Origin: Candidatus Dojkabacteria bacterium
GTDB lineage: Bacteria; Patescibacteriota; Dojkabacteria; JAFGLO01
Assembly (NCBI GenBank): GCA_016927995.1
Contig: JAFGLO010000011.1
Span: 391-64,390 of the forward strand
Length of the DNA stretch: 64,000 nucleotides
Reading direction: 5' to 3'
Shown here: positions 1 to 64,000 of the stretch, piece after piece
How the letters are laid out: each line of letters begins with the position of its first letter
How positions within the stretch are numbered: the first letter of the stretch is position 1
The notes under the pieces: generated by a model
What the model was told of the DNA's origin: nothing
Seen by the model: only the letters and a program-made list of their open reading frames with translations
The model's database searches: none
Program-made: the position numbers and the translations under genes

Positions 1-292
1 AAAGTTTCGATCTACGAACCTTTCCTCTACCTGCAACCACGAGCTCTTTTATTATGGGTGAGTTAAATAAAAACGTTTTCTCGACTCCTACACCGAAACT
101 GATCTTGCGAACAGTAAAGGTTTTTGTATTTCCCTTGCCCTTAACGGCAATAACCAAGCCCTTGAATACCTGTAGTCTTTCTTTGTCTCCTTCTTTTATG
201 CGAAGGGAGACCTCTACTTTGTCACCCACCTTTACATTTGGTCTTTTTATAACTTGCTTTTCCGTAACATCTTTTACCAAAGCTGTGTTCAT
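1..292 (-). CDS. rplS: 50S ribosomal protein L19, 5'-complete but truncated by the window start
   Basis: Reverse translation from the ATG at 292 reads MNTALVKDVTEKQVIKRPNVKVGDKVEVSLRIKEGDKERLQVFKGLVIAVKGKGNTKTFTVRKISFGVGVEKTF..., a typical L19 sequence. The ORF runs off the window start. Confidence 0.8.
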   Translation of the reverse strand, partial: MNTALVKDVTEKQVIKRPNVKVGDKVEVSLRIKEGDKERLQVFKGLVIAVKGKGNTKTFTVRKISFGVGVEKTFLFNSPIIKELVVAGRGKVRRSKL

Positions 293-357
293 TTCTCAAA
301 ACATAAAATAAACGCAATTCATGCAAAAGGAAATATACCAAATTTTCCCGCATTCGT

Positions 358-471
358 CCAGTAGGGACAGGTTTCTAACCTGTCCCTACTGGACATGGTT
401 TTCGAACCTGTCCCTACTTGGACATGGTTTTCGAACCTGTCCCTACTGGATATGGTTTTTAACCTGTTCCT
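358..471. repeat. Perfect 16-bp-stem hairpin followed by about 3.5 direct copies of a 28-29-bp unit
   Basis: The hairpin is ccagtagggacaggtt-tcta-aacctgtccctactgg. The repeated unit is aacctgtccctac(t)tgg(a/t)catggtttt(c/t)g. The array sits between the ABC exporter stop codon (459-461) and the rplS start (292). Confidence 0.8.
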
Positions 472-2333
472 TCGAGGCTGTAACCTTTTGCCTGCAGACT
501 AAAGGCCTTTTTATAAATTCCGTTGTGTTTGGTCAAATCTTCGTGGTTCCCTTGTTCAACGATTTCACCATCTTCAAGAACGTATATTCTATGAGCATTT
601 CTGACGGTTGAGAATCGGTGTGAAATGATAATAACGGTTTTCCGGTCGAAACTATGATAAATATTTTTAAATATTTTGTGTTCGGCTTGGGCATCTATAG
701 AGGCAGTTGGCTCGTCAAGTATTAATATTGGGGCATCACGGTAAAACATTCGGGAAATAGCTATCTTTTGCCACTGTCCCCCCGAAAGATCCGTTCCTTT
801 TGAGAAAGTTTTATCAAGCTTCTGATCATATTTGTTTTCAAGATCAACAATAAATTCATGTGCGTCTGCTTTTTTAGCTGCAGTTTTTACCTGGTCCAGG
901 TCAACTTTTCTGTCAGGATCTCCCAATAATATGTTTTCCTTTACGCTTAAAGAGTGATACTTGTTATATTCCTGGTTTAAAACTCCAATTCGTTTGTAAT
1001 AATCTTTAATATCAATGTTTTTTATTGGTATATCGTCAATCAAGATCTCTCCTTTCTGTGGATCGTGGAATCTAAGAAGCAATTTTATTAATGTAGATTT
1101 GCCGGCACCGTTTTCGCCAACTATTGCAATTTCATCAAACGGATTTATTGTTATATTTATGTTTTTGAGAACATATTTTTTGCTATTTGGATATTTAAAA
1201 GAAACATTTTTAAGCTCAATTTTGGGTGGTGTTTGAGTTTTCGACTTAAGTTTTTGATCACCGTTGATAATCAGTGGGGCAAGTGATTCGATCTTTCTTA
1301 CGTGATCAAGGTAAGAGGCTAAATCGTAAAGATTCAGGAATTCACCGATTGTATAGTCAAGATTACCTGAAAATGATTTAAATTGTCCTTGATAAAATGT
1401 GAAATCACCCACAGAGTATTCGCCTTTTAGTACTTTTTGTAGCAGAAACGCTGTTGCAGCCAGGTATGAAAATGCATTAAGGATTAAGAGTAAAAATCCC
1501 TGGATGAAGTTTTTGTCATATATTTTTTGTTCCATATTAAGCATGTGTTCACCGCTCTTTTTTAGTTCGTTATATAGATAATTATTTGCACCCGAAATCT
1601 TATGTTCGTAAGCGTACCTATCGTCACCTAGATACCAGCCTAACCTTCTTACGAAACGATTTTCTTCTATTCTGTTGTTGTAGTAATCCCAAATCTCTTT
1701 TATAAATTTGCTGTGAATAATGTTTCCCGGGAGGGAAAAGAGGACTATGACTGCCGAAATAAATGGGGACGTTTTAAATGCAAAGTATCCTGACATTGTG
1801 ACTGATAACAGCATAGAAACAAAATTTAAAGATTCTCTTGCAAATTCCTGAACTTTGTAAAAGTTTTCCCAGGCTTTTTGAATAGAGTTTGAGATGTTAG
1901 GGTCTTCGAATTGTTGAATATCCAGGCTCGAGATCTTTTTATGTATTGCATACTCATATTTTCTTAGAAAGTAGTTTCGGAATTTGTTGGCAAGCCATTG
2001 TTCAGTCCGTCTTCCCATGTTGCTCATTGTTGAGATGGCTGTAGAAGCAATTATTATTATGACAACAGGAGAAATTAGTTCTAGTTCAGATATATCTTTA
2101 ACCCCTGTTTGGGTAAGATTTAGGAGCGCATCAATAAATTTACCTGTGTAAAATGAACCTAGTATTGGAAGAATAGTTGTACTAACCGAAGAAAAAAACA
2201 TAAGGATTGTGTAAAACGGCGAGATTTTGAAAAACAATCGATAGACCCAACTTCCATTTCGTATTATCAATCCAAACTTTTGGAGCATGTTCGTGGACTT
2301 TGGTTTTACTTTTTTATTTGTATGCCGGTTCAT
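459..2333 (-). CDS. ABC transporter, fused permease/ATP-binding protein (type I exporter, MsbA-like)
   Basis: The N-terminal half has six hydrophobic segments. The C-terminal half has Walker A (GENGAGKST), the ABC signature (LSGGQWQKIAISR), Walker B (ILILDEPTASID) and an H-loop. Confidence 0.85.
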   Translation of the reverse strand: MNRHTNKKVKPKSTNMLQKFGLIIRNGSWVYRLFFKISPFYTILMFFSSVSTTILPILGSFYTGKFIDALLNLTQTGVKDISELELISPVVIIIIASTAISTMSNMGRRTEQWLANKFRNYFLRKYEYAIHKKISSLDIQQFEDPNISNSIQKAWENFYKVQEFARESLNFVSMLLSVTMSGYFAFKTSPFISAVIVLFSLPGNIIHSKFIKEIWDYYNNRIEENRFVRRLGWYLGDDRYAYEHKISGANNYLYNELKKSGEHMLNMEQKIYDKNFIQGFLLLILNAFSYLAATAFLLQKVLKGEYSVGDFTFYQGQFKSFSGNLDYTIGEFLNLYDLASYLDHVRKIESLAPLIINGDQKLKSKTQTPPKIELKNVSFKYPNSKKYVLKNINITINPFDEIAIVGENGAGKSTLIKLLLRFHDPQKGEILIDDIPIKNIDIKDYYKRIGVLNQEYNKYHSLSVKENILLGDPDRKVDLDQVKTAAKKADAHEFIVDLENKYDQKLDKTFSKGTDLSGGQWQKIAISRMFYRDAPILILDEPTASIDAQAEHKIFKNIYHSFDRKTVIIISHRFSTVRNAHRIYVLEDGEIVEQGNHEDLTKHNGIYKKAFSLQAKGYSLEGTG

Positions 2334-2457
2334 GATTTTCTTATCTATTTAATTATAGTTTGGCAAAACGGTGTATTTTACTATGTATCTATTCGGTTGT
2401 ACAATAAAAATGTATATTGCTGGTTATCATTTTTGTCTTGTTGTATACTTAAAAACC

Positions 2458-3984
2458 ATGAAACCATTTGCGTTAATAATTCTTGATGGACTCGGTGTAG
2501 CCAGAGCATCTAATGGCAATGCCGTTGCTCTTGCAAAAACACCTTTCTTAGAAAAGCTATGGAATAACTATCCTCACGGATATTTAAATGCTGCAGAAGA
2601 AGCTGTAGGGCTACCTGCAGGCATTAATGGTAACAGTGAGGTTGGTCATTTAAATATTGGTGCCGGCAAGGTCGTTTATCAATCACTACTTAGAATAGAT
2701 AGAAGCATCGAAAGCGGTCACCTTCTTAACAACCAAACATTGAAAGCGTTGGTTTCAAAGTTGGCTTTAACCGGTGGTAGAATTCACTTAGCCGGAATTT
2801 TAAGTGATGGCGGTGTACATTCGCATATTAACCATCTATTAGAGATTTTGAGTGTTTTATCAAAGCTTTCTCCCAAGTCTCGTATATTTATCCACTGTTT
2901 TACCGATGGTAGGGACTCCGGTCCTAAATCGGCAGCTACATATTTTGAAAAACTGTCATCTCGCATTCAGATATCAGGGGTTGGTGAAATTGCAACGATT
3001 CTTGGAAGATATTATCTTGATCGTGATGAGAAGTGGGATAGAACAAAAGTTGCATACGATTTATTTACACAGGGAATCGGTAAAAGGATTGATTCTTATA
3101 GTCTTGCACTTAACGATTCCTACGAACAGAATAAAACCGATGAGTTTCTTAATCCTTATGTTCTAAATCCTGACGGAATTGTAAAGGAAGGTGACGCATT
3201 TATATTTCTAAATTTTAGGGCTGATCGTGCCACACAGCTTACTGAAGCTTTTGTTATGCCTGATTTTACTGGATTTCCCAGAGAAATTGTACTTAAAGAT
3301 CTTTTCTTTTCAACAATGATGCTCTATAGTCGGAAGTTCATAGACTATACCCAGTTAATTTTTCCAAGGAACGATATTACGGTTCCCCTTGGCAGGATTT
3401 TAAGTCAGAAGGGAATTACACAACTTCGAATTGCTGAATCAGAAAAATTTCCCCATGTTACTTACTTTTTTAATGGTGGTCAAAATATCGTTTTTGATGG
3501 TGAAGACCGAGTCGAAGTTCCCTCCCCTCGTGATGTTGCCACATATGATCAAAAGCCACAGATGAGCGCAGATGAAGTTACAAGAATATTAGGTTCCAAG
3601 ATTGAGACTGAGCGGTACGGTTTTTATGTTGTGAACTTTGCAAATCCGGATATGGTTGCTCATACTGGGAATCTTCCTGCAAGTATAAAGGCGGTAGAGG
3701 TTGTTGATGAGTGTATGAGCAGAATAGTGCCCCAAATTGTCGGTAGAGGCGGACGAGTTATAGTAACCGCTGATCACGGTAATGCCGAAGAGCTTATTAC
3801 CTCAACGGGAGATATTGATACTGAACATTCAATTAATCCTGTGCCGTTTTGTATTGTGGGTAATGGACTCTCTTCTCGCACCCTTCCAATGGGTAGACTT
3901 TGTGACATTGCGCCCACAGTATTGTCACTTTTAGGTTTTGATGTTCCGTCTGACATGACAGGTAGAGTGTTGTATAATCCTTAA
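2458..3984 (+). CDS. gpmI: 2,3-bisphosphoglycerate-independent phosphoglycerate mutase
   Basis: From the internal Met, MKPFALIILDGLGVA... shows iPGM family conservation across the whole length (e.g. TADHGNAE, NPDMVAHTG). I chose the start at 2458 rather than the ORF-track start at 2371. Confidence 0.9.
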   Translation: MKPFALIILDGLGVARASNGNAVALAKTPFLEKLWNNYPHGYLNAAEEAVGLPAGINGNSEVGHLNIGAGKVVYQSLLRIDRSIESGHLLNNQTLKALVSKLALTGGRIHLAGILSDGGVHSHINHLLEILSVLSKLSPKSRIFIHCFTDGRDSGPKSAATYFEKLSSRIQISGVGEIATILGRYYLDRDEKWDRTKVAYDLFTQGIGKRIDSYSLALNDSYEQNKTDEFLNPYVLNPDGIVKEGDAFIFLNFRADRATQLTEAFVMPDFTGFPREIVLKDLFFSTMMLYSRKFIDYTQLIFPRNDITVPLGRILSQKGITQLRIAESEKFPHVTYFFNGGQNIVFDGEDRVEVPSPRDVATYDQKPQMSADEVTRILGSKIETERYGFYVVNFANPDMVAHTGNLPASIKAVEVVDECMSRIVPQIVGRGGRVIVTADHGNAEELITSTGDIDTEHSINPVPFCIVGNGLSSRTLPMGRLCDIAPTVLSLLGFDVPSDMTGRVLYNP

Positions 3985-4009
3985 GTTATAATTTGTTTGA
4001 TTTTTATTA

Positions 4010-4633
4010 ATGAAATTTTCATTTAGTAAACCCAAACGACTCAAAATAAACATACCTAAGATTGATTTTTCGTTTTTGAAGACTGAATGGGGAATGATAT
4101 CCATTGGAATTTTAGTATGTGTTCTTATTGCCTTTCTTCTCATAAAAATGCTTTCCGGAAGAGATGCCGCACTTCTAGAGTATAGGAGACTAATGGAAGA
4201 GTTAGAGAATACATCAACCGACGATCTAACAAACAATCTTTCCGATGATACCCTCTTGCCTACGCTCTCATTTCTGTCTCAAGATGGTGAAGCCAAGGGT
4301 AACATAAGTTACGTTACCGCTGATACCGAGGAACTTAGGGTTAAAGGGCTCTCCGAGTATGATATTCTTGAGCAGAATATGGGTATGCTTTTTGTATTTG
4401 ACACCATTGTCAATGCTGCATTTACAATGGAGGGCATGAGTTTTCCCCTGGATATTATATTTTTAGATAGCAATGATACTGTTGTCGAAATTGCAAGCAA
4501 ACTTCAACCGTGCGAATCAGATTGCACGCCATATACACCGGCTAGTTCCTATCAATATGCAATCGAGGTAAATGCTGGAGTTGTTAATAACCTTGGAATT
4601 GTTGTTGGCGATATTGTAGTTGCCGGCGAATAA
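4010..4633 (+). CDS. DUF192-family protein with an N-terminal membrane anchor
   Basis: A TM segment (ISIGILVCVLIAFLLI) is followed by the DUF192 hallmark GMLFVFD...FPLDIIFLD. Confidence 0.55.
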   Translation: MKFSFSKPKRLKINIPKIDFSFLKTEWGMISIGILVCVLIAFLLIKMLSGRDAALLEYRRLMEELENTSTDDLTNNLSDDTLLPTLSFLSQDGEAKGNISYVTADTEELRVKGLSEYDILEQNMGMLFVFDTIVNAAFTMEGMSFPLDIIFLDSNDTVVEIASKLQPCESDCTPYTPASSYQYAIEVNAGVVNNLGIVVGDIVVAGE

Positions 4634-4682
4634 TTACGGCATATCATAGTTACCTTTGGAGTTCCCTTAGCATTCCTAGGTT

Positions 4683-4828
4683 TTCACAACATCCCCAGCA
4701 ATGGGAATTCAGCCTCATAGACAGTGCTCGTTGATTTTTGTAGTGTCTCCTACCTTTAGGATTGTACTAAACACGAACATTATATTCACGAGGATCCTGA
4801 ATTCCCATTGCTGGGGATGTTGTGAAAG
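4683..4828. repeat. 31-bp perfect inverted repeat (tttcacaacatccccagcaatgggaattcag / ctgaattcccattgctggggatgttgtgaaa) enclosing 84 bp
   Basis: Read directly from the sequence. It lies in a convergent intergenic region, between 4633 (+ gene end) and 4850 (- gene end). Confidence 0.75.
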
Positions 4829-4849
4829 TATTAAAAGCTGTTTCGACGA

Positions 4850-5467
4850 TTAAAGGCTGTTCATTATGTTTGTAATCTTTTGTGCCCAAGCTTCAGGTGT
4901 TACGGGATTGTATACCGGAGCCATAAGTGCGGGTGTTGTGAGTCCTTTTGCATAGTAACCTTTTGCAATACCGTTAACAACTGTAGCAATGGCCTCTTCA
5001 AAGCTTGTATATCCAAGATTACCCCATCCGAATGGATTGTATGGTCGAAAACACACTACTCCACCACCGGATTCAACAATGGAAATTGCAACGATAAGTC
5101 TGTAGTCTACTCCCATTTTTGCCGAGTATCGAACCAGAAATTCCGCAGAAGATGCCATAGGAGCCTTATATTTTTCGTAGAAAGCTTTTACTTTGGTAAC
5201 ATTTGCCATGATTTCTTCTTCTTTTTGCATTCGGGCGGTTTGATTTGCTGATAAATTGCTGTAATTTTCGGTTTTTCCGAAGAAATAGCTGTTGTCAAAT
5301 GGAGTTGTAACAATGTCAGAATAGATGTTTTCATCTTCGACTTTTGATTCAGCTCTAACGGGAAATTTGATACCGGCACCGTAAAGAAATACAAGAGCGT
5401 TTCCTACAACAACTGAGCTAACCCCTACACCGATTGCCAATCCTAACACTTTTTTAAAGGTATTCAC
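4850..5467 (-). CDS. Secreted lysozyme-like / glucosaminidase-like protein (hypothetical)
   Basis: It has an N-terminal signal/TM. The C-terminal domain contains IVAISIVESGGG...GWGNLGY, reminiscent of lysozyme-like glycoside hydrolase folds. The assignment is weak. Confidence 0.4.
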   Translation of the reverse strand: MNTFKKVLGLAIGVGVSSVVVGNALVFLYGAGIKFPVRAESKVEDENIYSDIVTTPFDNSYFFGKTENYSNLSANQTARMQKEEEIMANVTKVKAFYEKYKAPMASSAEFLVRYSAKMGVDYRLIVAISIVESGGGVVCFRPYNPFGWGNLGYTSFEEAIATVVNGIAKGYYAKGLTTPALMAPVYNPVTPEAWAQKITNIMNSL

Positions 5468-5630
5468 GCAAAACGTGTCCCTTATAAATTAGCCTCGCAT
5501 TCTCTTACAAATTTTTGCAAGGTGCGAGAGTTTGTCCTTGAGATTTCTCCCAAGGGATTCTAAAGAACAATTTATGATTGTATTATACCATGAAAATGGC
5601 ATTTTCTCAATGTATCTTTAGTCAAACTCG

Positions 5631-5697
5631 GGCGAGTATACCCTGGTCTTTGGTGAATGTCAACAGAGTGTCAGAATACTCGCCAAGTTATTTTTTA
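5631..5697. terminator. Hairpin (9-bp stem ggcgagtat / atactcgcc, 36-nt loop) followed by a T-rich run; terminator-like mainly on the + strand
   Basis: Seen in the sequence. It lies directly after the stop of the 1457-aa minus-strand gene. Confidence 0.35.
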
Positions 5698-5700
5698 TAA

Positions 5701-8700
5701 TTACTTTTCCTGTTTTCGTCTCGACAATATTATTCCTATAACAAGGAGTATAAACACAAGGATCGGAATAAGAATCCACCAGGGGAATCTATTATTACCT
5801 ATTAGTCTAATGTTTACGTCCGCAGTATCCTTATCAGTTACTTCTATAGTTTTGTTCTCGCCAAGTGAGTACTTTGAAGGTAATTCGTCGTCTATTATTT
5901 TTACAGTATATTTTCCTGGACATACTTTTAGTTCCCAATATCCATTATCGTCTGTTATTGCCTCCATTTGGTAGGTTTTTCCGTCGAACTCGTACTCAAC
6001 AAGGATCTTCTGGTTTGTAAAGATTTTTTCGTTTTCATCCTTTTTGTCATTTTTGTTTTTATCTTCATATACATAACCCGAGATTTTGTATGTAATGCTA
6101 CATCGTTCCTCGGTAGTACCCAGGATATTATTATCAAGGTCCTCTTCTTCCGGCTCCAAAGATTCCGGTTCAGAAACCGGTTCTATAGGAATTATGGGTT
6201 GGATAACCGGTCTAATCGTTACGATCGGTTGAGGAATAATTATTACTACCGGTGGGTTAACTGTTACAGTTACTGATTTTGTTGTACAGGTATTCTCCGA
6301 CAATGGATTGTCAATAAATCTTGCTTCGCAGACTCTCAGAGTAACAGTATAAATACCGGCCGCAAGATATTGTTTTGATGGAATAGTTATGTTTCCCGGA
6401 GTACCGAATGTTCCTAATGATTGAAATCCTTCACCTGTACCGTAATCTATTTCGGCATACCAGGGTGAGTCGTCAGGTACTTCCTGAATCCAACCGGGAT
6501 CACTTATATATGAAGGGTCTCCAAACATTGCGGTGAAGTTAGCGACTCCACCTGTCTCAATTATTTGATTGCTTCCTAATACAACCGCCGGTGCTACATT
6601 ATTAATTGTTATAGTTACCAAATACGCCTCACTTTCATTCCCGGCAAAATCCGTTACGTAGTAACGGATTGTATATACCCCCTCGGGTATATATGAAGTG
6701 TCTGTGGGAACGTCAATATCTGAAAAGTCAATTGTTTCTCCTGTTAAATAGTGGAAAAGTTCGTTTAGTGTTCCTCCATATCCACAACCGTCATATCCGC
6801 AACCAGCCATACTTACATCTATTGCTGTATCAAGGATGGTATATGTTCCATCGGGATCTGTAAACGTTATGACAACGTAAACCATGTCAAGATTCCCGTT
6901 TGTGTCACGCATTTCAAGGTCGTTGAGAAATCCAAGGTTTAGTAATTGACCTTCGGTTAGAATTAGATCGTCAATTGTTGAAATTGTCGGAGCTGTATTG
7001 TCAATATTTAACGGATAAGTGCTTACTGTATAAGTTGTATTATTTGCAAGATCTGTTGCCTTTACGCAAACATACATACCGTTGTGACTTTCGTCTGCTA
7101 TGGTAAATGGTGTGTTTGATTCAAAGCTTTCTGTAAATACGACTGTGTTGTCGCAGGTTCCATCTGTGAATGCATATTGATAAGTTGATGGGTCAGGATT
7201 ATTATCTGTTACTAAGATCGAGATAATGTCTTCAAGATTAAAACCGGCCTCAACGTCATCGATAAAGGTAACGACAGGAGGTGTTACATCGTAAGTTATA
7301 TAACAAGTATTGCTCCAGTCCGAAACCGCGCCGGTTAATGTATCTATTGCCCTGACTCTTGAATAATGTGGAACTTGACCATAACCAAAGCTTCTATAGT
7401 TGGTGTAAGGGTTTGTATAAGGCTCCAGACCCGCCCAGGAGGTTCCGTTTGAAGAGTATTGTCTTTGATATTGTATATTTGGGTTTCCTGCTGAAACATC
7501 TGTCCAATGAACTGATACGCCATTTATATTGGTATAACCGCCTTCACAATCGTATCTTGTTGGTCTTTGGCTAATTGGTGTTCCATCGTTAACATTGTAA
7601 CCAATTTGTACTGGAGTTAAGGGTTGAACAAATCTAAAGCCTACCGCGTCGGCAATGGCAATTTGTCCGCCTGATAAACCCGGACCCTGGAGTACAACAG
7701 AGCCCTGCTCGTTTACAAATGTGTATTCTCCTAACGATACCCAGCCTGATTGAGATTGTTCATAGGTTACTGCGCAGGTTGCTTGATCTATTGTGACAGG
7801 GGAACCGCTGTTTATTGTATATTCTACCTCGCCTCGCGAAGCCGAGGGTTCACATCTGTATTGGGTGTAAACTTCGTAAACACCGTTTAGAAGATCATTT
7901 GTTGTCCATGTGGCTGTGGCGCTGGTTGATCTTAATGTCTGAGTGTCTCCTCCAACGTAGGAACTAGCTATGGCTTGAACACTTGGATCTGAGTGATTGA
8001 CGTGTATGGCCATATTTGCTCCAGAAACAGAGAAAGTTCCGTTGTTATTATGGTCTGAATATAAGGCACTGTCATCAATAACTATATCCATTGGTTCTGC
8101 ATACTTCCACTCTATAGCTGAATCGCTTTCGTTTCCTGCCGAATCTACTGCCGTGACAATATAGTTGTGGAGACCTGTTGTTGAATGTGTGTAACTTAGG
8201 TCTGTTCCTTCATAAATCGGTGTTATTGTATTATTATCGGCGTAAACTCTATAAAGAGTTGCGTTGGATACCGCTTTCCATGTAACTAATATTTCATTTG
8301 TATCCTCCTCTAAAAAGAAAAGTGGGGATTCTGGAGGTGTTGTGTCTAATTCAGTGTAGTCAACCATTCCTAAAACGCTATTGCCTGTTCCGCCTGAGTT
8401 TGTTTCCGGAATACTGCCGTCGCCACCTGTTGTATCGTTGGGACCTGTTGCATCTCCCCAGTTATTTCCTCTTGCATCGATAAGAACAGTAGTTGTTGGA
8501 TCACCGGTTACAGTTGTTGTCCAGTTTGAAAGCCCGTAATTATTGTTTCCGGAGATTGTTACACCATGAATTTCAACATTTGTGACGTAATTTCCTATTG
8601 AGATTCCCCCACCGGAAGCTGTGGTTCCGCCGTTTCCTGTAATTGTGCCGCCATTTATTGTAACTAAATCTAAGGTTGTTGTATTTAGTCCATAGCCTGC

Positions 8701-10074
8701 GGTATCGTTTCGTCCTTTTATTGCGATTCCCTTGCCTTGTGTTACTCCTAAGCCATTTCCTGTTACAGTTGGATTGTTAAAGGTAATATTGGAGTAATTT
8801 CCATTCTTTAGGTTGATATCTATACCGGCATTGTGTGCTGCAAGTCCACTTGTTGTGTTTTGTCCGTTATTTGATGCAGATATGTTTGTAAACGTTGCAT
8901 TTGATAATTTCTCGACGTATATGCCTTTAAAGCCATTTGAATCAAATGAACTGTCAGTAATTAATACGGTGTTAACGTTAGAAGTAGTATCTGGTGATGG
9001 GTTTGCCCCGGCAGGGTTTTTTGCAAAGTAGATACCGTAATGTAAATTGTTAAATGCGGAGTTTGATATTGTAAGCCCATTAACTGTGCCGTGTACCATA
9101 ACTTTTAAGCCAATCTCGGTCTCTGTTCCAAAGTAGGTGGCTGGTCCGATAACCATTACATCGCTTATGGTAAGGTTTGATATTGCGATAGGGTCACCTC
9201 CTACGGGTGAGTTTGTCATTATACCGACTTGAATACCCGCTGAATTTACTGGTGTTACACGAAGGTTTCCAATATTTACATTTGATGCAGTTACGGTTAT
9301 TGCAGCTGCGCCTGAATTTGAAGATAATATTGTATCTACAAGAGGATCCGTACCATTTCCATTTCCCTGTAGGGTGATTTCTTTGTCAATTATTATGTTG
9401 CCACTGTATGTTCCGGCTGTAACCTGTACAGTATCGCCATTCGATGATGCATTTATCGCTTCCTGAATTGTGTCGTAGCAGATGCCGTCGACAGTTGCGA
9501 CGACACATGCGTTTCCATTTCCTACCGGGTTTGGGTTTATAACAATAAAGATTGTGAAATGATCGACGTTTTCTGCAATAATTGAGTTTTCTACAGTTGA
9601 AACATTATTTAGTTGAGCAAAGTTTACGCTGTCTTCAGAGTAAGCAATGGTTGAATCGGGTTCACTATTATTTGGAAGGGTAAGTGTAAATTCGAAGCTG
9701 TAATTCGGCATTGTCGATGTTACCTCAAGTGCCCAGGGATAAATAGCAGAAGTTTCTTCGATCTGTTTAGTGGTAAGAGGGATCTTGTTTATTGTTATGA
9801 TTCCAGGCTCATCAACTTTTGTAAAGGTAATAGAGATTGATGGGTCGTTTGGAAAAACATATGTTCCAATTGTGATTGGTTCGTTAGAAGTAAATGAGCC
9901 GTCAGTATTTTGAATCCAGATTTGGTTTTCGTTGGATTCAATATAATCTTCCGGTGTGTCTGCAAGTACGGGATTTGAAAGCAGGAAGAAGAGTGAAGCT
10001 GTGTTACCGATAATTAGATTTAGTAAAAGAAAAATTTTTACTAATCGGAACAAATGGGTTTTAAGTTTTTTCAT
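5701..10074 (-). CDS. Giant cell-surface protein (1457 aa): signal peptide, parallel beta-helix repeats, FN3-like region, SdrD/Cna-B-like domain, C-terminal TM anchor
   Basis: It has an N-terminal signal peptide and NxGxxN-style beta-helix repeats (NNGQNTTSGLAAHNAGIDINLKNGNYSNITFNN). A Cna-B-like segment (YKISGYVYEDKNKNDKKDENEKIF...YWELKVCPGKYTVKII) is present. The C-terminal anchor is RFPWWILIPILVFILLVIGIILSRRKQEK. Confidence 0.75.
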   Translation of the reverse strand: MKKLKTHLFRLVKIFLLLNLIIGNTASLFFLLSNPVLADTPEDYIESNENQIWIQNTDGSFTSNEPITIGTYVFPNDPSISITFTKVDEPGIITINKIPLTTKQIEETSAIYPWALEVTSTMPNYSFEFTLTLPNNSEPDSTIAYSEDSVNFAQLNNVSTVENSIIAENVDHFTIFIVINPNPVGNGNACVVATVDGICYDTIQEAINASSNGDTVQVTAGTYSGNIIIDKEITLQGNGNGTDPLVDTILSSNSGAAAITVTASNVNIGNLRVTPVNSAGIQVGIMTNSPVGGDPIAISNLTISDVMVIGPATYFGTETEIGLKVMVHGTVNGLTISNSAFNNLHYGIYFAKNPAGANPSPDTTSNVNTVLITDSSFDSNGFKGIYVEKLSNATFTNISASNNGQNTTSGLAAHNAGIDINLKNGNYSNITFNNPTVTGNGLGVTQGKGIAIKGRNDTAGYGLNTTTLDLVTINGGTITGNGGTTASGGGISIGNYVTNVEIHGVTISGNNNYGLSNWTTTVTGDPTTTVLIDARGNNWGDATGPNDTTGGDGSIPETNSGGTGNSVLGMVDYTELDTTPPESPLFFLEEDTNEILVTWKAVSNATLYRVYADNNTITPIYEGTDLSYTHSTTGLHNYIVTAVDSAGNESDSAIEWKYAEPMDIVIDDSALYSDHNNNGTFSVSGANMAIHVNHSDPSVQAIASSYVGGDTQTLRSTSATATWTTNDLLNGVYEVYTQYRCEPSASRGEVEYTINSGSPVTIDQATCAVTYEQSQSGWVSLGEYTFVNEQGSVVLQGPGLSGGQIAIADAVGFRFVQPLTPVQIGYNVNDGTPISQRPTRYDCEGGYTNINGVSVHWTDVSAGNPNIQYQRQYSSNGTSWAGLEPYTNPYTNYRSFGYGQVPHYSRVRAIDTLTGAVSDWSNTCYITYDVTPPVVTFIDDVEAGFNLEDIISILVTDNNPDPSTYQYAFTDGTCDNTVVFTESFESNTPFTIADESHNGMYVCVKATDLANNTTYTVSTYPLNIDNTAPTISTIDDLILTEGQLLNLGFLNDLEMRDTNGNLDMVYVVITFTDPDGTYTILDTAIDVSMAGCGYDGCGYGGTLNELFHYLTGETIDFSDIDVPTDTSYIPEGVYTIRYYVTDFAGNESEAYLVTITINNVAPAVVLGSNQIIETGGVANFTAMFGDPSYISDPGWIQEVPDDSPWYAEIDYGTGEGFQSLGTFGTPGNITIPSKQYLAAGIYTVTLRVCEARFIDNPLSENTCTTKSVTVTVNPPVVIIIPQPIVTIRPVIQPIIPIEPVSEPESLEPEEEDLDNNILGTTEERCSITYKISGYVYEDKNKNDKKDENEKIFTNQKILVEYEFDGKTYQMEAITDDNGYWELKVCPGKYTVKIIDDELPSKYSLGENKTIEVTDKDTADVNIRLIGNNRFPWWILIPILVFILLVIGIILSRRKQEK

Positions 10075-10186
10075 TATTGAAAAATTAATATAATGTTATT
10101 CTCGTATTCTAACAAAATATCAAATTAGTTACAACCACCTGTTATTCGTCCTACCGAAACTGTAGATAATAGTAGATAATATATGA

Positions 10187-12772
10187 TTAATTAGTGAACA
10201 TAACTTTGTTGTTTTTAACAGTTGCTTTGATTTTATCGCCTTTTTTAAATTTCCCCTCAATAAGTGCTTTTGAAAGCTCATTTTCTACGTTTTTCTGGAT
10301 TGTACGTTTCATTGGGCGCGCTCCAAACTCCTCGTCATATCCGGCGTTTACCAGCATTTCAACAACGGAATTGTCAAATTCAATGGTTAATCCTTGCGCC
10401 AGAACCAATTGTTTAAGCTTTTCAAGAAGAATTAAGGCTATTTCGCGGATTTGTGCCTTGGTAAGTGAATGGAAAAGAATAATGTCATCGAATCTGTTTA
10501 AGAATTCGGGTCTAAATTGAAGTTTAAGTTCGGACAAGACTTTATCATAAAGTTTTTCCCACTCTTTGTTTCCCTTGTTCTTAATGTGTTCCTGAATAAG
10601 GTTAGATGCAATATTACTTGTAGCAATTATTATGGAGTTCTGGAAATCCACTGTTCTACCTTTTGCGTCGGTTAATCTGCCGTCATCGAGAAGTTGAAGT
10701 AATATATTAAATACTTCAGGATGAGCCTTCTCAATTTCGTCTAACAGGACTAGTGAGTATGGTTGACGTCTAATTCGTTCTGTTAGCTGTCCACCCTCTT
10801 CATAACCAACATATCCCGGTGGGGACCCGATTAGTTTACTTACACTGTGTTTTTCCATGTATTCACTCATATCGATCCTTATAATTGCTGATTCATCACC
10901 AAAGATATATTCCGAAAGTGCTTTTGCAAGTTCGGTTTTGCCAACTCCGGTGGGACCTAAAAAAATAAATGCAGCAATGGGTTTGTTTTCAGATTTTAAC
11001 CCAACCCTAGCCCTACGTACCGCCTCACTTACAGCGGAAACAGCATCGGTTTGTCCTACAATCCGTTTATGGATCTCCTTTTCCATTTCCAAAAGTCGCT
11101 TTTTCTCTTCTTTTTTCATTTCTGTAACGGGGACACCCGTCATTTTTGATATAACGTCGGCGATATCATCAATTGTAACTTCGGGGATACCGGTTCCCTT
11201 CTTTTTTTGCCAGGCTTCGTCAAGTGGTGCAATTTGAGATTTTAGTGATTCAATCTCCTGTTTTAATTTTGCGGCCTTTTCAAAGTCCTCTGCCCGGGTT
11301 AAGGCTTCTCGTTCTTTTTCGAGCTGTTTTACTTTTTCGGACAATTCCATAAGCTCCTGTGGAGGTAATGTTTTCTCTAGTCGGACTTTACTGCAAGCTT
11401 CATCGAGAGTATCAATTGCTTTGTCAGGTAAAAAGCGATCTTTTATGTAACGGGTGGCCAGTTGGGCAGCGGAGACAATTGCTTTGTCCGTTATTTTTAC
11501 TTTGTGGTGAGCTTCGTATTTATCACGTAATCCTCGTAGAATTTCGATTGTTTGGTCAGTTGTGGGTTCATCAACTAAGACCGGTTGAAATCTGCGTTCC
11601 AGGGCAGCGTCTTTCTCTATGTATTTTTTATATTCATTAAGAGTTGTAGCTCCAATTACCTGGAGTTCACCTCGTGCAAGTGAGGGTTTCAACATGTTTG
11701 AAAGATCCATTTGGCCTTCCTGTGCACCACTTCCAACAACTGTATGAAGTTCGTCGATAAATAAAATAATATCTCGACCGGCTTTCTCGAGTTCTTCGAT
11801 CACTTTTTTGGCTCGCTCCTCAAATTCACCACGGTATTTTGAACCTGCAATAAGACTTGATATATCAAGTTCTTTAACCCGCTTTCCTAAAAGTACTTCA
11901 GGTGCACTGCCGTTTACTATTCGATGAGCTAAACCTTCAACTATTGCTGTTTTTCCTACACCCGGTTCACCAATAAGTACGGGATTGTTTTTACGTCTAC
12001 GTGACAAGATTTGGATAATTCGGGTGATTTCGTCGGCTCTACCAATGACAGGATCAATTTTTCCCTGCTCAGCTAAGTTTGTTAGATCTCTACTGAATTT
12101 GTCGAGCGTTGGAGTTAATGATTTTTCTTTCACGGCTTTACCGCTCTCGTCGCCTTCACCTACCAGGCTTACAACGGCTTGTCGTGCATTTGTATAACTA
12201 ATACCGTATTTTTTAAATACTTGGGCGGCTAAGCCTTCTCCTTCCTTTATAAGTCCCAAAAGAATGTGTTCCGAGCCGACGTAGCTATGATTAAGCTCCA
12301 TTGCGTCTTGAAATGCAAGTTGAAGTACCTGTTTACCTCGTGGAGTCAAATCGGTAATTTCGGTTTCAATATCGCCATCGGTTATTTGTGATTCGACATA
12401 GCTCTTAAGTTCGGAAATATTAATTTCGAGTTTGTTTAAGATTTTTTGTACGACTTCATCTTCGAGAACGCCTAGAAGTAGGTGTTGGGTATCGATTGCT
12501 TTGTTTTTATGTTTTATTGCACCTGCAACTGCGGCTTGAATTGCTTTTTTAGCACGGTCGGATAAATAATTGTTAATGTCGACGCTCTCCTGCTGTGGTT
12601 GGTAACCGCCGCCTCCGAAACTTCTTTCGAATGGACCATCGAAGGAAGTTTCGCCGGTTTCTTCGGTTTCGGCAAGACATTTATCACAGATATATTTAGT
12701 AACGTTACGTCCGTTTATAATTTGAGTTATTTTGGTATTGGCTTCACGGGCCTGACATCTGTCGCAAATCAT
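10187..12772 (-). CDS. clpC: ATP-dependent Clp protease ATP-binding subunit, ClpC-like (two AAA+ modules, UVR linker) with an extra N-terminal C4 zinc ribbon (ClpE-like)
   Basis: It contains [15 protein letters not shown] (AAA1 Walker A) and [15 protein letters not shown] (AAA2). The UVR-like segment is [33 protein letters not shown] Clp-N repeat is present. The first residues are MICDRCQ...YICDKC. Confidence 0.9.
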
Positions 12773-12902
12773 GTTAACCGTAGGCAGTAAATTAGTTTAA
12801 TATCATTATACCGCAAGGAGTTAAGGTCGTAAACTGTCTGCTTTTGGACAATATTCCCTAAATTGGGTAATATGAACAATATCTAATTTTTATTTATTCA
12901 GA

Positions 12903-13349
12903 ATGAAAAAAGGTTTAATTATTGCAATAATCGCAGCAATTGGGCTATTTGTTCTACTTGGTTGTGGGCTTTGTGGCGGCGGTATTTACTGGTTTATGAA
13001 TTCTATGAAAAAGGAAGCAGCCGAGGTTCGAAGTGGAGTTTTGTATGATGTGTGCGTAATTTTGCATGAAGAAGATTTTGAGAAAGAAGAGAGTGATTAT
13101 TTTACAGATGACTTTATAGAAAAGGCAGATTCGCATCCTGAAGAAGTTGTTGATGACTTATATGATTTGTTCCCGGAGGATTTCGATTGTGAAGATTTAA
13201 CAGAAACGGGAATTAGCGATGTTTTCAGAGGTTCTGTCAGGGTTTCAATAGAAAACGATAAGAAAACGGTTATTCTCAAACTAAATGGCAAGGAAGTTAC
13301 TGTTGTATCTGAAGACGGCGACGACTTTAAAATTGACGATATTGATTAG
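12903..13349 (+). CDS. Hypothetical small membrane-anchored acidic protein
   Basis: An N-terminal TM (LIIAIIAAIGLFVLLGC) is followed by a D/E-rich tail. I recognise no family. Confidence 0.35.
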   Translation: MKKGLIIAIIAAIGLFVLLGCGLCGGGIYWFMNSMKKEAAEVRSGVLYDVCVILHEEDFEKEESDYFTDDFIEKADSHPEEVVDDLYDLFPEDFDCEDLTETGISDVFRGSVRVSIENDKKTVILKLNGKEVTVVSEDGDDFKIDDID

Positions 13350-15841
13350 GCTTTTACCCGGCCTTCTGTTTTATCTCGCACATTTCTTTCTAACTGCTTT
13401 CGGGCTATATCAACCTCTTCGTTTGTAATTTGGGAATCGGCTTTGTTAAAGTAAATTCGAATTGTAACCTGCTTTGTTTCGTCCGATTTGTTTTCTTGAT
13501 AAATATCTACCGGCTCTATCTTTTCCATAAACTCTGCCCCCCTTGAAGTTAAAACTGCATTTATAATGCCTTCGTAGGTGACATCTTTATCCACAATAAA
13601 ACAAATATCTTGAATTACAGAAGGAAAATTGCTTGGCTCTCTGTAGTTGCTTATTCCTGTTAATGCCTTTGGAATACTATCTAAAAGAACCTCTACGCCG
13701 CTTGTATAGGCGGGAACCCGCATGTTCTCTATAACTGTTGGGTGAAATGCACCGACGATTCCGATTGGAATACGTTTTTTGTTTGCATGCTCGTCAATTA
13801 ACTCGACAATTGCTGACTGGCCCTTATGAAACATTGGAGTTATAAGTCTAAGCCAAGCCGGCATTGGGTTTATATATTTTGTTAAAAGTGTGTATCGGAT
13901 AGTTCCTTTCTTAATTCCAAGCGTTTTAAATACCAGTTCCAGGTATAACTTTGAGTGGTAATAGGCTGAAGTTTTAGATGTTGAAACAGGATTTGTATAG
14001 ACAAAGCTTAACTTATGATATTCAGTTGGAAGTTTATCAGGACCAAGATCAGCTTTAATATGAGTAACGCCATGTTCATAAAGCATGAATGGTTCTGATG
14101 TTTGTGCGGTATTTTCAGCCACCTTTTCCAAAAGATTTGGAAGAATAGTGCATCGCATGTAAGAAAGTTCCGGTGATAATGGATTTTGGATGTGGTAGCA
14201 GTCTTTTGTTGATAAAGTACATTTGGTATACAGTTCGTCACCGATAAATGAAAAAGTCATGATTTCATTTCCGCCGGATGCCGTTAGTGTATGTCGTAGA
14301 TTTTGCTCCCTTGTAATAGCGTGGACTTGGTGAGTGGGTTTCCCTGTGTGTGTTGGAACTGTTGGGACAATTTTATTGTATCCATATAATCTTGCAACTT
14401 CTTCAAGAATATCCTCCGCATTGCAGAGATCGTAGCGGAACGTTGGAATTGTAAGGGAAATTGTGTTTGCTTTAAGTATCGGGTTTAGTTCAAGTCTGGA
14501 AAGATAAGTCACAATCTGATTTGTAGGTAGCTCTTTTTCGGAGACCCCGATGCGTGTTCTTAGGTAATCTGTTGTTACTTCGATGTGTTGTTTTTTTCGT
14601 GGGTATGGATATGCATCTTTAATGTTAGATGTAATTTTTGCGCTTGCAAGTTCTACCAGCAATTTTGACACCATAAGTAGTGCTGTAATTGTTTGCTCGG
14701 GATCTTGTCCTTTTCCGAATCGTGTCACGGCATCGGTAAAGAGTCCAAGTTTCATTGAGGTCTTTCGGATGTTGTATAAATCAAAGTTTGCTGATTCTAT
14801 AATTACTTTTGTTGTGGAATCTGAGATCCCGCTTTCTTTTCCACCTATAACTCCCCCAATCCCCAATGCACCGCCGTCATCGGCAATTACGACGGTTTCG
14901 GAATCAAGCTCGTAAACTTTGTTATCCAGCGTTAAGAGTTTTTCGCTTCTTTGAGCGACTCTTGCCGTTACTGTACCGTTTACCTTGTCGTAATCGAATG
15001 CATGAAGTGGCTGTGAAGTCAAAAGCATTACATAGTTTGTAATGTCGACAACATTGTTCACGCTTTGAATGTCGTGTTTCTGTAGAAATATTTTTAGCCA
15101 CAGAGGGGATTCTTGTACATTTACATTTCCTAAGCTTATTGCACTATATCTTTTGGTAAACATGTGATCCTTTGGATTTTTAATTGCAACGTTAAAAGGG
15201 TTCTCGTCTTCGTCAATGTTAGAAACTTTGGGTGAAAGCCAATCAGGAGTGTTAAGGTCTAGGTTAAAAGCAGCTGAGATCTCTCTTGCTATTCCATAAA
15301 TTCCAAAACAATCGGGTCTATGAGTTAAGGCTTTATTTTCTACTGTAATAATTGTGTCATCAAGAGCCAAAGCCTTTGTTAGTTTATCACCGGGAGTTAA
15401 ATCAACCGGAAGTACAAGAATCCTTGAATGGTCGTCTCCAAATCCAAGTTCTTTTTCGGAGAGTAACATTCCGTTAGACTCTACTCCGCCCAATGGTCGC
15501 TTAGCAATTGTTTCATGCTTTCGATCAGGGTATGGGTTTACGGGGGTTAAAAATCCCGGCGATATATAGGCAATTTTGTCACCTACTTTTATATTGTTAG
15601 CACCTGCGCATACCTGTACATTTGTGTTTCCAAGGTTTATTTTACAAACAAATAGTTTTTCGGATTTTGGATGTGGTTTGATTTCTCGTACCTCGCCAAC
15701 AAAAATACCTTTATACTTTTCGGAAAGTTTTTGGATGTCTTCAATCTCCGCAATGGCACTTGAAAAGGTGCTTACAAATTGCTCAAAGGGAATGCTTTTT
15801 ACGTCGACAAACTGTTGCAGTGTATTAAGCGAGAGCTTCAT
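13346..15841 (-). CDS. pheT: Phenylalanine--tRNA ligase beta subunit
   Basis: It has an N-terminal tRNA-binding domain (GIFVGEVREIKPHPKSEKLFVCKINLGN...), a B3/B4 domain, B5 and a C-terminal anticodon-binding region. The length of 831 aa is typical. Confidence 0.9.
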   Translation of the reverse strand: MKLSLNTLQQFVDVKSIPFEQFVSTFSSAIAEIEDIQKLSEKYKGIFVGEVREIKPHPKSEKLFVCKINLGNTNVQVCAGANNIKVGDKIAYISPGFLTPVNPYPDRKHETIAKRPLGGVESNGMLLSEKELGFGDDHSRILVLPVDLTPGDKLTKALALDDTIITVENKALTHRPDCFGIYGIAREISAAFNLDLNTPDWLSPKVSNIDEDENPFNVAIKNPKDHMFTKRYSAISLGNVNVQESPLWLKIFLQKHDIQSVNNVVDITNYVMLLTSQPLHAFDYDKVNGTVTARVAQRSEKLLTLDNKVYELDSETVVIADDGGALGIGGVIGGKESGISDSTTKVIIESANFDLYNIRKTSMKLGLFTDAVTRFGKGQDPEQTITALLMVSKLLVELASAKITSNIKDAYPYPRKKQHIEVTTDYLRTRIGVSEKELPTNQIVTYLSRLELNPILKANTISLTIPTFRYDLCNAEDILEEVARLYGYNKIVPTVPTHTGKPTHQVHAITREQNLRHTLTASGGNEIMTFSFIGDELYTKCTLSTKDCYHIQNPLSPELSYMRCTILPNLLEKVAENTAQTSEPFMLYEHGVTHIKADLGPDKLPTEYHKLSFVYTNPVSTSKTSAYYHSKLYLELVFKTLGIKKGTIRYTLLTKYINPMPAWLRLITPMFHKGQSAIVELIDEHANKKRIPIGIVGAFHPTVIENMRVPAYTSGVEVLLDSIPKALTGISNYREPSNFPSVIQDICFIVDKDVTYEGIINAVLTSRGAEFMEKIEPVDIYQENKSDETKQVTIRIYFNKADSQITNEEVDIARKQLERNVRDKTEGRVKA

Positions 15842-15927
15842 TGTAAGAACCTGTTTAAATAAAGTTGAGATAATATTAACACAAATTAATTAAGGGTGGT
15901 ATTCGTTTAAATGGATTCAGTCAACTG

Positions 15928-15957
15928 TGCCGGGGTCCCTATTCTGGGACCCCGGCA
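15928..15957. other. GC-rich 12-bp perfect hairpin (tgccggggtccc-tattct-gggaccccggca) between the upstream gene end and the pheT start
   Basis: Seen in the sequence. No U-run follows on either strand, so it is not a classical intrinsic terminator. It may be an RNA processing or structural element. Confidence 0.3.
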
Positions 15958-15987
15958 GTATTTACAGAGGTTACCCTTTAAAAGGTT

Positions 15988-17904
15988 TTACTGTCTTTTG
16001 GCCTCATCCGGTATGTCTTCTTCATATACTGCCCAGCTTGAGGTAGTAAGCTCAAGGATTTTTGCCCTGCCGGTAGTATTTAGCGTTGAGTAGGAAGTAA
16101 ATGCAGGATATACAAATGTTTCTGCATCAAAGTTGTCATCACTGTAATTATCAGCAGAAATTATATGCAGTGCATTCTTATACCTAAACATAATCATAAC
16201 TGCTTTGTAAGTTTTTGTGGTAGATTCTTTTACAGGATCATTACCTTCAGTTTCGCTGTCTGCCGATACGGTTTCGGTGATTTCATAATAAGTTTGCTCG
16301 GAGACATAAACGTTTGCGGCTACACTAGTGCCATCTATGGTTAAGGTTTTTGTACCGGTTTTGGTAAATCCGTTTTCGGCTTTTGCTGAGCCGTCGGTTT
16401 CTTCTGTTGAGGTTCTAACTAAACCAGTAGAATCAAGAATCTGTTCTTCTCTAACACTGTTATCATATGTGGCAATGGAGATATTTGTTCCGTCCCGGCT
16501 GGTTGTCTCGTTGTAATCCCCCGATGCTATTGCCGAAACGTAATCGGGCTGATACCAAGACGAATACAATTCGCAACTTTGGTTATACATTGCTCGACCT
16601 ATTTCGGTGTCCGGATAAAGGGCACGGTCGCAGTAATCAGGATAATCCTGCTCTTCCTCGTACGAAAGATAAAATCCGTTCGTTACGTACCCGTTTGGAA
16701 CAATTATAGAAAAATTGTTAGCAGCTAAAAATGCGTTAACCTCAGTTTCATCAATTCCGCTAGTGTACTCATAAACATATTCATGTATCGAAACGTTTAA
16801 ATAATCGTTTGCGAATTTGGAAGAAACTGTATCCCATGCTATGTCTGACTGATTCTCTTGAGCGTAAATTGTTGTTGAAATAAGATTTGATGTAGCTACG
16901 GAGTCAAGATACATCTCCTCTTTATATATTTCGTAGGTCTGCTCATTTATCCATTGTCTTGTATAGACGGTTTTAGAATTTGAATCGGATCCACAATAAA
17001 AATCGTCCCATTTAAACTCGATTACTACGTAGTTCTGGTCATTGATAGTCTCATATGCAACAGCCTTTACATCGGTTCCGAAATATGAGTCGATAAAGGA
17101 CTCTGGTTCATCTGTCGAAGTATTTTCGGAATCTAGGGGTTTAGTAGATTCATTATCTATGGTATTGCCCATATCAAGATCTTGTAACGGTTCTGCAGGC
17201 TCCACTCCTAAAAGTCTATCGCTATAATCGTAAGTCTCTCTTATTGCATAGTTTCCTCCAAAATATGTGAAATTGCTTGATTCGTCGGACTGATAATATG
17301 CAATTAGTTCGCCATCCCCCGTTTTAGTAACAGTTTTGCTTTTGTACCCACTGTCGTCCCAGAATGAATAAGTCTCGGTTATTGTCTTTTCCCCTGGATA
17401 GTAAACATAAACAGGACAGCTATCGGATTTAGGACCCCTTTCGGTGGTGATAATATCGTGTGAATAGTTAAAATTGATATAAGTTGAATTATCATACCAG
17501 CCATAACCTGCGGCTAGGTCTGCAGACTCTTCGTTTGTGGATTTTAATCCGGTTGCGAGTGCTTGCGTCCCGCCTTGCCTGCTCAGGTTATTGTTTTTTA
17601 TTGCTCCTCGCAGAAGTGCCTGCAAATCAATATTTGCCAGTGGATCTGTGGGCTTTGGCCATAGTGCCTTGTAGGTGAAGAATCCACCTACCAGAACAAT
17701 CACTGAGGCCACCCCAATGATTGCGTACTTTAGAGATTTTTTCATGATCTCTCCTAAACTAAAATTAAATATGCCTGCTTTTTTAAGGAAACTTTGTTTT
17801 AGCGAATTGGAAAAATTAGAATCCGGTGTGCTAGAGCCTGCAGGGTTTTCTAAAAAACTTAGCACCTCCTGCTCTTCTTTTTCAAACTCTCTTTCTTTTT
17901 CCAT
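15988..17904 (-). CDS. Membrane-anchored extracytoplasmic protein, putative anti-sigma-factor-like partner of the adjacent ECF sigma
   Basis: It has about 55 aa of cytoplasmic N-terminus, a single TM (YAIIGVASVIVLVGGFF) and a large Y/D/E/T-rich external domain. It begins 18 bp after the ECF sigma stop. The functional assignment is inference from this topology and position. Confidence 0.45.
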   Translation of the reverse strand: MEKEREFEKEEQEVLSFLENPAGSSTPDSNFSNSLKQSFLKKAGIFNFSLGEIMKKSLKYAIIGVASVIVLVGGFFTYKALWPKPTDPLANIDLQALLRGAIKNNNLSRQGGTQALATGLKSTNEESADLAAGYGWYDNSTYINFNYSHDIITTERGPKSDSCPVYVYYPGEKTITETYSFWDDSGYKSKTVTKTGDGELIAYYQSDESSNFTYFGGNYAIRETYDYSDRLLGVEPAEPLQDLDMGNTIDNESTKPLDSENTSTDEPESFIDSYFGTDVKAVAYETINDQNYVVIEFKWDDFYCGSDSNSKTVYTRQWINEQTYEIYKEEMYLDSVATSNLISTTIYAQENQSDIAWDTVSSKFANDYLNVSIHEYVYEYTSGIDETEVNAFLAANNFSIIVPNGYVTNGFYLSYEEEQDYPDYCDRALYPDTEIGRAMYNQSCELYSSWYQPDYVSAIASGDYNETTSRDGTNISIATYDNSVREEQILDSTGLVRTSTEETDGSAKAENGFTKTGTKTLTIDGTSVAANVYVSEQTYYEITETVSADSETEGNDPVKESTTKTYKAVMIMFRYKNALHIISADNYSDDNFDAETFVYPAFTSYSTLNTTGRAKILELTTSSWAVYEEDIPDEAKRQ

Positions 17905-17922
17905 AAAAAATAAAACAGGTTA

Positions 17923-18450
17923 TTAATTTATAAGTGCATCCGGGGGTACACTCGGTTGCATGGCTATCATCAGTCTTAACGATTTTATAGCTCGTTTCAT
18001 TGTTGTTTTTACATAATTGTTGTCTTTACAAATCTTTTCGCAAATCTCTTTTGTTTTTAGTTTTTGTAAAAGCCGAAGTTTTGCAATTTGTCTTTGTTTT
18101 TCGGGAAGCCGATCGATAAACGTTTCTATTTGGCTTTGTGTATAACCGTTGCTTTCTATTCTATATGTTGTTTGCTCGATTTCCTCGTATATTTCGAGTC
18201 TCTCAATCTCAAGTGGAATCTCGTGACCCTTTTGTTTTAGATAGCTGATAAAAATATGTTTTGCAATTCCGTAAAGGTAGCCTACGGGGTTTTCTATTGT
18301 TGTTTTGGATCTTGAATTTTCGGCAAACGCTAGAAAGGTTTGGCTTGTAAGTTCTTCCGAGACAGCTTGTGATAGTGTGCGTGAATAAAAGAATCGGTAG
18401 ATTTTGACGATGTTTTCGTTGTAGAGTGTTTCGAGTTGTGTCTTATCCAT
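17923..18450 (-). CDS. RNA polymerase sigma-70 family, ECF-type sigma factor
   Basis: Region 2 (YRFFYSRT...FLAFAE, YLYGIAKHIF) and region 4 (LPEKQRQIAKLRLLQKLKTKEICEKI) are recognisable. The start is chosen at MDKTQ. Confidence 0.75.
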   Translation of the reverse strand: MDKTQLETLYNENIVKIYRFFYSRTLSQAVSEELTSQTFLAFAENSRSKTTIENPVGYLYGIAKHIFISYLKQKGHEIPLEIERLEIYEEIEQTTYRIESNGYTQSQIETFIDRLPEKQRQIAKLRLLQKLKTKEICEKICKDNNYVKTTMKRAIKSLRLMIAMQPSVPPDALIN

Positions 18451-18464
18451 GTTGATTTTAGTGT

Positions 18465-20378
18465 TTATGACCAGTCCCATTCTTTCTTTTTTCCTTGTCT
18501 TCTGTTGAAAGGGTTTAGGTATGCTAGAAAGTTAAATAGGGTTTCTCTAACTTGGGGAATAAGTAGTAGTGAACTTCCTGCAGCGATAGCTGCAACTGGA
18601 ACCCCGACTTTGTAAAGTGTCTCTTCCGGGATACTGGTTTTCTCTGAAATATTGGAGACAAGGGTTGTTACAGGTGATTGTTCTGAACTGGTTATTGAAT
18701 CATCTGGACTTACTGTTTCACTGGTTGTAGCTTCTGGTGTGGTGTCAGTGCTTGTATTACTTGTTGAATTGTTTTCGGGTGTAGTTTGAGCCGGATCTTC
18801 TGGTTCTTCGTTGCCCTCATTTGGGGTCTGTGGCTCTTGCTGAGGTGGACTTTGAGGTGCAACATAATATTCAAAGGCGCCAATATCATAACCATTAAAT
18901 TGAGGCCTTGTTACTCCATCGTAGTCATTTGTGATACTAGAAATTGTTAATCCCGCATCTATTGCCGGTGAAGTTGACTGTAGGTGGAAGTTGTTTGTAG
19001 AAATGAAAAGTGGGTTAATCTTCATCTTGTCTGTTGGTTGCAGAATATATCCATAGACTTTGGGGGTGCTTCCGTCGGAATTCCAAAATAAATTGTTTCC
19101 ATAAGTCCCACAGCTGCCTATGTTGTGAAGGTGTGTTGATGATGAGTGAGTGTGGTAATCTACCATAATGTTGTTGTAGATCTGAAAATCACGTACGTCT
19201 ATTGCTGCTTCGCAATCGTTCACGTTGGAATCTGCTTCCCAGTCGTTTAGGTTGATTGCAGTTGGCCAGGTGTCAGATACAAATCCCAGGTCCCCTTTAA
19301 AGGTGTTGTTATAGATTTTTAGACCAATTAAGTTTTTTCCTCCGCCTCCAGTGCATATGCCCACATGAGACATTATTATATTGTTGCGGATTGTTAGGTT
19401 TTCACATTGGTTGGAATCATTTTGCCCCTCTAGCATAAACCCTGTCACAGATATTCCTGGGACTGGCCTCTCCAAGACGCCTGTTGTGGTATTTCCCATG
19501 AAAATGTAGTTGCCCTCAATGATGGTGTTCTTGGCTGCGCCTCCCCATTGTGGGTCCTGTCCATATGTTTGGAATGCGTCCATATGTGGGGTTCCAGCTT
19601 GAAGATCTACTCTGAGGTCGTGTATATAATTGCCACGATATGTGTTTCCAGTGCCTGTAAATTCAATACCATTAACGTCTTGTAATTCTGTACATGGACT
19701 CATCTGATCTACAATATAACCAATATCATTATCCTCTATGAGATTATTTGTTCCACTGCAAACAATTCCATTGTTGTATGTGTATCGAATCGTGTTATTT
19801 CTGACGATTGATCCATTGGAGACTCCCCTTACCAGTATTCCTTGTCTCGGGCTATTTTCTACTAGGTTGTTTTCTGCAATGTTGTAATCGCCGATTATTT
19901 GAATTGCCCCTTTATATTGGCAATCCGTTGGCGTTACGGTAAATCCCTTTAATGTAATATAACTTCCGCTTAACTCTAGGGTTTTTGTGTATACCGCTCC
20001 ACTTGCTTGTACTGTAATCCGACTAACATTAGTTCCAGAATTTGAAATCACTACATCTTCGTTATATGTTCCGGCAAGAACAGTAAGTGTATCTCCCGCT
20101 CCAAGCACGGTTGCACCTTTTTGAATTGTTCGAAAAGCACAAGGTTGGCCGGTTCCACTACCTGGGTAGTTGGCCGCTGATAGTCCCGTACGGCCCGTAT
20201 CGCTTCCTCCTGTAGACACATAAATCGTTTCGGCGGCTGATGTTCCTAATACCTGTTGCGTCTGGGAGTTTTTCCATGGATGAGAATAAATAAAGCAGCC
20301 TGATGCAACGAATATTAGGGTAACAAACGTGAAATAGGTTAATAATATCAAAACTCCGGACAAACTGTTCTTTTTCAT
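18465..20378 (-). CDS. Secreted right-handed parallel beta-helix repeat protein with T/S/P/E-rich stalk and C-terminal TM anchor
   Basis: It has an N-terminal signal. Repetitive NN[IT]I..N..G and beta-helix (pectate-lyase-like) repeats are present. A low-complexity PQQEPQTPNEGNEEPEDPAQTTPENNSTSNTST linker leads to a terminal hydrophobic anchor. Confidence 0.7.
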   Translation of the reverse strand: MKKNSLSGVLILLTYFTFVTLIFVASGCFIYSHPWKNSQTQQVLGTSAAETIYVSTGGSDTGRTGLSAANYPGSGTGQPCAFRTIQKGATVLGAGDTLTVLAGTYNEDVVISNSGTNVSRITVQASGAVYTKTLELSGSYITLKGFTVTPTDCQYKGAIQIIGDYNIAENNLVENSPRQGILVRGVSNGSIVRNNTIRYTYNNGIVCSGTNNLIEDNDIGYIVDQMSPCTELQDVNGIEFTGTGNTYRGNYIHDLRVDLQAGTPHMDAFQTYGQDPQWGGAAKNTIIEGNYIFMGNTTTGVLERPVPGISVTGFMLEGQNDSNQCENLTIRNNIIMSHVGICTGGGGKNLIGLKIYNNTFKGDLGFVSDTWPTAINLNDWEADSNVNDCEAAIDVRDFQIYNNIMVDYHTHSSSTHLHNIGSCGTYGNNLFWNSDGSTPKVYGYILQPTDKMKINPLFISTNNFHLQSTSPAIDAGLTISSITNDYDGVTRPQFNGYDIGAFEYYVAPQSPPQQEPQTPNEGNEEPEDPAQTTPENNSTSNTSTDTTPEATTSETVSPDDSITSSEQSPVTTLVSNISEKTSIPEETLYKVGVPVAAIAAGSSLLLIPQVRETLFNFLAYLNPFNRRQGKKKEWDWS

Positions 20379-20464
20379 ACTTCTACGTTAACATGTGTAA
20401 AAGTGTGTGTAAAGTCCTGAAGTAAAGAATTATTTATGACCTGTCCGTTGGTAGAACGGCTCTA

Positions 20465-21703
20465 CTAAAGATCCAAAACTGTTTTAAGCTGTGCTTCTAT
20501 GTCACTGTTAAATCCGGAAAAGGCTTTTCCATCGACAAAAATAAATGGATAATATCCGTAGGTTGTTGATACACCTTCACTTTCCGGATATTCGGATTTG
20601 TATGTACCAAGTACGCTTGAAAAATCGCTATCGGTTGTAAGATGCTCTTCGTAGGAAAGGTTATATTCATCAAGAAATGCCAGCAAATCAACGCACATGG
20701 GCCCTGTGTTGTTGTGGAAAATAACAATTTCTTGCTGATTTATTTTGCCATTGCCGCCGTCTGACTCATTAAGATCATCAACCTTACATGGGTTTACAAC
20801 ATCCTGCTCATCTTCGTAAGGAATTGCCGGTCTAATTTTCTCAGGTGTGTAAGGTGCATTTATGTTTATAGGAATCTGCCACATAGGAAGTACTTTGTCG
20901 ACTGTTCCAAGTGTATCTAAATCAACCCAGTCAACGTTGTAGTTATCCCAAAAGTTATGCCACATATTGTTCCAGCGGGCCTTTTGTCCTCCAATGTATG
21001 TGTGTGAAACCCCAATAAATTTTTCTTCTGTAATTGCGCGCTCAAACTCAGTTGTCATATCTTCGGGACTTCCGTTTCGCTCATAAAAGCTGTAATCACA
21101 GAAACTTCCATATTTAAATTCGGGAACGTCGATATTTGAAACCGAAATTATTTTTACGTTGTATTCTTCGGGTTTGTAGACAGTGGTTGCAAGCTCTGTT
21201 GTTCCACGGGCAGTTATATATTCAATCCCAAGCTCATCAGCAATTTTTACTGTATTTTCGTCGGATGCCATGTAACGTGAGCTGATTATTCGCACTTTTA
21301 TGTTAAGCATTGACTCTATTCTTGTTACCATGTCTGTGATAACTTCGTACTGCTCGTCATATGTCATTTCCCAATATGGTTTGGGATCATATGATGCGGC
21401 AATTTCTATTACACCTGTTTTTAGAATCTCACGGATTGTTTCCTGGTTTGCTTGAACGAAATCGGCATTAACCATTAGTATCCCTTTAACATTTCTTTCT
21501 TTCATGTCGGAAACCATATTTACAAGACCGTCGGTGTTACGGAACTCGATTAGAAGCATCATTGCTTTTGGAACTGTTTCCTCTGCGGGTGTTTCCTCTT
21601 TGGGTGTTGGGCATGCGTATTTTTGCACCAAAAAGAATTCCCCCACAAGCAGAGCTCCAAGCACAAAGAGAGCCCCGATTAAGATTGGTAATTTCTTACT
21701 CAT
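20465..21703 (-). CDS. Secreted protein with a C-terminal thioredoxin/glutaredoxin-like domain (hypothetical)
   Basis: It has a signal peptide. The C-terminus (IVIFHNNTGPMCVDLLAFLDEYNLSYEEH...YPFIFVDGKAFSGF) resembles a glutaredoxin/NrdH fold with a single Cys. It is the last gene of the ArsR-Trx-CcdA operon. Confidence 0.5.
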   Translation of the reverse strand: MSKKLPILIGALFVLGALLVGEFFLVQKYACPTPKEETPAEETVPKAMMLLIEFRNTDGLVNMVSDMKERNVKGILMVNADFVQANQETIREILKTGVIEIAASYDPKPYWEMTYDEQYEVITDMVTRIESMLNIKVRIISSRYMASDENTVKIADELGIEYITARGTTELATTVYKPEEYNVKIISVSNIDVPEFKYGSFCDYSFYERNGSPEDMTTEFERAITEEKFIGVSHTYIGGQKARWNNMWHNFWDNYNVDWVDLDTLGTVDKVLPMWQIPININAPYTPEKIRPAIPYEDEQDVVNPCKVDDLNESDGGNGKINQQEIVIFHNNTGPMCVDLLAFLDEYNLSYEEHLTTDSDFSSVLGTYKSEYPESEGVSTTYGYYPFIFVDGKAFSGFNSDIEAQLKTVLDL

Positions 21704-21727
21704 AATTTATATAAAAAATTTAGATAA

Positions 21728-22987
21728 TTACCCGAACATTAGTATTTCGGGTTTTACTATTAAGATGATTCCAATAATTAATATAACGATTCCTCCAATC
21801 AGGCTTGACCACTTTGTGTATTTCTTTGCTATTCCCGTGACTTCAAAAGTTTTAATAGCAACAAAGAAAACGATTAAATCATCAAGCATAAAGACTAACA
21901 CATATAAAATCAGGTAGAGGTAATATTGAATTGGAGTTAGTTTAATTGTTGACAGTAGATTTGTATAAATGGCTGGTAGCCCTGCAGAACAAGCTAATTC
22001 AATAAGGTTTACCGATATGGCCAAAGTGATGATTCCTACCATTGCAAGCAAAAAGCTTCTTTCGGCTATAATTTTTTTTATTTTGTCAATAATGCCTTTT
22101 CGTTGAGTTTCGTTTGTTGCACGACAACCGCCCTTTGAAGACAATGCACTTTTGATGTGTAGAATTCCACTTACAATTGCGACAATTCCTATTATTATCT
22201 TTATTTGAGAAACATAGCCGATTAGATCAAAGACCTTAAACCATGCAAGTAAAAATAAAAAGTATACGAGACCTGATACAAAGATAAACGTAGACCCAAG
22301 TAGATACAGTTTTTTCTTATCTTTCATGTTAATAAGCATGGTGATAAGAAATATAAGAATCCACATTGCACAAGGGTTAAATCCATCGACTAGTGCAATA
22401 AGTATTGTTGCAACCGGAAGTGAAATATCTTTTAGATTTACTTTGCCAAAGATATAGGTGTTCAAATAGATTGGCGATGTGCTCTCTGTATTTGATCCAC
22501 TTTGAATTTTAGCATTGGGATCGGACCCATTTGGTGTGGTTTCTCCTAACAGCAATTCCGAAAGATTGTCTTTACAACCGTCTTGTATACACCTGTCAAT
22601 CTCGGCTTTTATATCAGCCCCGGTGGTATTGTCGCTTTCATAGCCTACGAAATACTTTTCCCCTATTACAAGAAAAGGAACACCTGCAACCTCGATATCT
22701 AAGTAATCGATAACATCTAGAAACGTATTGCTATCTTCTTTTTCGTAGTAAATTTCGTATTCATAAATTGTAATTTGGTCGGGGTAATCTTCCCTGAGAT
22801 CTTTTAGAAATTGCCTTTCTTTTGCACAGTGCGGACAGCCAAGTCCATAGAACAGATAAATATTTATGGGTTCAGCCTGGGCATAGACTAACCGTGTAAA
22901 TCCTGCAAAAATAGCAATAAAAAAAACAAGAACTAATGCGATCTTATTAAATATGTTTAGGTTTGGTTTAACTGTCTTTATATTCAT
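21728..22987 (-). CDS. Thiol:disulfide interchange protein: N-terminal thioredoxin-fold domain (GCPHC) fused to a CcdA/DsbD-like multi-TM domain
   Basis: The CxxC motif is YLFYGLGCPHCAKERQFL. The C-terminal part has about 6 TM segments with a conserved Cys in TM1 (DGFNPCAMWIL), typical of CcdA/DsbD electron transporters. Confidence 0.7.
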   Translation of the reverse strand: MNIKTVKPNLNIFNKIALVLVFFIAIFAGFTRLVYAQAEPINIYLFYGLGCPHCAKERQFLKDLREDYPDQITIYEYEIYYEKEDSNTFLDVIDYLDIEVAGVPFLVIGEKYFVGYESDNTTGADIKAEIDRCIQDGCKDNLSELLLGETTPNGSDPNAKIQSGSNTESTSPIYLNTYIFGKVNLKDISLPVATILIALVDGFNPCAMWILIFLITMLINMKDKKKLYLLGSTFIFVSGLVYFLFLLAWFKVFDLIGYVSQIKIIIGIVAIVSGILHIKSALSSKGGCRATNETQRKGIIDKIKKIIAERSFLLAMVGIITLAISVNLIELACSAGLPAIYTNLLSTIKLTPIQYYLYLILYVLVFMLDDLIVFFVAIKTFEVTGIAKKYTKWSSLIGGIVILIIGIILIVKPEILMFG

Positions 22988-23234
22988 TAATGATTTTTAT
23001 TAGGTTTTTCTTTTCGATTTCACCGTATTCACGATGAATTTCAGTACCATTCTTGTCAAGAAAAATGAAACAAGGAAATTCGGTTATATCATACTTTTTT
23101 ACAAGATCGGCGTTCTCGTCGACATCATAATATTCGGTTTTAAGCCACTTTAGTTCGCTCTCAATCTGTTGCCAAATCGGCTTCATAATAAGGCATCCCG
23201 AACACCAGATTGCGCCAAATTTTAGTACTTTCAT
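22968..23234 (-). CDS. Thioredoxin-family protein
   Basis: It contains the WCSGC active-site motif and is 88 aa long. Confidence 0.8.
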   Translation of the reverse strand: MKVLKFGAIWCSGCLIMKPIWQQIESELKWLKTEYYDVDENADLVKKYDITEFPCFIFLDKNGTEIHREYGEIEKKNLIKIINEYKDS

Positions 23235-23236
23235 AT

Positions 23237-23527
23237 TTAGTTGTTGATAATAGTTAATAATTCAAGGACGATGTCCCTTTTGGATTCAATTAGTTTGTAA
23301 ATTATGTGTTGTCCGTTTCTGATGGTTTTAACATATTTTAAATCAAGCAGTGTTTTTAGATGATGAGAGATAAGGCTATGTTTTAGGTTTAATTTCTTTA
23401 CCATTTGACAAACGCAGGTATCTTTCTGTGAAAGTAGAGTCAGAATTTTTATTCTGTTAAGTACTAAAAGTTTGCGTAGGGTTTCTATTTTTTTGTTGGT
23501 TGAAACATTCATTAATAAAGATTGCAA
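23237..23527 (-). CDS. ArsR/SmtB-family metalloregulator (HTH)
   Basis: The winged-HTH segment with a metal/redox CVC motif reads LSQKDTCVCQMVKKLNLKHSLISHHLKTLLDLKYV. Confidence 0.7.
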   Translation of the reverse strand: MQSLLMNVSTNKKIETLRKLLVLNRIKILTLLSQKDTCVCQMVKKLNLKHSLISHHLKTLLDLKYVKTIRNGQHIIYKLIESKRDIVLELLTIINN

Positions 23528-23605
23528 TCATTTCAATGTATATTGAAATATATAACAAAGTTTAAGCTGAGTCAAGTCAGGTGAAGAAGTGAAATCGTGT
23601 AGACT

Positions 23606-23884
23606 TTACTGAGGTTGCTGAATATTTATAGCCATTCCTTCTATCAAAGCCTTTGTAATCTTTTCAAGCGCGGTGGTAATATCACGCTGATACTGGCTTT
23701 GAGAAATCCCCATTTTTTCTGCGGCTTCGTCTTGATCGAGCTTTTCAATATAACGTAAGCGGATAGTCTCGAGTTCCTCATGGGTTATTGTTACTTCTTG
23801 TAATTGTTGCAAACGGATTCCTCTAGGTTTAAAGTAAATGTCATTAAATCGAAACCCCAAGTGTCGTCTGAATCGATGTCTCAT
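23606..23884 (-). CDS. DUF134 (UPF0251) family putative DNA-binding protein
   Basis: A sigma-region-4-like HTH (IEKLDQDEAAEKMGISQSQYQRDITTALEKI) and an MRHRFRR...FKPRGI start are both typical of DUF134. Confidence 0.65.
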   Translation of the reverse strand: MRHRFRRHLGFRFNDIYFKPRGIRLQQLQEVTITHEELETIRLRYIEKLDQDEAAEKMGISQSQYQRDITTALEKITKALIEGMAINIQQPQ

Positions 23885-23958
23885 TTTGGTCTGTGTTAAT
23901 AAATAAGCTAGTGGGATAACATGGGTTAACAGAAAATGCTACCCCACACACTTTTAAG

Positions 23959-24225
23959 TTAGAGGCAGAAGATACCACGCATGGCTGTTCCACACTTCGG
24001 GCACTTTTTTTGTGTACAAGGAGTACCTCTTACATGTGGTTCTTTATATCCACACTTCGGACATGTGCACTCTTTTGTTCCACCTAAACCCCTACCAACG
24101 CCGGTTTTTGCTCTTCCTAAACCTCTACCTCGTCCGGCTCCTCTGCCGGCTCCACGACCAACGCCGCGACCTGCACCAGTAACTGGACCTTGCCCCATAG
24201 GGCCTGTTCCGTCTAGATTTGGCAT
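23959..24225 (-). CDS. DUF5320-like small Arg/Gly-rich protein with C-terminal Cys4 zinc ribbon (partner of DUF134)
   Basis: From the internal Met it reads MPNLDGTGPMGQGPVTGAGRGVGRGAGRGAGRGRGLG...CTCPKCGYKEPH...CPKCGTAM. The upstream in-frame extension in the ORF track (to 24351) is unlikely to be translated. Confidence 0.55.
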   Translation of the reverse strand: MPNLDGTGPMGQGPVTGAGRGVGRGAGRGAGRGRGLGRAKTGVGRGLGGTKECTCPKCGYKEPHVRGTPCTQKKCPKCGTAMRGIFCL

Positions 24226-24349
24226 AATTATGTTAAATAAATTTATATATGGGTGATTACCCACTTGTATGATAACATACATTGCCAAATGGGTCAATAC
24301 CCATTTGGTTGCTCTGGAAGTCAAACGACAACCCATGCTATAATATAGC

Positions 24350-25489
24350 ATGGCAAAGATATCTTTTGAAGGTTCACAAGCAATGCAAGCTGAGGGTATA
24401 GATGTTCCTTATTTGCTACATGAATGCCAACAGTTGGTTAATGCCGATGAAGCATTAAGACGAACTAAATTTGTTCAAGGAGCTGCTGATGGATATTTTG
24501 AACATATTGGGAGACATATAATATCCCTAACTTCTTGGGTTACTGACCACATCCCATTTGCTATAAGTGATATTGCATTGGCTCCACAACCAATTGCAAA
24601 GGAACTGTTAGCTATTTTTGTTGTTGCTGGTATTATTGGAATACTCTCAAGTGATGTTTCTGCTACTCAAAAAACAGCAGAGCTGGTCGACACGGTCAAA
24701 GGTATGTTTATTGGAACCGGTACAGGCTTTCTGATATTCATGCTTACGTATGGGTATAGATATTTTAGGACACCTTTAGAACAAAAGCTTGGAATTGTTA
24801 AGGAGCCCTTTGATGTTACAGAGGAAACAGCGTTTGTGATTTCGAAACTAAATGAGCTTTCTGAAAGCCGTAAACTTGAAAGAGACGAGCAAATTGCAGA
24901 GGCACATAAGGCTGTAAAAGAATTCTTTGAGAATTACTATCCTCCTGTTAGAACAGCGCATAGAGTTAAAAAGTCGTTGTTTTCCAAAATGCTTTTAAAA
25001 ACCATGGGATTTTTAGGGATATGTAATCCTTTTATCCAAGAAATTATTTCAACAATCGAAGTGATACCGGAATTATATGCTCATGAGTTTGCTCATGCGA
25101 ATGGAGCTGCTCCAGAACCATCAGCACAGATTGCCGGTGTTATTGCCCAGATAAGCTCAGAAGATCCATCGGTTCAATATCAAGGTTATTCTGCCTGGTT
25201 GTATCAGCTTATATCACACTTAATTTCAGAAAATAAATTCGAGGAGATACTTAAAAAGCTTTGTTCTGCATGGCTTAATGAAAGGTCGCTTGAAGAATGT
25301 AAAGAACGTTGGAACACGCTTGAAGAAGTATATAATGCCGATAACTGGTGTAGAAGAAAAGAAAGATGGTATCGTGAATTGTTATTAAAACTCACAGGAC
25401 AAGAAGGAGTTAATGTAGCCTATGTTGATGCTCCGCTTGCTCTTCTTGCCAACTGGCGAAAGCAGCAGGCCAATGCTACAGCGAGCTAA
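24350..25489 (+). CDS. Hypothetical membrane protein with an HExxH zinc-metallopeptidase-like motif
   Basis: It has two or three TM segments (AIFVVAGIIGILS, GFLIFMLTYGY) and the motif HEFAHANG. I recognise no confident family. Confidence 0.45.
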   Translation: MAKISFEGSQAMQAEGIDVPYLLHECQQLVNADEALRRTKFVQGAADGYFEHIGRHIISLTSWVTDHIPFAISDIALAPQPIAKELLAIFVVAGIIGILSSDVSATQKTAELVDTVKGMFIGTGTGFLIFMLTYGYRYFRTPLEQKLGIVKEPFDVTEETAFVISKLNELSESRKLERDEQIAEAHKAVKEFFENYYPPVRTAHRVKKSLFSKMLLKTMGFLGICNPFIQEIISTIEVIPELYAHEFAHANGAAPEPSAQIAGVIAQISSEDPSVQYQGYSAWLYQLISHLISENKFEEILKKLCSAWLNERSLEECKERWNTLEEVYNADNWCRRKERWYRELLLKLTGQEGVNVAYVDAPLALLANWRKQQANATAS

Positions 25490-25511
25490 ATCTACTGCGG
25501 GCTAACGCTAA

Positions 25512-27290
25512 CTAAATGCTTTTCAACATATCATCAATTCTATTTAGACCCTTTTCCCAAAACTCTTTTTTGGTAATGTCGATTCCGAGTTCCAGAAAAA
25601 TCTCCTTTGGTGACTTAGAAAGTCCAGTGCTTAAAAATGTTTTTACCTTTGAAATTGTCTTTGGGTCTTTTTGTACCATTGCTTGCAATGCCTTTGAGAT
25701 AAGTAGGCCGCTGGCATATGAATAAACGTAAAATGGGGATCTAATGTGAGACCAATGAACCCACCAATTTTCAGAACCTTTGTCGGCTGAAACCGCTGGT
25801 CCCATATATGCTTGCATGTGAGTTTTAAACATAGCTGATATTTCTTTTGCGCTTAAATACATTTGTTTACGAAATGTTGCATGCAGTTCTTTTTCGAAAT
25901 TATAAAGCGCAACCTGTCTAAAAATTGTTGAAACGTCGTTGCCTAGCTTGTCCATAAGCAAAAGCCTTTTCGTGGAATCGGAGATGGATTTATTTAAGTT
26001 TTCAAAAACGAAATCCTCAAAAAATGTACTTGCAACTTCTGCAGTGCTTGTAGGTGTTCCGTAGTTTAATATGTCTTGATGTTTTGCGATTAGTTCATTA
26101 TTTATTCCGTGGCCTAATTCATGTGCGATTGTTAGAATGTCTGATTCGTTTCCAGAGTAGTTTAGAAGAATGTAAGTTGGATATTTTGGCTTAACTGCGG
26201 CACAGTATGCCCCACCCGATTTACCTTTTTGTGGGAATACGTCGAATCTTCTTTGAGAAAAAAAGTTCTTTGCAAGCTCACCCAGTTCAGGATCAAGTGA
26301 AGTATATGTTGATAGTACAATTTTTTGAGCCTGAGAAAATTCATATTTTAGGGACTTGGGATTTAAGGGGAATGTTCGCTCATGATATTTTAGCCTTTTT
26401 TTGCCCAGTATTCTGGCACGGGCTTTGTAGTATCGTTTTGAAAGGTCGAATCGCTTGGTTACTGCACTTACCATTGCATCAACGACACTTGTGTCTATGT
26501 CGTCCGATATATGACGGGCTTCGTCAGGGCGAATGTGTCCTCGCAATTTGTCGGAAACTCTTTTAAATTCCAGAATAGAGTTAAGCTCTTCTGTTGCAAT
26601 TTCACGCTTTTCGTATACTATTTTATGAATTATTTTTGCGCTGCTGTCGCGCAATTTTGAATCACGGCTCGATAGATTTTCAATTATTTGATTAAATGGT
26701 TGTTTCTTTTTTATGCCTTTGGTTGTTGTTACGTATCCTTCGGTTTTGTTTACCTGTTCCTCTAAAAACTGTGTCCAATTTGAATACGCAGGTTTGCTTA
26801 AAAGTGAAAATAAGTTCTCTTCCTTTTCGGAAAGCAGGTATTTTCCTTCAATGAATAATCTTTTTAGCATGTGCGAGTACTTTTGTAATGGTTTGTAGGC
26901 TAGCATTTTAGGCTGCAGGTTTTTTGGAATTTTTGATATTTTGAGAGTAAAAAAGGTAAGACTGTTTGAAAGCTCCGTTGCTGTTTGATTTATGTTGTTG
27001 AATTGTTTTTTTATTGTTATATCTTGGGCATTTTGATCACGTCTTAAGTAGTAGTAAAACCAAGCTTTGTCTATTGAATGATTGCTGTTTGCAAGGATTT
27101 CATAATCTAGTAGTGCTTTGTGTAGTGCCTTGGGATCTTTTAAATATGCTTTTGCGGTTTTATATTTTTTTACAAAGTCGGAGATCTCTTTTTTTGAGAT
27201 TTTTACATCTTTTTCTATTTGTGGGTCGGAATCGCTTTTATATAAAAGGCTTAAGTCCCACGTGTAGTTTTTTGCTGGTTGTACAATCAC
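25512..27290 (-). CDS. pepF: Oligoendopeptidase F (M3B family)
   Basis: HELGHGINN (HExxH) lies in the typical M3B context and the overall length is 592 aa. Confidence 0.85.
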   Translation of the reverse strand: MIVQPAKNYTWDLSLLYKSDSDPQIEKDVKISKKEISDFVKKYKTAKAYLKDPKALHKALLDYEILANSNHSIDKAWFYYYLRRDQNAQDITIKKQFNNINQTATELSNSLTFFTLKISKIPKNLQPKMLAYKPLQKYSHMLKRLFIEGKYLLSEKEENLFSLLSKPAYSNWTQFLEEQVNKTEGYVTTTKGIKKKQPFNQIIENLSSRDSKLRDSSAKIIHKIVYEKREIATEELNSILEFKRVSDKLRGHIRPDEARHISDDIDTSVVDAMVSAVTKRFDLSKRYYKARARILGKKRLKYHERTFPLNPKSLKYEFSQAQKIVLSTYTSLDPELGELAKNFFSQRRFDVFPQKGKSGGAYCAAVKPKYPTYILLNYSGNESDILTIAHELGHGINNELIAKHQDILNYGTPTSTAEVASTFFEDFVFENLNKSISDSTKRLLLMDKLGNDVSTIFRQVALYNFEKELHATFRKQMYLSAKEISAMFKTHMQAYMGPAVSADKGSENWWVHWSHIRSPFYVYSYASGLLISKALQAMVQKDPKTISKVKTFLSTGLSKSPKEIFLELGIDITKKEFWEKGLNRIDDMLKSI

Positions 27291-28546
27291 TATAAAAGCT
27301 CTTCAAATTGAATTTTTTTAAGGAGATTTCTGTCTAGAATAATATGCTCTTTGGGATCAAATTTATCAGTTGTTACTCGAACTAGTCGAGTTTTGTATTT
27401 TTCTTTGTATAGAATTTTGTTATTTCTTTTTATAAAGTCATTTATTTTGTTATAGAATAATCCTATATATTCATAATCCAGACTATTTAAATCAGCTGAT
27501 GCGTTTATAAGCGGTTCAATTTCTTTTACTCGATTTCCCTCTTCTATTTTGACATCTGAGAAGTCAAACCAATAACTACTTAGTGCTACAACAAATCTGA
27601 TCGAAGTGTCGTTCTCGCTATTAAAAATATAAGTTATCTCCCTAGTCTCAGTTTGCAGATAGGTTTTTAAATATAGCTGGTCAAAACTTGTAACCTTGTA
27701 AACTTTGTATGAATTTATGAGTGTAAGAAATGTCGGTCTCCAATTTTCAATCCATAAGTCATAGTTTGTTCTGTCGTAGAAGAATTGGGCAAGGTCCTTT
27801 TCAAAAAGATTGTCGTCAAGATTAGCAACTCTTAGTTTAAGCTTATCAAGTAAGTCTTTCAGTGTTTCATATTTCTCTTTATTCAGCTTAAAATATTCAA
27901 TATCAGGGTATGTATTACGCTTTAAATACCAGATGAGATCGTAGATATCTCTTGGCTTGCAATTTGTTTTTTCTTCACCAATTCCTCGATCATTTCTGTT
28001 TATTACCGCAAGTATTTTACTGGACATAAGCGTGGAAATAGGATAAGTTTTTATTGTATAAGTTAAGTTATCATGAACAATCGGAATTGTTTCTGTAATT
28101 AATTTGTTGGCTTCGGGAAAGTAATTAATATCAAACCTAATTTTCAATTTTGACCACGAAACGTTGATGCCAAGTGCTTCAATAATATCAAGACCGATCA
28201 TAAGTGTACTTGTTTTTATACCTTCTTTGATAGATATGTCCACTGTTTGTAAATATCGGTTTTTAAAATGTGAAATTAAGGAGGTTCTAAGTGCTGGTAA
28301 GTCTAGTTCTTCAGCGGTTTGGAAATCAAGGTCCTCTGACATTCTTGGCAATTCATAACCTATCCGTAAAAGGGATCCGCCATACATTATCAGTTTTGAG
28401 TATGGTGCGCTGTTGAATATATAGTTTAGAATGTAATGCTGCAGCTCTTCTTTTATTGCGTTTATTATAATGATATCGGTATGTCCGGCTTCTTTAAGAG
28501 TAGCTACTTTTTCTTTAAGCTTTTTTACAAGGATAGATTCGCTCAT
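27290..28546 (-). CDS. AbiEii/AbiGii-family nucleotidyltransferase toxin (type IV TA)
   Basis: It contains YGGSLLRIGYELPRMSEDLDF (the GGxxL...R.S.D.D nucleotidyltransferase motif of DUF1814/AbiEii). It overlaps the antitoxin gene by 1 nt. Confidence 0.75.
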   Translation of the reverse strand: MSESILVKKLKEKVATLKEAGHTDIIIINAIKEELQHYILNYIFNSAPYSKLIMYGGSLLRIGYELPRMSEDLDFQTAEELDLPALRTSLISHFKNRYLQTVDISIKEGIKTSTLMIGLDIIEALGINVSWSKLKIRFDINYFPEANKLITETIPIVHDNLTYTIKTYPISTLMSSKILAVINRNDRGIGEEKTNCKPRDIYDLIWYLKRNTYPDIEYFKLNKEKYETLKDLLDKLKLRVANLDDNLFEKDLAQFFYDRTNYDLWIENWRPTFLTLINSYKVYKVTSFDQLYLKTYLQTETREITYIFNSENDTSIRFVVALSSYWFDFSDVKIEEGNRVKEIEPLINASADLNSLDYEYIGLFYNKINDFIKRNNKILYKEKYKTRLVRVTTDKFDPKEHIILDRNLLKKIQFEELL

Positions 28547-29154
28547 TATATTGATTTAATAAGTTCAAATAAGGCATGGCGCTCTATTTTATCTAGTATA
28601 CCTATATCGAGACGGTACTCTTCGGTTGCATTAATAAGTTTTGTTTTGTTTCTCAAGGTATCGATTGGTATTCGATAATATAAGTAATCAAATATGGCTT
28701 TGTAAGGGCTTGCAATGCTTATTTTAAATTCTTTATTTAATATTATGAATCCATTAAACAGTTGAGCTTTTATGCTTTTGTAGTGGAAAATTCCGATCCT
28801 ATTTGTAAACTTACGTGTTGCTTTTGGGGTAACAGATGTTATAACTGAGGATATTCCCTCTGTAAGAATTCCATAGTATGATAGTGCGCTTTCCATTGAT
28901 ATGTAGGATGGTTCAACCAACTTATTTCCTACCATATAGCTGTACATTAGATTTGATTTGTGTGCGTCAAAGTATTTTTTTGTCGTATAAAAATTACGCT
29001 TTAGGCTTAAGATCTCTTTGTTTTTTATGCTTCGCTGGATATAGGTATTTATGGTTGTGGTGGGAATTGATAAGCGATCTGCAGAGACTAAAAGACTCTC
29101 TTTTGTGAAATACGGTGAATTTTCAAACTGTGAAAAAAAGGACAGCCTTTTCAT
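28546..29154 (-). CDS. AbiEi-family antitoxin / transcriptional regulator
   Basis: The conserved AbiEi core is SYISMESALSYYGILTE. It lies immediately upstream of the AbiEii gene. Confidence 0.7.
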   Translation of the reverse strand: MKRLSFFSQFENSPYFTKESLLVSADRLSIPTTTINTYIQRSIKNKEILSLKRNFYTTKKYFDAHKSNLMYSYMVGNKLVEPSYISMESALSYYGILTEGISSVITSVTPKATRKFTNRIGIFHYKSIKAQLFNGFIILNKEFKISIASPYKAIFDYLYYRIPIDTLRNKTKLINATEEYRLDIGILDKIERHALFELIKSI

Positions 29155-29206
29155 TTACGTTTTAATACAAATTTGTATTATATTGTAAATAAACGTTATT
29201 GTTTTG

Positions 29207-29446
29207 TCAAGTATTTTTCCTTTGGTTATACCATCTTCTAAAAAGCTCAATTGCAAATAAAACTGAATCGTCGGTTTGACCGACAAACGGTGTAAAGTCC
29301 GGGATTATATCAAGCGGCCAGATAAGATAAATTATGGCGACGATTAGTAGCCAGTTTTCTTTAAGAAAGTTTTTAATCTTCATTTTTCCAATATACTCCA
29401 TCACGATTAAATACATATTATCATGCCTGTGATTAAACCGCCACAT
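29207..29446 (-). CDS. DUF1232 (YkvA-like) small membrane protein
   Basis: The DUF1232 motif is LIWPLDIIPDFTPFVGQTDD. Confidence 0.6.
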   Translation of the reverse strand: MWRFNHRHDNMYLIVMEYIGKMKIKNFLKENWLLIVAIIYLIWPLDIIPDFTPFVGQTDDSVLFAIELFRRWYNQRKNT

Positions 29447-29510
29447 TTGACAAAAGGCTTTAGATTGTGATATTGTTTCTGTAAGTAACTAAATACAGTA
29501 ACAAAGAGAA

Positions 29511-30116
29511 ATGAGATACGTTGATTTAAAGACAAAACTGAAAGAAATTGTTGTATTTAGTCTTAACGATATAAGACAATGGGATCCTTCTTTCTATAGA
29601 AATCGGTTAATTGAATGGTTAGATAAAAGATATATAATCAGATTACGTCGAGATAGATATATGTTTTCTGATACTGATATCTTTGAATCTAGGCTTTTTC
29701 ATATAGCGAATCGAATATATTCTCCTTCTTATTTATCACTTGAAACGGCATTATCTTATTATGGACTTATTCCGGAAACTGTTTATTCTATAACCTCAGT
29801 TACCACAAGAAAGACAAACGAATTTGAAAATAATTTGGGGAAATTTATGTATAGAACGGTAAATTCAAACTTATTTTGGGGTTATGACATAGTGCATGGC
29901 TCTCAGGTTGCAGAAATAGAAAAGTGCATTTTAGATTATTTTTATTTGAATCCAAATATTGATAATGAATCTGATTTTTTTGAACTAAGGTTTAATGGTG
30001 AAGATTTTTTGAAAAGATACTCAAAGGAAAAGTTTAATAAATATCTTAAAATTTTTGATAATAAGGCATTAAATAGTAGAGTAGATAAATTCATGAGGTT
30101 TTTAAAAAATGCTTGA
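29511..30116 (+). CDS. AbiEi-family antitoxin (second copy, divergent orientation)
   Basis: It contains SYLSLETALSYYGLIPE, paralogous to the 28546..29154 gene. Confidence 0.7.
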   Translation: MRYVDLKTKLKEIVVFSLNDIRQWDPSFYRNRLIEWLDKRYIIRLRRDRYMFSDTDIFESRLFHIANRIYSPSYLSLETALSYYGLIPETVYSITSVTTRKTNEFENNLGKFMYRTVNSNLFWGYDIVHGSQVAEIEKCILDYFYLNPNIDNESDFFELRFNGEDFLKRYSKEKFNKYLKIFDNKALNSRVDKFMRFLKNA

Positions 30117-30882
30117 TATTAAAGATATTGCAAAATATTTTGATGGAAGCCAGTATATAAGTCCTCGACATATGCTGAGGGAATATTTGCAGTATAAGAT
30201 CCTAGATCTATTTGTAGATAGTAAAATTGGTAATAAAATATCATTTCTTGGAGGTACGTGTATTCGAATTGTACATAATAGTTTTAGATTTTCAGAGGAT
30301 CTGGACTTCGATAATTTTAGTTTATCTTATGAGGAATTTATTGAAGCTTCAAAAACAATAAAGCGAGGTTTAAGCCTGGAAGGATTTGAAGTTGAAATCA
30401 GAAATATCAAAAAAGGAGCATATCATTGTAATATTAAATTCCCAGAATTACTTTATAAAAATAAACTTACTCCATTGCAATCAGAAAAGATTCTGATTCA
30501 AATTGATACTTTATCACATGGCTTTACCTATAAACCCGATGTATTTTTACTTAATAAGTTTGGTGTTATAAGAAATATTTTAGTTACACCTACTGACATT
30601 CTTTTAGCTCAGAAAATTTACGCATTGTTTAATAGAAAGCGTCCAAAAGGTAGGGATTTTTTTGATGTGATTTTCTTATTAGGTTTCACAAAGCCTAATT
30701 ATGAGTATCTTGATTACAGACTTAATATTAATAAGCCGGTTGATTTAAAGGGGTACATTTTAGAAAAAAGTGAAGGTTTAGATTTTAAAGCTCTTGGAAA
30801 GGATGTTTCTCCATTTTTATTAAACTTAGAGGATGTAAGAAAGGTTGAAAGGTTTAGGGATGTGATTGGGAGTGTTTTATAG
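30109..30882 (+). CDS. AbiEii-family nucleotidyltransferase toxin (second copy)
   Basis: It contains FLGGTCIRIVHNSFRFSEDLDFD. It overlaps the upstream antitoxin by 8 nt. Confidence 0.75.
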   Translation: MLDIKDIAKYFDGSQYISPRHMLREYLQYKILDLFVDSKIGNKISFLGGTCIRIVHNSFRFSEDLDFDNFSLSYEEFIEASKTIKRGLSLEGFEVEIRNIKKGAYHCNIKFPELLYKNKLTPLQSEKILIQIDTLSHGFTYKPDVFLLNKFGVIRNILVTPTDILLAQKIYALFNRKRPKGRDFFDVIFLLGFTKPNYEYLDYRLNINKPVDLKGYILEKSEGLDFKALGKDVSPFLLNLEDVRKVERFRDVIGSVL

Positions 30883-30997
30883 TGAATCGTCAACCTGACC
30901 AACAAGTGGTGTGAAATCCGCGATTATATCAAGCCGGCCAGATAAGATAAATAATTGCCACTACTAGTAGCCAGTTTTGTTTTAGGAAGGTTTTCAT
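30883..30997 (-). pseudogene. Degenerate 5' fragment of a second DUF1232 gene copy
   Basis: About 85% nucleotide identity to 29275-29400 of the intact DUF1232 gene, including its ATG. The frame is broken after about 22 codons. Confidence 0.55.
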
Positions 30998-31046
30998 GTA
31001 CTAATTGTACTATAAATTCGTGGATTTTAGTAAATTTGCGGTGATC

Positions 31047-31433
31047 TTACAGTAAGTCGCTCATATGCAAATCTTCTATCAGCTTGTCGTAGTTATACGC
31101 ATATTCCAGTTTTTGAGCTTCTGTAAACGAAAACCAGCCAAACTGTGCGACTTCACTTTCTTGGGGAACTATTTTCCCTTTGCCGATGCCTATGAAAATA
31201 TATGTGTCTGGATCTACAAAGGTAATTGGCTTAAAGACCTTTGTGATTGTAAATTTTAGGCCAACTTCCTCTTTGGCACCTCTGACAACGGCAATATCTG
31301 GGGATTCGCCTTCTTCGACAGTCTCATTTATGGGATTCCATTTCCCGGGTTCAGAATAGTCTGTTAGTGGTCGTTGAGTTAGTAATATCTTTCCATTTTT
31401 TATTATGACTCCGCATGCATGTAATTCTTTCAT
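31047..31433 (-). CDS. NUDIX hydrolase
   Basis: The Nudix box is GKWNPINETVEEGESPDIAVVRGAKEEVGL. Confidence 0.75.
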   Translation of the reverse strand: MKELHACGVIIKNGKILLTQRPLTDYSEPGKWNPINETVEEGESPDIAVVRGAKEEVGLKFTITKVFKPITFVDPDTYIFIGIGKGKIVPQESEVAQFGWFSFTEAQKLEYAYNYDKLIEDLHMSDLL

Positions 31434-31508
31434 GGTCTATTATAGCATTATATTTTGTTTTTCTCACTAGCTCTAACATACATATACATTGTACACAATC
31501 ACATATTA

Positions 31509-32027
31509 TTATGAATCCCGCATACTTTTGCCATTTTCAAGTTCGTCCATTAAAGCAGGAGTTATTTCTTTAAGCAATGTATGCCAATCTAAACCAGGAA
31601 ATTGCATCTCTGGCTCTATATAACTCCAGTACCAAAGCCGAGGTTCGTCGCCCGCCCCTATGTAAATGATGTGTCCAGGTCTTGGAATACATGGTCCTTC
31701 TCTGTCGGGAATATATTCGCCTGTTTCAATATTTCTAACTGGCTCAATATGGAAGGATTCAGAGTCTACAAGTTTAAGGTTGGGCTGGGTACCGATCCAT
31801 TTACCGTTAGGAAAATACATTCTGACTATTGCCCATTCATAGCCGGCTGCAGAAAAATGACCAATACATCTTGTTATACAGAGTGGTTTTTCACGAAATG
31901 ATGTTTCCGAGTCAAATTTCTTGGAGGTCGCAAGATTATCCCATTGGATTGTTCTTCCAATAGTATAGTAATCGGGGTGTGGTAAACCATCATTTGAAAA
32001 AGGGGCTGTAGTAATTTCTATGGACAT
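31509..32027 (-). CDS. Hypothetical protein
   Basis: It is a 172-aa ORF with no recognisable motif and looks like a soluble protein. Confidence 0.4.
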   Translation of the reverse strand: MSIEITTAPFSNDGLPHPDYYTIGRTIQWDNLATSKKFDSETSFREKPLCITRCIGHFSAAGYEWAIVRMYFPNGKWIGTQPNLKLVDSESFHIEPVRNIETGEYIPDREGPCIPRPGHIIYIGAGDEPRLWYWSYIEPEMQFPGLDWHTLLKEITPALMDELENGKSMRDS

Positions 32028-32125
32028 ATGGTTTAGGCTTAACGCTTAATGAAGTATGATACTATGGGGTGGACTGATTGTCAATGGTAAAAGTTATTAT
32101 ATCTTTCTCCACTCGCGGCTATATT

Positions 32126-33121
32126 TTAGCCAAGAAGAAGTTTAAGCTCTTCGTATAGTTTATCGTTTAGCTCAAGTTTTCCTGATTTTAGGCAGGCCTG
32201 CCTAAGTTTTTGCGATTGCTCTCCTGGATAAAATATCTCTTTTACGCCTTTTTGCTTTGGAGAATTCTTAACTTCATTTATTAAAGATTCAACATCAGCT
32301 TTAAAGTCTTTTATGGATCGAAATATGGTTGGATCTATAAGAATAAAGAAAGAACCCCAGCCGCCTTTAATATTGTAACCGCATCGGGAGGTTGTTAATG
32401 CTCCCCCAAGGATTTCCACAATAAATGCGATTCCCGAGCCCTTGTGATCGGCAATAGGTAGTAACCCACCTTCCATTGATGCTTCGGGACTATTTGTTGG
32501 GTTCCCGTCTTTATCGATTGCAACGTTATCGGGTATTTCCTTTCCTTCGGCCTTTGCGAGAAGTAAGTGACCCCATGTTATTTTGCTTGACGACATGTCT
32601 AATATCAAAGGTATCCCGTTTGTTGGAATTCCAACGGTAAATGGATTTGTTCCAAAGATTTCTTTTATTGAGCTAAATGGTACAAGTCCACCCGGTGAGT
32701 TATTGAACCCGATAAAAATAATGTTATTTTCGGTGGCTTTGCGTGCATACTGTCCGATTAATCCCGAAATTGGTGCTGTATTTGTTACCCCAACGGCAAC
32801 AATTCCAGATTCTTTTACTTTGTTAAGTCCTAATTCAAGTGCTTTATTTATAACATAAAGGCCTGGTTTCTTTTGTCCGTTAACTAATATTGATACGGGT
32901 GTTTCTTTTTCTATAAAGATATCTTTTCCGCCTACAATGATTTTACCCTGCTGAACTTTTTCTATTAAAACGGGTATGCGTATAAAGCCGTGTGTTTTTT
33001 TGTTTGTGAGCTCGCCTTCAAGACAATTTTCGATACAGTACTGTGCTTCTTCTTCTGAAAATCCGGTTTTTGTCAATATTTTGGTTCCTAGGTCTGTTGC
33101 TTCTTTTATTGATATGATCAT
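32126..33121 (-). CDS. Malate/L-lactate/sulfolactate dehydrogenase family (Ldh_2) oxidoreductase
   Basis: The N-terminus reads MIISIKEATDLGTKILTKTGFSEEEAQYCIENCLEGEL...THGF and the Ldh_2-family architecture follows. Confidence 0.7.
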   Translation of the reverse strand: MIISIKEATDLGTKILTKTGFSEEEAQYCIENCLEGELTNKKTHGFIRIPVLIEKVQQGKIIVGGKDIFIEKETPVSILVNGQKKPGLYVINKALELGLNKVKESGIVAVGVTNTAPISGLIGQYARKATENNIIFIGFNNSPGGLVPFSSIKEIFGTNPFTVGIPTNGIPLILDMSSSKITWGHLLLAKAEGKEIPDNVAIDKDGNPTNSPEASMEGGLLPIADHKGSGIAFIVEILGGALTTSRCGYNIKGGWGSFFILIDPTIFRSIKDFKADVESLINEVKNSPKQKGVKEIFYPGEQSQKLRQACLKSGKLELNDKLYEELKLLLG

Positions 33122-33166
33122 GGATAATGGTTTTTATATTAGCTACTTTTCGCTTAGAACACGTAA

Positions 33167-34180
33167 TTATTTAGTAAGCTCGATGACTTTTTGCCAGATT
33201 TCGTCATCAACGTCAACAGTTCCTAATTCGGTTGCTTTTCTTAATCGTTCAAGATTATTATCTCCAGGTACAAGAACCGTTTCTCCTTTTTTAGGCTTTT
33301 GATTCCTTATAACTATATTAAACTCCGATACTTCTTTCTTAAATGAATCTGTGGAATTAAATGCATTAATATCAATCACGATTAAAAACCCGCCGTGTTC
33401 TTCATTTACATAGGTTGGATTCATTTTATTACTTAATTTTGCCCCAACCAAAGCTCCTGTCATTACTTCAATAAGGTAGTTAATGTTATACCCTTTATAA
33501 TTTGCTCCCATTGGAAGAATATTTGAAGTTCCATCTTCGGCTAAAGCTTTGTTTACATCCCTTGTTACATTTCCCTCGCAATCAACTGCTGAATTTTCAC
33601 GCAGTTCTTTATTTTCTTTTTTACAGTTACGTATTTCAAAGTATGGAATTTGAGAAGTTGCCATGTCTATAACAATCTCTCCTTCATTTGCTGGGAAAGC
33701 GTATGAAATTGGATTGGTTCCTAAAAGTCCTTGTGTTCCGTTAAATGGGATAACTCCTGATGGACCTCCATTATATCCAGCAATGGCAAAATACCCTCTT
33801 TTGGCAAGACCTTGAGTCCACGTGTGAAGCGTATGCATTCCTCCTGAGTTATCAAGTCCTAAAATGGAAATACCTGTTTTTTGAGCTTTTTCTATGAGTT
33901 TGTCATGAATCCATTTAATTTTAAAAGTCATTGGGAGGTTATGAAAATCAAGATGTAGTAAGCTTGGAAGCTCCTTTTTTACTTCTATTTCATTTCCTTT
34001 GTATTTTTCTTGTCGCTCTGTATCTGAAATAACTTCGTCTTTTAATACATTACATCTTGGATGTTTTCTAATGTATGCTTCAGATATTTCCTCTGCAAAA
34101 TATTTTGCCTCTTCTGATGAGACGTACTTAAGGGCAATTATTTGAAGATTAGTTTTTAGCTCGGTTATGCTTACTTGCAT
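33167..34180 (-). CDS. Ldh_2-family oxidoreductase (paralog)
   Basis: It has the family's HTLHTWTQG...GTNPISYAFP core. About 80% aa identity to the disrupted copy at 38.4-39.4 kb. Confidence 0.7.
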   Translation of the reverse strand: MQVSITELKTNLQIIALKYVSSEEAKYFAEEISEAYIRKHPRCNVLKDEVISDTERQEKYKGNEIEVKKELPSLLHLDFHNLPMTFKIKWIHDKLIEKAQKTGISILGLDNSGGMHTLHTWTQGLAKRGYFAIAGYNGGPSGVIPFNGTQGLLGTNPISYAFPANEGEIVIDMATSQIPYFEIRNCKKENKELRENSAVDCEGNVTRDVNKALAEDGTSNILPMGANYKGYNINYLIEVMTGALVGAKLSNKMNPTYVNEEHGGFLIVIDINAFNSTDSFKKEVSEFNIVIRNQKPKKGETVLVPGDNNLERLRKATELGTVDVDDEIWQKVIELTK

Positions 34181-34315
34181 TTTTAGTGAGGTTAAAACTT
34201 AGCTAATATGTTTTATTGTACATCCGTTACATGGATAATTAAACACACTAGAAGAGGACATATTTACAATGATTTGCGATATAATAGCAGGTGACGTTAT
34301 TTAAATGATGCTGGT

Positions 34316-34729
34316 ATGGCACTTTCAATCTTTCATTTGGATGGACAGGACATAGCTGTTAGTTATATTTCGGAGAGTGAAGTATTTTCTGGAGTTATTT
34401 GTGAGGTTTATACCATTCCTTCGGCTAATGGTAAATATGATCTTGGGGTTATTTATATAGATGCCGGTAAGGAAACTCCCCTACAGCGTGTTCTTAAGGG
34501 TAGCAAAACTGTAGAAGGACATATTAGTGGAAAAGGGAAACTTTTAATTAATCAGGGTTCGGACGACGAGGTGGTTTATGAAGTTAGCGATGATATGAGT
34601 GAGCCATTTCAGATTGAGGTTAAAGTTGGTCAAACTATGAAGTGGATTGCGAATCCGGAATCAAAGCTTACCGTTTATGAAATTTGCTACCCTCCTTATG
34701 AGGATGGTAGATATGAGAATTTAGAGTAG
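34316..34729 (+). CDS. Cupin-like small protein (hypothetical)
   Basis: It is predicted to be all-beta. A paralogous pseudogene lies at 36727. Confidence 0.4.
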   Translation: MALSIFHLDGQDIAVSYISESEVFSGVICEVYTIPSANGKYDLGVIYIDAGKETPLQRVLKGSKTVEGHISGKGKLLINQGSDDEVVYEVSDDMSEPFQIEVKVGQTMKWIANPESKLTVYEICYPPYEDGRYENLE

Positions 34730-35386
34730 CGTTGAGAGTGGGTTTAGTGATTTTACTTTTACAAAGACCGCCCGTTTAAAATATTGGTTGTCTGTTGAAA
34801 AGCAGATGATTTTTATACTATCTTTCGTTTGATTGATGATAGCTCTTTTGTATCCTGCTGAGTTGAAAAACGCCTCATGCTCTTCCGGATAGATAGTATA
34901 TCTCCATCCTATATCCACCATGTTATCAGTTATAAAATATGCTTTACCCTCCCACACAAACGTTGCTTCATTATTTTCAGGAGAATTTCTCACCTTAATT
35001 TGAAATTGATCTTCTTTCGAAAGAATGATCGTAGCATATGCTTGTGGTTTGCCTTTAAGAGAATAGTAATCCTTGAGGTTCTTGATTTCGCCCGTCTTTT
35101 TATCTTTCTCTAGGGTGTCAGTCATATATCCGAACTCCTCGTATTCCCCCTCCAGTAAAATGCGTTTCTTGATCTCCGAGAAGGCCGTGTAAATTTTTTG
35201 TGAGCCATCAACAGAAAGTGTAGTCAATATAGATAGCAAAATCACTCCAACTACTTTACCTGCGAAATTATCTTTATCCAAGGGATCACTAAATATAATG
35301 CAAGCAAGAAGACCAATAAAGACCAGTGATGTTCTCACAATGGGCCACCACTTGAATTTCCACAGTTTGAGTAATGTTTTTGCCAT
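34721..35386 (-). CDS. Hypothetical membrane-anchored protein
   Basis: It has two N-terminal TM segments and no known motif. Confidence 0.35.
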   Translation of the reverse strand: MAKTLLKLWKFKWWPIVRTSLVFIGLLACIIFSDPLDKDNFAGKVVGVILLSILTTLSVDGSQKIYTAFSEIKKRILLEGEYEEFGYMTDTLEKDKKTGEIKNLKDYYSLKGKPQAYATIILSKEDQFQIKVRNSPENNEATFVWEGKAYFITDNMVDIGWRYTIYPEEHEAFFNSAGYKRAIINQTKDSIKIICFSTDNQYFKRAVFVKVKSLNPLSTLL

Positions 35387-35464
35387 TCCTTATTTTTCTT
35401 GTTTATAGTTGTATTAATTGTCGTATTTTACTATAAACCACAATGGGAAACAAAAGAGAGAGAT

Positions 35465-36514
35465 TTAATCTTTGGACGACTTAATTTTTGTCTTTAGGTC
35501 ATCTTGTAGTTTCTTTATTAGTTGCTTTTCAAAGTCGCTTTCAATTTTTTGTGTTTTATTAAATTTAATATATTCAGAAATTGCTTTATTTTGAGCGATA
35601 TTCATTGAAATCGAGCCCTTCCCATCTAAAATCTTGTACTCATTAAACTCAAGAAACTTATCAACACTCTTAGCAAATTGTACCATTGTCAACGTTTTCT
35701 TGCTCTCAATTACGTTTTCAATATAGTCGAAGAAGCCGGAAACAGCTCGCTCAAGTTTTCTTATCTCTTTTTCTGACAAATAGTTCTTGGCAACCACTAT
35801 ATCGGATTTTAAAATACGTCCTTTGGGTGAATCTTTCCAAGTAGTTAAGCCCATGTATGGTTTCTTTTTATCGGCGTTAGAATGAATAATCTCTGCTGCG
35901 GTTTGTCCGGTTATAGCATAATGAAATTTGTTTTGAATCGTTGCAAAAAAGTCCTTTGTGATACGTGAGTTTGGATTGTAATCAATACTGCACTCCTGGA
36001 AAATGTCTGTGATTTGAAGATATATTCTACGTTCGCTTGATCGAATTGATCGGATACGCTCTAAGAGTTCTTTAAAATAATCCTTGCCGAAGTACCTGCC
36101 ATTACTCAACCTATCATCGTCCATTGCAAATCCTTTGATTATGTACTCTTTTAGTCGTTCTGTTGCCCAAATTCTAAATCTTGTTGCTTGTGAAGAGTTA
36201 ACCCTATAACCGACCGAAATTATTGCATCGAGGTTATAAAACTCGATTCTTCTGGAAACTTTGCGCATTCCCTCGTTTTGAACTATCCGGAATTTCCGGA
36301 TGGTTGAATCTCGTTGTAATTCTCCGCTTAAATATATGTTTTTTAAATGTTCGTTAATTGTTCTAACGTCAACACCGAATAGATCTGCCATTCTCTTTTG
36401 AGTTAGCCATATGTTCTCATTCGCAAAAAATACCTCCACCTTGATTTCTCCATCTGGTGCCGTATATAACAGGAATTCATTTAGTTCTTGTTTTATTGAA
36501 AGAGTATTCTTCAT
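35465..36514 (-). CDS. RhuM-family virulence protein
   Basis: The conserved core is RKFRIVQNEGMRKVSRRIEFYNLDAIISVGYRVNSSQATRFRIWATERLKEYIIKGFAMDDDRL. Confidence 0.75.
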   Translation of the reverse strand: MKNTLSIKQELNEFLLYTAPDGEIKVEVFFANENIWLTQKRMADLFGVDVRTINEHLKNIYLSGELQRDSTIRKFRIVQNEGMRKVSRRIEFYNLDAIISVGYRVNSSQATRFRIWATERLKEYIIKGFAMDDDRLSNGRYFGKDYFKELLERIRSIRSSERRIYLQITDIFQECSIDYNPNSRITKDFFATIQNKFHYAITGQTAAEIIHSNADKKKPYMGLTTWKDSPKGRILKSDIVVAKNYLSEKEIRKLERAVSGFFDYIENVIESKKTLTMVQFAKSVDKFLEFNEYKILDGKGSISMNIAQNKAISEYIKFNKTQKIESDFEKQLIKKLQDDLKTKIKSSKD

Positions 36515-36726
36515 TAATTTTGAAAATTTTTACGTAAATGCTTGTTAAAAGCCACTCCTGCCTTCTGTATTCTACTACAAACCACATCGAGAAACAAAAA
36601 GAGATTAAATAAAAGAAATAAAGTTTGTTATTTCCTACTGAATTTATTGCAAATTATTGTCAGTGGGTTTTGACTAGACACAATATACGATATAATAATA
36701 GCTGATGTTATTTAAATCACTCTTGT

Positions 36727-36988
36727 ATGACACTTTCAACCTTTAATTGGGATGGACAGGATAGAGTCATTAGATATATTTCGAAAAGTGAAGTAGTTCC
36801 CGGAGTTACTTGTGAGGTTTATACCGTTCCTTCCGCTAATGGTGAATATGATCTTGGGATTATTCGTATAGATGCCGGCTCAGAAACTCCCCTACAGCGT
36901 GTTCTTAGCGGATCCGGATTCAAAGCTTACTGTTTATGAAATTTGCTATCCTCCTTATGAGGATGGTAGATATGAAAATTTTGAGTAG
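36727..36988 (+). pseudogene. Cupin-like paralog with an internal deletion of about 190 bp and a frame break
   Basis: The N-terminal 55 codons and the last 25 codons align to 34316..34729. The middle is missing, and the junction (cttagcggatccggattcaaag) changes the frame. The upstream leader is also duplicated (34290-34330 versus 36700-36740). Confidence 0.55.
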
Positions 36989-37139
36989 GTTTGAATAAAA
37001 GGATTAACCAGGGCGGGCGCCTGTTCGCCTCTGGCGAGGAATCAGGCTTCGAACTTTTTTCAATCAAAAACCTCTTCTAAAGTCTTGTACATTTTTTTGC
37101 TGTGACATTTCCCCATTTAGGATGTTCAATCATTCTTCT

Positions 37140-37478
37140 TTATTTTATATACATCCCTACATTCAAAAAATCGATTAGCCAGAAAAGATTTACAACATAC
37201 TCTGTTATTTTTAGTATTGTTCCTTGAAAAAAGCTAGGATTATGATAGTTTAGAATAATACTACTTACGAGTATAACAATTGGAAGATCAAAAAATAATA
37301 TGTTCCCCCAAAAATATTTTTTAGCTTTATGAGACAGTTGTAACGAATATAATCCTGAACCATGAGAAAGAGTAAGTGACAACAGGAATGGTCTTGATAA
37401 TATTTTCGAAGAATATTCTTTTTGATTCATATAATTGCTATCACAGTTAAATTTTAAGGAGATATTGTTCCTACTCAA
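37140..37478 (-). CDS. Hypothetical small membrane protein
   Basis: It is a hydrophobic 112-aa ORF in a cassette bounded by att-like repeats. Confidence 0.3.
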   Translation of the reverse strand: MSRNNISLKFNCDSNYMNQKEYSSKILSRPFLLSLTLSHGSGLYSLQLSHKAKKYFWGNILFFDLPIVILVSSIILNYHNPSFFQGTILKITEYVVNLFWLIDFLNVGMYIK

Positions 37479-37675
37479 CTTGGAGAGTGGAACTTACCTT
37501 GAGCCCTTCGATATTGCGGTCAAAAACAGACATGTGTTCGTTAAACGGGGCGGAACCATTAGCCTCAATTTTACTTAAAATTAGTTTAGAGTGAATCCGT
37601 TTGGGAGATACGAGTTTCCAAAGGCAAGTTTTAAGGTTAATTATCTGTTTTTATTATAATAATATTTTTCTGTAT

Positions 37676-38230
37676 TTAAGAAATCCATGTCGGGATCGAT
37701 AAAAAAGGATCTTTGTCGTGTTGAATTCTATAATGTTTCTGTCCAGATTCACACATTGGTCCACAATGAATATGTCGCTCTTCAACCTCGACTTCTTCTA
37801 CATATCTATCAGATACTTTGTCATATACCTTTACAGTAGATAGTTCAATAAGATCTCCGATATAATAAATCGAGATTTCCGATATAATTATTTCGTTTGT
37901 AGTTAAGCCTTGCTCTTCAATATATTGTTTTATGTTTTTTGATTCTTGACTATTATACTTAACCTCGTTTAAGTAGTTAATAACGTCTGAGTAATTAAAT
38001 GTTAAAATTACGTATTCAGATTCATATATCACCGTTTTGATTTCATCAACAGGATTTAAGTTAATTGTTTTATAGGTGACTTCTATCTTGTTTTTTATTT
38101 TCACCAAATAATTGGAAATAAAAAGAACTCCAAGCAATATAAAAAGAAGAATGAAAGCTATAGCTAGCAATGGGAAGTATTTATGCGACGAAAATTTGGG
38201 GAGTTGAGACTTCATAACTGCATTTGTCAA
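37676..38230 (-). CDS. Hypothetical membrane-anchored protein
   Basis: It has an N-terminal TM. The C-terminus contains HIHCGPMCESGQKH. Confidence 0.35.
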   Translation of the reverse strand: MTNAVMKSQLPKFSSHKYFPLLAIAFILLFILLGVLFISNYLVKIKNKIEVTYKTINLNPVDEIKTVIYESEYVILTFNYSDVINYLNEVKYNSQESKNIKQYIEEQGLTTNEIIISEISIYYIGDLIELSTVKVYDKVSDRYVEEVEVEERHIHCGPMCESGQKHYRIQHDKDPFLSIPTWIS

Positions 38231-38354
38231 ACACTTAAAACGGAGCGGACGGGATATGGCTCGAACTTTTAGTTTTGATTTTATGAAAGAATGGTGTATT
38301 GAGAATCCGTTTTGGAGGTATAAGTTTCCGGAGTTGAGTTTTAATTATGATTAT

Positions 38355-39367
38355 TTAGTTATCTAGAATTTTAACTTTATTCCAAATGTCTTCTTCAATT
38401 TCAACCATTCCAGATTTATTAACTTCGTCAAGTCTATTAAGATTATTATCTCCTGGCACAATGACATGTTCTCCTTTTTTTGGTCTTTGTTGGCGAATTT
38501 CTCTGTTGAACTCTGAAATTTCATTTTTAAAAGATTGAATACTGCCGAAAGCCTCAATATTTATTACTATAATGAATCCTCCATGATCCTCATTTACATA
38601 TCCTGGATCCATCTTGTTGCTCAACTTAGCCCCTACAAGAGCTCCAGTCATTATTTCAATTAGATAGTTTATATTATACCCTTTGTAATTGCCGCCCATA
38701 GGTAAAATATTTGAAGTACCGTCTTCTGCTAATGCTTTATTTGCATCTCTAGTTACATTTCCTTCTGTATCAACCGCTGAATTTTCTCTTAAATCTTTAT
38801 TATCTTTTTTACAATTACATATTTCGAAATATGTGATCTGGGATGTGGCCATGTCAACGACGATTTCTCCTTCTGACGTCGGGAAAGCGTATGAGATCGG
38901 ATTCGTTCCAAGTAATCCGCAGGTTCCATTGATGGGGACAACACCCAAAGGACCCCCATTATATCCTGCTAATGCAAAATAACCTCTCTTTGCAATTCCT
39001 TGTGTCCATGTATGAAGTGTATGCATTCCACCTGAATTATCAAATCCAAGAATACTAATCCCTGTTGTACTTGCTTTTTCTATGAGCGTATCGTGAATCC
39101 ATTTTATCTTGAATGTCATTGGAAGATTATGAAAGTCTATGTGTAATAGGCTGGGCATATCTTGTACGATTTCTATTGCATTCATCTTATATTTTTCTTG
39201 TCGCTCTGTATCCGATAGGATCTCATCTTTAGTACATTTGATCTAGGATATTTTCTGACATAAGCTTCGGATAGTTCTTTTGAAAAGTACTCAGCTTCTT
39301 CTTCGGAAACATATTTTAGTGCTACTTTCCGTAGTTTATCTTGCAACTCATCTAATTTAACTTGCAT
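38355..39367 (-). pseudogene. Ldh_2-family paralog disrupted by a 1-bp deletion (split into 61-aa and 276-aa ORFs)
   Basis: Nucleotide alignment to the 33167..34180 paralog shows one missing base around 39215-39240 (aaagatgagatcctatcgg versus aaaagacgaagttatttcag). It could instead be an assembly error. Confidence 0.55.
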
Positions 39368-39662
39368 TATTATTGTTTTACAAATTATTTATATAACTGT
39401 TAAATTATAGCACAAATCGTTTTGGCTCGAACTGTCCAAATGTTGAGAAAATCGAGTACTAATAATACTAACTGAGTAATACAAAGAAACCATGTCCGTT
39501 CACCCCAAAACACAAAAATGCTGATATTACGAGGATATTTTAAGCTGGCGGGGTGGACGGAATCAGGCTCGAACTTATAGTTTCAACTTTTTAAGAGATG
39601 GTCGTTACAGAATCCGTTTTGGAGGTATGATGTGCCGAAGGTGAGTTTTGAGATAGACTTAC

Positions 39663-40706
39663 TTAGTTATAGTCTGTTAGAGATAAAATCTTTTTATTGA
39701 AGGTAAGATCTGAGTCTATGGTTGATGCATTCCTTATTGCATCATAAATACTTTCTCGAACGGCAGATATTGCAGATTGAGCTAGAATATCAACTTTAAA
39801 TTTCCACCATTCTCCATTTTCAATACTTTTACCTTCATCTGAAAATGGGAAGTCAACTTCTTGAGTAGAAAAAACAAAAACAGTATCTCCATCGAAAGAG
39901 GTATTAATAGGGTCTATTGCTCTAGCCTGACCAATATGCACTAATTCTGCAATACGAGTTAAATCCTGTTGGAGAAAATCAAGTTTTAAATTTGTTCCTA
40001 CGATACTTATCGTAGTATTACAAGTATAATAATCAGAAAATCCTTTGAAAGTTCTAAATTTAAAGTCGGAATTGTTGTGTCTGTTACCAGCAATAATCTC
40101 TCCTTTCTCATTAACTACATTTCCCAGGGCATTAACAACGGACATAGCAGTTACAATACCATCTTTTCCAATCTTTTCACTAGCATGTCCTAGACCACCT
40201 TTCATTGCAAGAGAAGTTTTATCATCTAACCACGAGAACTTTCCAACCGATGCTCCATATCCAGCACCAATATTTCCACTTTGAACAGGTTTGCTTGAGA
40301 TGTTTTCCACTACTTTGAGTCCAAGTTTATAGTCAAGCTTCGTAGAATGAATTCCAAGTGAACTGATCACGGCACCCACAATGGATGGTTTGTAAACAGA
40401 GTTATTTTCAAAGCCAATCTTTAATTTTGAAAGACCTTCGTTTATGTAGCTTGAAAAGTTTAATCCATCATGTCCACCATCAGCTATATATATTGCATGT
40501 CTCAAATAATAGTTTTTGTCTAAAGATAGATTTGTAGTATTGTAGGTTACAGATGCCCCTCCTTTTGAAACACATGCTACATTGAGTGGTTTAGGAAATA
40601 CAACTAGTGTTAACCCGTACTGCATATTTCCATCTTGTACATTTCCAACACGAACTCCGCTTAGCTGTGTTAACGAATTGTTTTGGAAGTTTTTATTAGA
40701 GTCCAT
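39663..40706 (-). CDS. DmpA/S58 (P1) family aminopeptidase/amidase
   Basis: The ArgJ/DmpA-fold signature is recognisable (GVRVGNVQD..., GAGYGASVGK, TNLKLD auto-processing region). Confidence 0.65.
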   Translation of the reverse strand: MDSNKNFQNNSLTQLSGVRVGNVQDGNMQYGLTLVVFPKPLNVACVSKGGASVTYNTTNLSLDKNYYLRHAIYIADGGHDGLNFSSYINEGLSKLKIGFENNSVYKPSIVGAVISSLGIHSTKLDYKLGLKVVENISSKPVQSGNIGAGYGASVGKFSWLDDKTSLAMKGGLGHASEKIGKDGIVTAMSVVNALGNVVNEKGEIIAGNRHNNSDFKFRTFKGFSDYYTCNTTISIVGTNLKLDFLQQDLTRIAELVHIGQARAIDPINTSFDGDTVFVFSTQEVDFPFSDEGKSIENGEWWKFKVDILAQSAISAVRESIYDAIRNASTIDSDLTFNKKILSLTDYN

Positions 40707-40885
40707 ACAGTTGATTATATCATTTTTAAAAGTATTTATGCTCGAACTTTAAATACTCCCTTAATAACAGTAGAAGATTGATATATCCGTGGATGTAAGT
40801 TTCATATTAAGGAATTCGGCTCGAACCGAGAAAATGCTTATTTATCAACAAGAAATCGTCATTTTTTAGAGGTATGTTCGTTAAA

Positions 40886-40960
40886 CGGGGCGGACGGGGA
40901 TCGAACCCGCGACCTTCCGCGTGACAGGCGGACGTTCTAACCAAACTGAACTACCACCCC
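40886..40960 (-). tRNA. tRNA-Asp (GTC)
   Basis: Folded by hand: acceptor GGGGUGG/CCGCCCC, D arm GUUC..GAAC, anticodon stem UCCGC/GCGGA with loop CUGUCAC, T arm GCGGG-UUCGAUC-CCCGU, discriminator G. No CCA is encoded. Confidence 0.85.
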
Positions 40961-41106
40961 ATTTTGTGGTAACAGTATTGTAAAAGAAAATCACCAAATC
41001 CGCAAGATATGCTAAAATAAAAATAGCTAAGGTAAGTTCAGCTACATTTGTATAGACCCTGTTTTTAAGTAACAAAGGGTTAATAAACCATTTATCCGAT
41101 ATCGGT

Positions 41107-41676
41107 GTGCTGCGCTCCCCTGCTCTTAAAAGGGCGCTTAAGGCTATCGATAGAGCCCACTTTGTTCCGGTGGCAGAAAAAGACTATGCATATGCCGATA
41201 TGCCGTTACACGTGTCCAGTGGGCAGACAATATCCCAACCATACACCGTTGTTTTTATGCTCGAGCTTTTACAGGTTAGGCCTGGAAACACAGTTTTTGA
41301 AATAGGCTACGGTTCCGGATGGCAAACAATGATTCTTTCAAGCCTTGTCGGAGATAAAGGTCATGTGGTAGCCGTGGAAGTTCGAAAGGATATGGCAAAG
41401 ATTGGCGCTTCCAACATTGATAAATACAATCCTTCGAATGTTGAACTTGTCGTAGGAAACGCAATTACAGCTGCAAATTCTTACGATAAGTTCGACAGAA
41501 TAATCTCAGGAGCTGCTTTTGATGGAATTCCGGAGGTATTAGACCAAAAGTTAAAGGATGACGGAATCGCTATTGTCCCTACTCAGGATGGAAACGTTGT
41601 TAAACTAACAAAACTTAAGGGTACTCTTGGCACAGAAACTTATGAAGGGTTTACCTTTGTTCCCATAGTTCAGTAG
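41107..41676 (+). CDS. pcm: Protein-L-isoaspartate O-methyltransferase
   Basis: It contains VSSGQTISQPYTVVFMLELL, the SAM-binding motif FEIGYGSGWQT and the post-II region. Confidence 0.85.
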   Translation: MLRSPALKRALKAIDRAHFVPVAEKDYAYADMPLHVSSGQTISQPYTVVFMLELLQVRPGNTVFEIGYGSGWQTMILSSLVGDKGHVVAVEVRKDMAKIGASNIDKYNPSNVELVVGNAITAANSYDKFDRIISGAAFDGIPEVLDQKLKDDGIAIVPTQDGNVVKLTKLKGTLGTETYEGFTFVPIVQ

Positions 41677-41753
41677 GACGTGAAATTGTGAATAGTAATA
41701 TGGGCGTGCCTGCCTGTCTATCGACAGATAGAGACTCGGACCTATATTTCATA

Positions 41754-41827
41754 TGGGCGTGCCTGGACTCGGACCAGGGACCCCAGTCTTATCAGGACTG
41801 TGCTCTAACCAGCTGAGCTACACGCCC
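41754..41827 (-). tRNA. tRNA-Ile (GAT)
   Basis: Folded by hand: GGGCGUG-UA-GCUC AGCUGGUUA GAGC-A-CAGUC CUGAUAA GACUG-GGGUC-CCUGG UCCGAGU CCAGG-CACGCCC-A. Confidence 0.85.
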
Positions 41828-42002
41828 CTAACGAAATTAGGGTGTGGCAAACCTTTTAAGCTGCCTGTCCGCCTCTGGCGGAAGCTACACGCCCCTAACG
41901 GTGATTACTATTATCGGGACTTGTGTATTTTATGGGAATTCTTGCGAAAGTGCAAGCAGAGGTGGATTAAGTTAATGAGTATTTCACCATTACATATCTT
42001 AA

Positions 42003-42524
42003 TTAACTGGTAACCATTTGTAAACATCTGCGGTTTCGGCCTTGGTTGCCTCTTCCCGGTTTATAGTCGGTAAATATAATCTGGTCATCGGTGAATATAT
42101 CCTTCATTAGATCTTCGAAGAGGGCTTGTGCAGTTTCAATTCCCAAGGAAGGATCAGTTAAACTTATTTGAGGGAAAAAGTAATAACCTGCGGTTGCAAG
42201 ATTTTTGGGATAATCGGAAAGATTACATTTACCTATAGGGATAGAACGTGAAAGTGGCTCCTCTATATTCAAAAGAAATGTGTGGTCTTTGTATTTGAAA
42301 TTGATCAGTTTGACAAGTTCTAGATTTGTAAATGGTCTTGGTCCGATATCGATAACCCTATTGGTTGCAGCTTCGCCTAATGCTCCCCGTGCTAAAACTG
42401 CGTTATCGTGCGGAACTATTTTTTGAATACTTTTGAATCCTTTGATTTCTATAATGTTTGTATGTTGTTGCCCATTAAAGCCTCGACGCGACATTTTGGT
42501 GGTACTGCCAAAATTATCTTTCAT
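42003..42524 (-). CDS. Hypothetical protein
   Basis: It is a 173-aa ORF. Any resemblance to macro or 2H domains is not convincing. Confidence 0.35.
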   Translation of the reverse strand: MKDNFGSTTKMSRRGFNGQQHTNIIEIKGFKSIQKIVPHDNAVLARGALGEAATNRVIDIGPRPFTNLELVKLINFKYKDHTFLLNIEEPLSRSIPIGKCNLSDYPKNLATAGYYFFPQISLTDPSLGIETAQALFEDLMKDIFTDDQIIFTDYKPGRGNQGRNRRCLQMVTS

Positions 42525-42755
42525 TATACACAGTTTTTGTACAAAAGGTAACTGTAATTATAATTGCTGGTTGTTCTCACAGGTGATATAATATGCGATC
42601 TAAACCAAGAGGTGATTTTATGACAGAAAAAGTGAATGTGGATGTTATCCCAGCCGAGCATGAACCGTTATCATTTGATGAAGCTAATCAGACAGCTTTA
42701 ACTGATGAGCTAATACTTTGGCTTTGTGAGCAATCATGGCTTCCTGAAATAAAAA

Positions 42756-43388
42756 ATGGAAATGGACAACTGGTCGTGTGAGCGTCTTGAGACCTGCAAT
42801 GAAATTGGATGGCTTGAGAATTATTCTAGACGCCTTGATGCTGGGTATAAGCAGGCCCAGGAAGAGTTTAATCGGGTATTTGATTTGAGCGAGGCATTTT
42901 CTCGTGCTGATTGTATCCTTAAACAATTTTATCTTGATTGCAGAGAAATTATTGGTTCGTATGCATCTCGTACGATAAGATTTGGTGAGATACAAACTAG
43001 AGCAAGTATGAAAGTGATCGTTGATTTATACTGGGCAAGAACATTAGACTCTTTGAAGCCTTTACATTTAACAGAGGATCAGGTAGTCCATATTCTTCGA
43101 TTGTTAGCTAAACGTGGGATCGATCCTACTTTAGTTGATTGGATGCCTTTTAATGAAGAAGAGTTTGTTCGTTTGTATGATAAAGTAAATTTTGAACTAA
43201 TTATTGAAGAGGTTGTTCCAGAGGCTTTAACAATTGAAGATGATTTGGAAGAATGTGTAGAACGAAGTTGTTCATATAGTGAGGAGATTAGAATGGTTAG
43301 TGAACGATTAGCTTTTCTTAACCAACGCCTTGATGAGTTAGAAAGTTACAAGGGATACCCCGTCTCACTAGTATTCAAGAAACAGTAG
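42756..43388 (+). CDS. Hypothetical protein (GC-richer cluster)
   Basis: It is a 210-aa ORF, preceded by a 62-aa ORF (42593..42781) and followed by a possible 55-aa TTG-initiated ORF ending at about 43557. Local GC is visibly higher than in the flanks. Confidence 0.4.
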   Translation: MEMDNWSCERLETCNEIGWLENYSRRLDAGYKQAQEEFNRVFDLSEAFSRADCILKQFYLDCREIIGSYASRTIRFGEIQTRASMKVIVDLYWARTLDSLKPLHLTEDQVVHILRLLAKRGIDPTLVDWMPFNEEEFVRLYDKVNFELIIEEVVPEALTIEDDLEECVERSCSYSEEIRMVSERLAFLNQRLDELESYKGYPVSLVFKKQ

Positions 43389-43672
43389 AATTATTGCTAA
43401 ACCGTTGGTATTGGATTAATCGAACGGTACAAAATGGTGAAGCAACATATGAAGATGAGATTACCAAGTTTTTCGTGGTAGAGGGTTCTGGCCCTGAAAA
43501 ATGTAAACTTGTTGCAGAATTTATTGTTTCGACACTACGTAAGCTATCCCAGGAGTAATGCTAGCTATTTTCCCTACCCAACCAACGCAATCTTCACTTG
43601 ACTATACAAGAATACCCATGCAGGAGCTTGAAATTTACCTTGTCGAATATGTACTTGATAAATGACAAAATG

Positions 43673-44194
43673 CTAGTTATTACCGTTAAAAATATCCTTA
43701 TACATTCGCCACATAATATAAAATCCGAGAATAACCTGAGCAATATAGTAAGGCACGACCATAAATGAGGGTAACCCAAACGGATTCCAGCGATAAAGCT
43801 CGTACACCTGGGGCACGCCATATTTTTCATATAGAATGTAAGGGATCCACGTTATTATACAGGTTCCCATTAAAAGCTGCGAAATTGCGTGAATAAAAAT
43901 AATAAGCATAACGCCAAGAAGTAGATAATCACCTAAATGTCTTGTTTGCTTGGGGAAAAGACCACGGCAACATGCCGGTATAACTAAAGTCCATCCAAGT
44001 ATAGTTACGACTTCATGAAAGGTATCGGTTGCCTTGCCGAATGATTGCACAAGTGTTTTGGTATCGGTCGTATTTATGTTTATTAAAAACTCAAGCCCCC
44101 AGTAGCCAAAACAAATTAATAGAAACACACCGGTCCATTTGGCAAGCGTAGTTAAAAATGCTGCAAACTCTTTTGACGTTATATTGTTTTTCAT
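43673..44194 (-). CDS. Hypothetical integral membrane protein (about 5 TM)
   Basis: Judged from its hydrophobicity pattern only. Confidence 0.35.
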   Translation of the reverse strand: MKNNITSKEFAAFLTTLAKWTGVFLLICFGYWGLEFLININTTDTKTLVQSFGKATDTFHEVVTILGWTLVIPACCRGLFPKQTRHLGDYLLLGVMLIIFIHAISQLLMGTCIITWIPYILYEKYGVPQVYELYRWNPFGLPSFMVVPYYIAQVILGFYIMWRMYKDIFNGNN

Positions 44195-44303
44195 AATTAC
44201 ATAATTTTGTCACACAAAATTAATTCTATCAAGTTTGTAAGTGGGATTTTTAAAATATTTGTAAACAAGGTAAACTAGAAAAGTTAAGTTAATCACACTT
44301 TGC

Positions 44304-44648
44304 ATGAAGAAAACCTGGAAATATGCATATAACATATTATTTTGGGTATACATAGTTTTTTTTATAGCAATGTCGTTCGACATTGACATCAAAGACAACT
44401 TCTGGAGAGGCGTAGGAGGCTTTTTAATTCACAATATTCCAACAGTAATACTTTTGGTTGCTCATTTCGCCACAATAAAAAATTATAAGGTTCGTAGCAT
44501 ATTGTTTTTAATACTTGCAATTGCTTCCGTAATATTCTTCAGAACTTATATAAATCTGGCTGTATTCCTGTATGTTACTGTCCCAATACTTGCACTAAGC
44601 GGATTCTCCTATATTCAGAGTAAAACGATCATAAACCCAAATAACTAA
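44304..44648 (+). CDS. Hypothetical integral membrane protein (about 4 TM)
   Basis: Judged from its hydrophobicity pattern only. Confidence 0.3.
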   Translation: MKKTWKYAYNILFWVYIVFFIAMSFDIDIKDNFWRGVGGFLIHNIPTVILLVAHFATIKNYKVRSILFLILAIASVIFFRTYINLAVFLYVTVPILALSGFSYIQSKTIINPNN

Positions 44649-44665
44649 GCTAAAAACCATTTATA

Positions 44666-45529
44666 TTGATGGACGTAAAACAGGACCTGATTAGTTTGAT
44701 TTCAAAGGATTCGAAAGTACTTTGTTTGTTGGCACCTTCCTTTGTGGCAGAGTTTGATTATCCCGACATTATATATACACTTAGAGCATTGGGGTTCGAC
44801 AATGTCGTGGAACTTACCTTCGGCGCAAAAATGATAAATCACGGCTATTACGAAATATTAAAGTCGGACAGTGACAGTCGAACATGGATTGCATCACCCT
44901 GCCCAACTTTAGTGCAATTAATTCGTACAAAATATCCGCATCTTGTTAGGAATCTGGTTCCTATACATTCCCCTATGGGTGCAATGGCTTTAATATGTAA
45001 TAAGTTTTTTCCCGGATATAAAAAAGTTTTTGTCGGACCATGCATAACCAAAAAATTCGAAGCAAAAGAAATAGGAACAGTCGATCTGTCAATAACTTTT
45101 AAAGAACTGCTTGAAATACTTGACCAAGTAAAACCTGTTATTAAAGAAGAACACAAGCAAACATTCAATAAATTTTACAATGACTATACAAAGATTTATC
45201 CAATTTCCGGAGGATTATCGGAGACCTTACACTACAGCAAAATTCTTGATGATAAAGACATTCTTGTGACTGACGGAATTAGAGAGATAACTCAGGTCTT
45301 AAATGGTTTCAAGAATGGATTCTACGAAAAGTATAAATTTCTTGACATATTAACCTGTAAGGGCGGATGCATAAATGGACCGGGTATGTGCGGAACAAGA
45401 CTTCCGGCCGAACGTAAACAAAGAATTATTGGCTATAGGGATTTTGCAAGGACATCAGAACGGGACATTGGTCGTGCCGGCACGAAAGTTGTTGTTGAAG
45501 ACATAGATTTTACGCGAAAGTTTGAGTAG
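44666..45529 (+). CDS. [FeFe]-hydrogenase large-subunit C-terminal (H-cluster) domain protein, with SPCP in place of the SCCP motif
   Basis: All three H-cluster motifs are present in order. L1 is IASPCPTLV (canonical TSCCPxW). L2 is VGPCITKKFEAKE (canonical MPCxxKxxE). L3 is LDILTCKGGCINGPGM (canonical ExMACxGGCxxGGGQ). There is no N-terminal ferredoxin-like F-cluster domain. Confidence 0.6.
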   Translation: MMDVKQDLISLISKDSKVLCLLAPSFVAEFDYPDIIYTLRALGFDNVVELTFGAKMINHGYYEILKSDSDSRTWIASPCPTLVQLIRTKYPHLVRNLVPIHSPMGAMALICNKFFPGYKKVFVGPCITKKFEAKEIGTVDLSITFKELLEILDQVKPVIKEEHKQTFNKFYNDYTKIYPISGGLSETLHYSKILDDKDILVTDGIREITQVLNGFKNGFYEKYKFLDILTCKGGCINGPGMCGTRLPAERKQRIIGYRDFARTSERDIGRAGTKVVVEDIDFTRKFE

Positions 45530-45691
45530 TAAGCTGTTCTCCGAAATATCCGTATGGGAAGAAAGTCAGCAGATAAGGCAACAATACTGAAAATCATTAA
45601 GACACGCATATATCCTAATTAGACAAATACACGAGAACTTGAAAAAGTATGTGTTCTGACTTTCTAACCGTAGGGATATCAGGAGAATAAT

Positions 45692-46813
45692 TTACTCGTC
45701 GGTAACTGTTCCCATTTTTTTGAATCGTTCTTCTTCAAAATCAATATTTTTTGCCATTTCTTCTTTCGAGCTCATTGTGTAATAGGTCGAGCGACCGTGA
45801 CCATATTGGTTAATTAGCTTGCGTTCAGACATTTCCGTAAGGTCCCGAAAGGCTGTCATAAAAGAAACTCCCATCATATCTGTATATTCTTTTCGTGTTA
45901 TTTTCAATTTTCGTTTAAGATAAGTAAGAGCTCTAAGTTGTCGAGAGTTAAGCCCTAATAACATTTTACGTTTGTTCTGAACCTTTTCCTTTTCAATTTG
46001 GATCATTTGATTATTAAGGTTCTGAATATCCATAGATACTCCACGTACAAATCTTTCTATCCATGAGGTAAGATCATTGGATTCTCTGCTTGCAATTAAC
46101 GCCTCAAAGTATTCCTCTTCGTACGTATAAAAGTGAAGACTTGTTGGAATAAGTCCGTTCTGCCATATATTAAGCTCAGAAAATAAAAGTTCAACGGTAG
46201 CAAGAGTTGTAAGCTGGTTGGCCGCAAGAAACGGAGCATACTGAAAAAGCTCAAATACGGTAACAGCTGTTTTTATTAAAGGATGCACCAAAAACCTTGT
46301 TTCAGTAACCCAGGAAAAAAGATCGTTTAGGTGGTTTTGGATATTTATTTGTGATAGCTCTTTGTTGTGATAAGATTCCCAGCGATCGTAATTTGATACG
46401 GGGCTTTCACCTTGGTTACGATATCTACCACCATTCCAGGAATCAACCCAGTTGTTTGTCAAGAGTTTATTAAGATGAACAATTGTGGCCGCCGAAAAGC
46501 TCATGTATCTGTCTCTTTTAACTTGTTTTATAAATTCAATTGCGTTTCGATAATTTACAAGTACAACTTTTGGCTCTTTAAGTACGTTAATTTCTTTACC
46601 CTTAAATACTTTTTCTGCATCTTTCATTGTAATATTAAGTCCAATAAGTTTTCCCACATAGAAAAGGTTTTCGGTACGTTTTTGCTCGTAAAGCTGTTTT
46701 TTCTGTCTTGCTGGAAGTGGAAGGTTAGTTATTTCCTTAAAGGCAATTTCAAAATTGACAATATGATGTAAAACCTTGTTTGTTATGTAGTATTTCGGGG
46801 TGTACATTAGCAA
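45692..46813 (-). CDS. Fic/DOC-family-like protein with a degenerate active-site motif and a C-terminal winged-HTH
   Basis: The architecture and C-terminal wHTH (LNSRQLRALTYLKRKLKITRKEYTDMMGVSFMTAFRDLTEMSERKLI) match long Fic proteins. At the position of HPFx[DE]GNGR the sequence is HPLIKTAVTVFELFQYAPFLAANQ, with no GNGR. Confidence 0.5.
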   Translation of the reverse strand: MLMYTPKYYITNKVLHHIVNFEIAFKEITNLPLPARQKKQLYEQKRTENLFYVGKLIGLNITMKDAEKVFKGKEINVLKEPKVVLVNYRNAIEFIKQVKRDRYMSFSAATIVHLNKLLTNNWVDSWNGGRYRNQGESPVSNYDRWESYHNKELSQINIQNHLNDLFSWVTETRFLVHPLIKTAVTVFELFQYAPFLAANQLTTLATVELLFSELNIWQNGLIPTSLHFYTYEEEYFEALIASRESNDLTSWIERFVRGVSMDIQNLNNQMIQIEKEKVQNKRKMLLGLNSRQLRALTYLKRKLKITRKEYTDMMGVSFMTAFRDLTEMSERKLINQYGHGRSTYYTMSSKEEMAKNIDFEEERFKKMGTVTDE

Positions 46814-47069
46814 CTTAGGTTTGATTTAAGTAACGGAATTGTAACAGCGATTGTTTTATCTCGCAAGTAGGGGTGGGTTTAGACCCGCACCCCAATTTCG
46901 AACACATTGTTGGATAATACATTTAAAAATGGGGGATACGTTTAAACCCAAACATGAATAAAAAAGTGCCTTTGTATGAATTCTTGGGGATGTCTTCGTG
47001 TCGGTTTAAACCTGTCCCTACAATGAGAATAAGGAATATGATAAAATTCGTATGTTGACTTATGTTAAC

Positions 47070-47156
47070 GCCGAAATGGTGGAATTTGGTAGACACGCCG
47101 GCCTTAGGAGCCGGTGCCCTTTACCGGGTGTGTGGGTTCAAATCCCACTTTCGGCA
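47070..47156 (+). tRNA. tRNA-Leu (TAG), type II with long variable arm
   Basis: Folded by hand: GCCGAAA-UG-GUG..CAC-anticodon stem CCGGC/GCCGG with loop CUUAGGA, long variable arm, T arm GUGGG-UUCAAAU-CCCAC, acceptor 3' UUUCGGC, discriminator A. Confidence 0.85.
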
Positions 47157-47342
47157 CTTTCATCCTTAGTTGTTGGTGGGTTATAGAGTCAGTCCTTTTC
47201 TTTCCGCTGTGATCATAGTTATTACAGGCACTAGAATAACTATGATTGTATTTAATTATCTGTAAGTATCCAGAACAGTTTGTATTTCGTATTATCTTTT
47301 GCGGTCATGATGGATGGTAGCAGATTCTCTCTTCATAAGCAA

Positions 47343-48032
47343 TTACTCCACCTTTACTACTCTCCCCTTAAGCCGCCCCTTAAACATAACATATTTAAGC
47401 TCGCGGGTTATAAATTCCACCGTTAGCTGTGCATCGGTTAGGTTGCTAATTGGCATTTTTGACTCTTTTGTTCTAAACAAAAGCCAAAGTTCGTTAGTTA
47501 TAAGTCCTGTCATTACCGCGCCCGAGTTGTAAAAAGAGTTAATATCGGTTACGGAAAACGTATAAGTATTCGTGCCGTCTGTGCTATTTGGAGTACTTGA
47601 CTGCTTTACTCCTTCACTACTCATCGGATGCGTATGAACATTAAAAAGATACATGACTTCAACTATTTTGGGGGCATCTTTATAGTAAACAAGCCGTTTT
47701 GAATAAGTTTTCCCGCCAACAGTTACAACCCTTTCGTAGTACTCGGGTTTGTGTGAGGAATTATATACAACGCTAACATCTGTTTTTGACTGAACATAGG
47801 TTTTACCCCCTCGCATTAGTTCGGTAGTTACAAGCTCACCATCGGCAAAAAACACCATGAAGGCTCGCTCGTGATCATCGGCCCTTGTGTGTTTGTATGC
47901 TCTAACCGCCGTATTCCAAAAATCAGAGTTAAAGTCGATTACGCGTGGTAATTCAAACTCATTCGGAAAGGCATTAATAGTTTTTAAGCCTTTTAGTTTT
48001 TTGTATAGTTCGTGATATGTAAATTTGCTCAT
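47343..48032 (-). CDS. Hypothetical protein
   Basis: It is a 229-aa ORF. It contains HTHP but not a complete JAMM motif. Confidence 0.35.
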   Translation of the reverse strand: MSKFTYHELYKKLKGLKTINAFPNEFELPRVIDFNSDFWNTAVRAYKHTRADDHERAFMVFFADGELVTTELMRGGKTYVQSKTDVSVVYNSSHKPEYYERVVTVGGKTYSKRLVYYKDAPKIVEVMYLFNVHTHPMSSEGVKQSSTPNSTDGTNTYTFSVTDINSFYNSGAVMTGLITNELWLLFRTKESKMPISNLTDAQLTVEFITRELKYVMFKGRLKGRVVKVE

Positions 48033-48293
48033 GTCTAATAATACAATACCGGCTTAATTTAGTACACGTTACCTTTTTTGAGGACTTTTGGGTAGTATCA
48101 ATTTTGAAACAAAATTACAACGGTGATATAATATTCCACAGTTAACTTGATTGGTGCAAGATGAAAATTCAATTTATACAAAATGGCATAAAAGCATTTA
48201 TGGGGCTTTCAAAAGCCTTAAGAATAGGTATTATAATTTCTACGGTTACATTAGTATCTGCAGGGGGTTATTTTACAACAACCGCAATTATCA

Positions 48294-49103
48294 ATGCTAA
48301 TAGTAATACTGGCTCTACAGAGAAGAAAGAAGAGACGTTCGATACTTCAGTCGGAGCCGGATTCAGAAACTGATAACAATGAAACTGAAGTTAATGAAGA
48401 AGAAGCTACAAATGAAACCGAAGATTCGGAAAAAGGAAGTACCACATCGACGGCTACCGCATCTACCGCAACCGCAAATACAAGTAATAATACAACAACC
48501 TCAAGTAATACTTCAGAGCAACCAGTTGCCCCTACAACTAAAACTTTTGTTGGTGACTACATAACAATAACTATACCTACTGCGTGGAATGCCGAAGAAA
48601 TCCACGAAAGACCAACCTACGGTGACGTCGGACTTATTGAATTCAATCTGTATAATGCTGCCGGTACAAAGGTTTTTGGTCTTTATGCTCCAGAAGCATT
48701 GGGATGGGGTGGAAATGAGTGTAGCGATTTTGGGACATACAAGGCTTTTTCTGACTATAATCCGGCATCATATCAAAGTTATGTTGACTTCTTTACCGCG
48801 TCATGTACTGGAGAACCTGCTGCGCTTGAGTTTATTTCGTATCAGACAGAAACAAGTTTTCTGGGTTATAGAATTAGAAGAACCTCTGGTGTCTATAGAA
48901 TGGATAGTATAAAGGGAGACCAATATTTTAGCGAGGGACGAGAGTCTGGTCTGCCTATAACTTATAATCTTCAGTCTACCGGGATTTCTTATTTCCTCGG
49001 AGGTACTTACAAAGAATATATATATACCATTACCTTTAATCCAACGGCTAGTGATTACACACAGCTAGAGACGGCTTTGGCTACTGCTGTCATCAGTCAA
49101 TAA
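48294..49103 (+). CDS. Secreted hypothetical protein with acidic/Thr-rich linker; possible frameshift versus the upstream signal-anchor ORF 48161..48373
   Basis: The upstream ORF supplies a signal anchor (LRIGIIISTVTLVSAGGYF) in another frame and overlaps this ORF by 80 nt. A single indel near 48340-48370 would fuse the two. Confidence 0.4.
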   Translation: MLIVILALQRRKKRRSILQSEPDSETDNNETEVNEEEATNETEDSEKGSTTSTATASTATANTSNNTTTSSNTSEQPVAPTTKTFVGDYITITIPTAWNAEEIHERPTYGDVGLIEFNLYNAAGTKVFGLYAPEALGWGGNECSDFGTYKAFSDYNPASYQSYVDFFTASCTGEPAALEFISYQTETSFLGYRIRRTSGVYRMDSIKGDQYFSEGRESGLPITYNLQSTGISYFLGGTYKEYIYTITFNPTASDYTQLETALATAVISQ

Positions 49104-49228
49104 GCAGTAACTTAAGAACCATTAAAACTGTAAGGTTTACATATGACTTGTAGACTTTTGTTAACGCTTGAAATTAACTTAATCTATTTGTTATAATCCG
49201 GCGCTTAAACAAGATTAGAAAAACCGAT

Positions 49229-49387
49229 ATGAAGCCTGCAGTTCAAAAAATAATAAAACCATTCTTCACTTTATCAACAGCGATTCAGGCAGTTTTGTTT
49301 GCATTGGTTTCTACCGTTGTTATCACTGGGGTTTACTTTATTGCCCAATCCCTTGTTATTAATACCGTTTCAGCGTTCGGAGGTTAA
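49229..49387 (+). CDS. Possible 52-aa hydrophobic membrane peptide
   Basis: The ORF reads MKPAVQKIIKPFFTLSTAIQAVLFALVSTVVITGVYFIAQSLVINTVSAFGG. It is not in the ORF track, being under 60 aa. Confidence 0.25.
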   Translation: MKPAVQKIIKPFFTLSTAIQAVLFALVSTVVITGVYFIAQSLVINTVSAFGG

Positions 49388-49521
49388 GGCGTTGGGTTTT
49401 ACCCACCCGTTTGTCCTTAAGACTTTCATTTATTACTTGTTACATAACGGTGTTACTGCTTCACTAAATTAATGGCTTCTTGTATACTGACTAAGTCTAA
49501 AATATTAAATATTCCAAAGAA

Positions 49522-50229
49522 ATGAAAGTAAAAAGCGTTTTGTATGATCTCGATGATACTCTAATAAAGTCCAGTAAAATTTATGATAAAGCACTAGAGT
49601 TTGCCACAAGATTTTTATCCGAGAAATACAAACTTAACCACGAAGATTTTTTTAAGCTTGTCCAGACTAAACATCTTATCGTTCACAAAAATTTCCCAAC
49701 AGTTCACACAAGACACAGTAGAATTTTGGTATTTAGAATGGCATTGGATGAAGTACTCGATAACTATGATTTGTCATTGCTTCCCGATGTTGAAGATATG
49801 TATTGGGACTATTTTTTTAATAACATTGATATATATCCCAATGTCATAAAGACATTGAAAACGCTACGTGATCGCAAGATCAAGATAGCAATAGTTTCCG
49901 ACGGGAGTCTTTCACTTAGGATTCGTAAAGTTAAAGCGGCAAAGCTTCTGGAATATGTTGATGAACTTGTCGCCTCAGAAGAAGTCATCTTCGAGAAACC
50001 GTTTAGCGCAATTTTCACTCTTGCGTTATCTCAACTGAAATGCGATCCTGCACATGCAGTTATGGTTGGGAATGACTATAAAAACGATATACGTGGAGCT
50101 CAACTTGTTGGTATGAAAGCCGGAACCTATGAACCTCCTGTGGATGCAAGCGTGTATAATAACAACGAAGATATTATTCCCGACTTTAAACTTAAAGATC
50201 ATCAAGAGATTTTAGACATTATTGAGTAA
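49522..50229 (+). CDS. HAD-superfamily hydrolase
   Basis: Motif I is LYDLDDTL. Motif III/IV is VSDGS...GNDYKNDIRGAQLVGMKA. Confidence 0.7.
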   Translation: MKVKSVLYDLDDTLIKSSKIYDKALEFATRFLSEKYKLNHEDFFKLVQTKHLIVHKNFPTVHTRHSRILVFRMALDEVLDNYDLSLLPDVEDMYWDYFFNNIDIYPNVIKTLKTLRDRKIKIAIVSDGSLSLRIRKVKAAKLLEYVDELVASEEVIFEKPFSAIFTLALSQLKCDPAHAVMVGNDYKNDIRGAQLVGMKAGTYEPPVDASVYNNNEDIIPDFKLKDHQEILDIIE

Positions 50230-50846
50230 TGATTTACCCCGTCTTGGAAAAAGAACAAAAAATTTGGAAAACTCAACCCGAGGCATTAATTGCCGGAATT
50301 GATGAAGCCGGTCGTGGACCATTGGCGGGTCCCGTTGTTGTTGGAATCGTTGTAATAAAACATGAAAATCAATATATTCAGGAAGTAAGAGATAGTAAGA
50401 CATTATCTGAACTTCAGCGGGAAAAGATTTTTGAGAAAATTACTAAAACTGCATCCGCCTGGGGTTATGCAATGCGAGATAACCAGTTTATTGATGAACG
50501 TGGAATTGTTCATGCAGTTCGTGAGTCTGTTGTAGATGCATACTACTCCCTAAATCCTAAGCCAAATCTTGCACTTATCGACGGTAGTTATCTTCGAAAT
50601 TTTCCTTTTGAATATAAATCGTTTGACAAGGGTGATCGTGATATTTACTGTATTGCGGCGGCTTCTATCATTGCAAAAGTCATAAGGGATCGGTTAATTG
50701 TGAAACTCGACTCGACCTATCCCGAATATGGGTTTGCTAAGCACAAAGGGTATGGAACAATGCAGCATATTGAGGCTATCAGAAAGTATGGTTTGTCGGA
50801 CGTCCATAGGGTTTCGTTCTGTAGCAGATTGATTATTAATAAATAA
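50229..50846 (+). CDS. rnhB: Ribonuclease HII
   Basis: It contains AGIDEAGRGPLAGPVVVGIVV and the rest of the RNase HII fold. Confidence 0.9.
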   Translation: MIYPVLEKEQKIWKTQPEALIAGIDEAGRGPLAGPVVVGIVVIKHENQYIQEVRDSKTLSELQREKIFEKITKTASAWGYAMRDNQFIDERGIVHAVRESVVDAYYSLNPKPNLALIDGSYLRNFPFEYKSFDKGDRDIYCIAAASIIAKVIRDRLIVKLDSTYPEYGFAKHKGYGTMQHIEAIRKYGLSDVHRVSFCSRLIINK

Positions 50847-50860
50847 GCTATTTTTATTAA

Positions 50861-51004
50861 CTTAATTCCCTGTCGACCTGCGTGTTCTCAGAGAGCCCCT
50901 TGCATATAATATTTTCTTGCTAAGGCGAATCTCTGATCACACCTGTTCTTCCAGGGTATTGTTCACTGTTTTACTTTTATAATTCCCTGTCGACCTACGT
51001 GTTC
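50861..51004. repeat. Two direct copies of a 27-bp element (ttaattccctgtcgacct[g/a]cgtgttct) separated by about 90 bp, upstream of the 51031 gene
   Basis: Seen in the sequence. A TATAAT-like box (gcatataat) lies between the copies. Confidence 0.6.
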
Positions 51005-51030
51005 TTATCATGTTATAATTAAAGATTAAA

Positions 51031-51663
51031 TTGACAGCTACTAACATGCAAAAAACAATGGCAAAGGTAGGTATCTATCTAATAGTCGGACTTGTTCTTA
51101 TTTCTGGATCTATGGTTTTGGGAGGTTTCCTATATAAGAAATTTTTCGAGAAGGATTCCGTACAATCGGTAACGGCACTTTCTATAATTGAACGAGTTTC
51201 TACAAAAGGAATATTGGTAACCAAGTCATTATATATTGAAGAGGAAATAACAATAAAAATAGACCAAGGATCTGCGTGGTCAAACTTCTGGTGGGGACAC
51301 CAGGTTGTAGCTACAGCTCCAATGAGAATTGACCTGGGAATTGATCTGTCTAAACTTACCGAAGATAATATTGCAGTAGATAACACGGAAAAAACAATAA
51401 TCATTGATTTTCCGGATGTTGAGATTTCGTCGATAAGCCTTGATGGTGACATCGAGGTTGAGCGCGAAAGTGGAATTTTTTACAAACTTTTCGAGGCAGA
51501 TGATAATGCTGATTATAACCTTGCCCTTACCGAGCTAACAAATCAATCACGAGCTACTGCCGAGGCTAATACTGAGCTTTATCAGGAAACCAAAGACGCT
51601 GTTGTTGAACTTTTAAACTTCTTGTATTCCGAAACCGGGTATACGGTAAGTAGTAAACAGTAA
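51031..51663 (+). CDS. Membrane-anchored hypothetical protein (DUF4230-like topology)
   Basis: It has an N-terminal TM (VGIYLIVGLVLISGSMVLGGFL) and a 180-aa external domain. The family assignment is tentative. Confidence 0.4.
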   Translation: MTATNMQKTMAKVGIYLIVGLVLISGSMVLGGFLYKKFFEKDSVQSVTALSIIERVSTKGILVTKSLYIEEEITIKIDQGSAWSNFWWGHQVVATAPMRIDLGIDLSKLTEDNIAVDNTEKTIIIDFPDVEISSISLDGDIEVERESGIFYKLFEADDNADYNLALTELTNQSRATAEANTELYQETKDAVVELLNFLYSETGYTVSSKQ

Positions 51664-51976
51664 GCAGTAAACAGTAGGGATTAAATGGTAATTAAATCCG
51701 ACAGGATCGGTCGGGACGTGTTTCTATCTTATTCCTAGTTCATATATCTAGACGTATTTTTTGATTAGCCAGCAGTGAGAATCGAACTCAGCGTGCTACC
51801 TCTTGCACGCTATCTTTCCCGAATCTAATGTACGGGAAGAATTTAATAAGAAACGGAATCGGTTCAAGTAATTAATAGTAATAAGCCGGCAATCGGAATT
51901 GAGCGAGCATCCTTGGCGAGCTACGCAAAGTCGATGGCAATCAACTGAAACAGAAACTGAGTTCGTAATGGATATT

Positions 51977-52049
51977 AGCCGGCAATCGGAATTGAACCGA
52001 TGACCTACGGTTTACGATACCGCCGCTCTACCAACTGAGCTATGCCGGC
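51977..52049 (-). tRNA. tRNA-Thr (CGT)
   Basis: Folded by hand: GCCGGCA-UA-GCUC AGUUGGUA GAGC-G-GCGGU AUCGUAA ACCGU-AGGUC-AUCGG UUCAAUU CCGAU-UGCCGGC-U. Confidence 0.8.
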
Positions 52050-52227
52050 CCCAATAATAATCTGTCGGTCATAGCGAACTTGTCCGCCTCTGGCGGAAGC
52101 TATGCCGGTGAAAGTGCAACTAGACGAACAAAAAACAACGTTACTAATGATTATACTATTGAATCTGTCATTTTGCCAGAATAGATGATTGACTATCATG
52201 GCTATCATCGGCTATAATTAGTTATCA

Positions 52228-52761
52228 TCATAACCAGGGGTGCCTAAGGTTTCGACCGACCGCCAGTCCTGGTTTTTTCTTTTTATAGCCAAACGACCCT
52301 ACCTGTTTATCCAACCTAATTATGTACGTGTCATACTTTCTTGGCAGGCAAGAGTACTTATGATTTGGTGTAAGTACTTTGAGTAATTTCCCTTTCTCCT
52401 TCAGATATTGGATAAGACAAGAAAAATCTCCATCACCACTTACTATTACAGCTTTTTTATAATTGTTGTATTCAATTGCTGCTGCATGTAAAACTAACTC
52501 TGCATCGACATTTCCTTTAACCGCCTCTCTTTTGTCAGCGAAATATCGTACGGTGGGTTTAAATACCAGAATGAATCCTGCCAACTGTAATGTTGTATAG
52601 AGTTTTTGATTATTAGGTAACTGTCCGATAAACATAAAAGCCATTGATACATTGTATTTATTTTTTAGATATAGTCGGAATCTCGGGTAATCAATTTTCC
52701 ATCCAGTAGACATAATTCCTAGGTATAAATTCTGGCTATCGATAAAAGCATAGTTATCCAT
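52228..52761 (-). CDS. NYN-domain (LabA-like, PIN-like nuclease fold) protein, tandem copy A
   Basis: It contains FIDSQNLY...NVDAELVLHAAAIEYNNYKKAVIVSGDGDF, with the Asp residues typical of NYN/LabA. The last 25 codons read through the hairpin of the antisense module. Confidence 0.65.
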   Translation of the reverse strand: MDNYAFIDSQNLYLGIMSTGWKIDYPRFRLYLKNKYNVSMAFMFIGQLPNNQKLYTTLQLAGFILVFKPTVRYFADKREAVKGNVDAELVLHAAAIEYNNYKKAVIVSGDGDFSCLIQYLKEKGKLLKVLTPNHKYSCLPRKYDTYIIRLDKQVGSFGYKKKKPGLAVGRNLRHPWL

Positions 52762-52904
52762 GCTTTAATTTTACGCGACGGCATGACCGAAAAGAAATGG
52801 CGGAATCTGTCGTTTTGCCAGAATACGAGATTGAATTAGTCAATAATAATTGTTATAATTAAATGTTTATGATAAGGGGACTACCAAAATGGATTTTATT
52901 CCAT

Positions 52905-53100
52905 GCGGGAATGCCCCTTTTTTCTTTTCAACTTATCCTTTAACCTTGCCAAGGAAATCAAGTATGGTGAATACTTTTTTAACAATGAGGAATATTTCTC
53001 GTTTGGAGTGATTATATTTTTTAGTTTGTTTTTCCTCTCCAAGTATTCAATTAAACAAAAGAAATCCCCATCACCCGAAATAATGACGGCTTTATCATAA
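52905..53100 (-). pseudogene. Truncated NYN-domain gene copy B (C-terminal ~64 codons only)
   Basis: Reverse translation gives EYNNYDKAVIISGDGDFFCLIEYLERKNKLKNIITPNEKYSSLLKKY... with no N-terminal half. The listed + ORF 52903..53100 is its antisense. Confidence 0.5.
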
Positions 53101-53137
53101 TTGTTATATTCTATTTTGCCAGAATAGAAGGAAAGCT

Positions 53138-53232
53138 TTACGTTACTTATTGGAATCTGCTATAATGGATTATCACGATGAGAGGACTACCAAAATGGAC
53201 CTCGATCCATGCGGGAATTCCTCTCTTTTTTT
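53138..53232 (+). ncRNA. Candidate small RNA: sigma70-like promoter, then a 7-bp-stem hairpin plus T7, convergent with and abutting the 3' end of NYN copy C
   Basis: The promoter is TTACGT, a 17-bp spacer, then extended -10 tgcTATAAT (53161-53166). The hairpin 53180-53225 is gagagga...tcctctc with an inner atgga/tccat stem, followed by ttttttt. Homologous modules lie at 52831-52923 (TTGAAT, 17 bp, tgtTATAAT; hairpin gggga..gcccc + T6) and at 52189-52278 (TTGACT...TATAAT; hairpin ccagg..cctgg + T7). Confidence 0.35.
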
Positions 53233-53242
53233 AAAAAAGCGG

Positions 53243-53725
53243 CTACTTCCCTTTCCTAAGTTTTTCCTTTAACTCACCCAAAGACACAATATACTTACTA
53301 TATTTTTTAAGAAGGGATGAGTATTTTCTATTGGGTGCAATTACTTTTGCCAGCTTTTTATTCTCTGCTAGGTACTCTACAAGACAGTAAAAGTCACCAT
53401 CACCCGATACTATTACAGCTTTATCATAGTTGTCTTTTTCCATCATTGTGTGTAAAACCAGCTCTGCGTCAACATTTCCTTTGTAGGTTATCTTGTCAGC
53501 CTTTTTTATTTCTAGGACTTTCTTAAAGATAAGGATATATCCCAATTCTTGTAGTTCTTTATACAGTTTTGCGTTTGATTCTATATAGCCTATGAATAAA
53601 AATGCTGTTTTAACGTTATATTTGTTACGGAGGTACAGTCTAAATTTTCCGTAGTCTAATTCCCATTTATCGGCTTTTGTTCCTATGTATAGGTTTTGGC
53701 TGTCTATGAATGCATGATTTTTCAT
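53243..53725 (-). CDS. NYN-domain (LabA-like) protein, tandem copy C
   Basis: It contains FIDSQNLY...NVDAELVLHTMMEKDNYDKAVIVSGDGDFYCLVEYL. Confidence 0.7.
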   Translation of the reverse strand: MKNHAFIDSQNLYIGTKADKWELDYGKFRLYLRNKYNVKTAFLFIGYIESNAKLYKELQELGYILIFKKVLEIKKADKITYKGNVDAELVLHTMMEKDNYDKAVIVSGDGDFYCLVEYLAENKKLAKVIAPNRKYSSLLKKYSKYIVSLGELKEKLRKGK

Positions 53726-54370
53726 GCTTTATTGTACTACGGTTTAGAAAATTTGGATAATTCCTGCCAAAGATTTTCTTCAATCTCGACTTCGCCCGAT
53801 GTTTCAATTTGTTTTGTTAAGCGAAATCGAGTAGAGTTTTCGAAGAACAACCGACAGCTATAGATTGAGTACTTATTACAGAGACCACGTCTCTAAAGGT
53901 AAAACTACTCGTACGAGTATATTATGCCCCAACCTTTGATGACGTTACAAACAAGACGATCTATGGTATAATACACTTTCAATAGATAAGCTGACCAAAC
54001 ATCTATAGTGATCGAAGAGTTTATCAGAGCCGAAAAAGAAAGTGTTATAAGTTGCCTTGGGGAAAATTCTCGTTTAGTTTCTGTAGTTAATGTACAAGGT
54101 TTGCGTGAGGGAATCGAAGATCCGAACAGTATCATGGTGACTAGAGGGTCTATTGACCCTCAAGATCCAAACTGCTGGAGTATTATTGTTGAAAAAGATA
54201 GTCAGAATTTTACCATTGTAAGATCTCCTCAAGGTGATCTTCAAGTTGTTACAGAGGAGAACAACGTTGTTCCTTTCGATGGAGATTCAGAATTTGCACA
54301 AGCTATATTTAACCAAATAGGAGTAAGGACTCCTAATCCATTGGAAGCCTCAGCACTGGCCTCAATAGGA

Positions 54371-55561
54371 ATGCTTACTTCTCCTACGGAACGATCAAGA
54401 AGAGATTTATTAAAAATTGTTGGAATTTTAGCAACTTTTGTGGGACTTACCTGTTGTACCTTTGGTGGTAGTGGGAATTATGAACCCACAATAGTCGTCA
54501 ATGGAACTGCTGTCCCCACAAAAGTTGAAACAGTCGTAACACCTTCTCCCGAGTCTTCACCCGTACAAAGGGCAGAACTTATAGCAAAAACCGAACCGTG
54601 GCAAATATTGCCTTCTCTTTCAAGTGAAATAAATGCTATTAATGTAAAATTTGTTAACAGGGATGAATATATAGCTCTTGCGAGAGAAGATGGGATAATA
54701 ATTCCGGATGGATATGAAAGCAGCTTTTTAGAAGAAAGCGATGCAAAATTACTAACTAATCTTAGAGTTATAGTAATTAATCGTGACGCTCCAACATTTA
54801 CCACACAGATGGAAGGATTTTCAACTGAAACTGAAAAAGACAATTTCCTTACAAGATTACTTACACATGTTATAAAGCACGAGGTAAGTCACGGCGTAAG
54901 CGAAACAAAACCTGTTTCCGATGAGCTAAAGCGTGCTGTAGCCGAAAACCCTTTAACCAATGCATTTACGGCTATAACTACATTTGGTTATTCCATAGGA
55001 CTGGATGGTGGCTACCAATTAAGCGGTCTCGAGGAAGTTGTGGTTACGCACTTTAATACATTGAACTGTGGTTCAACTTGTGTGATTGATCAAATCTCAC
55101 TATCGTATATAGGAACCGAAATGATAGAGCCTGTCAATACATTCCTTGCCAACACCCTTGATGTGGAGGCAGGGTCCTTTGTCAACTATGTCATACATAA
55201 GGCAACTGATGGTATAGATGGCTTAATTGATCGCTTGGTTATAAGATATAATTGTGTTTCTGGGATTGACAGAAGAGGTATAACAAAAATGGTACTTGAT
55301 TTTGTTGTTGCCACAACTTTTGCACATACAAGTTACCTTTATTGGAGAAAATTATCCAATGGCGACGCTACTCAAAGAGAGGATGCTGATCAATATAAAG
55401 AACGATATGATTTATTTATCAAAACCATGAATGATATTGCCACGGCTGTTAAGAATAGAAGTACTGAATACACTCCACTTGCAAACAACAGTCGAACATT
55501 TATGGCTAATCTTATTTCAGGTTATTCTTCTTCTGCACACAAGCTTACTATGAGAAGTTAA
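54371..55561 (+). CDS. Tat-signal lipoprotein-like putative zinc metalloprotease (HExxH)
   Basis: From the internal Met it reads MLTSPTERSRRDLLKIVGILATFVGLTCC, a twin-arginine motif plus a lipobox-like LTC. HEVSHG lies downstream. The in-frame 121-codon extension to 54008 is probably not translated. Confidence 0.5.
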   Translation: MLTSPTERSRRDLLKIVGILATFVGLTCCTFGGSGNYEPTIVVNGTAVPTKVETVVTPSPESSPVQRAELIAKTEPWQILPSLSSEINAINVKFVNRDEYIALAREDGIIIPDGYESSFLEESDAKLLTNLRVIVINRDAPTFTTQMEGFSTETEKDNFLTRLLTHVIKHEVSHGVSETKPVSDELKRAVAENPLTNAFTAITTFGYSIGLDGGYQLSGLEEVVVTHFNTLNCGSTCVIDQISLSYIGTEMIEPVNTFLANTLDVEAGSFVNYVIHKATDGIDGLIDRLVIRYNCVSGIDRRGITKMVLDFVVATTFAHTSYLYWRKLSNGDATQREDADQYKERYDLFIKTMNDIATAVKNRSTEYTPLANNSRTFMANLISGYSSSAHKLTMRS

Positions 55562-55602
55562 GATAATGAAGGTGCTCAAAACGGCATTATGTGCGTGGTT
55601 GC

Positions 55603-56700
55603 CTAAAACTGTTCCAAAAATCTTAGGTCACCCTTGTAAAAGTGTCTTAGGTCTTTAATGCCGTTTTTAAGCATAACAATACGCCCAATACCAGGACCAA
55701 ACGCAAATCCGGTGTATTTTTTAGAATCAATGCCTGCGTTTTCTAAAACTTTGGGATGAATATACCCACAACCCATAAGTTCGATCCAACCGGAATACTT
55801 ACAAATTCCACACCCTATTCCGTTACAAAATACGCATTCGTTCATAAATTGTAGTCCGGGTTCAACAAAAGGAAAGTAGCTGGGTTGTACCTGAACTTTA
55901 ATATCTTCTTTGTCAAAAAACTTTTCCAAAAATGCTTTCATTGTGCCAATCATATCGCCAATAGAAATATCTTTACCAATATAAACCATTTCAATCTGAT
56001 AAAAGGTATGACCATGAGTAGCATCGGTGGCCTCATTTCTAAAACAACGACCAGGAATAACAACAGCAATAGGTTCACCCTTGTCCAACAAGTGCTTATA
56101 CTTTTGCATAACCCTAATTTGCATGCTACTGGTATGAGTTGTAGGAATAAATCCTTCGTCGGTCCAGAATGTATCCCAAAGCTCGCGTGCAGGATGCCCC
56201 TTAGGAATGTTTAGGGCTTCAAAAACATGATAATCATCATCTAAAAGTCGATGTTCTTCAACAATATAACCCATTGATTCGAGTATTCTAAACATCTTTT
56301 CGGAGTCAACTTTTACAGGATGATACGATCCGCTACGTGATATATATTCAGGCTTTTCTTTTGAATTAATATCGAAAGGAGCCGTTGGATCAATAAGATC
56401 ATTTTTTATGCTTTCTTCAATCTCTTTCTTACGTAATGACAACTTTTTAGACTCGATAAGATTAATAAGCTCTGTTTTAATCTCGTTAACTTGCTTACCA
56501 AATTCGGTACGTTTTTCGGGATTAATCTCTTTAATTTTTTTAAGAAGTATAGTGACTTCACCCTTAGGTCCAAAGAAGAAACTTTCAAGCTGCTTTACTG
56601 TTTCACTATTTTTTGCCGAAAGGACTTTTTTAAAGGCAGCTTCTTTTACAGCAAGCACACTATCCATTTTGTAAATTTGGTTGAACTTAAGGTATGCCAT
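55603..56700 (-). CDS. pheS: Phenylalanine--tRNA ligase alpha subunit
   Basis: Class II aaRS motifs are present (FRNEATDATHGHTFYQIEMVYIGKD; motif 3 GFAFGPGIGRIVML). Confidence 0.9.
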   Translation of the reverse strand: MAYLKFNQIYKMDSVLAVKEAAFKKVLSAKNSETVKQLESFFFGPKGEVTILLKKIKEINPEKRTEFGKQVNEIKTELINLIESKKLSLRKKEIEESIKNDLIDPTAPFDINSKEKPEYISRSGSYHPVKVDSEKMFRILESMGYIVEEHRLLDDDYHVFEALNIPKGHPARELWDTFWTDEGFIPTTHTSSMQIRVMQKYKHLLDKGEPIAVVIPGRCFRNEATDATHGHTFYQIEMVYIGKDISIGDMIGTMKAFLEKFFDKEDIKVQVQPSYFPFVEPGLQFMNECVFCNGIGCGICKYSGWIELMGCGYIHPKVLENAGIDSKKYTGFAFGPGIGRIVMLKNGIKDLRHFYKGDLRFLEQF

Positions 56701-56721
56701 ATGCTATCATAGAGCGATTCG

Positions 56722-57063
56722 TTGTTCAATGATCAAATAGCTTTTAAACACATGGTATTTAGAGTAATAATAAAAATCCTCTACTCAATTCTTTTGGCAA
56801 TAGAAACTCTAATAGCCATAAAGTTTGTCTTGGTATTTATAGGTGCGAACTCCGGAAACGTGTTTGTGTCATGGATTACAATGATCACCGAGCCTTTTAT
56901 TATGCCTTTTAACGGAATCTTGGGAGCAAGCCAGGTTAGCCTTTCAGTCTTTACAATCGACCTAAATGCATTTATTGCAATGATCGTCTACATTCTCTTA
57001 GCATTATTTTTAATAGAGTTACTTAAAGCATTCACCCCTACCACACCAAATAACAATGAATAA
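56722..57063 (+). CDS. YggT-family small membrane protein
   Basis: It has two TM helices with an intervening conserved stretch (ITEPFIMPFNGIL). Confidence 0.5.
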   Translation: MFNDQIAFKHMVFRVIIKILYSILLAIETLIAIKFVLVFIGANSGNVFVSWITMITEPFIMPFNGILGASQVSLSVFTIDLNAFIAMIVYILLALFLIELLKAFTPTTPNNNE

Positions 57064-57844
57064 ACGCATCCTTCTGGAAAAATACTTTGGAATTCCAATC
57101 TGGTTCGAACGAAACAAAATCTTTTCCGGAGGCGATTACGAGGTTACAAAACTTTCTGACATCGTACTTTCCGAAATAAACACTCAAACAATTAACAGTG
57201 AGCTTATGTATCCGGAAACAATCGGCACAAGATATTCGTTAAGCGTTAATGAAAATTCCTTGTCTCTGGTTCAGAATTCTTTAAAAAACGAAATCATCAT
57301 GTTACATGGGACCCTTTTAGGAATAGAATACGCAAAAACCACCGGAAGAAGAGCTACCGGAAAGTATTCCACCTTGATTCAGGTTATGTATGGATCTGCA
57401 TTCATAATTTTACACAACAGCTTCTTTGACAAGGCTGAATTTACCTTTAAGACCGGCTCTGTCTATATAGTAAAGGTAAAGGTCGGACAGTGCTTCGTTG
57501 TTCCACCTAATATGGGATATACTGTCGTAAATTCACAACTATCTCCACTTGTATTTCACAAAATAACGGCAAAAGATTCTGTCGAGGAACCTGTATTTGA
57601 TAACCACAAGGGCGCAGCTTATTATGTAATTTATAAAAACAGCAAACCGGAAAAGGTTATTAATCCGTACTTTAGAGATGTGTCAAAACCTAAAGAGATC
57701 TCCTCGATTAAGTTAACATCGACTTTTTTCAATAAATGTCTTACAATTCCAGATATATTTAACTGTCTAATGTGCAAAGACCTTGATCCGAAGTTAAGAT
57801 TTGTTCTTGGAATTGATGAATTTGTTATCGACGACATGTTCTAA
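57056..57844 (+). CDS. Hypothetical protein (possibly cupin-fold)
   Basis: It is a 262-aa ORF with no confident motif. Confidence 0.4.
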   Translation: MNKRILLEKYFGIPIWFERNKIFSGGDYEVTKLSDIVLSEINTQTINSELMYPETIGTRYSLSVNENSLSLVQNSLKNEIIMLHGTLLGIEYAKTTGRRATGKYSTLIQVMYGSAFIILHNSFFDKAEFTFKTGSVYIVKVKVGQCFVVPPNMGYTVVNSQLSPLVFHKITAKDSVEEPVFDNHKGAAYYVIYKNSKPEKVINPYFRDVSKPKEISSIKLTSTFFNKCLTIPDIFNCLMCKDLDPKLRFVLGIDEFVIDDMF

Positions 57845-57868
57845 AAAGCAAAGTAGAGACATTTCCCT

Positions 57869-57946
57869 GTTTCAATGGTTTAAAAGACAAGTCAAAGACA
57901 TGTCTCTGTTTCAATGGTTTAAAAGACAAGTCAAAGACATGTCCCT
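57869..57946. repeat. Two tandem 39-bp units (gtttcaatggtttaaaagacaagtcaaagacatgtc[t/c]ct) plus a partial third copy upstream, each ending in the palindrome AGACATGTCT
   Basis: Seen in the sequence. The ATG of the likely downstream start codon (57939) is inside the last unit. Confidence 0.75.
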
Positions 57947-59804
57947 ACTTAGGGGTTTTACTATTTCACTGCTTTGTTACTTCACTATTTCACTGTTTAC
58001 CACTCCTGTCTTTGCCTCGTCGGGAATTCAAAAGCAAATGAGTATAACCGTTGATGTTAAAGAAGCCGGCGATATAAATATTTCCATGCAAACATCATTC
58101 TTTATTACGGAAGGAGTATCATTGCTTCGTGAATATAACTTGGCGTTTACAGAAAAAACATTTACTAATTTTGCCGCAGTGTCAGCCGGAGGGGAAGCAC
58201 TTGACTATTCAATAAAAGAAAACGACGACAACACATTGATAACAATCAGCCTTCCGAATATTCGATTAAATCCAGGCGGAAGTTATGCAATTAACGTCTC
58301 TTATACGGTTCCTGCGGGGCTTGAGTCAATTGGAGGTATATATAAATTATTGGTCCCAGTATTTAATACAGAGAACACAACAATAACATCTGTACTTGTT
58401 AGGTATCCTTCAAACATTGGAAATCTACTTTATTGTTCTACAGAATGTACAACCACAAATACAAACGAACTAACAGAAGTCTACTTAAATAACATCAAGT
58501 CAACAAATCCATTTATTCTTATTGGAAGTTCTCAGATATACACACTAAACCTTGTTATGGACGTTGAAAATAATTCGGCTCAGGTAAACAATCTAAATAC
58601 CTATATTCCAATAGAAAGCTGTACCCAGAAAAATATTGTAAACTTTTTTGCGCCGACACCAAGTTCAATTAGTACAGATATATATGAAAATAATAAGCTA
58701 AATGTTGTTTTAAATCCTTACTCGAAACAGATTATTCAATACAGTGGACAGGTACAACTTACTAGCAGTGTATCAAAATGTAAAGTGCCAACGGTTGCAG
58801 CACTTGATATCGAAGAGTTAACAAGATTAAGATTACTCCTGGAAACGTATTTTCCGAATTCAGATACTTCATTAGATCTAATTCAAAAATTTTACCAAAA
58901 GATTATATCGGAGGGCGAAATCAACGCTCAAACAGGACTAGAGAAAGATCCCGGCACAAATATTGAATTATTCTTAAAAGACGAACTACATATTTTTACT
59001 CAGCGGGAGCTTTTGGAAATGCTGCTTTTCGTATACTCTGCATTTGATTATCCTGCCTATATTTCTTATGGTTTTTTGTATCCTTACTATGTTTCGGAGC
59101 CTATTGGCGTAAACTATTCCTGGCTTACAGTATATGTAACCGATATTCCCAAAGTTGTCGATCCTTTCATGGAAATCCAAAGCGGGATCTCCGGTTTCGA
59201 CGTCAATTTGTTAGATAGAATTGTAATTTATAATACTCAACAATTATACGACCAAAGTTATTCCTGGAGAAATCTTGAGACAAATTTTGTTTCTATTGGC
59301 TACCAAAACTTTACAACAAATTCTAACTTGTACCTTACTGTAAACTTTCCTGAATCCGTACAAGCCGGTGTTTCACATACGGCAACATTGTCCGTCCGAA
59401 ATAATGGAAATACACTATTTAAGAATCTAGAGATATCAATCTTGTCTACAGAAGGACTATTATTTGAATTTTCAGATGATACGAATGTTATTCCATTACT
59501 TTTTCCGGGTCAAAGTATTACAATTCCGATAACAATTAATTCAACTAAAGGAACATTTTCTAAACTTCACGAAGTACTTGTAACATACACTGCCGATGAT
59601 TTTACCGGTCAAACACACACATACAGCATACTTGTCGAACAAAAACCAATAAATATTCTAATTGCTATACTTGTCACCGCGTGCATAGGCAGTGCGGGTG
59701 TTCTTGTTTTTGAAAGGGTGGTAAAATATTTTAATAAGAATAAAGGGGAAAAAACACAAACCCCTTACGACCCATTACTTGGATTTGGTTCAAAAAATGA
59801 TTAA
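57939..59804 (+). CDS. Secreted hypothetical protein with signal peptide and C-terminal TM anchor
   Basis: The signal peptide is MSLLRGFTISLLCYFTISLFTTPVFASSG. The C-terminal TM is NILIAILVTACIGSAGVLVF. The start is chosen after the tandem repeats. The ORF-track start at 57801 would translate the repeats. Confidence 0.5.
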   Translation: MSLLRGFTISLLCYFTISLFTTPVFASSGIQKQMSITVDVKEAGDINISMQTSFFITEGVSLLREYNLAFTEKTFTNFAAVSAGGEALDYSIKENDDNTLITISLPNIRLNPGGSYAINVSYTVPAGLESIGGIYKLLVPVFNTENTTITSVLVRYPSNIGNLLYCSTECTTTNTNELTEVYLNNIKSTNPFILIGSSQIYTLNLVMDVENNSAQVNNLNTYIPIESCTQKNIVNFFAPTPSSISTDIYENNKLNVVLNPYSKQIIQYSGQVQLTSSVSKCKVPTVAALDIEELTRLRLLLETYFPNSDTSLDLIQKFYQKIISEGEINAQTGLEKDPGTNIELFLKDELHIFTQRELLEMLLFVYSAFDYPAYISYGFLYPYYVSEPIGVNYSWLTVYVTDIPKVVDPFMEIQSGISGFDVNLLDRIVIYNTQQLYDQSYSWRNLETNFVSIGYQNFTTNSNLYLTVNFPESVQAGVSHTATLSVRNNGNTLFKNLEISILSTEGLLFEFSDDTNVIPLLFPGQSITIPITINSTKGTFSKLHEVLVTYTADDFTGQTHTYSILVEQKPINILIAILVTACIGSAGVLVFERVVKYFNKNKGEKTQTPYDPLLGFGSKND

Positions 59805-60543
59805 ACAAAAAAAAAGGGGCCTGATTGCTAAATTGTTAACTTGCTTAATTGCTTTTTTACTAACTTGCTTAATTGTCAACCCTATAGCACCGTTTTTTCA
59901 GACACCTTGCGTATTTGCGGAATCAAAGGACACCATAGATGAGAATCAAGAAGTTACCTACGTTGACACGGCACATGGACACATCGAAATCTCAGCCGTT
60001 GTTAAAACCCAGTCGCCTGTAAACAAATCAATTCCTGTCGAGGTCACCTATACTTCAAAAATCAGTGGAATTAAAGGATATTTAACAGTGTCGGATTATT
60101 CCGGACTTACCCCGAAAAATGACAAAATCTGGGTTCCGATAGAAAAAGATAAAACCTATAAAAAGACAATTCAATTACAACCAAAACGCGAAGGATCATA
60201 CGATGTTACTGTTGATATCATTATCTTCGGATATGATGTAAATTATGGCGACAGTACAACGATTACTGTTACACTCAATAAAAACCTTGTAGTCCGGGAA
60301 ACCGCTTCAACGTTTCTTTTGTACCAAATTCTTATGTATTTAGCGATTGTATTTGTTATAGTGCTTGTGGTAATCGGCATACGAAAATACGGAAAGAAAG
60401 TGTTTTCCACTATACGTAACTGGGTATTAAACGATCCTCGCTATAAAGATGTCACAAATAGAGAGGAAATAGAATCATTTTATAAAAAACTTCATGAAAA
60501 AGGAGACAGTAGTCAAGACACAGAGCAAACAAAATCCGAGTAA
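59779..60543 (+). CDS. Hypothetical membrane protein (signal/TM at N-terminus, one TM near the C-terminus)
   Basis: Judged from hydrophobicity only. It overlaps the upstream gene by 26 nt. Confidence 0.4.
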   Translation: MDLVQKMIKQKKRGLIAKLLTCLIAFLLTCLIVNPIAPFFQTPCVFAESKDTIDENQEVTYVDTAHGHIEISAVVKTQSPVNKSIPVEVTYTSKISGIKGYLTVSDYSGLTPKNDKIWVPIEKDKTYKKTIQLQPKREGSYDVTVDIIIFGYDVNYGDSTTITVTLNKNLVVRETASTFLLYQILMYLAIVFVIVLVVIGIRKYGKKVFSTIRNWVLNDPRYKDVTNREEIESFYKKLHEKGDSSQDTEQTKSE

Positions 60544-61426
60544 ACGGCAAACTCCAACCAAAGAACCTAAAAAGCCACTTACAAAAGCTCAAAAGCAAAA
60601 AATAGTCAAAACCATTCTTATTGTGTTTTGGGTTTTAATAATTGGACTTTTAGCCATCGTGATTTACATGATTTCTACCGATAAAGATGCATTTTTAATA
60701 GCAATTCCGGGGCTCTACGATACAAAAGAATACAATACGCTTACCAAGGATCGAAACCAAATTACACAAGAAAATGATACATTAAAATACAGAAACAACG
60801 AGCTTTCACAATTAATATCTGCCGGAACCGAGAACGACTTTGAAGTATTATACGAACGACTTGATGAGTATATAAATAACACCCTAACTATCGATGAAAA
60901 CCTTTCCAAAATTGTTGAGATCGACCAGAACCTTATCTCACTAAAACTTCCATCCAATATGCTGGAAACACTTAACAGTACGTATTTGGCAGACAAAGCT
61001 GTTTATGATTCCTTGCAAAATCATTATGAACTATTATATGCCAAGCTGGACTACTTTAATCTTAGACGACTAGAAGGTAGATTTGATAATTGTATTTCCG
61101 GAATAGACTTTTCTCTGTCAGATTTAGAAATCTCGAGACAAATGATTAACTGTACAAGCCTTTTAGATGAACTTGCAACAGCACTCTTGGTTGCAGAAGA
61201 AACATATATGGTAAAGTTTGTAAACATTGGTCAGTATGTAACAATATCAAAAGAAACGGCAGTAGCATATGCCAACTTTTATGAGGCAGTTGCTCAGGAA
61301 AACTATACACAGAGTCAGCAATATGATCAAATATACAACGAAAAGGAAGAACAGCTAAGAAATCTTGATATAACGACTGTTTGGTTTGAATACAAGGTAC
61401 TTGTATTGGATCCGTTTGACGAGTAA
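60494..61426 (+). CDS. Hypothetical membrane-anchored coiled-coil protein
   Basis: A K-rich N-terminus and a TM (ILIVFWVLIIGLLAIVIYMI) are followed by a coiled-coil-like region. Confidence 0.4.
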   Translation: MKKETVVKTQSKQNPSKRQTPTKEPKKPLTKAQKQKIVKTILIVFWVLIIGLLAIVIYMISTDKDAFLIAIPGLYDTKEYNTLTKDRNQITQENDTLKYRNNELSQLISAGTENDFEVLYERLDEYINNTLTIDENLSKIVEIDQNLISLKLPSNMLETLNSTYLADKAVYDSLQNHYELLYAKLDYFNLRRLEGRFDNCISGIDFSLSDLEISRQMINCTSLLDELATALLVAEETYMVKFVNIGQYVTISKETAVAYANFYEAVAQENYTQSQQYDQIYNEKEEQLRNLDITTVWFEYKVLVLDPFDE

Positions 61427-61456
61427 TAAGAAATCCTTCGGAATTCTATGACAGGA

Positions 61457-61759
61457 TTACTTTAGAACCTGCTTTATATCCTTTAAGTCTGTTATCAGCT
61501 CGGACAACCGTTGTTCAATTATTAAAAGCCTTGCAAATGCAGTGTTGTTTTTCTCAACTGATACGAAATATTCCATTGGATATTTTACGGCCTTTGATAT
61601 AAGTATGAGTGTCTGTATGGACGGATATGCGACGCCACGTTCATAATTACTTATACTTTTTGTATCTACACCAACAAGTAAAGCCAGTTCATTTTGTGTT
61701 AAATTACGCATCTCTCGCGCAGCCTTTACCCTTAAGCCGAGGAGTTGTTTTGTGATCAA
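61457..61759 (-). CDS. XRE-family HTH transcriptional regulator
   Basis: The classic Cro/C1 HTH is LTQNELALLVGVDTKSISNYERG. Confidence 0.7.
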   Translation of the reverse strand: MITKQLLGLRVKAAREMRNLTQNELALLVGVDTKSISNYERGVAYPSIQTLILISKAVKYPMEYFVSVEKNNTAFARLLIIEQRLSELITDLKDIKQVLK

Positions 61760-61777
61760 CAGATTGTCCTGCTAAAC

Positions 61778-62578
61778 TTAAAAATTGAAAAGCGATTTAA
61801 TAAAGTCGATAATTCCCTGAATTAATGATTCGTTTTTAATGGAAGACGGATGATTACTGGTATCAATTGTAGCCTGTGATGTCATTACTGTAGGTACTTC
61901 GGCCTGGGTTGTATCTTGCAATACAGTTGTAGTAGGAGTAATTCTCAGTCCCTGAATATATCTGTTTTTCTCGTCGAGCATCTCCTGGAGCTTTTTAAAC
62001 TCATCAATATGATCACGAATTTTCGCCTCATACATTTTATTTTTGGCAAGCGTGGAATCATATAATTCCTTAATTTTCTGAAACTCCCTACCTTTTTGAA
62101 CAAGATCGTTATGTTCATTTGTTTGAGTTAGCTTTCTGCGCATGGTATCTTCATCAACAATTCCATACTTATGATAGTTTATGTCTTTTGTTTCGGCCTC
62201 TCTACCCAAAACTTCCAGATACATTTTTTTAATCACGTCAACCTTTTCATCCATAGTCATGGGCTTGTTCTGCTGAACAGAAGCTCCGTTATTTTGCCAA
62301 GGGGTATTACTCATTGGTGAAACTCCCCAGTCCGGATTTCCATATATCGGCTGCGGATTATTATAAGGACCTAGATTCGAGGTATTTAAAGGCTGCTGAG
62401 TTTGTGGAACACTTGATTGTGATGGCTGTACATTCCCTGAAATATTTACGTGCGTTTGAGGTATCGGTGTTGTTAAATTTGATCCTACAGCCTTTGTAGT
62501 GGCAGATTTGGCGGAATTATCGTCGGTCTTAAGATTTATCTGTCCGCTTGCAATTTTTTTTCTGTCGTTTGTAGCCAT
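61778..62578 (-). CDS. Hypothetical protein (Q/N/P-rich N-terminal half, coiled-coil C-terminal half)
   Basis: It is a 266-aa ORF, presumably co-transcribed with the XRE regulator. Confidence 0.4.
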   Translation of the reverse strand: MATNDRKKIASGQINLKTDDNSAKSATTKAVGSNLTTPIPQTHVNISGNVQPSQSSVPQTQQPLNTSNLGPYNNPQPIYGNPDWGVSPMSNTPWQNNGASVQQNKPMTMDEKVDVIKKMYLEVLGREAETKDINYHKYGIVDEDTMRRKLTQTNEHNDLVQKGREFQKIKELYDSTLAKNKMYEAKIRDHIDEFKKLQEMLDEKNRYIQGLRITPTTTVLQDTTQAEVPTVMTSQATIDTSNHPSSIKNESLIQGIIDFIKSLFNF

Positions 62579-62603
62579 ACTATATTATAACAGGAAACAT
62601 GAT

Positions 62604-63791
62604 TTACGTTAACTGGTATTTCTCAACGATATTCTTTGCCATTTTATATGCAGCATCAACCGGAAACATATTTCGTAAGAGTTCATCGGATGGTAGATCA
62701 AGCTTTAGTGCTTCATCAATCGCCATGAAAAATGTCGTTAATGTGAGATTATCTTCATCAAGAATTTTGGCAAGCCCTATATCACTTAGTATCTTAGCAT
62801 TCTTATACTGCTCATTATGCGTTACCCATTTTATAGGGATAATTATTGATCGTTTTTTTAATGCACCAAACTCTGTTACCGAACCTGCACCTCCACGGGA
62901 GACAACAACATCACTATTTGCGTATACATAGCCTATCTCGTCAAAAATCATGTCGGTTACCAAAATTCTCCGTTGTAATTTTATAGGAAGCTTTAAAATT
63001 TTCTTTTTAATTGAAATCATGTCTGCATAACAAATCTCGTTACTTCCTGTTTGTAGAATAACTCGATATTTTTCGAGTAAAGGTTTGAGATTATTAGTTA
63101 CAAATTGGTTAAACATATGAGAACCTTGACCACCACCTGTTATATAAACTAGTGGGAGTTCGGGTTGTCGGCTTGATAGTCTTTTGAGTGGGTTAGTTAA
63201 TTCGGATAATGGAAGTCTGTCGGAGAAAATAACTGTCCGAAGAGGGTTCCCAACGTGAGTTGCTTTTGATTCGTCAAAATATTGGATTGAACTTCTAAAA
63301 TTTACAAATATCTCCTTTGCGAATTTTGCTACAACGTTGTTTGTAAGCCCAATTGCGGCTGTTTGCTCATGTAAAATTATGGGAATTCCAAAAAATTTTG
63401 CGACTATACATACTGGAAGTGTCACATAACCTCCAAAAGAAACAATTAATTTGGGTTTTACTTTTAGAAATAGTTTGAATGAATCAATAAAACCGCCAAT
63501 AGTTGAAAACAACAGCCCTATACTTTGTAATGAAAAACTGCGCTGAAGCTTGCCCGATCGTATTACTAAAAAGGGAATGTCCGTTTTGCTAACCATTTTT
63601 TGCTCTACACTACCCGATATTCTATCGCCTCCTGCGGTTAGATTACTCCCTACAAATAACATTTTCTCTACTTTTGCACCAAGCTTTTTAAGCTCGTCGA
63701 TTACGGCTAAAGCTACTGTTACATGCCCACCCGAACCTCCTGCGGTTATTAATATTTCGGGTTTATCTAGGGTTGAGAAATCAACATCCAT
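62604..63791 (-). CDS. murG: Undecaprenyldiphospho-muramoylpentapeptide beta-N-acetylglucosaminyltransferase
   Basis: The GT28 N-terminus is ILITAGGSGGHVTVALAV. The C-terminal domain has the GGQGS..N motif (YITGGGQGSHMFNQ). Confidence 0.85.
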   Translation of the reverse strand: MDVDFSTLDKPEILITAGGSGGHVTVALAVIDELKKLGAKVEKMLFVGSNLTAGGDRISGSVEQKMVSKTDIPFLVIRSGKLQRSFSLQSIGLLFSTIGGFIDSFKLFLKVKPKLIVSFGGYVTLPVCIVAKFFGIPIILHEQTAAIGLTNNVVAKFAKEIFVNFRSSIQYFDESKATHVGNPLRTVIFSDRLPLSELTNPLKRLSSRQPELPLVYITGGGQGSHMFNQFVTNNLKPLLEKYRVILQTGSNEICYADMISIKKKILKLPIKLQRRILVTDMIFDEIGYVYANSDVVVSRGGAGSVTEFGALKKRSIIIPIKWVTHNEQYKNAKILSDIGLAKILDEDNLTLTTFFMAIDEALKLDLPSDELLRNMFPVDAAYKMAKNIVEKYQLT

Positions 63792-64000
63792 TTTTTATCT
63801 AACCTCCTATAAGTATTATATCGAAATATAAGGACTATGACCAGTAAACATCTGGGAGCAAACTGCCCAGGAGCAGGGCTAACCGCTAAGCCCTGAACTT
63901 TTGCTTGCAAAAGAAATATCTCGACGGCAGTCGAGAGGAAGAAGAAACGGAACCTCCACACAATCAAAAGAGGATCAAGACAAAAATGCCCAGGAGCAGG

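What the first reader, a model, noticed from the sequence alone, without database searches (positions are those of the whole stretch)
44666..45529. Minimal H-cluster-only [FeFe]-hydrogenase-like protein with Cys-to-Pro change at the proton-transfer cysteine
The 287-aa protein carries all three H-cluster signature motifs (SPCP, GPCxxKKxEA, CxGGCxxGPG). It lacks accessory F-cluster domains. The canonical first Cys of TSCCP, the proton-relay cysteine, is replaced by Pro. No HydE, HydF or HydG maturase is seen in the window. It could be a sensory or non-catalytic hydrogenase-like protein, or a hydrogenase-domain relic in an organism of fermentative ancestry. Either is unusual for a small reduced genome and worth phylogenetic placement.
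Basis: partly seen in the sequence, partly recalled or inferred. Interest (0 to 1): 0.62.

Follow-up and report, generated by a model that had tools for sequence, protein, structure and literature searches.

The report
Ultraminimal [FeFe] hydrogenase in a CPR bacterium
This gene encodes a stripped-down, catalytic-core-only [FeFe] hydrogenase of the "ultraminimal" type recently shown to be active in tiny DPANN archaea, here in a Dojkabacteria (CPR) bacterium; its missing proton-relay cysteine is a fixed family trait and not a defect.

Summary
ORF 44666-45529 (+; probable start ATG 44669) encodes a 286/287-aa protein that is a single full-length Fe_hyd_lg_C domain (E 3e-39). All four H-cluster cysteines, K358, E361 and the AP(S) motif sit at CpI-homologous positions, and Pro78 replaces the relay Cys299. 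No accessory clusters are present and no maturases lie in the window.

The protein is not a relic or a one-off. It belongs to a large, highly conserved clade of H-domain-only proteins (about 265-310 aa) shared by Patescibacteria and DPANN archaea. The archaeal members are the published "group E ultraminimal" hydrogenases, one of which (Fm) binds the H-cluster and evolves H2. Pro is fixed in 120/120 bacterial homologs, and the archaeal ones carry V, P or A, never Cys.

The active-site triad (P/G/L in place of C299/M353/M497) resembles sensory groups C/D, but there is no signalling domain. In relatives the gene lies beside a POR-POR-ACD operon, which points to ferredoxin-dependent fermentative H2 evolution. 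This contig carries none of those partners. The maturation route and the proton path remain unknown. I rate it a new (bacterial) member of a known kind, of moderate interest.

The parts
44666..45529 (+). hydA-like CDS: H-domain-only (ultraminimal, group E-type) [FeFe] hydrogenase, 287 aa from TTG 44666; probable true start ATG 44669 (286 aa)
   Evidence: ORF list. PF02906 E 3e-39, full length. Identical NCBI protein is 286 aa. AF2 pLDDT 87.7, pTM 0.86. Foldseek TM 0.72-0.78 to HydA, CbA5H and CpI.
44732..44740 (+). A23-P24-S25 = CpI A230-P231-S232 (backbone H-bonds to a CN ligand of [2Fe]H in group A enzymes)
   Evidence: Profile alignment to TmHydA/CpI. P in 120/120 and S in 116/120 bacterial homologs; P 115/115 in archaeal ones.
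44846..44848 (+). Y61 at the position of CpI E279 (second residue of the canonical proton pathway); near-invariant Tyr in the clade
   Evidence: Alignments. Y in 117/120 bacterial and 115/115 archaeal homologs.
44894..44905 (+). Motif 1, S77-P78-C79-P80 (= CpI S298-C299-C300-P301): Pro replaces the relay Cys; C79 is a [4Fe-4S]H ligand
   Evidence: P78 in 120/120 bacterial homologs; archaeal V52/P32/A27/T3/N1, never Cys.
45035..45064 (+). Motif 2, G124-P-C126-I-T-K129-K-F-E132-A (= CpI M353-P-C355-T-S-K358-K-F-E361-A): Cys ligand, CN-binding Lys and its Glu partner kept; M353 replaced by Gly
   Evidence: C, K and E are invariant in all four sequence sets; G in 119/120 bacterial homologs.
45176..45202 (+). 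Y171-N-D-Y-T-K176-I-Y178-P179: clade-specific invariant loop replacing CpI 410-YSGAGAIFG-418; Y178 sits at the F417 position
   Evidence: Invariant in 120/120 bacterial and 115/115 archaeal minimal enzymes, not conserved in multidomain relatives. The loop region has lower AF2 confidence, pLDDT about 75-77.
45341..45385 (+). Motif 3, L226-D-I-L229-T-C231-K-G-G-C235-I-N-G-P-G (= CpI ..E495-V-M497-A-C499-H-G-G-C503..): two Cys ligands including the bridging Cys; M497 replaced by Leu
   Evidence: C231 and C235 in 120/120, L229 in 120/120 bacterial homologs.
44304..44648 (+). 114-aa, about 4-TM DUF7670 ORF ending 17-20 nt upstream of hydA on the same strand; possibly co-transcribed, with no demonstrated functional link
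   Evidence: Pfam PF24709 E 1e-8. Spacing. The same pairing occurs on an independent contig, L023. Not found beside hydA in any other locus. Unrelated to the conserved hydrogenase-linked membrane family.

Best explanation
The gene encodes a bacterial (Candidatus Dojkabacteria, Patescibacteria/CPR) member of the ultraminimal, H-domain-only [FeFe] hydrogenases (group E type).

Proposed working: the roughly 33-kDa monomer binds one [4Fe-4S] cluster through C79, C126, C231 and C235. C235 bridges to a [2Fe] subcluster held by K129, E132 and the A23-P24-S25 backbone. With no accessory clusters, the [4Fe-4S]H subcluster takes electrons directly from a soluble reduced ferredoxin, produced mainly by a two-subunit pyruvate/2-oxoacid:ferredoxin oxidoreductase. 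The enzyme then reduces protons to H2. This regenerates oxidised ferredoxin so that acetyl-CoA can be converted to acetate plus ATP.

Protons do not arrive through the group A Cys-Glu-Ser-Glu-Arg chain, which is absent as a whole. They must use another route, still unknown. One candidate is the clade-invariant Y-N-D-Y-T-K loop and Y61, or a short water path in the thin scaffold.

Shown here: homology, ligand conservation, fold, clade membership and gene linkage in relatives. Inferred: cofactor loading in vivo, direction of catalysis, identity of the electron donor in this organism, and the proton route.
For: Domain and ligands. Fold: AF2 pLDDT 87.7, Foldseek E 1e-13 to 1e-15 and TM 0.72-0.78 to [FeFe] hydrogenases.

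Family: 920 homologs at E below 1e-5. The top 120 are all 268-307 aa with PF02906 only, and the named ones are Dojkabacteria or Patescibacteria. DPANN homologs show 39-42% identity.

Conservation: the four Cys, K358, E361 and P231 are essentially invariant in the bacterial, archaeal and multidomain sets.

Phylogeny: the bacterial clade including the query is monophyletic in 96/100 bootstraps. All short forms group together against multidomain relatives in 85/100.

Biochemistry of the clade: archaeal group E enzymes average 286 residues. Fm carries 4.2 Fe per protein, gives H-cluster FTIR states after [2Fe]adt loading, and shows bidirectional catalysis biased to H+ reduction (PMC11216029).

Gene linkage: PORga-PORb-hydA lie co-oriented in four archaeal loci. 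A PORga-PORb-ACD operon lies 0-7 kb from hydA in six independent Patescibacteria contexts, including a Dojkabacteria genome. The paper also notes OFOR adjacency in archaea.

Native gene: GC 0.377 and GC3 0.347 match the contig. The window carries fermentative genes: iPGM, GPI and three Ldh_2 paralogs.
Against: No HydE, HydF or HydG is in the window or within 10 kb of hydA in any of the fetched loci. The two radical-SAM neighbours are TYW1 and AmmeMemoRadiSam.

POR, ACD, ferredoxin and the conserved hydrogenase-linked membrane protein are all absent from this 64-kb contig. The metabolic coupling is therefore inferred from relatives at 58-67% identity.

In group A enzymes, changes at C299 (other than to Asp) and the M497L change severely impair activity (PMC10055695). 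Enzymes with this triad (TmHydS, TamHydS) are slow.

The characterised enzyme Fm was not identified among my sequences, so its identity to this protein and its residue at the relay position are unknown. Archaeal relatives are about 40% identical. Activity in the paper was obtained only after artificial maturation.
Confidence: 0.65

Rival explanations
1. [4Fe-4S]-only redox or scaffold protein. Without HydEFG the protein never receives a [2Fe] subcluster in vivo. It would then act as a small iron-sulfur electron carrier or partner of POR, or in Fe-S handling in the manner of Nar1, and not as a hydrogenase.
For: No maturase genes are in the window or near hydA in 20+ loci. Only 5 of 130 hydrogenase-encoding archaeal genomes have a full HydEFG set, and the closed Fm genome has none (PMC11216029). 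Activity of the archaeal relative was shown only after chemical loading with [2Fe]adt.
Against: Residues that contact only the [2Fe] subcluster in group A enzymes are invariant across hundreds of sequences: K358, E361, P231/S232 and the bridging Cys geometry CxxGC. That is hard to explain if the pocket is never filled. The N-terminal ferredoxin-like Cys cluster that defines Nar1/NARFL is absent, with only 7 Cys and none in such a motif. Fm accepts the cofactor in a well-defined environment.
Confidence: 0.2
2. H2 sensor. Like group C/D HydS, the protein uses a slow, inhibitor-tolerant H-cluster to report H2 partial pressure and passes the signal to a separate partner protein.
For: The active-site triad is of the sensory type: C299 to P, M353 to G, M497 to L. 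Sensory enzymes carry Pro at this position in about 10% of cases, and Gly or Ser and Leu or Ser at the other two (PMC10055695 and PMC11803613). The nearest multidomain relatives (about 35% identity, 550-880 aa) look like HydS. The paper places group E as sister to group C.
Against: There is no PAS, kinase, phosphatase or other output domain and no accessory clusters. No regulator is conserved next to hydA. The conserved neighbours are POR, ACD and a transporter-like membrane protein. The downstream wHTH/Fic-like ORF is convergent and not conserved elsewhere. Fm is biased to H+ reduction, unlike TmHydS.
Confidence: 0.08
3. Decaying relic of an ancestral fermentative hydrogenase, no longer functional in this lineage.
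For: The usual partners (POR-ACD operon, linked membrane protein) are missing from this contig although the closest homolog keeps the membrane protein. A sibling Dojkabacteria genome (L003) carries only a 5'-truncated copy.
Against: The reading frame is intact, and all 25 tabulated functional and signature positions match the clade consensus. The same gene arrangement was recovered from an independent sample (L023). Composition is native. 64 kb is a small part of the genome, so the partners may lie elsewhere.
Confidence: 0.04

Closest known systems
Group E 'ultraminimal' [FeFe] hydrogenases of DPANN archaea (Greening et al., Cell 2024, PMC11216029; e.g. Fm from Ca. Forterrea multitransposorum)
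   Same: H-domain only, about 286 aa, with a single [4Fe-4S] plus the [2Fe] site. Loops are condensed. The canonical proton pathway and relay Cys are absent. The invariant YNDYTK loop is shared with the archaeal minimal enzymes. The genes are linked to 2-oxoacid:ferredoxin oxidoreductase, and HydEFG is usually absent. In my tree the short forms group together against multidomain relatives (85/100).
   Different: The host is a bacterium (Patescibacteria), whereas the paper describes group E only from archaea. Identity to archaeal members is about 39-42%. Pro is fixed at the relay position (archaea carry V, P or A). M353 is Gly here and Ser in archaea. The bacterial operon partner is ADP-forming ACD placed after POR. 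The reference enzymes Fm and Na were not in hand for direct comparison.
Group C/D putative sensory [FeFe] hydrogenases (TmHydS, TamHydS)
   Same: The relay Cys and both pocket methionines are lost: TmHydS has A131/G177/S267 and TamHydS has A137/S191/L291. Pro occurs at this position in about 10% of sensory enzymes. TmHydS has a Tyr (Y223) at the F417 position. These are the closest multidomain relatives by sequence.
   Different: There is no N-terminal ferredoxin-like clusters and no C-terminal PAS or cluster domain. The group D proton relay E252 is Leu here (L184, mapping together). The genomic context is metabolic (POR/ACD), not regulatory.
Group A prototypical [FeFe] hydrogenases (CpI, CrHydA1)
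   Same: The fold is the same (TM about 0.75), as are the four Cys ligands, K358, E361 and the AP(S) motif. CrHydA1 is likewise H-domain-only and ferredoxin-dependent.
   Different: The protein is 170 residues shorter than CrHydA1. C299, E279, S319, E282, R286, M353 and M497 are all replaced (by P78, Y61, V98, I64, S67, G124 and L229). Sequence identity is about 20%.
Nar1 / NARFL (eukaryotic hydrogenase-like CIA proteins)
   Same: These are hydrogenase-like proteins that keep the [4Fe-4S] cysteines and function without HydEFG.
   Different: The defining N-terminal ferredoxin-like cluster is absent here. The protein is prokaryotic, and the [2Fe]-contacting Lys and Glu are strictly conserved. 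No family model other than the hydrogenase models matched.

Membership tests
[FeFe]-hydrogenase catalytic (H) domain, Pfam PF02906 | Significant full-length match to the family profile | tested here: met
   E 3e-39, 135.5 bits (cutoff 22.1), profile positions 2-245 of 245. TIGR04105 matches with E 3.5e-39 over its H-domain part only.
[FeFe]-hydrogenase catalytic (H) domain, Pfam PF02906 | Four cysteines ligating [4Fe-4S]H, including the bridging Cys, at positions homologous to CpI C300, C355, C499 and C503 | tested here: met
   C79, C126, C231 and C235 align to them in phmmer and profile alignments. They are invariant in 120 bacterial homologs; among 115 archaeal homologs three are invariant and the C499 position is Cys in 114.
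[FeFe]-hydrogenase catalytic (H) domain, Pfam PF02906 | Second-sphere residues that hold the [2Fe] subcluster (CpI K358, E361, P231/S232) | tested here: met
   K129, E132, P24 and S25 are present, and essentially invariant in all sets.
[FeFe]-hydrogenase catalytic (H) domain, Pfam PF02906 | H-domain fold | tested here: met
   AF2 pLDDT 87.7. Foldseek top hits are all [FeFe] hydrogenases, TMq 0.72-0.78, E down to 2.6e-15.
[FeFe]-hydrogenase catalytic (H) domain, Pfam PF02906 | Binds the H-cluster and turns over H2 | not testable with these tools
   This needs expression, [2Fe]adt loading, FTIR and activity assays. It has been shown only for the archaeal relative Fm (PMC11216029).
Group A (prototypical) [FeFe] hydrogenase | TSCCP motif with relay Cys299 and the pathway E279, S319, E282, R286 | tested here: not met
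   The equivalent residues are P78, Y61, V98, I64 and S67.
Group A (prototypical) [FeFe] hydrogenase | Pocket methionines M353 and M497 | tested here: not met
   The equivalent residues are G124 and L229.
Group E (ultraminimal) [FeFe] hydrogenase | H-domain only, about 286 aa, no accessory Fe-S domains | tested here: met
   286/287 aa, one Pfam domain, 7 Cys with no cluster motif outside the H-cluster. The paper reports a mean of 286 residues.
Group E (ultraminimal) [FeFe] hydrogenase | Clusters with DPANN minimal enzymes and apart from multidomain groups | tested here: met
   NJ tree with 110 sequences: all short forms are monophyletic in 85/100 bootstraps. The YNDYTK signature is shared 100% with the Pacearchaeota/Nanoarchaeota proteins. 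This is a distance method only.
Group E (ultraminimal) [FeFe] hydrogenase | Clusters with the named reference enzymes (Fm, Na) in a model-based phylogeny with groups A-G | not tested
   Reference sequences were not retrievable: the paper's supplements are not held and Fm was not recognisable among named hits.
Group E (ultraminimal) [FeFe] hydrogenase | Archaeal (DPANN) host, as the group was described | tested here: not met
   The window is bacterial (ClpB/C, bacterial PheST, MurG). The identical protein is annotated Candidatus Dojkabacteria. The paper describes group E from archaea only.
Group E (ultraminimal) [FeFe] hydrogenase | Frequent adjacency to 2-oxoacid:ferredoxin oxidoreductase genes | tested here: not met
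   This is met in relatives. In this window no POR, ACD or ferredoxin was found by tblastn or motif scan.
Group C/D sensory [FeFe] hydrogenase (HydS) | N-terminal Fe-S cluster domain and C-terminal PAS or signalling domain | tested here: not met
   Single domain only.
Group C/D sensory [FeFe] hydrogenase (HydS) | Non-Cys residue at C299 and small or aliphatic residues at M353 and M497 | tested here: met
   The triad is P78/G124/L229. Literature frequencies are in PMC10055695.
Group C/D sensory [FeFe] hydrogenase (HydS) | Group D alternative proton relay (TamHydS E252 at the CpI V423 position) | tested here: not met
   L184 occupies that position, and Leu is found in 119/120 bacterial and 114/115 archaeal homologs.
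Nar1/NARFL hydrogenase-like proteins | Additional N-terminal ferredoxin-like Cys cluster; eukaryotic CIA context | tested here: not met
   There is no N-terminal Cys motif (Cys at 20, 79, 111, 126, 231, 235, 242), and the genome is bacterial.
HydEFG-dependent maturation | hydE, hydF and hydG present in the genome | not testable with these tools
   They are absent from the 64-kb window and from all hydA neighbourhoods examined. The rest of the MAG could not be fetched.

The most novel reading that the evidence does not exclude
Ultraminimal hydrogenases are not an archaeal speciality. They would be a shared module of the two reduced-genome radiations (CPR bacteria and DPANN archaea), exchanged between domains, matured without HydEFG, and supplied with protons through a new route built from the clade-invariant Y-N-D-Y-T-K loop and Y61 instead of the Cys relay. 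A conserved, unannotated membrane protein with an ECF S-component-like fold sits beside hydA in most relatives, though not in this window. It could take up a cofactor, a cofactor precursor or iron from the host or environment, which would explain how episymbionts that lack maturases load the enzyme.
Probability: 0.1. Interest if true: 0.8.

Novelty: new member of a known kind. Interest (0 to 1): 0.42.

Why it matters
If the protein is active, many CPR bacteria, which make up a large share of bacterial diversity, dispose of fermentative electrons as H2 using the smallest known hydrogenase scaffold. That bears on H2 budgets in anoxic groundwater and sediments. It also bears on syntrophy between ultrasmall cells and their hosts, and on how far an H-cluster protein can be pared down, which is relevant to enzyme engineering. 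The clade also offers a natural experiment in two open problems: how the H-cluster is assembled without HydEFG, and how protons reach the cofactor without the canonical cysteine relay. For this particular window the gain is modest, since it is one more member of that family, found without its usual partners.

Tried and rejected
(1) Retrieving the reference enzymes Fm and Na. The paper's supplements are not held, cluster look-ups returned no organism names, and an archaeal-profile search named only Pacearchaeota, Nanoarchaeota or 'archaeon'. Direct identity to the characterised enzyme is therefore unknown.

(2) Looking for maturases. The radical-SAM motif scan found none in the window. Two radical-SAM ORFs near hydA in relatives proved to be TYW1 and AmmeMemoRadiSam.

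(3) Testing whether the window's flanking membrane ORFs (43673-44194 on the minus strand, 44304-44648 on the plus strand) are diverged copies of the conserved hydrogenase-linked membrane protein. The result was no, by tblastn, hmmsearch --max and hhalign (probability 0.1%).

(4) Y178 (the F417 position) as the proton relay. The equivalent Y223F variant of TmHydS kept its activity, so this is not asserted.

(5) The group D relay. The E252-equivalent position is Leu here.

(6) Promoter and terminator scan around the gene. Counts did not exceed the shuffled expectation, and no Shine-Dalgarno sequence is evident.

(7) Literature search for Patescibacteria or CPR minimal [FeFe] hydrogenases. Nothing was found in the held library.

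(8) My first residue table was mis-registered by 4 residues because of alignment trimming. It was discarded and redone.

Full report
**1. What is in the sequence**

The ORF at 44666-45529 (+) is real. It reads 287 aa from a TTG. The identical database protein is 286 aa, annotated [quoted passage not shown], so translation most likely starts at ATG 44669.

- S77-P-C-P80
- G124-P-C-I-T-K-K-F-E-A133
- C231-K-G-G-C-I-N-G-P-G240

The protein matches Pfam Fe_hyd_lg_C over the whole profile (E 3e-39, 135.5 bits against a cutoff of 22.1). It also matches the H-domain portion of NCBIfam [FeFe]-hydrogenase models. It has seven cysteines, no ferredoxin-type motif and no second domain.

The window is bacterial: ClpB/C, bacterial PheS/PheT, MurG, iPGM. 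Its GC is 37%, and the gene's GC and GC3 match the contig.

**2. Residue-by-residue comparison with solved enzymes**

phmmer and a family profile against PDB sequences align the protein to CpI, HydABC HydA subunits, CbA5H, DdH and CrHydA1. The CpI-numbered map is:

| Role | CpI residue | This protein | Status |
|---|---|---|---|
| [4Fe-4S]H ligand | C300 | C79 | kept |
| [4Fe-4S]H ligand | C355 | C126 | kept |
| [4Fe-4S]H ligand | C499 | C231 | kept |
| Bridging ligand | C503 | C235 | kept |
| [2Fe] second sphere | K358 | K129 | kept |
| [2Fe] second sphere | E361 | E132 | kept |
| [2Fe] second sphere | P231 / S232 | P24 / S25 | kept |
| Proton pathway (relay) | C299 | P78 | replaced |
| Proton pathway | E279 | Y61 | replaced |
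| Proton pathway | S319 | V98 | replaced |
| Proton pathway | E282 | I64 | replaced |
| Proton pathway | R286 | S67 | replaced |
| Pocket methionine | M353 | G124 | replaced |
| Pocket methionine | M497 | L229 | replaced |
| Pocket | Q325 | M104 | replaced |
| Pocket | F417 | Y178 | replaced |

So the cysteine ligands and the residues contacting the [2Fe] subcluster are kept, while the whole group A proton pathway and both pocket methionines are gone.

An AlphaFold2 model built from a 33-sequence alignment is confident (pLDDT 87.7, pTM 0.86). Its best structural matches are all [FeFe] hydrogenases (TM 0.72-0.78, E down to 2.6e-15).

**3. It is a member of a large family, not a singular oddity**

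A search of 5.8 billion proteins found 920 homologs at E below 1e-5. The best 120 are all 268-307 aa, carry only PF02906 and are 56-67% identical. Those with names are Dojkabacteria or Patescibacteria.

Species-representative genomes gave Patescibacteria loci (56-66% identity) and DPANN archaeal loci (39-42% identity; Woesearchaeota and "archaeon"). An archaeal-weighted profile found hundreds more, named Pacearchaeota or Nanoarchaeota.

In a library clustered at 50% identity the whole bacterial clade collapses to one representative. It is followed by about 25 other short clusters (34-49% identity). After those come multidomain proteins of 550-880 aa (about 35% identity) with N-terminal ferredoxin motifs, which look like the sensory groups C/D.

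A neighbour-joining tree (110 sequences, 287 columns, 100 bootstraps) gave two results:
- The bacterial clade with the query is monophyletic in 96/100 replicates.
- All H-domain-only forms are monophyletic against the multidomain relatives in 85/100.

**4. The Pro is a fixed trait**

The relay position is Pro in 120/120 bacterial homologs. In 115 archaeal homologs it is V (52), P (32), A (27), T (3) or N (1), and never Cys.

The four Cys, K358, E361 and P231 are essentially invariant in all sets.

The loop Y171-N-D-Y-T-K176 is invariant in both the bacterial and the archaeal minimal enzymes but not in the multidomain relatives. It is therefore a signature of the minimal clade.

The literature shows that a non-Cys residue here is normal outside group A. 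In sensory hydrogenases the position is Cys in only 17%, Ala in about 43%, Pro in about 10% and Ser in about 10%. M353 is Gly, Ser or Thr in those enzymes, and M497 is Ser in TmHydS and Leu in TamHydS (PMC10055695, PMC11803613, PMC10407848).

**5. What is already known**

Greening et al. (Cell 2024, PMC11216029) defined the "ultraminimal group E" [FeFe] hydrogenases of DPANN archaea. Their key points:
- The enzymes average 286 residues and consist of the H-domain only.
- They have condensed loops and differ in their proton-transferring residues.
- Purified Fm held 4.2 Fe per protein.
- After [2Fe]adt loading, Fm gave H-cluster FTIR states.
- Fm catalysed both directions, with a bias to H+ reduction.
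- Most host genomes, including the closed Fm genome, lack HydEFG.

The paper presents group E as archaeal, monophyletic and sister to bacterial group C, and does not mention Patescibacteria. I found no paper in the held library that describes the bacterial clade. NCBI and JGI, however, already label relatives [quoted passage not shown].

**6. Genomic context and likely physiology**

Archaeal loci. In four archaeal loci the order is POR(gamma-alpha fusion), POR(beta), hydA, on one strand with overlapping ends, and an acetyl-CoA synthetase lies nearby.

Patescibacteria loci. In six independent Patescibacteria contexts an operon of POR(gamma-alpha), POR(beta) and ADP-forming acetyl-CoA synthetase lies 0-7 kb from hydA. 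It is usually convergent with hydA, and one context is a Dojkabacteria genome. This is the classical pyruvate to acetyl-CoA to acetate plus ATP module, which needs a sink for reduced ferredoxin. A ferredoxin-oxidising, H2-evolving hydrogenase fits that role.

This window. It carries fermentation-type genes (iPGM, a cupin-type GPI, three Ldh_2 paralogs). It has no POR, no ACD and no ferredoxin-like ORF. For this organism the coupling is therefore inferred from relatives.

**7. What remains unexplained**

Maturation. No HydE, HydF or HydG candidate exists in the window or near hydA in any locus. The two radical-SAM neighbours found are TYW1 and AmmeMemoRadiSam. The whole genome could not be searched.

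Proton supply. The group A pathway is absent. The group D relay (TamHydS E252) corresponds to Leu184 here. The Tyr at the F417 position was shown to be dispensable in TmHydS (Y223F). The invariant YNDYTK loop and Y61 are candidates by conservation alone.

Because of these gaps I hold the rival "[4Fe-4S]-only, non-hydrogenase" reading at about 0.2. The sensor reading lacks any output domain or conserved regulatory partner. The relic reading is contradicted by the intact, fully consensus-like sequence. A truly decayed copy is seen in a sibling Dojkabacteria genome, L003, which retains only residues 89-286.

**8. A lead outside the window**

Family and linkage. A membrane protein of 170-190 aa lies directly beside hydA in most relatives. 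It has no Pfam or NCBIfam match. These relatives include the closest homolog of the window's protein, an archaeon, a Daviesbacteria genome (where it overlaps the hydA start) and a Dojkabacteria genome. In one genome it overlaps the end of a 473-aa ferredoxin-domain, group A-type hydrogenase gene.

Fold. Its AF2 model (pLDDT 87.8) best matches ECF-transporter S-components: RibU, ThiT and 4hzu_S, with TM 0.55-0.64 and full-length coverage. The Foldseek E-values are weak, and there is no sequence-level support.

Relation to hyd6TM. It may correspond to the uncharacterised "hyd6TM" noted in the Cell paper.

Status in this window. It is absent here. The flanking membrane ORFs (a 173-aa ORF and a 114-aa DUF7670 ORF) are unrelated to it. 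The same local arrangement as in the window was recovered from an independent sample (L023).

**9. Verdict**

The gene is a bacterial member of the ultraminimal (group E-type) [FeFe] hydrogenases. The Cys-to-Pro change is the clade's normal state.

It is most likely a ferredoxin-dependent, H2-evolving fermentative enzyme (confidence about 0.65), with an unknown maturation route and an unknown proton path. I rate it a new member of a known kind, of moderate interest. The interest lies mainly in showing that this minimal enzyme is shared between CPR bacteria and DPANN archaea, and in the linked transporter-like protein.

Noticed in passing
L001:9412-9987, L004:8405-8950, L013:9420-9938, L016:9412-9966, L019:6001-6534, L020:10001-10513, L021:6001-6525, L022:1279-1785 (not in the window): An unannotated 170-190 aa multi-pass membrane protein family (no Pfam or NCBIfam match) lies directly beside [FeFe]-hydrogenase genes. 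Hosts include Patescibacteria and one DPANN archaeon, and in one genome the neighbour is a ferredoxin-domain group A-type hydrogenase. Its AF2 model best matches ECF transporter S-components (RibU, ThiT; TM 0.55-0.64; weak E-values). It may be the 'hyd6TM' of Greening et al. 2024.
   Followed up: partly
L003:9983-10597: A sibling Dojkabacteria genome (isolate Zod_Metabat.200) retains only residues 89-286 of hydA. Stop codons occur in all frames upstream, so this is a 5'-truncated remnant lacking the AP(S) and SPCP motifs.
   Followed up: partly
L010:334-1134: A hydA homolog on a contig labelled 'Candidatus Peribacteria' has in-frame TGA codons exactly at conserved Gly positions (for example G-P-C and C-x-G-G-C). 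This indicates genetic code 25 (UGA = Gly) and suggests a Gracilibacteria or Absconditabacteria-type organism.
   Followed up: no
P0130 (protein from the 50% representative library): A 4,122-aa predicted protein holds at least seven tandem copies of a group A-like H-domain, with repeated LMPCTVKKTE and VEIMMCEGGCMNG motifs every 444 residues. It could be a real giant repeat protein or an assembly artefact.
   Followed up: no
window 32126-33121 (-), 33167-34180 (-), 38355-39185 (-): Three paralogs of the Ldh_2 (type-2 malate/L-lactate dehydrogenase) family lie within 7 kb. The third lacks about 60 N-terminal profile positions.
   Followed up: no
window 27290-30882 and 35465-36514: Two AbiEii-type nucleotidyltransferase toxin genes (27290-28546 on the minus strand, 30109-30882 on the plus strand), each with an adjacent small ORF, and a RhuM-family gene lie in the lowest-GC stretch of the window (about 26-40 kb, GC 0.32-0.35). 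This looks like a defence or mobile island.
   Followed up: no
window 45692-46813 (-): The ORF convergent with hydA shows only weak matches to a Fic adenylyltransferase model (E 0.011) and to DeoR-type winged-helix domains at its C-terminus. It may be a degenerate Fic-like regulator. It is not conserved next to hydA elsewhere, apart from the near-identical contig L023.
   Followed up: partly
window 41754-41827 (-): ARAGORN calls a tRNA-Ile(GAT) here that the Rfam tRNA model did not report at gathering threshold. The other three tRNAs were found by both tools.
   Followed up: no
window 15988-17904, 18465-20378, 54008-55561, 57801-59804, 5701-10074: Several large ORFs (517-1457 aa) were left unexplained. 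Four have no Pfam match at all. The 1457-aa ORF (5701-10074) was not searched.
   Followed up: no
L021:3719-6840: On an 807-kb contig a group A-type hydrogenase (Fer4 + Fe_hyd_lg_C + Fe_hyd_SSU, 473 aa) sits inside a glycolysis gene cluster (TIM, GAPDH, PGK, FBA, PfkB). A NuoF-like gene, a thioredoxin-like gene and an 86-aa ferredoxin are alongside it. The arrangement is compact and HydABC-like.
   Followed up: no

What the first reader, a model, noticed from the sequence alone, without database searches (positions are those of the whole stretch)
52130..53740. Tandem NYN-domain nuclease array, each unit paired with a convergent promoter-hairpin-terminator small-RNA module
Three tandem units lie next to tRNA-Thr, the middle one truncated. 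Each has a NYN/LabA-like (PIN-fold nuclease) gene on the minus strand. At each gene's 3' end on the plus strand there is a sigma70-like promoter (-35, 17-19 bp, extended -10 TATAAT) followed within about 15-20 nt by a hairpin and a T6-7 run. That predicts transcripts of roughly 50-70 nt. In units B and C the hairpin sequence is conserved (ggactaccaaaatgga...atccatgcgggaat). A block tgtc[a/g]ttttgccagaata precedes every promoter. The geometry mimics type I toxin-antitoxin loci such as txpA/RatA, where an antisense RNA overlaps the toxin mRNA 3' end. The difference is that the putative toxin here is an RNase-fold protein rather than a small peptide. To my knowledge this pairing is not described. 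Triplication with decay is also typical of toxin-antitoxin/defence loci.
Basis: partly seen in the sequence, partly recalled or inferred. Interest (0 to 1): 0.72.

Follow-up and report, generated by a model that had tools for sequence, protein, structure and literature searches.

The report
NYN nuclease paired with conserved small RNA
Next to a tRNA gene in this Candidatus Dojkabacteria genome lie three copies of a two-gene cassette, a NYN-type RNA-cutting enzyme facing a tiny structured RNA gene, and the same pairing recurs in hundreds of related ultra-small bacteria and some of their viruses, which suggests an undescribed RNA-controlled nuclease (toxin-antitoxin-like) system.

Summary
The window holds two intact NYN genes (52228-52761 and 53243-53725, minus strand) and one C-terminal fragment (52896-53114). 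Each faces a plus-strand unit of sigma70-like promoter, hairpin and U-run.

Of 80 NYN homologue loci from other genomes, mostly labelled Patescibacteria, 76 carry the same convergent unit. Two more are cut by contig ends. The -10 box ends 5-7 nt before an almost invariant 5' leader, AUCACGAUGA. A three-helix rod hairpin follows, and 15 of its 18 base pairs covary. The internal loops are conserved.

Hairpin A is not unrelated to B and C. It is a second subtype of the same RNA family, and subtypes track NYN protein clades. No Rfam family matches, and I found no paper describing it.

The association is asymmetric. NYN almost never lacks the RNA (76 of 78 evaluable loci). About a quarter of the RNA genes lack NYN (21 of 83), some of them in viral contigs.

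My best reading is a self-contained nuclease plus RNA-antidote module, like a toxin-antitoxin pair. It combines a type I geometry with type III-like RNA conservation. Toxicity, transcripts and RNA-protein binding are all untested.

The parts
51976..52050 (-). tRNA-Thr (anticodon CGU); the left neighbour of the array
   Evidence: ARAGORN; Rfam tRNA 69.7 bits
52161..52192 (+). Block A: a repeat just upstream of and running into the -35 of promoter A (core TTTTGCCAGAATA at 52171-52183)
   Evidence: Direct-repeat families D5 and D7. The core has 3 exact copies in the window, only here, and none in 213 other loci
52189..52218 (+). Promoter of sRNA-A (TTGACT, 18 nt, TATAAT)
   Evidence: Consensus scan, 11/12. 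Same position relative to the RNA 5' end as in 75 other loci
52224..52280 (+). sRNA-A, subtype 2. Leader AUCAUCAU, then hairpin AACCAGGG-GU-GC-CUAA-GGU-UUCG-ACC-GACC-GC-CAG-UCCUGGUU, then a U-run
   Evidence: Covariance model R1, 55.0 bits, E 1.6e-11 (this copy was in the training set). Fold -16.8 kcal/mol. Core identical to more than 100 metagenomic copies
52228..52761 (-). NYN-A, 177 aa, intact. The ORF runs through the whole complement of hairpin A. A -10-like TAAAAT box at 52768-52773(-) lies 6 nt before the ATG
   Evidence: Pfam PF01936 63.2 bits. Sits in the subtype-2 protein clade. Sequence read
52803..52834 (+). Block B (core 52813-52825), 88% identical to block A over 32 nt
52831..52859 (+). 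Promoter of sRNA-B (TTGAAT, 17 nt, TG-TATAAT)
52866..52923 (+). sRNA-B, subtype 1, with a degenerate leader (UUUAUGAU) and an intact hairpin and U-run
   Evidence: R1 56.6 bits. Fold -18.5 kcal/mol. Compensatory changes relative to C (D2)
52896..53114 (-). NYN-B, a truncated remnant holding only the C-terminal 72 aa. It is cut off at block C, and its last codons overlap hairpin B
   Evidence: Translation. Repeat family D1
53113..53128 (+). Block C (ATTTTGCCAGAATAGA), which marks the truncation point of NYN-B
   Evidence: (D7)
53137..53166 (+). Promoter of sRNA-C (TTTACG, 18 nt, TG-TATAAT)
53172..53232 (+). sRNA-C, subtype 1. Consensus leader AUCACGAUGA, hairpin GAGAGGA-CUA-CC-AAA-AUGGA-loop-UCCAU-GCG-GG-AAU-UCCUCUC, then U7
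   Evidence: R1 62.1 bits, E 2.9e-13. Fold -19.2 kcal/mol, z -3.5
53243..53725 (-). NYN-C, 160 aa, intact. It stops 10 nt after the U-run of sRNA-C
   Evidence: Pfam PF01936 61.8 bits. AF2 model pLDDT 87.6. Nearest solved folds are 2qip and the MARF1 NYN domain. 100% identical to MBN1374288.1, Candidatus Dojkabacteria
53731..53736 (-). -10-like box TACAAT, 5 nt upstream of the NYN-C ATG. This suggests a leaderless mRNA
   Evidence: Sequence read. The same arrangement occurs in 26 of 66 homologous loci against 2.75 +/- 1.6 in controls

Best explanation
Each unit is a self-contained two-gene module. One gene encodes a small, catalytically intact NYN (LabA-like, PIN-fold) ribonuclease, often transcribed as a leaderless mRNA. 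The other is a convergent small-RNA gene with a near-consensus sigma70 promoter. It makes a transcript of about 55-60 nt: a conserved single-stranded 5' leader (AUCACGAUGA), then a rod-like hairpin (P1, internal loop, P2, internal loop, P3) that also serves as its own intrinsic terminator. The RNA gene abuts or overlaps the 3' end of the NYN gene.

I propose that the RNA is the dedicated antidote or regulator of the nuclease, so the pair works like a toxin-antitoxin or abortive-infection module. The favoured mechanism is that the NYN protein recognises the conserved loops of the hairpin and is held inactive by it, as in type III systems, possibly with processing at the leader. Because the RNA is also perfectly complementary to the 3' end of the NYN mRNA, often including its stop codon, antisense pairing is a built-in second layer, as in type I systems. 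When RNA synthesis stops or the RNA is degraded, free NYN would cleave cellular or phage RNA. Stand-alone copies of the RNA in genomes and viral contigs would act as spare or decoy antidotes.

In this window, cassette A (subtype 2) and cassette C (subtype 1) are intact, deeply diverged paralogues. Cassette B is a decayed relative of C that has kept its RNA.

Shown: gene anatomy, conservation, covariation, promoter position, co-occurrence statistics and the NYN fold with its catalytic residues. Inferred: transcription, toxicity, neutralisation, and which of the two modes applies.
For: Forward association. 76 of 80 NYN loci from other genomes carry the convergent promoter-leader-hairpin-U-run unit. 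Two of the other four are cut by contig ends.

Promoter. In 75 loci the -10 box (T73 A75 t a a T73) ends 5-7 nt before the leader's first A, exactly 6 nt in 52 of them. A TTGACA -35 sits 16-17 nt upstream.

Structure. 15 of 18 pairs show changes on both sides. There are 189 compensatory cells against 56.5 +/- 4.8 in shuffles (0 of 500 shuffles reach this) and 8-35 in slid controls. In an independent metagenomic set, all 6 P1 pairs covary and 96% of cells pair. G-U pairs outnumber A-C on the promoter strand, 24:2 and 15:7.

Loops and leader are conserved while P1 is hypervariable. RNA subtypes track NYN protein clades.

Asymmetry, as expected for a toxin and its antidote. NYN without RNA is found in 2 of 78 loci. 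RNA without NYN is found in 21 of 83, mostly with no NYN remnant.

No third conserved gene, and the neighbours vary. Multiple diverged copies and a decayed copy occur in one genome (this window). Tandem RNA genes and double hairpins occur elsewhere.

Viral contigs hold both complete modules (L211, L212) and orphan RNAs. The orphans lie beside DUF5681 and terminase-like genes, or beside genes that I read as GIY-YIG-like and SSB-like.

The NYN ORF overlaps the hairpin in 46 of 76 loci. The catalytic Asp residues are invariant, and the fold matches 2qip and the MARF1 NYN domain.
Against: There is no expression data, no toxicity data and no binding data. NYN proteins of this clade are unusually conserved for a toxin (54-78% identity to NYN-C among loci from differently labelled lineages). 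That could instead indicate a housekeeping RNase with a dedicated regulatory RNA. Two homologues with intact catalytic motifs lack the RNA (L068, L079). The known type III architecture (tandem repeats upstream on the same strand, ToxN-fold toxin) is not met. The structural alignment behind one search was fitted to the structure by hand, which inflates the percentage paired, though not the double-sided changes. The copy number per genome could not be measured. Conserved loops in stem-loops are also typical of pure antisense RNAs (kissing loops), so loop conservation does not prove protein binding.
Confidence: 0.45

Rival explanations
1. Pure cis-antisense control, type I-like. The small RNA acts only by pairing with the 3' end of the NYN mRNA. 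It covers the stop codon or triggers RNase III cleavage and non-stop decay, and convergent transcription adds interference. The hairpin and its loops are conserved for terminator function, RNA stability and kissing-loop initiation, not for protein binding.
For: The geometry is convergent and overlapping. The NYN ORF ends inside the hairpin in 46 of 76 loci, with a mode of 31 nt, and the stop codon is supplied by the complement of the conserved CUAA or by the P3 loop. On the NYN strand nothing that looks like a terminator precedes the RNA gene, so the mRNA must contain the complement. The antisense promoter is strong while the NYN promoter is a weaker, leaderless type.
Against: A quarter of the RNA genes have no NYN gene to pair with. 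Double hairpins and extra tandem RNA genes are hard to explain by cis-antisense action. The 10-nt leader lies beyond any NYN coding sequence yet is almost invariant across lineages. P1 changes freely, which would weaken any cross-protection in trans.
Confidence: 0.25
2. Functional ribonucleoprotein or processing pair, not a toxin-antidote pair. NYN matures the small RNA, for example by removing the leader. Or it uses the RNA as a cofactor or specificity subunit, with the conserved leader pairing to a conserved target. The role would be housekeeping or defence.
For: The protein is highly conserved across CPR lineages. The leader is invariant and single-stranded, so it could pair with a conserved target or be a cleavage site. 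RNA subtypes co-vary with protein clades. Nanosynbacter relatives share the same flanks (L069 and L074).
Against: There are several diverged copies plus a decayed one in a single genome, the neighbourhoods vary, and orphan RNAs occur in viral contigs. All of this fits a conflict module better than a housekeeping one. A fixed 10-nt leader cannot act as a programmable guide. No complementary target was found in the NYN 5' region. rRNA could not be tested because none was available.
Confidence: 0.2
3. DNA-level element. The hairpins are recombination sites of gene cassettes, like integron attC sites, or are leftover terminators. The tandem array arose by site-specific insertion and no functional RNA is involved.
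For: The window has a tandem array of gene-plus-imperfect-hairpin units beside a tRNA gene. A 13-32 nt block repeats at every unit boundary, and one unit is truncated exactly at a block. tRNA 3'-half fragments lie nearby.
Against: A consensus promoter sits at a fixed distance in 75 loci, and a U-run follows on one strand only. G-U pairs exceed A-C on that strand. Most loci hold a single unit among housekeeping genes. None of the seven flanking genes tested is a recombinase. The block is absent from all other loci.
Confidence: 0.04

Closest known systems
Type I toxin-antitoxin loci with 3'-overlapping antisense RNA (txpA/RatA and bsrG/SR4 of Bacillus subtilis; nuclease-type type I toxins SymE/SymR and RalR/RalA of E. 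coli). These examples are from my own knowledge.
   Same: Both have a convergent, strongly promoted small RNA with its own terminator that overlaps the 3' end of the effector gene. Both are stand-alone two-gene modules, occur in multiple copies and show decay.
   Different: The effector here is a 160-180 aa NYN-fold RNase, not a small membrane peptide. The RNA has a leader and internal loops conserved across lineages, exists in at least three subtypes that track protein clades, and often occurs without any NYN gene. Action at the mRNA level is untested.
Type III toxin-antitoxin systems (ToxIN, CptIN, TenpIN; AvcID). See PMC8860590, PMC12283969 and PMC10511110.
   Same: Both pair an enzyme effector (an RNase in ToxIN, CptIN and TenpIN; a deaminase in AvcID) with a structured non-coding RNA under sequence and structure constraint. 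Some loci here carry two hairpin units in one transcript. RNA-only copies in viral contigs recall phage pseudo-ToxI escape (my own knowledge).
   Different: There is no array of direct repeats upstream on the same strand. The RNA is convergent with its own promoter. The toxin fold is NYN/PIN-like, not ToxN/AbiQ-like. RNA-protein binding and processing are untested.
LabA-like NYN proteins (Pfam PF01936, COG1432; structure 2qip VPA0982; MARF1 NYN domain)
   Same: The domain, the conserved acidic residues and the fold are the same.
   Different: The function of bacterial NYN.COG1432 proteins is listed as unknown in the PIN-superfamily survey (PMC5499597). No RNA partner is described there. A 33%-identical NYN gene on a Sinorhizobium plasmid has no such RNA next to it.

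Membership tests
NYN domain (Pfam PF01936, LabA-like/COG1432) | Match to the family HMM above the curated cutoff | tested here: met
   63.2 and 61.8 bits against a cutoff of 24.2
NYN domain (Pfam PF01936, LabA-like/COG1432) | Conserved acidic active-site residues | tested here: met
   D8, D86 (NVDAE), D109 and D111 (GDGDF) are invariant in 26 sequences, including both window copies. They align to the VDVQN and SGDGDF motifs of 2qip. Copy B lacks the first two
NYN domain (Pfam PF01936, LabA-like/COG1432) | PIN-like alpha/beta fold | tested here: met
   AF2 pLDDT 87.6, pTM 0.83. Foldseek: 2qip at E 2.2e-7 and TM 0.68; MARF1 NYN at TM 0.64
NYN domain (Pfam PF01936, LabA-like/COG1432) | Ribonuclease activity | not testable with these tools
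   Needs an enzyme assay
Type I toxin-antitoxin | The antitoxin is an RNA complementary to the toxin mRNA | tested here: inconclusive
   The genes converge and overlap or abut. The ORF overlaps the hairpin in 46 of 76 loci, and in window copies A and B. Transcript ends are unknown
Type I toxin-antitoxin | The toxin is a small (under about 60 aa) hydrophobic peptide | tested here: not met
   The proteins are 160-177 aa soluble NYN-fold proteins. No conserved small ORF lies on the RNA strand: the ATG is lost in several loci and the frames are inconsistent
Type I toxin-antitoxin | Toxin expression is lethal or static, and the RNA blocks its translation or stability | not testable with these tools
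   Needs experiments
Type III toxin-antitoxin (ToxIN/CptIN/TenpIN) | The RNA antitoxin is an array of direct repeats upstream of the toxin on the same strand, separated from it by a terminator | tested here: not met
   There is a single hairpin (two in a few loci), it is convergent, and it has its own promoter
Type III toxin-antitoxin (ToxIN/CptIN/TenpIN) | ToxN/AbiQ-type endoribonuclease toxin | tested here: not met
   Only NYN models match in Pfam and PADLOC
Type III toxin-antitoxin (ToxIN/CptIN/TenpIN) | The RNA binds and inhibits the toxin protein | not testable with these tools
   Indirect support only: conserved loops, subtypes that track protein clades, and orphan copies
Any Rfam 15 RNA family | Covariance-model match at or near the gathering score | tested here: not met
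   No hit over the modules in the window at gathering score or at E<=10, nor in 10 other loci at E<=1
Integron gene cassettes (attC) | Linked tyrosine-recombinase integrase and promoterless cassettes | tested here: not met
   None of the seven flanking genes tested is a recombinase. Each hairpin is preceded by a consensus promoter. The rest of the window was not scanned for integrases
Known anti-phage defence systems (PADLOC-DB 2.0) | Full-length match to a system protein model | tested here: inconclusive
   Only partial, weak matches: PDLC01154 'NYN' at E 1.2e-9 over the C-terminal half of a 310-aa model, and HEC-09 at E 1.5e-7

The most novel reading that the evidence does not exclude
A widespread class of RNA-controlled nuclease modules in the Candidate Phyla Radiation. 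A structured small RNA of about 55 nt, in at least three co-evolving subtypes, is the cognate antidote or partner of a LabA-like NYN RNase. The pair would form a new toxin-antitoxin or abortive-infection type that merges type I geometry with type III-like RNA recognition. Phages would carry decoy copies of the RNA to disarm it. This would also give the first function for the large LabA-like NYN family in bacteria, and the first conserved small RNA known in CPR bacteria.
Probability: 0.45. Interest if true: 0.88.

Novelty: new variant of a known kind. Interest (0 to 1): 0.8.

Why it matters
Patescibacteria (the Candidate Phyla Radiation) make up a large share of bacterial diversity. They have tiny genomes and almost no known regulatory RNAs. 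A TM7x transcriptome paper states there are 'no currently validated small RNAs' (10.1101/2022.03.25.485537).

This is an RNA gene with a near-consensus promoter, a fixed 5' end, a covarying three-helix structure and a terminator. It is found in the large majority of the 213 loci fetched from other genomes, metagenomes and viral contigs, and it is tightly coupled to one protein family whose bacterial function was still listed as unknown in the 2017 PIN-superfamily survey (PMC5499597).

If the pair is a toxin-antidote or defence module, it adds a new toxin fold and a new RNA antitoxin architecture. It also suggests that CPR phages carry RNA decoys. The idea is directly testable, because oral Nanosynbacter relatives carry the module and, to my knowledge, related Saccharibacteria are cultivable and genetically tractable.

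Tried and rejected
1. Known RNA family. Rfam at gathering score and at permissive E-values, on the window and on 10 other loci, gave nothing over the modules.

2. Small ORF in the RNA. The leader's AUG is lost in several loci (GAUAA and GAUAG variants), and the reading frames differ between subtypes. Rejected.

3. Terminator of an upstream plus-strand gene. There is no such gene in the window, and a promoter directly precedes the hairpin in 75 loci. Rejected.

4. SRP RNA, tRNA-like, hammerhead, hairpin-ribozyme, C/D-box and k-turn resemblances. I considered these by eye only. None fits, and Rfam models of these classes did not hit.

5. Leader pairing with the NYN 5' region. I inspected the upstream regions of 79 loci. 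No complement of AUCACGAUGA is evident, but the inspection did reveal the leaderless-type promoters. I ran no energy-based test. Pairing to rRNA could not be tested because no rRNA was in hand.

6. A conserved third gene. All-against-all comparison of flanking ORFs in 80 loci found no family in more than 8 loci, and the largest of those are antisense artefacts of NYN itself.

7. The block TTTTGCCAGAATA as a general feature. It is absent from all 213 other loci, so it is specific to this genome. It may be a cassette junction or promoter-upstream repeat. On the minus strand it also supplies a -35-like CTGGCA for a promoter-like site upstream of tRNA-Thr.

8. Covariance model R1. It was built on a MAFFT alignment in the subtype-1 register. 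It detects all subtypes but aligns P2 and P3 of subtype 2 out of register. P2 and P3 covariation therefore rests on my hand-made, N-padded structural alignment A3, which was fitted to the structure.

9. Cultured-phage and plasmid collections. There was no phage hit, and plasmids held only 33%-identical NYN genes without the RNA.

10. Literature. Seven full-text searches, including the motif sequences themselves, found no description.
Full report
**1. What is in the window**

The window is from a Candidatus Dojkabacteria (Patescibacteria/CPR) contig. NYN-C is 100% identical to MBN1374288.1 and NYN-A to MBN1374286.1.

Between tRNA-Thr(CGU) (51976-52050, minus) and an unannotated 517-aa ORF (54008-55561; no Pfam hit) lie three head-to-tail units. 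Each unit reads, on the plus strand, short repeat block, then sigma70-like promoter, then hairpin, then U-run. A NYN gene follows on the minus strand.

NYN-A (52228-52761) and NYN-C (53243-53725) match Pfam PF01936 at 63.2 and 61.8 bits against a cutoff of 24.2. The middle copy (52896-53114) is an in-frame C-terminal 72-aa remnant. It is cut off exactly at the third repeat block.

The three best promoter-like sites of the region are at 52189-52218, 52831-52859 and 53137-53166. The hairpins fold at -16.8 to -19.2 kcal/mol. B and C share a 27-nt core exactly and differ in the outer stem by two compensatory changes.

**2. The pairing is general**

A profile of the protein family pulled 80 homologous loci from species-representative genomes. 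The records are labelled Saccharibacteria, Dojkabacteria, Microgenomates-group, Parcubacteria-group and Peribacteria. Some MAGs carry labels such as 'Gammaproteobacteria', which I could not verify.

In 76 of these loci the 3' end of the NYN gene faces the same unit: TTGACA, 16-17 nt, TATAAT, 5-7 nt, ATCACGATGA, hairpin, T-run. Two further loci are cut by contig ends. Two (L068, L079) have intact NYN genes without the unit.

The -10 box ends exactly 6 nt before the leader's first A in 52 of 75 loci. This places the transcription start at that A and predicts RNAs of about 55-60 nt. The hairpin is thus not the terminator of some other gene.

**3. One RNA family with several subtypes**

All copies share one architecture: leader, P1 (6-8 bp), internal loop 1, P2 (2-4 bp), internal loop 2, P3, terminal loop.

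- Subtype 1 (window B and C): GAGAGG ACUA CC AAA P3 G(A/C)G GG AAUG CCUCUC.
- Subtype 2 (window A): GACUGG AUA GGC CUAA GGU-UUCG-ACC GA(C/A)C GCC GAUG CCAGUC.
- Subtype 3: GAGAGGG CAC ACC UAA GG-UUUCGU-CC GAA GGU UACU CCCUCUC.

I built a structural alignment of 67 distinct sequences (A3). On it, 15 of 18 pairs show changes on both sides. There are 189 compensatory cells against 56.5 +/- 4.8 in column shuffles (0 of 500 shuffles reach this) and 8-35 when partners are slid. The alignment was fitted to the structure, so the 99% paired figure is inflated. The double-sided changes are not.

In an independent metagenomic set aligned by a covariance model, all six P1 pairs covary and 96% of cells pair. 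G-U pairs outnumber A-C mismatches on the promoter strand, 24:2 and 15:7. This argues that the structure is selected on that strand.

The leader and both internal loops are conserved, while P1 is hypervariable. No Rfam family matches. Full-text searches, including the motif sequences themselves, found no description.

**4. Co-inheritance and asymmetry**

On a neighbour-joining tree of the NYN proteins the RNA subtypes form coherent clades. NYN-A sits among subtype-2 proteins and NYN-C among subtype-1 proteins. A and C are thus old paralogues (54% identity), each with its cognate RNA type. B is a decayed relative of C.

For the reverse test I scanned metagenomes for the 17-nt subtype-2 core. 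Most hits are complete RNA genes. Among those with the leader and at least 500 nt of sequence downstream, 62 face a NYN gene and 21 do not. Most of the 21 have no NYN remnant.

So the nuclease almost never occurs without the RNA (2 of 78 loci), while the RNA often occurs alone. This is the asymmetry expected of a harmful protein and its antidote.

No other gene family recurs next to the pair, and the neighbours are varied housekeeping genes. Some loci have two RNA genes in tandem, each with its own promoter (L098, L198). Others have two hairpins in one transcript (L055, L089, L102, L104, L159).

**5. Viral contigs**

IMG/VR holds only two NYN homologues. Both have the convergent RNA, and one lies next to a terminase GpA-nuclease-domain gene (L211, L212).

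It also holds several RNA copies without NYN:

- L201 and L202 lie directly upstream of a DUF5681 gene and a large ORF that I read as a terminase. Only the DUF5681 assignment was tested, and only for L201.
- L206 lies near a large ORF that I read, from its sequence only, as a peptidase or lysin-like gene. This was not tested.
- L213 lies next to ORFs that I read as GIY-YIG-like and SSB-like. These were not tested.

RNA-only copies in phages are what one would expect of antidote decoys, but this remains an inference.

**6. The protein and its expression signals**

D8, D86, D109 and D111 are invariant. The closest solved relative by sequence is 2qip (E 2.5e-10). The AF2 model (pLDDT 87.6) matches 2qip and the MARF1 NYN domain.

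Many NYN genes appear leaderless. In 26 of 66 loci a box matching TATAAT at 5 of 6 positions or better ends 4-9 nt before the ATG, against 2.75 +/- 1.6 in controls. Only 4 of 66 have a Shine-Dalgarno-like 4-mer. The window copies follow this pattern: TACAAT lies 5 nt before the ATG of NYN-C and TAAAAT 6 nt before that of NYN-A.

The NYN ORF ends inside the hairpin in 46 of 76 loci. This explains the oddly conserved C-terminal tails such as ERHSRGKQG. They are the complement of the RNA read in frame.

**7. Mechanism**

The anatomy fits a two-gene nuclease plus RNA-antidote module. Two modes of neutralisation are possible and need not exclude each other.

- Antisense pairing to the mRNA 3' end (type I-like) is built into the geometry.
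- Recognition of the hairpin by the protein (type III-like) better explains several findings. These are the conserved loops and leader, the subtype-clade correspondence, the double hairpins and extra RNA genes, and the many orphan copies.

I favour the second mode, with the first as an added layer (confidence 0.45). The rivals are pure antisense control (0.25), a functional RNP or processing pair (0.2) and a DNA-level cassette element (0.04). None of this is shown experimentally.

**8. Comparison with known systems, and verdict**

The protein is a member of the NYN/LabA-like family: all testable features are met. The module is not a member of the type I class as usually defined, because the toxin is not a small peptide. 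[quoted passage not shown] It may still work like one or both.

A 33%-identical NYN gene on a Sinorhizobium plasmid has no such RNA, so the pairing is specific to this clade.

I rate it a new variant of a known kind, an RNA-controlled nuclease module, built from a new RNA family and a toxin fold not previously used in such systems. Interest is 0.8.

Noticed in passing
window 51744-51800 and 51884-51937 (minus strand), downstream of tRNA-Thr: Two tRNA 3'-half-like fragments. One repeats the last 18 nt of tRNA-Thr (AGCCGGCAATCGGAATTGA; repeat D8, 87% over 30 nt). The other ends in a different T-arm and acceptor sequence (GAGTTCGATTCTCACTGCTGGCT). They look like scars of past integrations at tRNA 3' ends.
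   Followed up: partly
window 52067-52110 (minus strand), just upstream of tRNA-Thr: A hairpin-forming stretch, GGCATAGCTTCCGCCAGAGGCGGACAAGTTCGCTATGACC. It repeats 11 nt of the tRNA 5' end (CCGGCATAGCT). It could be a pseudo-tRNA piece or a leader structure.
   Followed up: no
window 52150-52179 (minus strand): A promoter-like site, CTGGCA-18-TATAAT, about 100 nt upstream of tRNA-Thr. Its -35 is the reverse complement of repeat block A. A similar site, CTGGCA-17-TATGAT, lies at 53094-53122 inside the NYN-B remnant. The block may therefore belong to a divergent promoter region.
   Followed up: partly
window 53726-53740 and 52762-52775; loci L002-L005, L012, L023, L030, L031, L045, L069 and others: NYN genes commonly have a TATAAT-like box 5-8 nt before the ATG and no Shine-Dalgarno sequence. 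This points to leaderless mRNAs (26 of 66 loci against 2.75 expected).
   Followed up: yes
proteins P0013, P0016, P0023, P0026, P0047, P0059, P0079, P0093 (alignment A1): Conserved C-terminal tails (E/R)RHSRGKQG in otherwise variable C-termini. They arise because the ORF reads through the complement of the conserved small RNA. They are probably not a functional peptide motif.
   Followed up: yes
L113 and L186 (metagenome contigs): Here the small-RNA gene is convergent with a different gene pair instead of NYN. The pair is a DUF4325 (STAS-like) protein and, upstream of it, a 322-aa ORF that I read as ATPase-like (not tested). This may be an alternative partner.
   Followed up: partly
L198 4599-4652; L003 141-200: Further hairpin variants behind the same ATCACGA-type leader. 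Examples are GAGAGGACAACTGACGGCTTTCGTGCCTAGGTGACGCCTCTC in L198 and ATCACGAGGGAGAATACGACCC... in L003. The RNA family probably has more than three subtypes.
   Followed up: no
L203, L207, L209, L210 (viral contigs): The subtype-2 core CCTAAGGTTTCGACCGA sits inside other stems, without the leader or an obvious promoter. R1 still matches L209 and L210 weakly (25.6 and 34.2 bits). Their role is unknown.
   Followed up: partly
window 54008-55561 (+), 48294-49103 (+), 47343-48032 (-): Three ORFs (517, 269 and 229 aa) have no Pfam match at E<=0.001. The 517-aa ORF directly flanks the array.
   Followed up: no
L019, L022, L029, L030, L036, L040 and other loci: Several module-bearing MAG contigs are labelled 'uncultured Gammaproteobacteria', 'Pseudomonadales' or 'Eubacteriales' in their records. 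Either the labels are unreliable or the module reaches beyond Patescibacteria. I did not resolve this.
   Followed up: no
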